Assembly (NCBI RefSeq): GCF_002945325.1
Contig: NZ_CP026606.1
Location: 1,050,001 to 1,082,000 of the forward strand
DNA: 32,000 bases
Source: Methanococcus maripaludis
Lineage (GTDB): Archaea > AGJL01 > Methanococci > Methanococcales > Methanococcaceae
Direction of reading: 5' to 3'
Shown: in pieces, positions 1 to 32,000 of the stretch
How the letters are laid out: each line of letters starts with the position of its first letter
How positions within the stretch are numbered: position 1 is the stretch's first letter
Translations under genes and position numbers: made by a program
The notes under the pieces: model-generated
What the model was told of the DNA's origin: nothing
Seen by the model: the letters and a program-made list of their open reading frames with translations, nothing else
The model's database searches: none

Positions 1-18
1 TTAAAAAAGGGATATATT

Positions 19-423
19 ATGGCAGAACCCGTAATTATGGCCTTTGTATGTTACCAGTGAGGATACGGTGCAGCCGATTTGGCTGGTACGAGCAGAATGC
101 AATACCCTGCATCAGTTAGAGCTATTAGAGTGCCATGTACTGGTAAATTCGATATTACCTATGCATTAAGAGCATTCCAAAAAGGCGCTGATGCTGTATT
201 CGTTGCAGGTTGAAAACCAAACGAATGTGCATTCGAAACTGGAAACTTCAAAGCTGAAGAAAGGGTTAAGTTTGGAAAACAGATCCTAGATGAACTCGGA
301 ATCGGTGGCGAAAGACTTGAGATGTTCTTCATGTCAGGTGCTGACGCAGGTAAATTTACCGAAGCAGTTAAAGAAATGACCGATAGAGTTAAAAAACTAG
401 GACCCAACCCAATCAAAGCGTAA
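19..423 (+). CDS. vhuD: F420-non-reducing [NiFeSe] hydrogenase subunit delta (VhuD/MvhD family), selenoprotein with two in-frame UGA codons (58-60 and 211-213)
   Basis: Reading from ATG 19 gives MAEPVIMAFVCYQ-U-GYGAADLAG...AVFVAG-U-KPNECAFETGN...PNPIKA, ending at TAA 421-423 (134 codons). There are no stops other than the two TGA. Both TGA fall where MvhD proteins carry cluster-ligand Cys (CxxC...AGC context). The gene lies directly upstream of vhuG/A. It is absent from the ORF track because of the TGAs. Confidence 0.88.
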
Positions 424-443
424 AACCGTTTAAAAAGAGAATG

Positions 444-476
444 AATTTTGCGGGGAACCAAAAGGACTCGTAAAAT
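444..476 (+). promoter_or_regulatory. Archaeal SECIS-like hairpin in the vhuD-vhuG spacer
   Basis: A 10-bp lower helix pairs 445-454 (AUUUUGCGGG) with 467-476 (CUCGUAAAAU), including 2 G-U pairs. The internal loop has GAA (455-457) on the 5' side and A466 on the 3' side. The upper helix is CC/GG with loop AAAA. This matches the archaeal SECIS plan (helix, GAA/A loop, short GC helix, small loop), and it sits 21 nt after the vhuD stop. Confidence 0.65.
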
Positions 477-522
477 GACTGCCCTCTGTGTAGGGAATTT
501 TTAACAATCACAAGGTGATTAA

Positions 523-1389
523 ATGGCAGATAAAGTTAAGGTAGGCATTATACAACTCTGCGGATGCTCTGGATGCCATATATCACTACTTGATTTACAC
601 GAAGGCCTTTTGGACGTTCTTCCAGCTTTGGAAATTGTATACGCTCCAATCATTGCTGACGTAAAAGAAATTCCTGATGTTGACGTATTCTTAGTCGAAG
701 GCGGAGTAAGAAGCGAACACGATGAACACTTGATTCATGAAATCAGGGAAAAATCAAAAGTAGTGATTGCATGGGGATCCTGTGCAGCTTTCGGAGGTAT
801 TCCGGGACTTGGCAATATGTATACTCCAGAACAACTTAAAGAAACAGTTTATACGACAGTTTCAACAGATAACCCTGGAGTTATTCCAACTGAAGGAGTT
901 CCTGAACTAACTACTGAGGTAAGGGCTATTTCTGATGTAGTTAAAGCAGATTACGTAATTCCTGGATGTCCTCCAAAACCTGCACTAACCGCAGGGGCAA
1001 TTGTTGCATTATTGGAAGGAAAAGATCCAGTATTACCGACAAAAATTGTATGTGATGAATGTCCAAGAACAAAAGAGAATGTATTCCCTAAAGAGTTCAA
1101 GAGATCCTTTGAAGGAACTCCTGATCCAGAGAAATGTCTCTTTGAACAAGGATACACATGCATGGGTATGGCTACAAGAGCAGGCTGTGGTGCAATGTGT
1201 CCATCAGCAAATATGCCTTGTAGAGGATGCTACGGTAAAACTGATGAAACTTTGGATCAAGGGGCAGCAGCTGCAAACACTTATGCAAATGCAGGAGAAG
1301 CAGCGCTTGAAATCCCGGATAAGGTTGCAACACTAAACAGATTCACGTTACCTGTTGCTTTAGTATCCAAAAAAATCCAAAAAGAATAA
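523..1389 (+). CDS. vhuG: F420-non-reducing hydrogenase small subunit (VhuG)
   Basis: 288-aa ORF. It has the N-terminal CGCSGC motif, further Cys clusters (GSCAAFGG, PGCPP, C-terminal CxxC/CP motifs) typical of [NiFe] hydrogenase small subunits, and RBS-like AAGGTGA upstream. It lies between vhuD and vhuA. Confidence 0.92.
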   Translation: MADKVKVGIIQLCGCSGCHISLLDLHEGLLDVLPALEIVYAPIIADVKEIPDVDVFLVEGGVRSEHDEHLIHEIREKSKVVIAWGSCAAFGGIPGLGNMYTPEQLKETVYTTVSTDNPGVIPTEGVPELTTEVRAISDVVKADYVIPGCPPKPALTAGAIVALLEGKDPVLPTKIVCDECPRTKENVFPKEFKRSFEGTPDPEKCLFEQGYTCMGMATRAGCGAMCPSANMPCRGCYGKTDETLDQGAAAANTYANAGEAALEIPDKVATLNRFTLPVALVSKKIQKE

Positions 1390-1430
1390 ACAAATACTTT
1401 CAAAAAACATAATTTAAGGATGGTGACTCT

Positions 1431-2687
1431 ATGGGTAAGGTTACTATCGAACCTCTATCCCGTTTAGAAGGGCACGGTAAGGTTTCAATAACCTTAGATG
1501 ATGCGGGAAAACCAACAGATGTAAAATTACATATTACTGCCCTTAGAGGATTCGAACAGTTTGTTGTAGGACGACCTGCAGAGGAAGTACCAAGAATAGT
1601 ACCAAGAATTTGTGGAATTTGCCAGACTCCGCACCACTTGGCAAGTGTTAAAGCAGTAGATGCTGCATGGGGTGCAGAAGTACCAAGTGCAGCCGAAAAA
1701 TTAAGAGAATTAATGCATCTTGGAAACATGATGCATTCTCACGCATTGCACTTCTATTACTTGGCAGCTCCTGACTTTGTACTTGGTCCTGATTCAGATC
1801 CTGCAGCTAGAAACATTATTGGAGTTATTGGCGCAGCTCCTGAAGTTGCTAAAAAAGCAATTGCAATGAGACGAGTTGGTCAATCAATTGTTGAAACAAT
1901 TGGTGGTAGAGCAATTCACCCTGTTACAGGAGTTCCTGGTGGGGTATCCAAAGCATTGAGCGAAGAAAAAAGAGACGAATTATTAAAAGAAATTGACGAA
2001 ATGATCGCATATGGTCAAGACGGTATCGCTCTTATCAAATCACTCAATGAAAAATACATGGATGTTGTAAAATCACTCGGTGTAATTGATACCTGGTATT
2101 TAGGTATGGTAAAAGAAGGTAAACACAATTTCTACGGGGACACATTAAGATTCATGTCACCTGATGGAAAACAAACTACCGACTTTAAACCTTCAGAATA
2201 CTTAGATAACATCGGTGAACACGTTGTAGGACACAACTACGTTAAATATCCATACAACAAAAAAGTTGGATATCCTGACGGTCTCTACAGAGTGGGCCCA
2301 TTAGCAATGCTTAATGTATGTGATTCAATGCCTACGCCTCTTGCCGAAGAAGCTAGAAAAGATTTCGCAGACACTTTCGGAAAACCTGCAAACCAATCAT
2401 TAGCATACAATCATGCAAGATTGATAGAATTGCTCGCTTCATGCGAAAGAGTCAAAGAACTTTTAGAAGACTCAGAAATAACTTCAACAGACATTAAAGC
2501 AGAAGTTGAACCAAAAGCAGGAAATGGTGTTGGTGCGATTTACGCTCCAAGAGGTACTTTATTCCACAATTATGAAACAGATGATAAAGGAATTGTTGTT
2601 AAAGCAAACATGATTGTAGCTTCAACACACAACGTACCTACCATGGAAAAAGCTATCCAACAAGCTGCAGAAGTTGTCTTCAAATAA
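1431..2687 (+). CDS. vhuA: F420-non-reducing [NiFeSe] hydrogenase large subunit lacking the C-terminal Ni-ligand segment (VhuA)
   Basis: 418-aa ORF with the N-terminal RICGICQTPH Ni-binding motif (RxCGxCxxxH). It ends (…AAEVVFK) before the usual C-terminal DPCxxCxxH motif. That motif is supplied by the next small gene. Confidence 0.93.
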   Translation: MGKVTIEPLSRLEGHGKVSITLDDAGKPTDVKLHITALRGFEQFVVGRPAEEVPRIVPRICGICQTPHHLASVKAVDAAWGAEVPSAAEKLRELMHLGNMMHSHALHFYYLAAPDFVLGPDSDPAARNIIGVIGAAPEVAKKAIAMRRVGQSIVETIGGRAIHPVTGVPGGVSKALSEEKRDELLKEIDEMIAYGQDGIALIKSLNEKYMDVVKSLGVIDTWYLGMVKEGKHNFYGDTLRFMSPDGKQTTDFKPSEYLDNIGEHVVGHNYVKYPYNKKVGYPDGLYRVGPLAMLNVCDSMPTPLAEEARKDFADTFGKPANQSLAYNHARLIELLASCERVKELLEDSEITSTDIKAEVEPKAGNGVGAIYAPRGTLFHNYETDDKGIVVKANMIVASTHNVPTMEKAIQQAAEVVFK

Positions 2688-2702
2688 GCAACGGTGGTAA
2701 AG

Positions 2703-2837
2703 ATGGTAGATGAGGCAAAATTAAATTTAATCGAGATCGTGCTAAGAGCATACGATCCATGATATTCATGTGCAGCGCACATGATTGTAAAAGACGAACA
2801 AGGAAAAGTTCTCCTTGAAGTCAAAAAAGAAGAATAA
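2703..2837 (+). CDS. vhuU: Hydrogenase large-subunit C-terminal selenopeptide (VhuU), UGA-Sec at 2760-2762
   Basis: ATG 2703 is preceded by GGTGG. Translation: [44 protein letters not shown], ending at TAA 2835-2837. DPUxxCxxH is the Sec version of the C-terminal [NiFe] ligand motif. It is not in the ORF track because it is short and contains a TGA. Confidence 0.9.
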
Positions 2838-2840
2838 AAC

Positions 2841-2875
2841 TTCTCTAACCGAACCCTAAACGGGAGGCTAGGGAA
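2841..2875 (+). promoter_or_regulatory. Archaeal SECIS element downstream of vhuU
   Basis: The lower helix pairs 2841-2850 (UUCUCUAACC) with 2866-2875 (GGCUAGGGAA): 9 of 10 positions pair, with one A/C mismatch. The internal loop is GAA (2851-2853) opposite A2865. The upper helix is CCC (2854-2856)/GGG (2862-2864) with loop UAAAC. It starts 4 nt after the vhuU stop. Confidence 0.78.
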
Positions 2876-2926
2876 ACCTTCAATAGAAGGCCCCATACCT
2901 TTAAAAATTTTTTCGGGGGTTGTCAT

Positions 2927-4114
2927 TTGGCAGGAATATCTATTCAAGAGGATGCTTGCCTTGTGTGTAATGCCTGTGCGAAGGCATGCCCTACAGAGGC
3001 AATAGAGATTGCCCCCTTTAAGACATGTATTCAGTGCTTTAGTTGTGCTACTGCATGTCCGACAGGGGCATTAGTTGAAAAAGACGGAAAGTTAGTTTTC
3101 AATGGAAGCAAATGTGATTTGGACGGAGCATGTCAAAAAGCATGCCCTGTAGGAATCAAAAAAGTAGATGACAGATTCCCATACTCCAAAGGACACTGTG
3201 TTCTCTGTGAGAAATGTGTTGATATCTGCCCTGCTGAAATAATTTCACTTCCTGGAAAAGCCGAAAAGCCTAAAAAAGAAATAATCATTCCACAAGAACC
3301 AATTGCAGTTACAAAAGACTGTGTTGCTTGTGGCGTATGTGTTCCAGAGTGTCCGGTTGATGCAATATCCATCGAAGATATCGCAGTAATTGATACAGAC
3401 AAGTGTATATACTGTACTGTATGTTCACAAACTTGTCCATGGAACGCAATCTTTGTAGCTGGAAAACTGCCTCAAAAAAGACAGAAAACAATCAAATCTT
3501 TCACAGTTAATGAGGAAGAATGTATTGGTTGTGAGAAGTGTGTTGAAGCATGTCCTGGTTCAATGATTGAGTACAATGGTGAAGCTTTAGGTGTTAAATT
3601 ACCAGGGGCATGCCCTGCATGTGGACTCTGTGTAGAAAGCTGTCCAGTTGAAGTTATTAGCTTGGAAGTTGAATATGCAAGCGCAAAACCAGTTACTGAC
3701 GAAGGTCTAGTCTGGTCAGAAGAAAAATGTGCATACTGCGGACCTTGTGCAATCAAATGTCCAACAGGTGCAATAAAAGTAGTTAATCCGAAAGGATTAG
3801 AATTACCTTCAAAGAAAAAAACCGAAAAAGCAAACGAATTCGCAATGTGTATTCGATGTGGTGCCTGTGCAATGAAGTGTCCAACCGGCGCTTTAAAAAT
3901 GGGCAAAATGGTTCATGAAGGTAAAGAATACGCAAGAGTTGAATTTAGCCCTGCATTATGTAATGAATGCGGCGAATGTGTAGATGTATGTCCACAGAAA
4001 ACACTGGAACTCACCGGTGACGACAAAATGCCTCTTAAAGGTTACTGTGTAATGTGCTTGAAATGTATTGAAGCATGCAACAAAACCAAAAAAGAAGCAT
4101 TATCATTGAAATAA
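2927..4114 (+). CDS. vhuB: Polyferredoxin associated with the Vhu hydrogenase (VhuB)
   Basis: 395-aa ORF containing 12 CxxCxxCxxxCP-type [4Fe-4S] motifs. I counted 11 canonical motifs plus one [12 protein letters not shown] variant; the last motif ends in CN. An apparent TTG start at 2927 is preceded by GGGGGT. Its position after vhuU matches the vhu operon. Confidence 0.9.
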
Positions 4115-4143
4115 ACCATTCCCATTTTTTTTGGGTGATAAAA

Positions 4144-5448
4144 GTGGAAGTGTTTAAGAATGTCGTATGTCCATTCTGTGGGACTCTTTGCGATGATATT
4201 GAAGTTCTTGTAGAAAATAACCATGTAGTTGGGACTAGAAATGCATGCAGAATCGGAAATGCAAAATTTATGCACTTCGAGGGCGCTGTAAGACATGAAT
4301 CTCCTCTTATGAGGGAAAATAAGAAGGATGACTTTAAAAAGGTTGACTACGAGACTGCAACAGAAGAAACCGCAAGGTTACTCGTCGAAGCAAAGTTACC
4401 GCTCATTTACGGGTGGAGTTCTGCGGAATGCCATGCACAGCAATTAGGTGTATTATTGGCTGAAAAAACGAAAGCTATTGTGGATAACACCGCGAGTGTT
4501 TGACACGGGCCTTCACTTTTAGCTGTACAGGATGTAGGATACCCTGTTTCAACATTAGGAGAAACTAAAAACAGAGCAGACGTTGTCTTGTTCTGGGGTT
4601 CAAACCCAATGCATGCTCACCCAAGACACATGAGCAGGTACTCAGTATTCCCAAGAGGATTCTTTAGACAAAGAGGTAAACAGGACAGACAGATGATTGT
4701 GGTAGATCCGAGAAAAACGGATACTGCAAAACTCGCTGACATTCACCTCCAAGTGGAGCCTCATAAGGATTATGAGCTTGTAAGTGCTCTTAGAGCTGCA
4801 GCAAAAGGATTTAATATTGAAGCTGAACAGGTAGCTGGTGTTCCAACGGAAACCATCTACGAAGCAGTCGACATCTGTAAAAATGCCCAGTTCGGTTCAC
4901 TCTTCTTTGCGATGGGTGTAACAATGAGCAGGGGAAAACACAGAATTATTGACAATGCTATTCAGTTTGTAATTGACATGAATGCATATACTAAGTTTGT
5001 ATTGACTCCAATGAGGGGACACTACAACGTTAACGGATTCAATCAGGTTTCAACCTGGGTTACTGGATACCCCTACGGTGTAGACTTCTCAAGAGGGTAC
5101 CCAAGATACAATCCGGGAGAAACTGCTTCAAACGATGTATTGCAGAGAGGAGACACCGACATGATGATCAACGTTGCATCAGATGCAGGTGCACACTTCC
5201 CTCAAAAAGCAGTACAGCACATGGCAAAAATCCCGCTTGTATGTATCGATCCTCACGAAACTCCATCATCTGTAATTTCCAATATTGTACTTCCTCCAGC
5301 AATAACCGGACTTGAAGTTTCAGGAACTGCTTACAGAATGGACGGTGTTCCAATCGAACTAAGAAAAGTCATCAAAGCTCCTGAAGGAATGCTTTCCGAT
5401 GCAGAAATAATGAAAATGTTGATCAAAAAGGTCGACGAAATGAAATAA
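4144..5448 (+). CDS. fwuB: Formylmethanofuran dehydrogenase subunit B, selenocysteine form (UGA at 4501-4503)
   Basis: ORF-track pieces 4075-4503 and 4588-5448 are in the same frame, and the TGA at 4501 is the only stop between them. The read-through gives …[23 protein letters not shown]…[13 protein letters not shown]… The N-terminal [10 protein letters not shown] Fe-S motif and molybdopterin-oxidoreductase-like body fit FwdB/FmdB. The likely start is GTG 4144, after GGGTGA at 4133-4138. Sec is codon 120. Confidence 0.87.
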
Positions 5449-5485
5449 TTAAATTTCGGTATCCTACGACTGAAGAAAATAACTC

Positions 5486-5516
5486 GTTGAACGGAAACCT
5501 TTATGGACCTTTCAAC
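5486..5516 (+). promoter_or_regulatory. Candidate (variant) SECIS hairpin in the fwuB 3' UTR
   Basis: The lower helix pairs GUUGAACGG (5486-5494) with CCUUUCAAC (5508-5516), with one C/U mismatch. The internal loop is AAA (or GAAA if G5494 is unpaired) opposite A5507. The upper helix is CC/GG with loop UUUAU. This is the same plan as the vhuD element, but the GAA motif is not clean. It is followed by an oligo-T run at 5524-5530. Confidence 0.45.
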
Positions 5517-5657
5517 AAAAATCTTTTTTTAAATTATTTATTTCAAAATTACTCTGGTTTTAAAGAATCTATTTTAATTTATTAAATATGGAAAAATTAT
5601 ATAATTTACAAGTTTGAAATTCATTTTTAGATTTAATTATTTGATTCGGGTGTTTTT

Positions 5658-6326
5658 ATGGAAATTATACCAGTTATTGATTTAATGAATGGATTGGCAG
5701 TTTCTGGAAAAAGTGGAAATAGAAAAGAATATGTTCCAATAAAATCCGTATTATGTGATTCTTCAGATCCCCACGATGTAATTAAAAAATACAACGAAAA
5801 TGGGGCAAAAAAAGTATATATCGCAGATTTAAACTCGATAATGGGTACCGGAAACAATTTTGAAATTGTAAAAAGTCTCGATATTTTTAAAATTGTTGAT
5901 TTTGGAGTTACTGATAAAAAAGATTTAGAAAACGTCAAAAAATGTGTCAATATGACGATTCTTGGAACTGAAACTCTAAATGATATTTCGATTTTAAAAG
6001 AAGGAAATATTATTTTAAGCCTTGATTTTAAGGATGGAAAACTTTTAAATTATGATTTAGATGACATTTTAAGTAAAGTCGATAAAAAAACTCCGTTAAT
6101 AATACTGGATATCTCATCAGTTGGAACTCAAAAAGGAATTAACGTGGAATTAATAAAAGATATATTGAAAAAAACCGATAATCCAATATACATTGGTGGT
6201 GGAATTAAATCTGAGGATGACTTAAAAATTTCAAAGGAACTTGGAATTTCCGGAGTTTTGATTGGAACTACAATACACAATGGAAAACTCGATTTAAAAA
6301 AAATAATTCAAAAGTACGGGGAATAG
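5658..6326 (+). CDS. HisA/HisF-fold (beta/alpha barrel) family protein, function not assignable
   Basis: 222-aa ORF starting MEIIPVIDLMNGLAV…, with YIADLN, LILDISSVGT and IGGGI…SGVLIGT segments. These are typical of the HisA/HisF phosphate-binding barrel. Its stop lies 1 nt from the comE start. Confidence 0.65.
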   Translation: MEIIPVIDLMNGLAVSGKSGNRKEYVPIKSVLCDSSDPHDVIKKYNENGAKKVYIADLNSIMGTGNNFEIVKSLDIFKIVDFGVTDKKDLENVKKCVNMTILGTETLNDISILKEGNIILSLDFKDGKLLNYDLDDILSKVDKKTPLIILDISSVGTQKGINVELIKDILKKTDNPIYIGGGIKSEDDLKISKELGISGVLIGTTIHNGKLDLKKIIQKYGE

Positions 6327-6327
6327 T

Positions 6328-6885
6328 ATGGAACTTACAAGATATGAAATTATTAAAATTTTAATGGAATACGTGACCGATGAAATAGTTGTTTGTAACA
6401 TCGGAATTCCAAGTAAAGAACTCTTTAAAATTAACGATAGGGAAAAAAACTTCTACATGTTAGGATCGATGGGTCTGTCATCATCCATCGGACATGGATT
6501 AGCACTTTCTGTAAATGAAAAGGTAATTGCAATTGATGGAGATGGTTCTGTATTGATGAACATGGGCTCTCTTGCAACAATTGGAAAAACAGCTCCAAAA
6601 GACTTTTTATTATTAATTGTTGACAACTGCGCTTATGGATCAACTGGAAATCAGGAAACTCATTCAACATGTACTGATTTATACCAAGTTTCAAAAGCAT
6701 GCGGAATAGATTCAATTGGCGTATTTAATGAAGAACAGCTTAGAGAGGCAGTTAAACTTGTATTAACTGAATCTGGTACAAAAGTAATTATTGCAAAAGC
6801 AAGACCGCACAATGAAAACGTTCCAAACATAAACTTGGTTCCAACTGAAATAAAACACAGATTTATGAATTCGATAAAAAAATAA
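6328..6885 (+). CDS. comE: Sulfopyruvate decarboxylase beta subunit (coenzyme M biosynthesis), TPP-binding
   Basis: 185-aa ORF. It contains NIGIPSKELF…DREKNFYMLGSMGLSSSIG and the TPP motif IDGDGSVLMNMGSL…VDNCAYGSTGNQ. I recall this closely resembling the methanococcal ComE sequence. Confidence 0.78.
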   Translation: MELTRYEIIKILMEYVTDEIVVCNIGIPSKELFKINDREKNFYMLGSMGLSSSIGHGLALSVNEKVIAIDGDGSVLMNMGSLATIGKTAPKDFLLLIVDNCAYGSTGNQETHSTCTDLYQVSKACGIDSIGVFNEEQLREAVKLVLTESGTKVIIAKARPHNENVPNINLVPTEIKHRFMNSIKK

Positions 6886-6897
6886 TAAATAAAAAAG

Positions 6898-7590
6898 TTA
6901 TTTTCCCAAAAATTTATTTTTAAAGTTTAAAATATTTTCATAATCCTGATTTATTGGATATCCGACAATAATATGGTCTTTAAATTTATTTAAATCTTCA
7001 TTTTTCAAGTCTTCAAGTGAAATTATGAAATCCTGCCAGTTTCCGTGATAATTTTCACGTCTTCCAAGGTAGTTTTTCATGGAATCCAATATATTTTCAT
7101 CCATTTTTTCAACATATGGTATGTAAACTGCTTTTTTAGACGAAATATCTGGATTTTCACAGCCGTAAACATAGTAAGAAATTAAATCGTTTTTTTCGAT
7201 AAAATCCTGTACCAGATTTTCAACACCTTCGGTTCCAACCCAGATTTTATTTTCGTAAGTTATTGCTTTTTCTAAAATATCTAAAATCCTTGTTTTTTGG
7301 AAATTAGATTCTTTTTTTGAAAGATAAGCCTTATTTCCTAAAACAACGCAGATATCAAAGTCATATGACGCATATTTTTCTAAAAGTTCAAAAGAATCGT
7401 TTCTTTTACTTTGAACAGTTAAAACTGCTTTTTTCAAACTTTCAAGAATACTTTCATCTAGCAAAGTAGTTTCAGCATCTATAACGTGGTAATCAAAAGA
7501 TTTTGAAACATTTTTATTTATTTCAAGCAATATGTCATAATCATAATTGATTTTAGTCAATTTTGTTGCAATTGCAAGCATTTTTTTCAC
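6898..7590 (-). CDS. Hypothetical soluble protein (230 aa), last gene of the cbf5-ferredoxin operon
   Basis: Long ORF with coding-like composition. Its start lies 2 nt after the ferredoxin stop. I recognise no motif. Confidence 0.6.
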   Translation of the reverse strand: MKKMLAIATKLTKINYDYDILLEINKNVSKSFDYHVIDAETTLLDESILESLKKAVLTVQSKRNDSFELLEKYASYDFDICVVLGNKAYLSKKESNFQKTRILDILEKAITYENKIWVGTEGVENLVQDFIEKNDLISYYVYGCENPDISSKKAVYIPYVEKMDENILDSMKNYLGRRENYHGNWQDFIISLEDLKNEDLNKFKDHIIVGYPINQDYENILNFKNKFLGK

Positions 7591-7592
7591 GT

Positions 7593-7808
7593 TTATTCTT
7601 CAGTTTCAACGGTAATTGCCTGATCTGGACACTCTAATATGCAGAGCTGGCAGTTTGTGCATTCTTTTGGATTTACTGGGTTTGGCGGGTAAATTCCTTT
7701 TTTATTTAGTGTTTCGGACTTTTTGTAAACGTCTTTTGGACACACTTCTATGCAGATGTCGCAGCCTTTACAGTAATTTTCGTCAATTATGATCTTCATA
7801 ATATTCAC
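7593..7808 (-). CDS. 2x[4Fe-4S] dicluster ferredoxin (71 aa)
   Basis: Two motifs, CKGCDICIEVCP and CTNCQLCILECP. Size and layout resemble the small delta-type ferredoxin subunits of 2-oxoacid:ferredoxin oxidoreductases. Confidence 0.85.
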   Translation of the reverse strand: MNIMKIIIDENYCKGCDICIEVCPKDVYKKSETLNKKGIYPPNPVNPKECTNCQLCILECPDQAITVETEE

Positions 7809-7814
7809 CGCTAA

Positions 7815-8816
7815 TTATTTCTTCTTTGATTCCGGTTTATTTTTATTATTTTTATTTCTTTTTTTCCAGATTCTTGGATAAATTCCTGGCTCCATTATAA
7901 CACGCGTTATTTCTACAACTTCGCCTTCTTCAGTTTTTAACATATCTTTTGTATTCATGAGCGGTTTTCCAACTGCAACAGCTTCTCCTTTCAGTGTTTC
8001 GATTAAAACAATTTCATCAGTTCCAATTCCTTTTTCAATTTTTGAAACTCCTGAAGAATAAAGTGTAGCTCCATGGCATACTGCATCAACCGCGCTATCC
8101 TTTACAATTATTTTTTTAAGGTGTTGTAGCCCATATTCAAGGGGTTTTACTAATTTTCTTAATTCTTCTTCGTTTCCGTCTTCCTTCCAGAATATATATG
8201 CATCAAGTAAATCCTGCAAATAAACAGCTTCATTTTCGTAAAATGGTCCGCTAATAGTTCTTCTAAGCTCTTGCATGTGTGCAGAAGTTCCAAGAGCTTC
8301 ACCCATATCATCTACGAGTTTTCTTAAATATGTTCCGGATTGACATTTCGTTCTAAATAAAATATCTCGCCCATCAATTTCTAAAATCTCAATTTCGTAT
8401 ATTTTTCTAATTCTAAGGCTTCTTTTAACCGCTGCTTTTAAAGGAGGCCTTTGGTGAATTCTTCCAGTAAATTCTTTAAAAATTTTTTCAATATCTGAAA
8501 ACTTAGCATCATCATGAAGATGCATTAAACATACGTATTCTTTTGGCGGGATGTGCCAGATCGGAACGCATTTTGTCGTGTTTCCTAATGCCACGGGAAG
8601 TGCTCCTGTAACTTTTGGGTCAAGTGTTCCGCCGTGTCCTGCTTTAACTAAATTTAGCATGTTTCTAACCCATGCGGCAACTTCGTGGGAAGTTGGACCA
8701 GACGGCTTATCAATTACAACGAGCCCAGTATTTAGAAGTGTTTTTATGTCTCTATTGTATGGGTCTGATCCGTAATTATAATCTGTTTTTGATTCTTCTT
8801 TTACAATTAATTCCAA
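7815..8816 (-). CDS. cbf5: tRNA/rRNA pseudouridine synthase Cbf5 (TruB family) with PUA domain
   Basis: 333-aa ORF with VVIDKPSGPTSHEV and the catalytic-Asp motif GHGGTLDPKVTG. The C-terminal PUA-like region contains KKIIVKDSAVDAVCHGA. It ends in a Lys/Asn-rich tail. Confidence 0.9.
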   Translation of the reverse strand: MELIVKEESKTDYNYGSDPYNRDIKTLLNTGLVVIDKPSGPTSHEVAAWVRNMLNLVKAGHGGTLDPKVTGALPVALGNTTKCVPIWHIPPKEYVCLMHLHDDAKFSDIEKIFKEFTGRIHQRPPLKAAVKRSLRIRKIYEIEILEIDGRDILFRTKCQSGTYLRKLVDDMGEALGTSAHMQELRRTISGPFYENEAVYLQDLLDAYIFWKEDGNEEELRKLVKPLEYGLQHLKKIIVKDSAVDAVCHGATLYSSGVSKIEKGIGTDEIVLIETLKGEAVAVGKPLMNTKDMLKTEEGEVVEITRVIMEPGIYPRIWKKRNKNNKNKPESKKK

Positions 8817-8833
8817 AGTCTCACCTTAAAGGC

Positions 8834-9031
8834 TCATTTTCGTTTTTTATTTTTCATAAACTGTTTTTGGTGTTTTTTCATAAATCTGTAGAGCCTGAAT
8901 GCAGTTACAATAATTCCTGTAAAAAATCCAATTAATACAAAGCAGTTGTTACTATATGCATTCTTAAGTATATAACCTATTATAATTCCAAAAGTTATCG
9001 GGAGGACTATTTCAAAAGCAAGATCGATCAT
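8834..9031 (-). CDS. Small 2-TM membrane protein with basic C-terminal tail (65 aa), hypothetical
   Basis: Two hydrophobic segments (FEIVLPITFGIIIGYIL and FVLIGFFTGIIVTAF) are followed by KKHQKQFMKNKKRK. The gene lies 17 nt upstream of cbf5 on the same strand. No clear RBS. Confidence 0.5.
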   Translation of the reverse strand: MIDLAFEIVLPITFGIIIGYILKNAYSNNCFVLIGFFTGIIVTAFRLYRFMKKHQKQFMKNKKRK

Positions 9032-9146
9032 ATTTTCAAATGTTTATTTCATAATCATAAAACTCGTAATCAAAGAAAACTTACTCAAAAATAAATTTAA
9101 CAGTAAACTATATATATTTCTTTTTTTATTCTTATAATGTGCAATA

Positions 9147-9310
9147 GGGAGTATGGTGTAGTCTGGTCTATCATCGGGGACTCCAAGTGCCTATATGGCC
9201 TTCTTAGAAATCTAAGAATTTTTAAGGCGCACAAACACAAGTTTGTTGCGTGGACTAAAGCCCGATGCAGGAGAAATCCCTGGACCTGGGTTCAAATCCC
9301 AGTACTTCCA
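9147..9310 (+). tRNA. tRNA-Trp (anticodon CCA at 9183-9185) interrupted by an 89-nt intron
   Basis: Cloverleaf folded by hand. Acceptor stem: GGGAGTA/TACTTCC, with one G-U pair. D arm has A14, G18G19 and A21. Anticodon stem: GGGGA (9176-9180)/TCCCT (9277-9281). Anticodon loop: CU-CCA-A…A. T arm: CTGGG-TTCAAAT-CCCAG. Discriminator is A9310. No encoded CCA, and an oligo-T run follows. The mature length is 75 nt. A TATA-like CTATATATAT lies at 9108-9117. Confidence 0.9.
9187..9275 (+). other. tRNA-Trp intron at the canonical 37/38 position with bulge-helix-bulge splice motif
   Basis: A central 4-bp helix, CUCC (9181-9184)/GGAG (9270-9273), is flanked by 3-nt bulges AAG (9185-9187) and AAA (9274-9276). 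The outer helix is UGC (9188-9190)/GCA (9267-9269). The intron also contains two internal hairpins: TTCTTAG-AAAT-CTAAGAA and CGCACAAAC-ACAA-GTTTGTTGCG. Confidence 0.8.
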
Positions 9311-9446
9311 CTTTTTTTCTTTTAAAAATATTATTCCACCGTATCGGTAACTATATACGCTTTTATGCCCAAACTTAAATGAATAAATATATATATTCTG
9401 TAAAAGATATGAATTAATGAACTTATAACACTGTTCAGGTGGTTAC

Positions 9447-9677
9447 ATGAAATTTTTAGAAAAACTAACATCAAAAAAAGGTCAGGTATCAATGGAAATT
9501 GGTATCCTCGTTGCAGCAGCAGTTGCAGTTGCAGCAATCGCAGCATACTTCTACGCAACAAACGTTAAAAATGCGCAAGCAGATACTGGAGCATCAGCTG
9601 CATCAACAACAGGTAATTTAACAAATATTGCAGATAGTGCAACATCGGGAATTTCATCTATTACGCTGACTGCGTAA
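9447..9677 (+). CDS. Type IV pilin-like protein with class III signal peptide (76 aa), paralog of the pilin at 11520
   Basis: The N-terminus is MKFLEKLTSKKG|QVSMEIGILVAAAVAVAAIAAYFY: a short basic leader, a KG|Q cleavage context and a hydrophobic helix. The C-terminal part is Ser/Thr/Ala-rich with one N-x-T sequon (NLT). RBS AGGTGG is at 9436-9441, and a TATA-like AAATATATATATT at about 9385-9397. Confidence 0.8.
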   Translation: MKFLEKLTSKKGQVSMEIGILVAAAVAVAAIAAYFYATNVKNAQADTGASAASTTGNLTNIADSATSGISSITLTA

Positions 9678-9705
9678 TTTCTTTTCTATTATTTTTGGTG
9701 ATTTT

Positions 9706-11487
9706 TTGGATTTATTTTATTTTTTGATAGTTCTAATTTTGATATACTTGATAAATCCTTTAAAAAATGACGAAAAATTGATGACAACTCCTTTTTTATC
9801 AATTTCTTATATTATAATTTCATCTTATTTTATGTCAGTTTTCGGCGTATCGTTAATCAAAATTTACTATATTATCCCGTTAATTTTTTTAACGATTTTC
9901 AATTTTAAAAAAATTTCTTTTAAAAATGTAAAGTTAAATAAAATTTCAGTTTTGTTTGTAATATTAATTTCATTACTCGCAGTTTTTGAAGGATATATAA
10001 TATTTCCCGAAAACCCGTTAAATAAAACAGATACTCAATACCACAGTTATAAATCACAGGCAATAATCGAAGAAAAAAGTTTATTTTATACAACATCTGA
10101 AATCCCATACGTAAATTACGTTAAATATCCTTCAGGATTTCATTCTTTAGTTTATTTCATTTCAAATCAGGTAAATGACATTCCAGATGCATTTAATTTT
10201 TTAATGTACTTTATGCTGGTTTCAATGGTTATTGGGTTTTATTTGGTTGGAGAATCAATAAAATCAGGACTTGGATATTTTACAGCACCTTTTGTACTGG
10301 CAGGAAGTGTTTTTTATGGAATAATTTACGTACTCTATCCAAATTATCTCGCTTATTCCTTATTTTTAATCTCTGTATTTTTCTTAATTAAATACTCAAA
10401 ATCAAGGGATACTAATTATCTCTATCTTTTTTCTTTAGTTTTATTTGCAATGATTTATACACACCCGTTTCCTGTTTTAATGTTGATTTTATTTATTTTA
10501 TCAATCACGATATTCGAAATATCAAATAAAAATTATAACGTAATAAAAAATTATTTTATATTTTCAGTTATTCCCGCAGTAGCTTCATTACTATTAATTT
10601 CAAAAAGAATGTCAAAAGATATAGTTTCATACAGCAAATCGTCAAATCTGCTTTCAGAACCTGTTAATATAATTATTCATAACATTTTCGCAGGATTTGG
10701 AATATTTTACCTGTTTATGAAACATCCTGTGTATGCCGTTACACTCGATAACGGAGTTACATTTTTAATTTCACTATTCTTTACTTATCTCTTCATAATT
10801 GGACTTTATGGCATATTTAAACATAAAATGTATTATCTAATACTGTTTCCTATATTGTTACTCTTTATTTTGATTAACAGTGAATCTATCCATCTTAGCA
10901 TACCATTTTTTAATACCATGTATGCATCAAACAGGATGATGTACAATATTCAAATAATAATGCCGATATTTTATGGTTTCGGAGTTTATTCGATCATAAA
11001 CACTCTTAAAAAAAGAACATTTAAATTAGGTTTTATTTTCTTAACTTCGTTTGTTATTTTTTCTTCAGCATGCATGAATTATCAAATAATTCCTGATTAT
11101 TTAAAAGAGCAGTATGTAGTTTCTGAAGCTGATTTGAATGCTTTTGAATGGATTAACTTAAATAATATTTCAAATGAAACGTTTTTAAATTTTGGGGAAG
11201 ATGCAGGACAATTTTTACCAATATATACATCTAATAAACCTGTTTTTTATTACTCAAAATTTTCAAGCGGAGATTTTTCAATAGGAAATAATACAATATA
11301 TGAACTTGCAAAATTTATTGATGGCAATGATCAGTATAACTACACGAAAGTATGTAAAATGAATAATATTAAGTATATTTACGTTTCAGGAGTACTTGGT
11401 GAATTATGTAGTGACTTCTTCAAAGATATGGCTTATTTTAAAATACTATATGGAGAAGACAACGTATATATTGTTGAAGTTATATAA
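9706..11487 (+). CDS. Large polytopic membrane protein (593 aa, more than 10 predicted TM segments, about 130-aa C-terminal soluble domain), function unknown
   Basis: An uninterrupted 1.8-kb ORF that is extremely hydrophobic through about residue 460, followed by a polar C-terminal domain (QIIPDYLKEQYVVSEADLNAFEWINL…). An apparent TTG start at 9706 lies 5 nt after GGTG (9697-9700). An alternative ATG is at 9781. Confidence 0.72.
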   Translation: MDLFYFLIVLILIYLINPLKNDEKLMTTPFLSISYIIISSYFMSVFGVSLIKIYYIIPLIFLTIFNFKKISFKNVKLNKISVLFVILISLLAVFEGYIIFPENPLNKTDTQYHSYKSQAIIEEKSLFYTTSEIPYVNYVKYPSGFHSLVYFISNQVNDIPDAFNFLMYFMLVSMVIGFYLVGESIKSGLGYFTAPFVLAGSVFYGIIYVLYPNYLAYSLFLISVFFLIKYSKSRDTNYLYLFSLVLFAMIYTHPFPVLMLILFILSITIFEISNKNYNVIKNYFIFSVIPAVASLLLISKRMSKDIVSYSKSSNLLSEPVNIIIHNIFAGFGIFYLFMKHPVYAVTLDNGVTFLISLFFTYLFIIGLYGIFKHKMYYLILFPILLLFILINSESIHLSIPFFNTMYASNRMMYNIQIIMPIFYGFGVYSIINTLKKRTFKLGFIFLTSFVIFSSACMNYQIIPDYLKEQYVVSEADLNAFEWINLNNISNETFLNFGEDAGQFLPIYTSNKPVFYYSKFSSGDFSIGNNTIYELAKFIDGNDQYNYTKVCKMNNIKYIYVSGVLGELCSDFFKDMAYFKILYGEDNVYIVEVI

Positions 11488-11519
11488 CTATTTAAAGAAC
11501 TGGATGTGGACGTGGTGCT

Positions 11520-11741
11520 ATGAAATTTTTAGAAAAAATAACATCAAAAAAAGGTCAAATAGCAATGGAACTCGGAATACTGGTTATGGCGGCAGTTGCA
11601 GTTGCAGCAATCGCAGCATACTTTTATGCAACGAATGTTAGCAATACTGGAAAACAGATTACAAATTCGACAAACCAGACAACTCAGGCACTCGCTGATG
11701 CAATATCTGATGCTACATCAGAACTGTCTAGCTACGCATAA
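11520..11741 (+). CDS. epdE: Short type IV pilin-like glycoprotein (73 aa), resembles the major pilin of Methanococcus maripaludis
   Basis: Begins MKFLEKITSKKG|QIAMELGILVMAAVAVAAIAAYFYATNVSNTGKQITNSTNQTTQ… It has a KKG|Q class III signal peptide, a 61-aa predicted mature protein and three N-x-S/T sequons (NVS, NST, NQT). RBS GGTG lies just upstream. The symbol is assigned from memory of the MMP1685-type pilin and has not been verified. Confidence 0.8.
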   Translation: MKFLEKITSKKGQIAMELGILVMAAVAVAAIAAYFYATNVSNTGKQITNSTNQTTQALADAISDATSELSSYA

Positions 11742-11752
11742 GATGTGACTTT

Positions 11753-12436
11753 ATGAGGCTTATAGGATTAACAGATTTACATAACCGCATAATTAATTTT
11801 GATAAACTTTTAAGGTACAAACCTGATGTTATTTTAATTTCTGGAGATTTTACAAAATGTAGCTTTGCTAAATCAGAGGATCAGGATGATTTATACGATA
11901 TTGTCTATGACGTAGATACAAAACTTATCGATTTTTTAGAAAATTTAAACAACAAAATAAAAGTGTTTATAATCCCTGGAAACTGGGAAAATTTGAATAC
12001 AATACAAAAAATGAATGAATCCGGGTTAAATATCGATGAAAAACTTGTTAAATTTTACGATACAATTTTTATTGGATTGGGGGGTTCAAATGAGACTCCA
12101 ATTTGTAGTCCAAACGAATATTCAGAAGATGAAATTTACGAAAGATTTATCAAAATTTTAAAAAATGAAAAAATAGATGTTAAAAATAATTTTATTTTAC
12201 TCTCACACGTTCCGCCAAAATATACAATGGCTGACAGGTGTGAAGCAGGACACGTTGGAAGTAGCGCAGTTAGAAAAATTATTGAAGAATTTAAACCAGT
12301 TTTATGCGCATGCGGACATGTTCATGAAAGTAGGAGTATTGATAAAATCGGAAATACCTTGATTGTAAACCCATCTTCAACTGGATTTTTTATATATGAT
12401 ACGAAAACTAAAAATTTAGAGATACATGATTTATAA
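11753..12436 (+). CDS. Calcineurin-like metallophosphoesterase
   Basis: 227-aa ORF with the motifs LTDLH, SGDFT, GNWEN, LLSHVPP and GHVHE, in the canonical order for the metallophosphoesterase fold. Confidence 0.8.
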   Translation: MRLIGLTDLHNRIINFDKLLRYKPDVILISGDFTKCSFAKSEDQDDLYDIVYDVDTKLIDFLENLNNKIKVFIIPGNWENLNTIQKMNESGLNIDEKLVKFYDTIFIGLGGSNETPICSPNEYSEDEIYERFIKILKNEKIDVKNNFILLSHVPPKYTMADRCEAGHVGSSAVRKIIEEFKPVLCACGHVHESRSIDKIGNTLIVNPSSTGFFIYDTKTKNLEIHDL

Positions 12437-13078
12437 TTATCTTAAACGTCTTTTTTTCAAAGAAACTCTACTTGAAGCCTTCTTTTTTATAAATGATCTC
12501 ATATCTAAGTAGTAAAATAAAATAAACAGGTATGGGAGTAATATTTCAGGATAGTAATCAATTTCAATTATATTTAATAGTATTAATCCCACCATTAAAG
12601 TTAGATACAGTATAATATACAGTTCAAATGCCCAGTAACGAACAATACTGCTTCCAACAAGCGCAAATGAAGTAATTAACATGATAAATGCAATATAAAA
12701 CATGCTTAAGTATCCTAATGGTATAATATATAATAAAAACACGAATAGCAATGCTGAATAAAATAAAATGATTGCAATATAATATTCAAGTCCAAATTCC
12801 TGAAGCCCTTGAAAACTTGATGCATCGATACTTAATGAATTATCAAAATATGCTCTTGAAATTTCAAATACTACCATGGTAGCTATTGAAAACCCGATAA
12901 CTGGAATAATACTGTGTATACTCAACGTTTTTAACGTTATTTCCGAAAGTACGTATGTATTAATTGTACACATCAAAACTAAAATCAGATAGTATCCAGT
13001 CATAGACTTTGATATTTTTGTGAATACATAACCTATTATACCGGAAATTAACACAAGAAGTAGTATCTGATAATCCAT
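12437..13078 (-). CDS. Hypothetical integral membrane protein (213 aa, about 6 TM, basic C-terminal tail)
   Basis: A continuous ORF made of repeated hydrophobic segments, ending KKKASSRVSLKKRRLR. It abuts the convergent metallophosphoesterase gene with zero gap. Confidence 0.62.
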   Translation of the reverse strand: MDYQILLLVLISGIIGYVFTKISKSMTGYYLILVLMCTINTYVLSEITLKTLSIHSIIPVIGFSIATMVVFEISRAYFDNSLSIDASSFQGLQEFGLEYYIAIILFYSALLFVFLLYIIPLGYLSMFYIAFIMLITSFALVGSSIVRYWAFELYIILYLTLMVGLILLNIIEIDYYPEILLPYLFILFYYLDMRSFIKKKASSRVSLKKRRLR

Positions 13079-13210
13079 AAATATTCCTGCTATGGTTTTT
13101 TAAGGGTCAATTATACATATATATTAATTTTATAATATATAAATGGTACTCTCATGAGTTCTGAGTTATAAACGTCTAAATTGTACTTATTTTTGAATAA
13201 TGGTGCTATA

Positions 13211-14614
13211 ATGGAATATTTACTTAATTTAAAAAAAGCAGTTAAGATACTTAGAAAAAATCGGGACAAAAAGATACTGGTCTGTACCCACATCGATACG
13301 GATGGAATAAATTCCAGAATTATTTTAGAAAACGTGCTCGAAAGATTAAATATTGAAGCGGAATTTTTATTTTTAAGGCAGATTGATTACGGAACAATTG
13401 ATACAATTCCTTTTGACAATGATTTAATAATATTTGCAGACCTGGGAAGCGGTCAAATCGATTTAATAAATGAAAAATTAAAAGAAACTTCAAAAAAGCC
13501 AAAAATAATTATTTTGGACCACCACATAGTTTCAAACGAGAAAATACCTGAAAATATTGTAAATGTAAACCCTCATAACGATGGTATTGATGGGGGAAAG
13601 GAAATCTGTGGTGCAGGGGTCTGCTATCTTTTTGCAAAGATATGTGATCCTCGGTTTACTGATCTTGCAAAATATGCAGTTTTGGGGGCTGTTGGAGATG
13701 TTCAAAGCCTTGAAGGAAATTTAATTGGGTTAAATCGGGATGTAATTTTAAGAGATGCAGTAAAAGCAGGAGATATTTCCGTAAGTCCAGATTTACAGTT
13801 TTATGGGAAACATACAAGACCGCTTTTTACTTCTATTAAATATTTCACCGATGTTAGAACTGATCTTACTGATAACGATTCTCGAATAATTAACTTTATA
13901 AATAATGTAAACAGAAAGCACGGAACCGACATAATTCCAAAAGATTATTTATGCGATTTAACATTTGATCAGAAAAAAATCATGGGCAGTGAGTTCTTAC
14001 ACAAATGTAGCCGGTACATTCCTCCTGCATGGCGGATACACCTTCCAAAAGTTATTTTTGGAGAAAGCTACGAGCTAACAAACGAGGAATTCAAGTCGAA
14101 TTTAAAGAATCTGGAAGAATTTTCAACATGTATAAACGGCTGTTCGAGATACGATGAATACGATGTTCCCTTGGAAGTTTTAAAAGGGGATCGGGATAAA
14201 AACTATAGTAAAATGCTTAAAATGCTTAAAAAACACAAAAGAAATCTTGCGGGTTCAATGAACTTTTTAAGAAACGATGTTGAAATAGTTCAGAAAGAAA
14301 ACTTCCAGTACTTTAAGGTTGACAAAAATGCAATAAAAGGAAACATCGTAGGAATTGTTGCTGGAATGAGTTATTCTCTTGAAAAAGTTGACTGGAAAAA
14401 ACCGATTTTTGCAGTTTCTGAAATGGATGACGGATACAAAGTATCAGCAAGATGTCCAAAGCTTTTATCCTTTGCAGAAGATATAAATCTTGCAAGTGCG
14501 ATAAACTACGCTTCCAAAAAAGTTGGTGGAAGTGGCGGGGGACACAAATTTGCATGTGGGGCATATATCCCAGAAATCGGGGATTTTGTCAAATATCTCG
14601 AAGAAAAACTATAA
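13211..14614 (+). CDS. Archaeal RecJ-like DHH/DHHA1 family phosphoesterase (nuclease)
   Basis: DHH-family motifs appear in order: [11 protein letters not shown] (DxD), [13 protein letters not shown], and the C-terminal [13 protein letters not shown] (GGGH). The ORF-track TTG start (13181) is trimmed to ATG 13211, which follows GGTG at 13202-13205. Confidence 0.8.
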
Positions 14615-14662
14615 TTTAAACTAAAAATAAAATAGAATATCAAGACTTTGCAGGTAAAAGTT

Positions 14663-15949
14663 ATGTTTAATGAAGACACAAAATTTGCATCCCCTTATGA
14701 AATAAAAGTTTTAAACGAATTAACTGGAAAAAATTTTCAGGAAGATGATTTAATCCTTTTAGAAAAGCTTTCTGGAATGGATTACAGAAAAAGAGTTTAC
14801 GTTTCAGAAGATCAGATTGGAACACTCGAATTTGATTTACTGGATTTAACGTGGAAATTTATTCCATCTCCTCTTTACTATATGATTGAAGACCCAAAAA
14901 TCTCCTTAAAATATACTAAAAAAAGGCTTAAAGGAAAATACATTAAAGAAGAGCTTTTGGAAAACCCTGAAGAATTAAATGAAGCATTAAAAGATGATTT
15001 TGAATATATCGGGGTAAAAATTGGGGATTTTTTAGGAGTTGGGGTTAGAAAAGAAGATCGGGTAAAAGTAAAAGATCTTTCAAGGAAAAAAGAGCTAGAT
15101 TTTCAAAAAATTGCAGATTATTTAGAGTATAATAAAGAATACCTTGATGAAATGGTTGAAAATTCAATAGAAATCCTTCAAGATGCTGTTGAAAAATACA
15201 AAAGAAAAGGATACGCGATAAACGCATCTTTTAGTGGCGGAAAGGACAGTGCAGTATGCACACTTATTTCAAAAGAAGTTATTCCTGATTTAGATGTAGT
15301 ATTTATCGATACAGGCTTAGAATATCCTGAAACCCTAAATTATGTGAAAGATTTTGTAGATAAATATGATATCAATCTTGATACTGTAGATGGGGATAAT
15401 TTCTGGGACAATCTTGAAAAAGAAGGCATTCCAACAAAAGACAATCGATGGTGCAACAGTGCCTGTAAATTAATGCCTCTAAAAAGATACTTAAAAAAGA
15501 AGTACGGAAACAGAAAAGTTCTTACAATTGATGGTTCCAGAAAATACGAGAGTTTCACCCGTGCAAATTTGGATTACGAAAGAAAAAGCGGATTTATCGA
15601 TTTCCAGACAAATGTCTTCCCAATTCTTGACTGGAATTCGATTGATATCTGGAGCTACATATTTTCAAAAGATATTATATATAATCCAATGTATGATAAA
15701 GGATTTGAAAGAATCGGCTGTTATTTATGCCCTTCAGCATTAAACAGTGAATTTTTAAGGGTAAAAGAACTTTATCCTGACTACTTTGAAAGATGGGTTA
15801 AATATCTTAAGAAATATTTCCCAGAAAGCGAAGTATTAAGGGGATTTTGGAGATGGGATGAACTTCCTCCAAAAATGATAGAACTCGAAGAAAATATGGG
15901 TGTAGATATCGAAAAAAAGAAAAGATTAAAAAGAATTACTCAACTGTAA
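14663..15949 (+). CDS. PAPS reductase family / PP-loop ATP pyrophosphatase protein with about 190-aa N-terminal extension
   Basis: PP-loop SFSGGKDS motif. Four Cys are arranged WCNSAC … GCYLCP, possibly ligating an Fe-S cluster. The start is trimmed from TTG 14648 to ATG 14663, which follows AGGT. Confidence 0.78.
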   Translation: MFNEDTKFASPYEIKVLNELTGKNFQEDDLILLEKLSGMDYRKRVYVSEDQIGTLEFDLLDLTWKFIPSPLYYMIEDPKISLKYTKKRLKGKYIKEELLENPEELNEALKDDFEYIGVKIGDFLGVGVRKEDRVKVKDLSRKKELDFQKIADYLEYNKEYLDEMVENSIEILQDAVEKYKRKGYAINASFSGGKDSAVCTLISKEVIPDLDVVFIDTGLEYPETLNYVKDFVDKYDINLDTVDGDNFWDNLEKEGIPTKDNRWCNSACKLMPLKRYLKKKYGNRKVLTIDGSRKYESFTRANLDYERKSGFIDFQTNVFPILDWNSIDIWSYIFSKDIIYNPMYDKGFERIGCYLCPSALNSEFLRVKELYPDYFERWVKYLKKYFPESEVLRGFWRWDELPPKMIELEENMGVDIEKKKRLKRITQL

Positions 15950-17735
15950 CACTTTTTGCAAGCCCTCGAGGCTTATCCACATCTCTTTTTAAATCAACAG
16001 CTTTGTAATATGCTAAAAGCTGACAAGCAGTAGCATAGACAAAAGGACTTACCTCTTCAATTACATCAGGAACTTTTATTGAATATTTTAAATTATCTTC
16101 AACGGGTGAAATTCCGATGATTTTGCCGTTTCTTGCTTTTATTTCTTCAACATTTGAAAGAACGGGACTTAAAAGCTCGGATTTTGATGGAGGAATTAGT
16201 GCAACAGTGTCCATATTTTCATCAATCAAAGAAATAGTCCCGTGTTTTAAAAATCCGCTGCTCATCCCTTCTGCATGCAAATATGTTATTTCTTTAAATT
16301 TCAAAGCTCCTTCAAGGGCATTTGCAAGATTAATTCCTTTTGAAATAAAGAGGTAGTTTTTAGCAGTCAATTCTTCTGCAATTTTTGAAATGTTTTCTTT
16401 TTCGTCCAAAACTTTTGAAACGTAATTTGGAATATTTAATAACTCTTTTTCAAAAATATCCATGTTTTTTCCAATTATTTTACCGTACTCAATGAATAAC
16501 CTGTATAAAATAACAAGCTGTGACATGAAGGTTTTTGTTGCACAAACTGCAATTTCTAGGCCGGATCCCATCATTATTGTAATGTCTGCTTCTCTTGTTG
16601 CAGTACTTCCAAGAACGTTTACGATAGTTGCAGTTTTTGCACCTTTTTCTTTAGCGTATTTAACTGCTTTCATCGTGTCGTATGTTTCACCACTTTGAGT
16701 TATTGCAATAACCAGTGTTTTTTCATCAACAATTCCTTTTGTTAAAAATTCAGACGAATCGATTGGAATAACTAATTTATTTAATCCTGAGAACCAGTAT
16801 TCTGCAACCATTGCAGCATGAAGTGAAGTTCCCATTGCAGTGATGTATATTTTATCACATTTTTCAATTTCTTTTCCAAGATTTTCAATTTCCAATTTTG
16901 AAATTTTCATTGAATTTTTTAAAATTACTGGTTCTTCCATAATTTCTTTTAACATGAAGTGCTCATATCCTTCCTTTTCAGCACTTTCCATATCCCACTG
17001 GAGTTCAATTTTATCTCTTTGAACTTGTTTTCCATCGTTTAAAACTTCGATATCTATTTTATCGTTTTCTTTTCTCAAAATTACGATATCACGATCGTTT
17101 AAGGGCATTGCAAGTTTAGTATATTCTAAAAATGCAGAAATATCGCTTCCAATAAAACATTCATCTTTTTTTATTCCTAAAATTAGTGGACTTTCATTCC
17201 TAACTCCAACAAGCATTTCTGGAAAATCCTGATTTAAAATTAAGAGAGCGTACGTTCCATTAAGTTTTTTAATTGTATTTTGAATGGCGTTAATATATGT
17301 TTTTTCAGTTATTTCTTTAAAATCTTTTAGTTCTTCTTCAATCAAGTGTGGAATAACTTCAGTATCGGTTTCAGATTTGAAAATGTGGCCTTTTGAAATT
17401 AATAGTTCCTTTAATTCCTTGTAATTTGATATGATTCCATTGTGTGCAATACATATTTTTTCTATGCAGTCGTAGTGCGGGTGTGCATTATCTTTTGTAA
17501 TTCCGCCGTGTGTTGCCCACCTGCTGTGCCCAATTCCAATAAAGCCGTTCATGTCATCAAAATTTTCTTTTTTTGAGACTTCTAAAACTTTTCCAGTATT
17601 TTTCTTAAGTTTAATTGTATCATCAATAGTTGCAATTCCGCAGCTATCGTATCCCCTATATTCTAGCCTTTTTAAACCATTTAGTAGTATTTTTGAAGCC
17701 CGTTCATTTCCGATATATCCAATAATTCCGCACAT
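15936..17735 (-). CDS. glmS: Glutamine--fructose-6-phosphate aminotransferase (isomerizing)
   Basis: Has the N-terminal MCGIIGY (Ntn amidotransferase catalytic Cys2) and HSRWATHG. Two SIS domains are present, with a C-terminal …KPRGLAKSVTVE. The start is trimmed from GTG 17744 to ATG 17735 so that Cys is residue 2. Confidence 0.95.
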   Translation of the reverse strand: MCGIIGYIGNERASKILLNGLKRLEYRGYDSCGIATIDDTIKLKKNTGKVLEVSKKENFDDMNGFIGIGHSRWATHGGITKDNAHPHYDCIEKICIAHNGIISNYKELKELLISKGHIFKSETDTEVIPHLIEEELKDFKEITEKTYINAIQNTIKKLNGTYALLILNQDFPEMLVGVRNESPLILGIKKDECFIGSDISAFLEYTKLAMPLNDRDIVILRKENDKIDIEVLNDGKQVQRDKIELQWDMESAEKEGYEHFMLKEIMEEPVILKNSMKISKLEIENLGKEIEKCDKIYITAMGTSLHAAMVAEYWFSGLNKLVIPIDSSEFLTKGIVDEKTLVIAITQSGETYDTMKAVKYAKEKGAKTATIVNVLGSTATREADITIMMGSGLEIAVCATKTFMSQLVILYRLFIEYGKIIGKNMDIFEKELLNIPNYVSKVLDEKENISKIAEELTAKNYLFISKGINLANALEGALKFKEITYLHAEGMSSGFLKHGTISLIDENMDTVALIPPSKSELLSPVLSNVEEIKARNGKIIGISPVEDNLKYSIKVPDVIEEVSPFVYATACQLLAYYKAVDLKRDVDKPRGLAKSVTVE

Positions 17736-17845
17736 ATAAAACACCTAAATTTTCGACTGAAAGCTATTTGACATTGTTTATATAATATAATTTCGATTAT
17801 TATAGTTAGTACTATTTATTCAGTCTTATTATCGGTGATTTATTT

Positions 17846-18283
17846 ATGAAAAAAATAACTTTAATCGGTAGCGAACTTGCAAAAACCGGAAACGAATTTA
17901 TTTATCTCGGGCCCCTTGAAGAATGCGAACCTTGCAGATTTAAAAGGATATGCCACAACAACTTGGAAATTGGAACGAGGTATAAAATTGTAAGTGTGAG
18001 ATCTGCAAATCACCCATGTACCGTTCATGAAAATGGAGTTAAGGTTGTAGAAGTAACGCCTGCAGAATTTACAATAATAATTGAGTCTAAAAAAGCTCTC
18101 GAAGGAGTAACTTTAACGCATGCAGATGTGCAGTGTGACAGGGTATGCTGTGAAAATTACCTTTTATGTCACCCTGAAGGAGTATCTGGAAAATATAAGG
18201 TAGCATCAATACTTCCTGAAAAAGTAGAATGTAAAAAGGGAAATTCTCTTAAAAAAATTTCAATAGTTCCGGTTCAGCAGTAA
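17846..18283 (+). CDS. UPF0179 family cysteine-rich protein (archaeal conserved, unknown function)
   Basis: 145-aa ORF beginning [36 protein letters not shown]…HPC…[17 protein letters not shown] recall this matching the UPF0179 family pattern. RBS GGTGA lies upstream. Confidence 0.68.
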
Positions 18284-18286
18284 TGT

Positions 18287-19108
18287 TTATAACTCCTCAT
18301 AATTCTTTTTTAAAATAACTGCGTCGTATTCTAATCGAGGACTTTCACAAATAACCGTTCCAGAACATTCAAAATCTTTTAAAGCTTTTAAAACTGCCAT
18401 ATAATTAAATTCAGAATTTAAAATTGGAAAATGCTTTTTTTCGCCCCCGTTTCCAAAATCAATTCCTGAAATGTGGATGTGCATATCCTTAATTCCTTTT
18501 TTTCCAAGATTATTTTCAAGTTTTGATAATATATTTGAAAATGAATCATAATCATTTATTTTTCCAAGACTTCGTGCGAATACGTGCGAAAAGTCAATGC
18601 ACGGCATAATGTCAATTTCAGCTGACAATTGGATTAATTCATCAACGCTTCCAAATTGTGAGATTTTTCCAGTAGTTTCGGGCCTTAAAATCGCATTTAT
18701 TTTATTTTCATTCATTATTTCAAGTATTTTTTGAATATTTGCTTTTATTTTCCCATAAACTAAATCTTTATCCTGTTTTAAATAAAATCCAGAATGAAAA
18801 ACCACGTTTTTATTTTCAGAATTTTTTTTATTGAATATACTAATTATTTTTGCAGAATCAACGATTCTTTTAATGCTGGATTCGATTTTTTCAGGTTCTT
18901 TTGCATTTAAATTGATATAATAAGGGGCATGAGCACTGAGTGTAATTTTCAAATTTTTTGCCAAAGTTTCTGCTTTTTCAGCTTTTAAATTTACGCCACG
19001 TACGAATTCAAGCTCCATCGCATCAAGATTAATTTCTTTTAAATATTCGAGTGCGCTTTCTGTATTTTTAGCATTTATTGGTATTCCTGCAGTTCCAAAT
19101 TTCAACAT
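18287..19108 (-). CDS. Endonuclease IV-like protein (AP endonuclease family 2 / xylose-isomerase-like TIM barrel)
   Basis: 273-aa ORF with motifs in order: HAPYYINL, VFHSGFY, RPETTGK, IDFSHVFAR, HIHISGI. These parallel the metal-ligand motifs of Nfo-type enzymes. Confidence 0.72.
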   Translation of the reverse strand: MLKFGTAGIPINAKNTESALEYLKEINLDAMELEFVRGVNLKAEKAETLAKNLKITLSAHAPYYINLNAKEPEKIESSIKRIVDSAKIISIFNKKNSENKNVVFHSGFYLKQDKDLVYGKIKANIQKILEIMNENKINAILRPETTGKISQFGSVDELIQLSAEIDIMPCIDFSHVFARSLGKINDYDSFSNILSKLENNLGKKGIKDMHIHISGIDFGNGGEKKHFPILNSEFNYMAVLKALKDFECSGTVICESPRLEYDAVILKKNYEEL

Positions 19109-19181
19109 TTTATCACATGAGTTAAGAGTATCAACCTATTTATCTAAGTTTGTAGCTATATATTTTGATGTAGGTGAAGAC

Positions 19182-20018
19182 ATGGATATAAAAGCATATT
19201 TCGAGTTAATCAGGTTAAAAAATTGTTTGACAGCATCTTTTGGGGCATTTATAGGGGGATTAATTGCATCTTACTTCAATCTGGCCATGGTCGATAATTT
19301 AATTCTTGCATCAATAGTCGTTTTTTTAGTTTGCGGGTTTGGAAATGCTTTAAATGATATTTATGATTTAAAAATTGATCGGATAAACAAACCCAAACGA
19401 CCGATTCCTTCAAAACGAATCACCTTGAATAATGCAAAGGTATTTTCATATTCATTGGTAGCTATGGGTCTATTTATATCCCTGTTTAATATATCATGCT
19501 TTTTGATGGCAGTTTTAAATTCGATAGTACTCCAGCAGTATGCAAGCACGTACAAAAAAAATAAAATTATTGGAAACTTAATTGTAGCATATTTAACAGG
19601 TTCAGTCTTTATATTTGGTGGAATTGCTGTTGGAAATATTGATGTTACAATAATGCTCTTTTTATGCGCTTTATTTGCAATGTGGTCACGAGAAATAATT
19701 AAGGATTACGAGGACATCGAAGGAGACATTAAAGAAAAAGTAATTTCAATTCCTATAAAATGTGGTGAAAGGTCAATATATATCGCAGCATTTTTGCTTA
19801 TTTTCGCAATTTTTTTGAGCCCACTACCATATTTATTTGGATTTTTTGGAATTTATTATATTATTTCTGTGGTTTTCTGCGATTTATTATTTTTACTTGG
19901 AATATACAAACTTGTATTCAATCCCTCAAAAATGGAAGCAAAAAAAGCTTCAAGAAATATAAAAATAGTAACAAATCTAGTTTTAATAGCGTTCTTAATC
20001 GGTTCACTATTCAAATGA
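19182..20018 (+). CDS. UbiA-family prenyltransferase, probable digeranylgeranylglyceryl phosphate synthase
   Basis: 278-aa polytopic protein with NALNDIYDLKIDRINKPKRPIPS and a second Asp-rich motif, KDYEDIEGD. Size and motifs fit the archaeal DGGGP synthase. Confidence 0.78.
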   Translation: MDIKAYFELIRLKNCLTASFGAFIGGLIASYFNLAMVDNLILASIVVFLVCGFGNALNDIYDLKIDRINKPKRPIPSKRITLNNAKVFSYSLVAMGLFISLFNISCFLMAVLNSIVLQQYASTYKKNKIIGNLIVAYLTGSVFIFGGIAVGNIDVTIMLFLCALFAMWSREIIKDYEDIEGDIKEKVISIPIKCGERSIYIAAFLLIFAIFLSPLPYLFGFFGIYYIISVVFCDLLFLLGIYKLVFNPSKMEAKKASRNIKIVTNLVLIAFLIGSLFK

Positions 20019-20031
20019 TTTTTTAAATAAA

Positions 20032-21708
20032 TTAAATTGGAAGGCTCGTTCCAAGGAGGCTTCCAGTCATTACTTCTGCAATATACCCAACAATTGATGC
20101 AACCCAGAGCATTATTACAAAGTGCATTAATGAAACCTGGTAGTGTCCTCCATCCATTAATTTTATCAGGTAGCCTGAAACAATTGAATAAATTACGAGT
20201 ACCCCGTAGATTAAATAAGCAATAAGGCTGAAATCTTCAGGGGTTATGATATTCACAATCGATATCATTGTGTCGGGTATATCTAAACTTGTATAAAGTC
20301 CATTAACCATGTTTGCAACCCCTGCCGAAGCGTAAAGGGTAAGGGCCATACCTCCAGCTAATCCGTACATGATCCCGGAGAACTGGCTGACACTTTGATA
20401 TTTTGCTTTTCTTAAGTTAATGATTTTTCTGAAGTTTTTCCCAATCATGTGGGCAGCAACCCCTGCGTTTCCACCTAAAAATGTACAACGTTCAAACATT
20501 TCAGAGAACAGCTGTATCATGTAGCTGCAGGTATCATATCCAAAGTATCGCCATGCTTTCTGGCTGTTTACCCTGATGGATACTCTTTTGTAAAGGCCTT
20601 CCAAGTCTTTTGTTAATGGACCAAAGTCGTTTGATGAGAGGTATTCTAATGAATCAGTCATACCTCCTCCTTTTGCACTAACAGAATCCCCTAGTGACCT
20701 TAAAAAGTCTGGAAAGTTGAATTCTTTTCTTATTACGAGGTTTTCTTCACGCTGTGCGAAATATCCTCCAATAGCAAGTGGACTCATTCCAAGCGCGAAA
20801 ATTATCTGGTAGGGTATTTTCATTATTTGAGGAATTTCTCCAATGAATTTTCCCCATAAAAGGAATAATGTAAATAATACTGTTCCGATAACTGATATTA
20901 TTAGCCATTTTTTTAATTTCAAGTCGATTTTGGTTGGTTTTTCCCCAGTATGCCACAAACGGTCATATGGAAGTCTGCTTTTTATCGCATAGACCAAAAG
21001 TACTTCAATAAGTACAAAACCTAACAGTGCAACTGTCACCATGGTTACAAAATCATAGGGGAGTAGAAATGGTGCAATTATTGCGAAAGTCACGAAAAAG
21101 GATACTGAAGTTACTGCACTGACATACATCTCTTTAAACGTGTCAAGCGTGTAAATTGCCCTTTTGTAGAATTCACCGTAGTCTTCCATCACAATGTCCT
21201 GTTCACCGTGCAAAAATTCTTTTAATTCCTGACCGCTGTCTATTGAATAAGCCATACGATCTAAAAAATCACCAAACTGACTGCTCGGAGACCGGTTTGC
21301 CAAGAACCTGCAGGATTCTGCAAGCGACTGGTTCCATCTTTTAATTAATACAAAAATTTTATGAGATTCTGTTGCAAGCTGGCCTAATTCTTCTTTTTCG
21401 GTTGCTAAAAGGTGCATTAATTCTTTTCTATCCAAATCAGTAATTGAAAGAACACCAAATTTTGTAATGAATATGTGGAGTCTTTCATTTATCTTTTGAC
21501 GTTGAGAATCAAGTTCAATATATGGGTAGCCTATGGCACTTCCCATTAAAAGAAGCGGCAGAAATAATACGACCAATCGAGTGTAGCCTGAAAAGTAGGT
21601 TATTCCCAATATTAATAATAAAATTGAGATGATACTTGCAGGAAGTATAAATTTAAGAATGTAATCTTTTGGTTTTAGTCCAACCCTTGGGAGTATATCA
21701 AAAAACAT
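20032..21708 (-). CDS. flaJ: Archaellum membrane platform protein FlaJ
   Basis: 559-aa polytopic membrane protein and last gene of the fla cluster. The start is trimmed from 21756 to ATG 21708, which is preceded by AAGGTG (21715-21720). This removes the overlap with flaI. Confidence 0.88.
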   Translation of the reverse strand: MFFDILPRVGLKPKDYILKFILPASIISILLLILGITYFSGYTRLVVLFLPLLLMGSAIGYPYIELDSQRQKINERLHIFITKFGVLSITDLDRKELMHLLATEKEELGQLATESHKIFVLIKRWNQSLAESCRFLANRSPSSQFGDFLDRMAYSIDSGQELKEFLHGEQDIVMEDYGEFYKRAIYTLDTFKEMYVSAVTSVSFFVTFAIIAPFLLPYDFVTMVTVALLGFVLIEVLLVYAIKSRLPYDRLWHTGEKPTKIDLKLKKWLIISVIGTVLFTLFLLWGKFIGEIPQIMKIPYQIIFALGMSPLAIGGYFAQREENLVIRKEFNFPDFLRSLGDSVSAKGGGMTDSLEYLSSNDFGPLTKDLEGLYKRVSIRVNSQKAWRYFGYDTCSYMIQLFSEMFERCTFLGGNAGVAAHMIGKNFRKIINLRKAKYQSVSQFSGIMYGLAGGMALTLYASAGVANMVNGLYTSLDIPDTMISIVNIITPEDFSLIAYLIYGVLVIYSIVSGYLIKLMDGGHYQVSLMHFVIMLWVASIVGYIAEVMTGSLLGTSLPI

Positions 21709-21718
21709 AAGAAACACC

Positions 21719-23359
21719 TTAAACCTGGAATGGCAGTCCTTCCAATCCTTTTTCATAGAAACTCCAGATAATATCTAAAACCTCGTAGTATCCAAAGATT
21801 CCTCTTGCAATCATTTCTTCGAGAATTCTAACTCTTAAATCAAGTTCATCGTAGATTTCTCTTGGATCTTCGTATCCTGCAACGGTTGCAATTTTGTCTT
21901 CAAGGATGTAACTGTTATTCAATCCGGTAAAGTTGTGGACGTCTTTTTGAGGGTCCCATTCAAAAACACCTCTTGTAATGACTCCATCAACTTCCTTGTA
22001 GTATCCTTCAATTTCTTCAACTGAAACAACTCTTCTTAAGAATTTTCCTCTAGCATAAACTGCAAGCTGGAACAGACAGACGTTTAAGTTATCCATAAAT
22101 GTTTGTGGAATACATATCGGGTCCCCTGTAAGCCTTTGTATCATTTTTCTAACGTTTGCAGCGTGGAACGTTGAAATTACCGGGTGACCGGTCTGCATTG
22201 CCTGGAAAGCAACAGCTCCTTCGACAGACCTGATTTCCCCTACAATAATGTAATTCGGCCTTGACCTTAATGCGGCTCTCAAAAGATCAAATAGTGTAAC
22301 TCTGCTCTCTTCAGGGCCTCTTTCCCTGGTTAATAACTGCTGCCAAACAGGGTTTGGAGGTTTTACCTCAGAAGTATCTTCACAGGAGAATATTTTTGAT
22401 TTAGGCTTGATAAATGGTAAAATTGCATTTAGTGAAGTAGTTTTTCCTGACGCAGTTTCCCCACAGATGAATATACTCATTCCGTATTCAAGGCAGAGCC
22501 AAAGATATGCTGCAGTCTGAGCAGACATTGTACCCCAGCTGATAATTTGGGTAATGCTTATTGGAACGTCTGTAAATTTACGAATTGTAAATGATGGGCC
22601 TTTTAATGAAACGTCCCCTGAATAAAGAATGTTTATCCTTGATCCATCCGGTAAAGAACCATCTACAATTGGTGTAGCGTCAGAAACTGGTCTTCCGATT
22701 CTTTCACACATATTTTTTAAGTAATTGGAAATGTCCCCTTCATCTTCCCATTCAATGTTTGATGGAAGCATATCATAGATTTTGTGAACCAGCTGGCAGT
22801 TTTTAGCACCGATTACGTGAATATCTTCAATGTATGGGTCTCTTTTTATTGGTTCAAGAGTTCCAAGTCCGATTAAGTCTCTTTTCAATAAATAGAGGAA
22901 TTTATCTCTTTCACTTTTATTTATGTTTATTTTTCCAGAATCGGTTATTTTTGACAGAATTCCTTTTTTCTTTTCGTTTTTTTGACTTGATACTTTTGCA
23001 ACCATGTCAAATAGTTTTGTGACTACTTTTCCAAACTCTTCATCGTTTTCAGGAATATCGCTGTATGGCGCATACTCTAATATTTTATCGAGGATGTCGA
23101 AATATTTTTTTCTCTCTTCTGAACCGTTTAATTTAGGTTCTATTGCAATATATCTTGTTTTTAAATTAGGGGTTCCGTAAAGGTGGATAAATATCGGGTC
23201 ACCTATTGGATAAATTATATTTGGATATCTTATTTCTTTAAAATCTCTTGAAAGGCTTGGAACGAATTCTGGGACTTTCATGTAAGTTTTTTTAAATTTT
23301 TCAACGTAATTTTTTAAATGGGGATTGTTCATTTGTGCAGTTTTGAAATCATTAGCCAT
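21719..23359 (-). CDS. flaI: Archaellum assembly/motor ATPase FlaI (type II/IV secretion ATPase family)
   Basis: 546 aa with Walker A GETASGKTT and Walker B-like NYIIVGEIR. It also has His-box-like regions. Positioned between flaH and flaJ. Confidence 0.93.
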   Translation of the reverse strand: MANDFKTAQMNNPHLKNYVEKFKKTYMKVPEFVPSLSRDFKEIRYPNIIYPIGDPIFIHLYGTPNLKTRYIAIEPKLNGSEERKKYFDILDKILEYAPYSDIPENDEEFGKVVTKLFDMVAKVSSQKNEKKKGILSKITDSGKININKSERDKFLYLLKRDLIGLGTLEPIKRDPYIEDIHVIGAKNCQLVHKIYDMLPSNIEWEDEGDISNYLKNMCERIGRPVSDATPIVDGSLPDGSRINILYSGDVSLKGPSFTIRKFTDVPISITQIISWGTMSAQTAAYLWLCLEYGMSIFICGETASGKTTSLNAILPFIKPKSKIFSCEDTSEVKPPNPVWQQLLTRERGPEESRVTLFDLLRAALRSRPNYIIVGEIRSVEGAVAFQAMQTGHPVISTFHAANVRKMIQRLTGDPICIPQTFMDNLNVCLFQLAVYARGKFLRRVVSVEEIEGYYKEVDGVITRGVFEWDPQKDVHNFTGLNNSYILEDKIATVAGYEDPREIYDELDLRVRILEEMIARGIFGYYEVLDIIWSFYEKGLEGLPFQV

Positions 23360-23368
23360 ATTACCACC

Positions 23369-24070
23369 TTATGCTACAGAGGATATTTCTACGGCAATTC
23401 CAAGTCCTGGATCGACTCTAAATACCATAACTTTCTGGAAGGAACTTTTTGCAAAGTTGTATTTTTCAATTTTAGCAGAATTTTTAAGATTTCCCCCGAA
23501 AGAATAAGTTGCTGTTTTTATGACAATTGTTGCAGAAGTTCTGAGTATTGTCAATATTGATTCAGGGAGTTCTTTTGGGTTTACTGTGTAAATTATAATT
23601 TTATTCATGGATGCAATTCTTTTAAAAAAAGCCATTAAATCTGTGATCTGTACTTCACTTGCATCATTAGATACTAATGTAGAAATAGAATCAAATAAAA
23701 CAATATCTTTTTCATAAAATGCTCTTGTATGCATTACTTTTTTAATAAAGTCATCTTTTATTGCATTTTCTGAAATTAACGGATATACTGGAATGTACAA
23801 AAGATTACCATCTAATAATTTTTTATTTATGGTGTATTTCAAGGACATCATCTGTTTTACAAATTCAGTGGTTGTCAATTGGGTTGATACATAAGAAAGC
23901 GAATAAGAGTTCTGTAAAAATCCGTATGCTAACCGCTGACAGAATATTGACTTTCCGGATGACTCTTCTCCTTCAATTAAGATAACGCTTCCAAAGGGGA
24001 TTCCCCCACCAAGTCTTTTGTGAACGTCATCTCTGCTCAGCTCTATTCTTGCTAGTTTCAAATCAACCAC
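23369..24070 (-). CDS. flaH: Archaellum RecA/KaiC-like ATP-binding protein FlaH
   Basis: 233 aa with Walker A GEESSGKS. Apparent GTG start. Conserved position upstream of flaI. Confidence 0.88.
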   Translation of the reverse strand: MVDLKLARIELSRDDVHKRLGGGIPFGSVILIEGEESSGKSIFCQRLAYGFLQNSYSLSYVSTQLTTTEFVKQMMSLKYTINKKLLDGNLLYIPVYPLISENAIKDDFIKKVMHTRAFYEKDIVLFDSISTLVSNDASEVQITDLMAFFKRIASMNKIIIYTVNPKELPESILTILRTSATIVIKTATYSFGGNLKNSAKIEKYNFAKSSFQKVMVFRVDPGLGIAVEISSVA

Positions 24071-24076
24071 CGATAC

Positions 24077-24529
24077 TTAATTGACATCTCCTGTTATTGT
24101 TCTAGATACGCCATGTTCAGATACTATTTTTATTTTGTGAAATCCAGTTTCGTTATAATTAATTTCAATTTTTCCAACTTCTGATGGACTTAAAACGCTG
24201 CCGGCACCATTTACAATGCTCGTATCAGAAATATCTCGGATTTCTCCATCTATTATTGCTGTTATTGTATCACTTTGAATAGAAATTTGTGTTTTTCCAG
24301 TATTTTTTATATATACTGTACTTATTCCGTTAATTGAATTTCTGGGGATATTTCCTGGATCATTAATAATTTCGAAATCCTGAGATAACTGCGTTGATAA
24401 CGTATCGCCCTTACTGCTGATTCCGAGCGATATTTTGTGCGTACTTGTTGCAAGAATTCCTGCGACAGCGGCCGTAATTATCAAAACACTAACAAAGATT
24501 ATTACTTCTGAGAAAACATTGGATGCCAT
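24077..24529 (-). CDS. flaG: Archaellum protein FlaG
   Basis: 150 aa with an N-terminal hydrophobic archaellin-like segment (VFSEVIIFVSVLIITAAVAGILA) and a beta-rich C-terminal part. Assigned by operon position. Confidence 0.8.
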   Translation of the reverse strand: MASNVFSEVIIFVSVLIITAAVAGILATSTHKISLGISSKGDTLSTQLSQDFEIINDPGNIPRNSINGISTVYIKNTGKTQISIQSDTITAIIDGEIRDISDTSIVNGAGSVLSPSEVGKIEINYNETGFHKIKIVSEHGVSRTITGDVN

Positions 24530-24569
24530 CTAAATCACAACGCAAAAGTTATCCTAAAAACAAGGATCT

Positions 24570-24977
24570 TTAGTTTAAATTGTAGTAATACTGGTTTCCG
24601 TATTCAGAAACTACCGATATTCTTCCCGGGGAACTTGCATTTACTGAAATATTTACACTTTCTAAAGGTGCTAAATACAGTTCACCAGACGTGATTGTAA
24701 AATTCACGGGAGTTCCGTTGTATAAAACGTCCCAATTATCTAATTCATGTGTTAATTGCCCTTCATTTAAAAGGGTAATGTTCATATTTTCTGATGAATG
24801 TTCAACTGATACAACAGTTATTTTTTCATCTAATTTATTTTTCAAATATTCTGAATGCTGGTTATAAGCATCATTTACTTTTGCAGACGTTAGGTCTACA
24901 GTACTGTACATGTAAATCGAACATATCAGCACTGTAGTCAACAACAACGTTAGTCCCGCAGTTGAACTAAATCCCAT
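24570..24977 (-). CDS. flaF: Archaellum protein FlaF
   Basis: 135 aa with an N-terminal TM segment (GLTLLLTTVLICSIYMY) and a soluble beta domain. It overlaps the flaE 3' end by 11 nt. Assigned by operon position. Confidence 0.8.
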   Translation of the reverse strand: MGFSSTAGLTLLLTTVLICSIYMYSTVDLTSAKVNDAYNQHSEYLKNKLDEKITVVSVEHSSENMNITLLNEGQLTHELDNWDVLYNGTPVNFTITSGELYLAPLESVNISVNASSPGRISVVSEYGNQYYYNLN

Positions 24978-25383
24978 AGTATTGCTCTGCGCCTCTTTTT
25001 ATCCTTCTAATTTCCCATTCTAGTTTATCTAAAACTTCGCTTGATATTTTTTTACCATTTAATCTTTCGATAAATAATAATGAAACCAAGTGGTCAGCAA
25101 TAGTTAATTTTCCAGAAGGACTTGCAATGTCGTCATCTTCTATTTTTATTCCTTTTGAGAATTTTAATAGTCCTGAAATTGCATTGTCAGATAACCATCC
25201 TAAGTTGTAGTAGAATTCAAGAATATCTGCAATGTTTGATTGTCCCACTCTTTCTGATAAGTATTCTAACCATTTAAATGCAAATATCAATGAAAATGCA
25301 TCTTCTGGAACAGCTTCTAATTTAGCAGGCTTTTGGGATTCGAGTAATATTGATGATAATGCTGCAGTGTTCATTTCGCTCAC
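24967..25383 (-). CDS. flaE: Archaellum accessory protein FlaE (FlaD/E domain)
   Basis: 138 aa. The segment FKWLEYLSERVGQSNIADILEFYYNLGWLSDNAISGLLKFSKG is clearly paralogous to the FlaD C-terminus. Confidence 0.85.
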   Translation of the reverse strand: MSEMNTAALSSILLESQKPAKLEAVPEDAFSLIFAFKWLEYLSERVGQSNIADILEFYYNLGWLSDNAISGLLKFSKGIKIEDDDIASPSGKLTIADHLVSLLFIERLNGKKISSEVLDKLEWEIRRIKRGAEQYYGI

Positions 25384-25401
25384 TCCTTGTAGTTACTTAA
25401 A

Positions 25402-26370
25402 TTACATTTTTTGTAGTTCTTCAGCCCATTTCTTTATTCTATTTATTTCTCTTTCCATGCCTTCAAGTTCTTCAACTGCGATAGGCCTTCCTGCTAATTT
25501 TTCAATGTAGAGTAATGATACAACGTGGTCTTCTGGAGCCATGCATTCATTAGCTTTCCAGTCGATATCTTCATGGAAATACTTCATGTTTTTTGATACT
25601 TTCATCAATTTGCTGATTGCTTTTCCAGATACCCATCCAAGGTTGTGGTAGTAATCAAGTACATCTATTAAATTTCCTGTTCCCACTCTACTAATTAAAA
25701 ATTCAAGCCATTTGAATACTAACATGGTAGAAAGTGTATCTTCGGGCAATTCTTGAAGTCTTGCAGTCGTTTCAACTGCAGGGGTTAATTCAGGTCTCAT
25801 ATTATTTCCCTCCTCAATTTCCAAAGGAACTTTCGAAACAACCTTTTCAATTTTAGGTTCTTCTTTGAACTCAATGATTGGTTCAACAGTCTGTTTTTCA
25901 ATTATTTTTACAGGCTCCACAACGGGTTCCTTAACAGGTTCAATTGAAACTTCAGGTTCTTCGATAATTTCTGGAACATCTACAGCCTTAGAAATTTCGG
26001 GAACTTCAATTTTTTCATCATCGAGATAGTTCAATTCTTTTTTAATGTCATCAGAAACTTTTGTTGCAGATGAAATTGTAGCAACTTTCATCAAAGCATC
26101 TAATTTCTGGCTCAAATCGTTAATTTTATTTGTAAGTTCTGCAGCCTTCTTGTCTTCCGGTTTTTTTCCAAAATAAAGGTCAGAAACTCTTCCAACGATT
26201 TTATCAAGCTGAGGTCTTGTTAATTTTCTGTTTTTTAAATTATTTTTTAAGAGTTCTACGATAAATGAAGGAATTTTGGATCTCAAATCATCCAAATATT
26301 CATCCATTTCACTCTCGGTAAGGTATTCTTCCGAAGCGGAAGCATATTCCATTTTAACGTTACCAATCAT
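25402..26370 (-). CDS. flaD: Archaellum accessory protein FlaD (coiled-coil N-part, Pro/Glu linker, FlaD/E domain)
   Basis: The ORF is open up to 26445. I prefer ATG 26370 (MIGNVKMEYAS…), which lies 6 nt after AGGAGAGG. The C-terminal FKWLEFLISRVGTGNLIDVLDYYHNLGWVSGKAISKLMKVSK domain is shared with FlaE. The start is uncertain (26445, 26370 or 26352). Confidence 0.82.
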   Translation of the reverse strand: MIGNVKMEYASASEEYLTESEMDEYLDDLRSKIPSFIVELLKNNLKNRKLTRPQLDKIVGRVSDLYFGKKPEDKKAAELTNKINDLSQKLDALMKVATISSATKVSDDIKKELNYLDDEKIEVPEISKAVDVPEIIEEPEVSIEPVKEPVVEPVKIIEKQTVEPIIEFKEEPKIEKVVSKVPLEIEEGNNMRPELTPAVETTARLQELPEDTLSTMLVFKWLEFLISRVGTGNLIDVLDYYHNLGWVSGKAISKLMKVSKNMKYFHEDIDWKANECMAPEDHVVSLLYIEKLAGRPIAVEELEGMEREINRIKKWAEELQKM

Positions 26371-26920
26371 CGGAATCCTCTCCTGATATTGCTTTGGAGA
26401 ATTCTTCTTCTGCAAGCACTTCATTAATAACTCCATCAAGGTCAATTTGGTGCGTATTTAAATATACGTTTGCCAGAATCACAACATCATTTTGAAGTTC
26501 TTCAACCCTTTTTTTCAGGTTTCGAGATTCATTTTCCATCATTTCTACTTTTTCCATGCTGGTTGCTGTGATTTTTGAAATGCCTATGAATGGATTGATT
26601 TGATTAGATACCACTTCGTAAAGTGCCATCATATCTTGAAAATTTTCGTTAATATTTTGAATGTCACCCCTGAGGTTTTCATTCTCTTTCCTCAGGTTTG
26701 TGACCATCATTTCAATTTTTGGGAACTTGGATTCAAGTTCCCCAATTTTGGCAAGAAGTTCTTCATTTGCAGCAAACAAATCTTCAGATTCGTTCACTGC
26801 TTCCTCTTCAAGTGTAAAACTAAATTCGTCATCAGGTTCAGGTTCTGAACTTTCTTCAGTCTTCCTGCCTAATTTGATCTTCTGTTTTATCTCTTCAATA
26901 ATCTCTGAGATATTAGGCAT
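26360..26920 (-). CDS. flaC: Archaellum accessory protein FlaC
   Basis: 186-aa acidic protein rich in predicted coiled coil. It sits directly downstream of the archaellin genes and upstream of flaD. Confidence 0.82.
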   Translation of the reverse strand: MPNISEIIEEIKQKIKLGRKTEESSEPEPDDEFSFTLEEEAVNESEDLFAANEELLAKIGELESKFPKIEMMVTNLRKENENLRGDIQNINENFQDMMALYEVVSNQINPFIGISKITATSMEKVEMMENESRNLKKRVEELQNDVVILANVYLNTHQIDLDGVINEVLAEEEFSKAISGEDSDDW

Positions 26921-26930
26921 AATATCACCA

Positions 26931-27563
26931 TTATTGAAGTGTAGTTACATTTTCAGTAAATACAGATGGAGCTCTAAATTCAACGATTCCTGATGCACCA
27001 TATTCTGGAATTACTTCACCAGAAACTTTTGAGGTTGAAGCAACATCCATAGTAACTGTAAGGTATACTTTGTCACCGTAATTTATTGTCGGGTGTGTAG
27101 AATCAGTGGTTGAATTATCACTATCCTGTAGTACTATTACACCATATTTGGTGTCAGTACCCCATTCAGTTTCATCAAAAATGCTGTCAGATCCCGCATC
27201 TTTAACAACTGCATTGTGTTGGGCACTGTCGTAAACGAGAGAATATTTTGCATCTCCTGTACTCAATGTCAAAATCGTTGTCGAAAGATCGATTTCTCCA
27301 CCAACATTTGGTGTAACCATAACTGCTAATTTATCAATTGTAGTTTTGTCTGTTGCATGACCAATTACTTTTAAAACTTGTATTCCGCTTGCAACTTGTT
27401 CGGTGCTTTCTTCACCAACGGTTGAAGCTTTGTGCTGAAGTTTTCCAGCGGTATTAATAATTACTGAGGCAGCAATTGCTGCAACGAGTACCATTGCAAT
27501 AAAAATTATCAAGGTACCGATTCCAACGGCACCTTTCTTATTCTTCATGAATTTTTTCACCAT
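26931..27563 (-). CDS. flaB3: Archaellin FlaB3 (minor archaellin)
   Basis: Begins [11 protein letters not shown]|[29 protein letters not shown]: a class III signal peptide plus the conserved archaellin N-terminal helix. It is the third tandem archaellin gene. Confidence 0.9.
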
Positions 27564-27597
27564 TTCACCACCTCGGATAAAAAAATAAGCAAGGGGC

Positions 27598-28248
27598 TTA
27601 TTGTAATGAAACTACTTTTTCAGTGAATGTTGAAGGTGTGGTGAATGAAATAACTCCTGGAGCACCAAATTCTGGCTGAACAGATCCTGAAATTTCCATT
27701 CTTGTATCGAATGAAACTCCGCTTACAATAATTGCAACTATGTCACCTTTGTTGATAACTGGTGCTGAACTTGTAAATGAGAGATCTGCATCTTGAATTT
27801 CAACTATTCCAAATTCTGTAGTATCTGCTAATTTTGACCAGTTTACAGTTGTAGTGTTGTAAAGGTCTCCACCTGCAGTTAGGTTTGTGTATGCAGTAGT
27901 ATCGTATTTAGTAACGGTTTTTGTACTTCCGTCTGAAAGTGTTAAAACAACCTGATTCATGTCGATTGCAGCACTTCCTGCGTTAGGAGTTATGTAAATT
28001 GCTAATTTTGTAATGTTTGCACCAGCTGAACCATCTTGGTATCCGCTAATACCCATAATTTGTAAACCGCTTGCAACTTGTTCGGTACTATCTTTACCGG
28101 TAGTTGAAGCTTTCTGTTGTAAATATCCGCTTGTGTTAATTAAAACACTTGCTGCAACTGCAGCAACTAGTACCATTGCAATAAAAACAATCAAGGTTCC
28201 GATTCCAGAAGCACCTTTTTTGTTTTTCATGAATTCTGTTATTTTCAT
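27598..28248 (-). CDS. flaB2: Archaellin FlaB2
   Basis: Begins [12 protein letters not shown]|[29 protein letters not shown]…, with several N-x-S/T sequons. RBS GGAGGT lies 6 nt upstream. Confidence 0.92.
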
Positions 28249-28285
28249 AATTGAACCTCCAATAAGGATGAATTTTTTAAATTAA

Positions 28286-28921
28286 TTATTGAAGTTCTAC
28301 AAGTGCTGTTGTGTATGAAGCAGGGGTTGTAAATGAAATAACTCCTGGAGCACCAAATTCTGGCTGAACTTTTCCTGAGATTGCAGTTCTTTCAGGGATT
28401 TCTCCACCAAATGATGCATTAACGTCAACAATCAATGCTACAGCATCTCCTTTGTTGATAACTGCATTGTCAACTGCTGAATCATCGTAATCTTGTAAAA
28501 TATTTACTTGGAATGTGGTTGCGGTTGCGCCAGTGTCGTTTGAAAATACACTTGAGTTTCCGCTACTCATGTCTTGGTTACCGCCGTAACCTAAAACTAC
28601 GCTTTTTCCGTCGTAATCAAGCATAATTTTTGTTTGTGCTAAATCGATTGCAGAACTTCCTGCGTTAGGACATAAGTAAATTGCAAGCAATTTAACATCT
28701 GAAGTTCCAACGCTTCCAGTAATTCCGTTTATTAATAAACCGCTTGCAACTTGTTCGGTACTTTCTTTACCGGTAGTTGAAGCTTTCTGTTGTAAGAATC
28801 CGCTTGTGTTAATTAAAACACTTGCTGCAACTGCAGCAACTAATACCATTGCAATAAAAACAATCAAGGTACCAATTCCGGAAGCACCTTTTTTGTTTTT
28901 CATGAATTCTGTTATTTTCAT
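28286..28921 (-). CDS. flaB1: Archaellin FlaB1
   Basis: The N-terminus is the same as FlaB2, starting at ATG 28921 after GGAGGT. The 48-codon upstream extension in the ORF track (to 29065) runs through the leader and promoter and is rejected. Confidence 0.92.
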   Translation of the reverse strand: MKITEFMKNKKGASGIGTLIVFIAMVLVAAVAASVLINTSGFLQQKASTTGKESTEQVASGLLINGITGSVGTSDVKLLAIYLCPNAGSSAIDLAQTKIMLDYDGKSVVLGYGGNQDMSSGNSSVFSNDTGATATTFQVNILQDYDDSAVDNAVINKGDAVALIVDVNASFGGEIPERTAISGKVQPEFGAPGVISFTTPASYTTALVELQ

Positions 28922-29006
28922 GATTGAACCTCCTAAGTTCACCAGACTTTCTTTTCGAGAGTTTCTAGCCTTTAGAATCTCGTATGAATCCTTGAGATTT
29001 TTACCT

Positions 29007-29026
29007 CTTCGGGGATATTCCCGAAG
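29007..29026 (-). repeat. Perfect 7-bp GC-rich inverted repeat CTTCGGG-N6-CCCGAAG in the fla leader / TSS region
   Basis: Read directly: arms 29007-29013 and 29020-29026 are exact reverse complements. It lies 20-45 nt downstream of the fla TATA box and about 85 nt upstream of the flaB1 ATG. Confidence 0.7.
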
Positions 29027-29045
29027 AAATATGTCGTTTTTTGTT

Positions 29046-29063
29046 AATATATACTTTTTTTGC
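29046..29063 (-). promoter_or_regulatory. Predicted fla operon core promoter (purine-rich BRE-like tract plus TATA box)
   Basis: The minus strand reads GCAAAAAAAG-TATATATT (TATA at 29053->29046). It is the only strong TATA-like element upstream of flaB1 on that strand and implies a leader of roughly 100 nt. Confidence 0.6.
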
Positions 29064-29098
29064 ACTTATTTTGGCATATGGTGCTGTATTTGGTTTTG

Positions 29099-29124
29099 TA
29101 TGTAGTTATGTATATGATTATGTA
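29099..29124 (-). promoter_or_regulatory. Three direct copies of TACATA (minus strand) upstream of the fla promoter; candidate activator (EarA-type) binding sites
   Basis: Plus-strand TATGTA occurs at 29099-29104, 29107-29112 and 29119-29124, which is 46-78 bp upstream of the TATA box. As I recall, TACATA is the reported consensus bound by the M. maripaludis fla activator EarA. Confidence 0.6.
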
Positions 29125-29226
29125 GGTAAATTTAATGAAAAAACGGTTAACCTACACAAACACATGCAAAAAACGAATATAATCCATTTAATTCATAATA
29201 ATATTACTATTAAAAGCGTGATAATA

Positions 29227-30906
29227 ATGATAGGATCTTTTAAATCAACTGATTATCATTTAAATCCAAAAAGCGGTGCAGATACAAAAGGAATATCTGG
29301 TTTTGATTTTTCAGATTTTCGAGATGTTCTTTCTGTTGGAAAATATGCATTTGAACATCGGGAATCTATAAAACATTTTATTCCAAAATTTGAAAAAGCA
29401 CTTGAAAGTGATTTTAAAATAAAATGGGCGGCATTAAACTCACTTTCAATGATTTCAAAGGCAAATCCTCTCGAAGTTCTGCCGTTAATTCCAAAAATTG
29501 CGGAATTATTGGAAAACTCTGACTGGAGAATTCGAAAAAATGCAGTTTTATTTTTTGGAGATTTTGGACTTGTATGTTATAATAATGTTAAACCCTACAT
29601 GGAAAATTTGAAAAAGTGTATTAATGATTCAAACATTGATGTGGTTTGTTCAAGTGCATATGCTCTTTCAAAAATAATGTTAAATTCAAAATGTGAAGAA
29701 AAAATTGATTTATTTGGGATACTGCGCGAAAAAATAACTTCAAAAGTAGTTTTAATGGATTTAATAAAAAATATCGGAGAAATTAACCCTGATTTAATAA
29801 AATCTTGTCAAAATGATGTATTATCCTGTTTAGATTCAAATGATCCTGTTTTAAAATCAAAAGTAATTAAGATTTTAGGAGATATTAAAGATTACGAACT
29901 CGACGAAAATACGTCTAAAATATTGATCGATTCATTAAAAAGTGATAATTTAGAAATTAGGCGAAGTTCAGTTTATTCAATATGGAAATATTCTGAAAAA
30001 TATCCCGAATACTTAAAAAATGCAATTAATACGCTTGTTGAATTTACAAGTTCGAGCGATAAATATACTAAAATATATTCGCTTTTAGCGCTGAATAAAT
30101 TAAGCTACACGGAACCACTTAAATTTGAAAATTTAAACATAAATCCATTATTGGATGAAGATCCTGATGTCATTTATCCTTCAATCACGCTTCTTTACAA
30201 TTTATCAAAATACAGCCCGAAAGTTACTACAAGACACTATAAAAAAGTCTGTGTATTGATGAACAATCCTGATAAATACATTTCAAAGCAGGCTCTTCGA
30301 ATTGTCGGTAATCTTGGAAAATACGATCAAAAGTACATTAACAGATATATTAATAATGTAAGATTGAAACTTTCAGACGAAGAACTTTCAAAAGAAGCAA
30401 CGATCGCAATGGTAAAATCCGGCTACATTGAGAAAAAGAATCTTGAAATAATTTTAAAGGCTGCAGACAAGGCTAAATATAATATGGAGTTTTTAAGAGA
30501 AATAATTGAAGAATATCCAAAAGAACTTCTTTCATCCCTTGAAAAAGAGTTATTTAATTTAAAAAGAACGTGGAATCAAGAATATATCAATGAACTCTGT
30601 TATTCTATAAATGAGAGATTATCATTAAATGATCCAGATTTTACGAATATAAAATTGGAAAGACCTGAAATTGAAGAACCTCCCGTAATTGTTGCTTTAA
30701 AATCAGAGTGCACAGAAGTAGAACTTGAAGATGGAAAACAGGTTTATATTTTAGATAAAAGCAAATGCATTGAAACTTCGCTTTCGGGGGACCTTTTAGA
30801 ACTTTTAGATGTGGAAAATAAAAATGAATTCGATATTTACAAATTATCGCACGATTTAATGATTCAATCATTAATCGAATCTGCAATAAATGAGCCAAAA
30901 AGATAG
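29227..30906 (+). CDS. HEAT/PBS-lyase-type repeat protein (about 559 aa), divergent from the fla operon
   Basis: Contains repeated helical units of the form …DWRIRKNAVLFFGDFG…, …DPVLKSKVIKILGDI…, …NLEIRRSSVYSIWKY…, …DKYISKQALRIVGNLG… The ORF-track start (29041) lies inside the fla promoter and TACATA region. In-frame alternatives are ATG 29164, GTG 29218 and ATG 29227, and the start is not resolved. Confidence 0.7.
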   Translation: MIGSFKSTDYHLNPKSGADTKGISGFDFSDFRDVLSVGKYAFEHRESIKHFIPKFEKALESDFKIKWAALNSLSMISKANPLEVLPLIPKIAELLENSDWRIRKNAVLFFGDFGLVCYNNVKPYMENLKKCINDSNIDVVCSSAYALSKIMLNSKCEEKIDLFGILREKITSKVVLMDLIKNIGEINPDLIKSCQNDVLSCLDSNDPVLKSKVIKILGDIKDYELDENTSKILIDSLKSDNLEIRRSSVYSIWKYSEKYPEYLKNAINTLVEFTSSSDKYTKIYSLLALNKLSYTEPLKFENLNINPLLDEDPDVIYPSITLLYNLSKYSPKVTTRHYKKVCVLMNNPDKYISKQALRIVGNLGKYDQKYINRYINNVRLKLSDEELSKEATIAMVKSGYIEKKNLEIILKAADKAKYNMEFLREIIEEYPKELLSSLEKELFNLKRTWNQEYINELCYSINERLSLNDPDFTNIKLERPEIEEPPVIVALKSECTEVELEDGKQVYILDKSKCIETSLSGDLLELLDVENKNEFDIYKLSHDLMIQSLIESAINEPKR

Positions 30907-30937
30907 ATATTTTATTTTAATTTTTTACTTTTTTAAA

Positions 30938-31834
30938 TTATTCACATTTTACAATAACTAATGGGCTGTGTTCCATCTCTTTTAAAACATCAACAGTTAT
31001 TTCAAAAGTGTTGTATTTTTTCATTAAATCATGAATTGACTTTGTATATGGGACTTGAGACGTATCTGATAGATTTGCAATGTATAGAATCGTTTTTAAG
31101 GGATATTTTTTGTAATTCTCATTTCCCACAATTGCAAGCGGGGTTGCACCACAAAGGCCGCCCTGTTTTAATATTTTTCCAAATTTCCCTAAAATATATC
31201 CAAAAACACCTATTTTTGAAATTATTCCATCAATTGCAATTGGAAGTGCTGTAACGTACCAGTTAAAAAACCTGTATGTTGCATCTGTATCGATTACCAT
31301 AACCGTTAAATCGAGATTCAGTTCTTCCTTTATTTTTTTATGGAGTTTTTTTGCAGAATTTTCAGGTTTTTCTGGAAGGAGGGATGCATAAGTACCCGGA
31401 ACGTTTGTTAAGTCAATTCCGCCTTCTGATGCAGGTTTTAGTGCGTATATTAACCCTACATTTTCAATTACTATTTGTTTGTGTTTTAGTGTTTCCGTCT
31501 TTGGCATTTTTCTTAAATTTTTAACCCTGTCGCCCCTAGTACCTAAAAGAGGGCCTAATACATATCCCCAGCCGTATTTTGATAGATAATATGTAAAATA
31601 TGCCCAGAATTTAGGATTCGCCAAACTTTCATCTACGAAGTTGTCTTCGCTTGTAGCTATGAATTTTTCACTGACGACTAAAAAATCCCCGTTTTTTATT
31701 TCAAATCCGTTTTCAATTTCATTTTTTAAAGAATTGATGGATTCTGATACAAAATCTTCGTTTCTATCGATATATCTGGTTCTTATCGGTGTTGCATTTA
31801 TTTCCATTTTTTCACGAATTAAAACTATCTCCAT
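30938..31834 (-). CDS. CofE-like (F420-0:gamma-glutamyl ligase family-related) protein, function uncertain
   Basis: 298 aa. The segment KNGDFLVVSEKFIATSE … EGGIDLTNVPGTYASLLPEKPENSAKKLHKKIKEELNLDLTVMVIDTDATYR parallels the CofE pattern (GD…V…K..S..E; AGID.SN; LP.DPD.SA; V.I.DT.gR). Family-level call only. Confidence 0.5.
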   Translation of the reverse strand: MEIVLIREKMEINATPIRTRYIDRNEDFVSESINSLKNEIENGFEIKNGDFLVVSEKFIATSEDNFVDESLANPKFWAYFTYYLSKYGWGYVLGPLLGTRGDRVKNLRKMPKTETLKHKQIVIENVGLIYALKPASEGGIDLTNVPGTYASLLPEKPENSAKKLHKKIKEELNLDLTVMVIDTDATYRFFNWYVTALPIAIDGIISKIGVFGYILGKFGKILKQGGLCGATPLAIVGNENYKKYPLKTILYIANLSDTSQVPYTKSIHDLMKKYNTFEITVDVLKEMEHSPLVIVKCE

Positions 31835-31884
31835 TATTTTTATATTTTGGTACTCTATAATTAGTAAGGAAAAAGGTGAAAATT

Positions 31885-32000
31885 ATGCATCTAACGAGAG
31901 AAGAGGAAAAATTGTATGCAGGAGAATACGGGGAAGCCCTAGAAACCTGCATGAACTTACTTGTGTCATTAGGCGATATTTACGGAGCAGAAAAACTGGT
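31885..32000 (+). CDS. 5' end of a DUF521 / aconitase-X-type large subunit (partial, runs off the window)
   Basis: ATG 31885 follows [46 protein letters not shown] resembles the conserved N-terminus of the DUF521 family, which I recall as M.LT.EEE..L.GE.GEA…A…L…G.IYGA..L. Only 38 codons are visible. Confidence 0.5.

Follow-up and report, generated by a model that had tools for sequence, protein, structure and literature searches.

In Pseudomonas aeruginosa group IV, the pilin arabinosyltransferase TfpW O-glycosylates Ser/Thr residues of pilin from a polyprenyl-phosphate sugar (bioRxiv 10.1101/2020.04.19.049825). TfpW is polytopic and of GT-C type. It is predicted to have 11 TM helices, ends in a large external TPR domain, and depends on an acidic motif in external loop 1; its gene sits in a variable pilin cassette, immediately beside the gene for the major type IV pilin, and is carried by only some strains of the species. 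The oligosaccharyltransferases (OSTs) STT3, PglB and AglB (CAZy GT66) have an external C-terminal globular domain past the last TM helix and place their catalytic Asp in the first external loop. In Methanococcus maripaludis, AglB is encoded by a separate gene and is required for N-glycosylation of EpdE in strain S2 (PMC4390842). The GT-C enzymes of the PMT, PMT_2 and DPY19 (ArnT-like) kind take a single sugar from a polyprenyl-phosphate carrier and attach it to a lipid or to the side chain of a protein. AglS of Hfx. volcanii is an outward-facing Dol-P-mannose mannosyltransferase, which adds the last sugar onto the protein-bound N-glycan after AglB (PMC11407970).

In M. maripaludis JJ, a 593-aa membrane protein of the DUF6541 family is encoded between two pilin genes. 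Like TfpW, this protein is polytopic, of GT-C type and endowed with a large external C-terminal domain; its gene lies next to that of the major pilin, in a variable pilin cassette found in only some M. maripaludis strains, and an aspartate, D109, sits in its first large external loop. Unlike TfpW, it belongs to an archaeon, it has 14 TM helices, its 131-aa C-terminal domain is of alpha/beta type and gave no TPR hit, its activity and acceptor are predicted, and a sequence relationship between the two is undetectable. STT3, PglB and AglB are its best structural matches, and their catalytic loop is the counterpart of the D109 loop, which in DUF6541 is preceded by three extra N-terminal TM helices. 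The motif in this loop is D-x3-H, not the DE of PMT and PMT_2 enzymes; in Thermococcales a PMT_2 paralog is encoded beside DUF6541. The analogy to AglS fails for the extra hexose of the pilin glycan, because this hexose occurs in S2, a strain without the DUF6541 gene.

Results

The window, the whole 32,000-nt stretch of DNA that was analysed, matches M. maripaludis JJ, and the large gene corresponds to MMJJ_11460 of that strain (581/582 identical). The original prediction described two paralogous short pilins with class III signal peptides that bracket a 593-aa protein on one strand. This layout holds for all three genes, and the spacers between them are indeed 28 nt (9678-9705) and 32 nt (11488-11519). 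The arrangement is more than a product of chance, since the order of pilin, large gene and pilin recurs in a second M. maripaludis strain and in M. vannielii. The 593-aa ORF begins with TTG, has GGTGA just before the start, and its N-terminal MDLFYF is kept in homologs. ARAGORN found no tRNA in the window; Rfam gives an intron-containing tRNA at 9147-9310. The features of the locus are as follows.

9387..9397, + strand: TATA-box-like element ATATATATATT, ~50 nt upstream of the pilin 1 start
9432..9572, + strand: direct repeat copy 1, ribosome-binding site and first ~125 nt of pilin 1
9447..9677, + strand: pilin 1, EpdE-type class III signal-peptide protein, 76 aa (PF04021, KKG/Q motif)
9660..9695, + strand: hairpin over the pilin 1 stop codon, then a T-rich tract (terminator-like site 9660-9678, tail TTCTTTTCTA)
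9706..11487, + strand: DUF6541 GT-C-fold membrane protein MMJJ_11460, 593 aa (PF20176, AF2 model, Foldseek, topology)
11464..11472, + strand: second TATA-like element GTATATATT, within the final codons of the DUF6541 gene, 48 nt ahead of the start of pilin 2
11505..11645, + strand: direct repeat copy 2, ribosome-binding site and first ~125 nt of pilin 2
11520..11741, + strand: pilin 2, EpdE (MMP1685) ortholog, 73 aa (PF04021, primer match, S2 synteny)

Both small ORFs encode class III signal-peptide proteins, with PF04021 scores of 35.4 bits for pilin 1 and 36.8 bits for pilin 2 against a Pfam gathering cut-off of 23.7 bits. With the cleavage point given as a slash, the N-terminus reads MKFLEKLTSKKG/QVSME in pilin 1, with Glu at +5, and MKFLEKITSKKG/QIAME in pilin 2, so that the cleavage motif is KKG/Q in each. 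The PF04021 domain, the K-or-R, G/Q cleavage motif, Gln at +1, Glu at +5 and a hydrophobic N-terminal helix place both among the EpdE-type (arCOG06620-like) proteins; the Gln +1 and Glu +5 rule is that described for class III pilins (PMC3875500). The two proteins are paralogs with 63% identity. Pilin 2 contains the three N-glycosylation sequons ascribed to it (NVS, NST and NQT), and pilin 1 has a single sequon, NLT, and a Ser/Thr-rich tail.

The downstream pilin had been likened to the major Methanococcus pilin, and a primer match and gene order identify it as the ortholog of EpdE/MMP1685. The published mutagenic primer for mmp1685 is GGTCAAATAG[C>G]AATGGAACTCGG (PMC4390842, Table 2). It fits QIAMELG of pilin 2 and not QVSMEIG of pilin 1. 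Counting genes from flaB1, which we take to be MMP1666 in S2 numbering, makes the metallophosphoesterase MMP1684 and pilin 2 MMP1685. Pilin 1 had been suspected to be MMP1685 since korD is MMP1687, but this was ruled out by the S2 locus, which has only Cbf5 between MMP1685 and korD. Pilin 2 is identical to the JJ protein AVB76534.1. The exact sequence of pilin 1 was not found in the protein collection, and pilin 1 is apparently missing from the JJ annotation; orthologs of it are present at two of the loci collected (L006 and L008).

The TATA-box-like element upstream of pilin 1 is a putative archaeal promoter, and its TATATAT core is invariant in 7/7 aligned pilin upstream regions. The element at the end of the DUF6541 gene has the same spacing and core and is conserved in M. 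vannielii and HNP86. It could be a separate epdE promoter, or its conservation may instead stem from coding constraint on the NVYIVEVI residues. The hairpin over the pilin 1 stop codon is a possible partial terminator or attenuator before the large gene. A sigma-70 promoter scan stayed at background (26 sites versus 24.5 expected), its bacterial model being irrelevant to an archaeon, and only the hairpin and T-tract calls of its output were used.

The large protein is a member of Pfam DUF6541 (PF20176), which scores 41.1 bits over residues 83-436 (cut-off 29; E 9.9e-11) and is found on 21 of the 21 homologs that have precomputed Pfam hits. Its UniRef name is 'Glycosyltransferase RgtA/B/C/D-like domain-containing'; it has no NCBIfam hit, and a literature search on DUF6541, MMP1684 and MMP1686 gave nothing relevant. 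The AF2 model is confident (pLDDT 84.4, pTM 0.88). It contains 14 TM helices and a 131-aa alpha/beta domain (463-593), in agreement with the more than 10 TM segments and the C-terminal domain of ~130 aa that had been read from the translation. The structure search proposed with the original prediction returned STT3, PglB or ALG12 for all 11 Foldseek matches at E <= 0.001, the top matches to STT3 and PglB having E values of 1e-7 to 1e-5, TM-scores of about 0.45-0.5 and about 12-16% identity. ArnT, ALG9, AftD, Pmt4 and AftB came next with a probability of 0.98-1.00. By its modelled fold, the 593-aa protein belongs to the GT-C superfamily.

Profile comparisons gave fainter relations. The window protein has no PMT or PMT_2 Pfam hit at E <= 1, and one Thermococcales-branch DUF6541 member scores 22.3 bits with PMT_2, below the cut-off of 26.1. 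Alignment of DUF6541 with four neighbouring PMT_2 proteins by hhalign was weak (E 0.004, probability 8.5%, 149 columns); this weak match sets TD109TQYH on the PMT_2 loop motif FDYDEGTY. A profile search of PDB sequences gave nothing meaningful, with NDH subunit 4L as the best match at E 0.054. A search with the C-terminal domain alone brought up the external domains of DPY19 and of A. fulgidus AglB, at non-significant E values of 0.07-0.2.

The resemblance to OSTs raises the alternative that the protein is a second, pilin-dedicated oligosaccharyltransferase, which would transfer a preassembled glycan en bloc from dolichol to Asn, Ser or Thr independently of AglB. The catalytic subunits STT3 and PglB are the closest structures to the full-length model, and the C-terminal domains of A. 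fulgidus AglB are among the matches of the isolated domain, which as such are non-significant. A nearly invariant D499-x-G loop lies ~30 residues past the last TM helix, a position that we take to be roughly that of WWDYG in OSTs. TfpW itself has been classed both as glycosyltransferase and as oligosaccharyltransferase (bioRxiv 10.1101/2020.04.19.049825). Against this alternative, the protein has no WWDYG motif, because its 593 residues include a single Trp (W481), and no STT3 Pfam match even at E <= 1, which bears out the earlier view that it is not an AglB copy. The gene context in Methanocaldococcus, described below, indicates instead a monosaccharide-phosphate-lipid synthase. An oligosaccharyltransferase is an unlikely identity for the protein.

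In an alignment of 20 sequences, the most distant at 16-24% identity, only D109 and Met1 are invariant, and H113, Y141-P-x-G-x-H146, H253 and D499-x-G501 are at least 90% conserved. By the positive-inside rule, the first large loop (100-155), in which D109 sits, is external: K/R make up 14 of the 37 residues in loops placed on the cytoplasmic side and 10 of the 140 residues in the short external loops. The conserved polar residues are all on the external side. The outward loop thus contains the acidic residue that a GT-C transferase was expected to have, and the conservation pattern of D109 is active-site-like, with a catalytic role predicted from sequence.

Conservation of the pilin linkage was examined in relatives. 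The broad family alignment had no stretch conserved enough for a metagenome scan, and the Thermococcales-branch alignment was used, giving 12 loci. A scan of genome contigs with narrow peptide patterns gave only 5 loci, and named genomes were reached by exact protein look-up. The adjacency to pilin genes is conserved well beyond Methanococcus, across Methanococcales and Thermococcales. Of 28 loci, which are phylogenetically non-independent, 20 have small EpdE-type class III genes at a distance of about 0.1-4 kb from the DUF6541 gene; by comparison, the whole 1.66 Mb of S2 is predicted to encode 14 class III proteins (PMC3875500). The arrangement varies. The pilins are in tandem upstream of the gene in Methanothermococcus, M. 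aeolicus and M. okinawensis, bracket it in M. maripaludis and M. vannielii, are convergent and immediately downstream in T. barophilus, L021-24 and L029, and are convergent beyond the PMT_2 paralog in P. horikoshii and possibly in L027 and L028. Among the Thermococcales-branch pilins, 11 of 14 have no N-X-S/T sequon and show Ser/Thr-rich tails instead, a hint of O-linkage. Because most of these adjoining pilins are without a sequon, an N-glycan cannot be the general acceptor of the DUF6541 family.

In Methanocaldococcus, the DUF6541 gene stands away from pilins. It adjoins a gene for a 238-aa GT2, whose best matches are AglJ, ArnC, a Dol-P-hexose transferase model and PpgS, all below curated cut-offs, and a flippase-like protein is encoded close by; the GT2 neighbour is a hint of a lipid-phosphate sugar donor. 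A conserved 605-aa neighbour in Methanocaldococcus showed no relation to DUF6541 by hhalign (probability 1.5%). Since the Methanocaldococcus gene has no pilin neighbours, the acceptor could be broader than pilins. The protein might then be a general cell-envelope glycosyltransferase acting on the S-layer protein, other secreted proteins or a glycolipid, with pilin adjacency reflecting surface co-expression. Such a role would suit the pilin-free glycosylation cluster of Methanocaldococcus (GT2, GT9, flippase-like protein and another large membrane protein), the S-layer protein gene that lies immediately upstream of the pilins in M. aeolicus, and the Thermococcales pilins, which are not co-transcribed with the DUF6541 gene because the two are convergent. 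However, the adjacency to small pilins outlasts four rearrangements across two orders, which is hard to explain without a functional tie, and in M. maripaludis the gene is placed between both pilins. We consider a general envelope function improbable.

Within M. maripaludis, JJ and the HNP86-type strains carry the DUF6541 gene, whereas S2, KA1 and OS7 do not. The S2 locus (chromosome BX950229, locus L012) consists of a 65-aa gene, a single 74-aa pilin and the metallophosphoesterase, with no DUF6541 gene. The two repeat copies of JJ are 141 nt long, 82% identical in DNA and spaced 2073 nt apart by repeat search. Two S2 alignment blocks overlap exactly over the copy 1 segment (9432-9572), and in S2 the upstream region of JJ pilin 1 stands directly before the single epdE. 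The S2 state arose via recombination between the two pilin repeats, and the gene loss in KA1 and OS7 is independent of that in S2.

This distribution decides the fate of the specific function first proposed. EpdE carries the archaellin tetrasaccharide plus a branching hexose, as the original prediction had stated, and no enzyme has yet been assigned to this hexose (PMC4187195, PMC4390842, PMC11407970). The original prediction offered the large gene as its source, an AglS-like hexosyltransferase that would attach this branch sugar to the N-glycan at its linking GalNAc once AglB has transferred the tetrasaccharide. The GT-C fold, the external conserved residues and the gene position between pilins agree with this, and Hfx. 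volcanii provides the precedent of a lipid-linked sugar added to a protein-bound N-glycan (PMC11407970). However, the pentasaccharide was determined on pili of MM900, a derivative of S2 (PMC3875500). As S2, the strain where the sugar was measured, is without the gene, MMJJ_11460 cannot add the branching hexose. No S2, C5, C6 or C7 protein is among the database-search homologs or cluster members listed, and most Thermococcales-branch pilins beside homologs have no sequon. The proposal is extremely improbable.

A non-enzymatic pilus component (membrane anchor, chaperone or assembly platform) with a retained GT-C-like fold, close to the anchor or assembly factor first listed as an alternative, would agree with the gene position and with an enzyme activity that is only predicted, but is scarcely credible, because S2 makes pili without the gene (PMC3875500), KA1 and OS7 are also without it, the invariant Asp and the external cluster of His, Arg and Asp are typical of an active site and not of a scaffold, and a transformation screen in JJ did not recover the gene. 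In that transposon screen for pilus-dependent transformation, many epd genes were hit and the 1.8-kb DUF6541 gene had no insertion (PMC10133366). Since no insertion was recovered, the gene is not essential for pilus function in transformation. The literature records no O-glycan for Methanococcus pilins; S2, the one strain studied, has no DUF6541 gene, so the absence of such reports says little either way.

Discussion

We favor, with modest confidence, the reading that the 593-aa protein, from the uncharacterised DUF6541 family, is an outward-facing glycosyltransferase of GT-C fold and is functionally tied to the adjoining EpdE-type pilins. It builds on what was observed of the fold and topology, on the external position of the conserved residues, on the conserved neighbourhood of pilin genes and on the presence of the gene in some strains and its absence from others. 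In parallel with Pseudomonas TfpW, it would best be read as a dispensable, strain-variable glycosyltransferase acting on pilins with a lipid-phosphate sugar donor, possibly in O-linkage, where enzymatic activity, donor, pilin acceptor and linkage are each putative.

A plausible course of the reaction can be drawn for such an enzyme. A cytoplasmic GT2-type synthase would load dolichyl phosphate with a monosaccharide, the lipid-linked sugar would be flipped to the outer membrane face, and the DUF6541 enzyme would move the sugar from the lipid carrier onto the pilin. Residues at the outer membrane surface (the Asp109/His113 loop, YPxGxH146, His253 and Arg410) and the D499-x-G loop of the external C-terminal domain would take part in this step. 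The acceptor would most plausibly be the Ser/Thr-rich tail of pilin 1 and/or EpdE, modified while the pilin is still membrane-anchored or during assembly. The enzyme would be an accessory one, distinct from that of the N-glycan branching hexose of S2, and pilus assembly proceeds without it. Within M. maripaludis, deletions affecting the pilin genes on either side have removed its gene on at least two occasions. A bolder version is possible, although we hold it to be doubtful: DUF6541 and its PMT_2 neighbours in Thermococcales may be the protein O-glycosyltransferases that have long been sought in archaea. They would serve Epd-type pilins specifically and transfer hexose from dolichyl phosphate to the Ser/Thr-rich tail, with the M. 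maripaludis gene as a variable surface cassette repeatedly gained or lost by recombination between the flanking pilin genes.

Archaeal N-glycosylation is well mapped, whereas the enzymes of protein O-glycosylation have not yet been identified (PMC8241124, PMC11607397). DUF6541 provides an outward-facing GT-C candidate family that is kept beside small pilin genes, some of whose products are incapable of N-glycosylation. The candidate is genetically testable, as JJ carries the gene and the equally tractable S2 is without it. The tempting assignment of MMJJ_11460 as the missing pilin hexosyltransferase (PMC11407970) is hereby corrected. The standard laboratory strains differ at the major pilin locus, JJ having two pilins and the putative enzyme and S2 one pilin, and this difference, together with the unannotated pilin 1, bears on work on pili and natural transformation. 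If the O-glycosyltransferase reading is true, the cassette may alter adhesion, DNA uptake or virus susceptibility in JJ as compared with S2.

Organization of the pilin cassette

An ORF scan of the window resolved three co-directional genes with intergenic spacers of 28 and 32 nt:

9447-9677, + strand: pilin 1, 76 aa, MKFLEKLTSKKG/QVSMEIG...
9706-11487, + strand: 593-aa ORF, TTG start, GGTGA before the start
11520-11741, + strand: pilin 2, 73 aa, MKFLEKITSKKG/QIAMELG...

Both pilins scored above the gathering cut-off of Pfam PF04021, the class III signal peptide. They share 63% protein identity, and a 141-nt direct repeat (9432-9572 and 11505-11645, 82% identical DNA) spans parts of both genes. 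Three N-X-S/T sequons are found in pilin 2 and one in pilin 1. The ORFs, strand, spacers, signal peptides and sequons had all been described accurately, in every particular, in the original prediction.

The 593-aa protein is identical to one M. maripaludis database entry and matches MMJJ_11460 of strain JJ at 581 of 582 residues, the single mismatch being due to the start codon chosen. JJ proteins AVB76534 and AVB76535 are identical to pilin 2 and the downstream metallophosphoesterase, respectively. The exact sequence of pilin 1 had no match in a collection of 15 billion proteins, though neighbouring JJ proteins were present in it, and the gene therefore seems to be missing from the JJ annotation records. 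Counting genes from flaB1, which we take to be MMP1666 in S2 numbering, makes the metallophosphoesterase MMP1684 and pilin 2 MMP1685, in agreement with S2 accession CAF31240 (metallophosphoesterase). The mutagenic primer used for mmp1685, ...GGTCAAATAG[C>G]AATGGAACTCGG, which turns the Ala at +3 into Gly (PMC4390842), fits the QIA of pilin 2 but not the QVS of pilin 1. Primer and gene order both show that the ortholog of the major pilin EpdE (MMP1685) is pilin 2, not pilin 1.

Each pilin gene is preceded by a predicted TATA-like element about 50 nt 5' of its start codon:

9387-9397: element of pilin 1
11464-11472: element of pilin 2, inside the final codons of the 593-aa ORF

The pilin 2 element is also kept in M. 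vannielii. A hairpin and a T-rich tract lie 3' of the pilin 1 stop codon. It is plausible that the pilins are strongly transcribed while read-through into the large gene is limited, and that epdE has its own predicted promoter. The other features in the window were as follows:

523-5448, + strand: hydrogenase cluster with NiFe(Se) small and large subunits, a 395-aa polyferredoxin and a molybdopterin-oxidoreductase-like ORF
9147-9310, + strand: intron-containing tRNA gene just upstream of pilin 1 (Rfam RF00005, 37.8 bits), missed by ARAGORN
15936-17744, - strand: glmS, between the cassette and the archaellum operon
20032-29065, - strand: complete archaellum (fla/arl) operon about 8 kb from the cassette, including three archaellin genes (26931-29065)

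The hydrogenase cluster accounts for the higher G+C in the first 5 kb.

The large protein has a GT-C fold

The large protein matched Pfam DUF6541 (PF20176) at 41.1 bits against a gathering score of 29; it had no NCBIfam match, and a sequence-based search for relatives of solved structure detected none. An AlphaFold model built from 17 homologs was confident (pLDDT 84.4, pTM 0.88). Searched against the PDB with Foldseek, it returned 11 matches at E <= 0.001, every one a GT-C enzyme as the original prediction had proposed, namely STT3 of yeast and human (E about 1e-7), PglB and ALG12. ArnT, ALG9, AftD, Pmt4 and AftB followed with weaker E-values, and unrelated transporters appeared only at probability <=0.25. 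The STT3/PglB oligosaccharyltransferases are the closest structural relatives, but their defining WWDYG motif is missing, as the protein contains one Trp; no STT3 Pfam match was obtained either, in line with the earlier statement that this is not an AglB copy.

Counted from the helices of the model, the protein has 14 TM segments. Loops placed in the cytoplasm hold 14 K/R in 37 residues, as against 10 in 140 residues of the short external loops. This topology places every conserved polar residue and a 131-aa C-terminal alpha/beta domain on the extracellular side, bearing out the predicted architecture of many TM segments plus an external C-terminal domain. Modelled alone (pLDDT 73), the C-terminal domain gave only non-significant fold matches, the top seven being external domains of DPY19 and A. 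fulgidus AglB, which are protein-modifying GT-C enzymes.

An exhaustive HMMER search over 1.84 billion representatives yielded 147 matches at E <= 1e-3 and 9 at E <= 1e-30, by which the DUF6541 family is a rare one. Close relatives were confined to Methanococcales; the next tier comprises DUF6541 proteins of about 700-760 aa, with Thermococcus and Pyrococcus the two named among those checked. Across both tiers, aligned at 16-24% identity to the query protein, D109 was the sole invariant residue apart from Met1, and H113, Y141-P-x-G-x-H146, H253 and D499-x-G501 were at least 90% conserved. Profile-profile comparison with neighbouring PMT_2 proteins was weak (E 0.004, probability 8.5%) and aligned TD109TQYH on the PMT_2 loop-1 motif FDYDEGTY. 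We conclude that the large protein has the GT-C fold and is a predicted enzyme whose active site would face outward. The gene adds a new and uncharacterised member to the GT-C superfamily.

The DUF6541 gene is linked to pilin genes

M. vannielii and a further M. maripaludis strain share the three-gene order and its chromosomal context. In Methanothermococcus MAGs, M. aeolicus and M. okinawensis, the DUF6541 gene directly follows two or three EpdE-type pilin genes in tandem. In T. barophilus, a PMT_2-DUF6541 gene pair adjoins a convergent class III gene coding for 60 aa, and in P. horikoshii a DUF6541-PMT_2 pair is followed by two class III genes. When twelve further metagenomic loci were scanned with a pilin HMM, small class III ORFs were detected directly downstream in five (L021-L024, L029) and at 2-4 kb in three (L026-L028). 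Altogether a pilin lies within about 4 kb of the DUF6541 gene in 20 of 28 loci, which are not phylogenetically independent; of the remaining eight, four are truncated by a contig end next to the gene, three belong to Methanocaldococcus, and one is L019, a fragment ending at a contig edge. The linkage recurs in Methanococcales and Thermococcales. Such adjacency is far above chance: in S2, just 14 class III proteins are predicted over 1.66 Mb (PMC3875500). More persuasive than the locus count is that the adjacency persists in four distinct gene arrangements. A published census of type IV pilus loci in archaea makes no mention of a glycosyltransferase association (PMC4858521), and the DUF6541 gene has a conserved, previously undescribed tie to Epd-type pilins.

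Three Thermococcales loci (L017 2753-5026, L018 7094-9103, L019 5476-9944) carry one or two PMT_2 GT-C genes paired with DUF6541 beside pilin genes, which suggests a two-enzyme pilin modification module. A Methanococci MAG (L005 5992-7852) has its DUF6541 homolog broken into two ORFs (5992-6201 and 6209-7852), reflecting either a frameshift/pseudogene or faulty assembly.

Loss of the gene in S2 and other strains

In the EpdE glycan, the tetrasaccharide of the archaellins bears an additional hexose, itself unidentified, as a branch on the linking GalNAc; the transferase that adds it is unknown (PMC4187195, PMC4390842), a question still open in 2024 (PMC11407970). The original prediction had this premise right and offered the large protein as a candidate. 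The pili from which that structure was worked out came from MM900, which derives from S2 (PMC3875500). The S2 locus (L012, chromosome BX950229) reads 65-aa gene, tRNA, one 74-aa pilin and metallophosphoesterase; since korD is MMP1687 (PMC4418687), only Cbf5 is left as MMP1686, which fits this order. No S2, C5, C6 or C7 protein occurred among the DUF6541 homologs or in the cluster member lists read. A role as the pilin hexose transferase is largely refuted, as S2-derived pili carry the hexose though the gene is missing from the S2 locus and no S2 protein stands among those homologs and lists, and the analogy drawn with AglS fails on the same strain. Nor is the gene an assembly factor, one of the alternatives proposed, because S2 makes pili without it.

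Alignment of S2 with the window gives two blocks (L012 6118-6877 with 8801-9567; L012 6757-7748 with 11520-12500), whose overlap corresponds exactly to the 121 nt that the pilin genes share at their 5' ends. Its pilin gene takes its upstream region from pilin 1 and its coding sequence from pilin 2, with the crossover inside the identical signal-peptide-coding stretch. The full cassette occurs in M. vannielii in the equivalent context, so presence is ancestral and the S2 allele is a deletion between the pilin repeats. In KA1 (L033 3753-4219) and OS7 (L032 3746-4219) the two pilins are adjacent with no DUF6541 gene between them, and pilin 2 is fused to the DUF6541 ribosome-binding site and start region (MFKKLTSKKGQIAMELG; N-terminus MFKKLTSKKGQ). 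These sequences show a third allele, a second independent deletion. The DUF6541 gene is polymorphic among M. maripaludis strains. In M. maripaludis carrying HNP86 locus tags (L006 7815-8039), pilin 2 is a mosaic of a pilin-1-like mature N-terminus (QISLEMGILVAA) and an EpdE-like C-terminus, which suggests gene conversion between the paralogs.

Pilus-dependent natural transformation is constitutive in strain JJ; S2 becomes naturally competent only when pilins are overexpressed (PMC10133366). The presence of the cassette in JJ and its absence in S2 track natural competence, as a correlation only. A JJ transposon screen recovered many epd genes and no insertion in MMJJ_1145x-1147x (PMC10133366), so the enzyme is probably dispensable for pilus-dependent transformation.

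Possible donor and acceptor

In Methanocaldococcus the DUF6541 gene is not beside pilins and adjoins a 238-aa GT2, whose best matches were polyprenyl-phosphate sugar synthases (AglJ, ArnC, a Dol-P-hexose transferase model and PpgS), all below curated cut-offs. A flippase-like protein, a GT9 and another large membrane protein are encoded nearby. This gene context favours a lipid-phosphate monosaccharide as donor. Glycosylation clusters of Methanocaldococcus also encode a conserved polytopic membrane protein of about 605 aa, next to genes for GT2, GT9 and a flippase-like protein. Neither Pfam nor NCBIfam assigns it to a family, and no relation to DUF6541 was detected:

L016 7558-9381, - strand: polytopic protein of about 605 aa
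L002 8934-10748, - strand: the same
L005 8574-10391, - strand: the same

For the predicted function, the closest analogue is TfpW of P. aeruginosa, a GT-C enzyme encoded directly downstream of pilA in group IV strains only, which O-glycosylates pilin from a polyprenyl-phosphate sugar (bioRxiv 10.1101/2020.04.19.049825); its architecture and sequence differ from those of the DUF6541 protein. Among Thermococcales-branch pilins, 11 of 14 lack an N-X-S/T sequon, all 14 have a Ser/Thr-rich tail, and the T. barophilus pilin has zero Asn. If pilins are the substrate across the whole family, the linkage would have to be O-glycosidic, at least in that branch. The archaeal O-glycosylation machinery is still unidentified (PMC8241124, PMC11607397), and as a tentative proposal, which we consider possible yet rather doubtful, the DUF6541 family may be an archaeal pilin O-glycosyltransferase.
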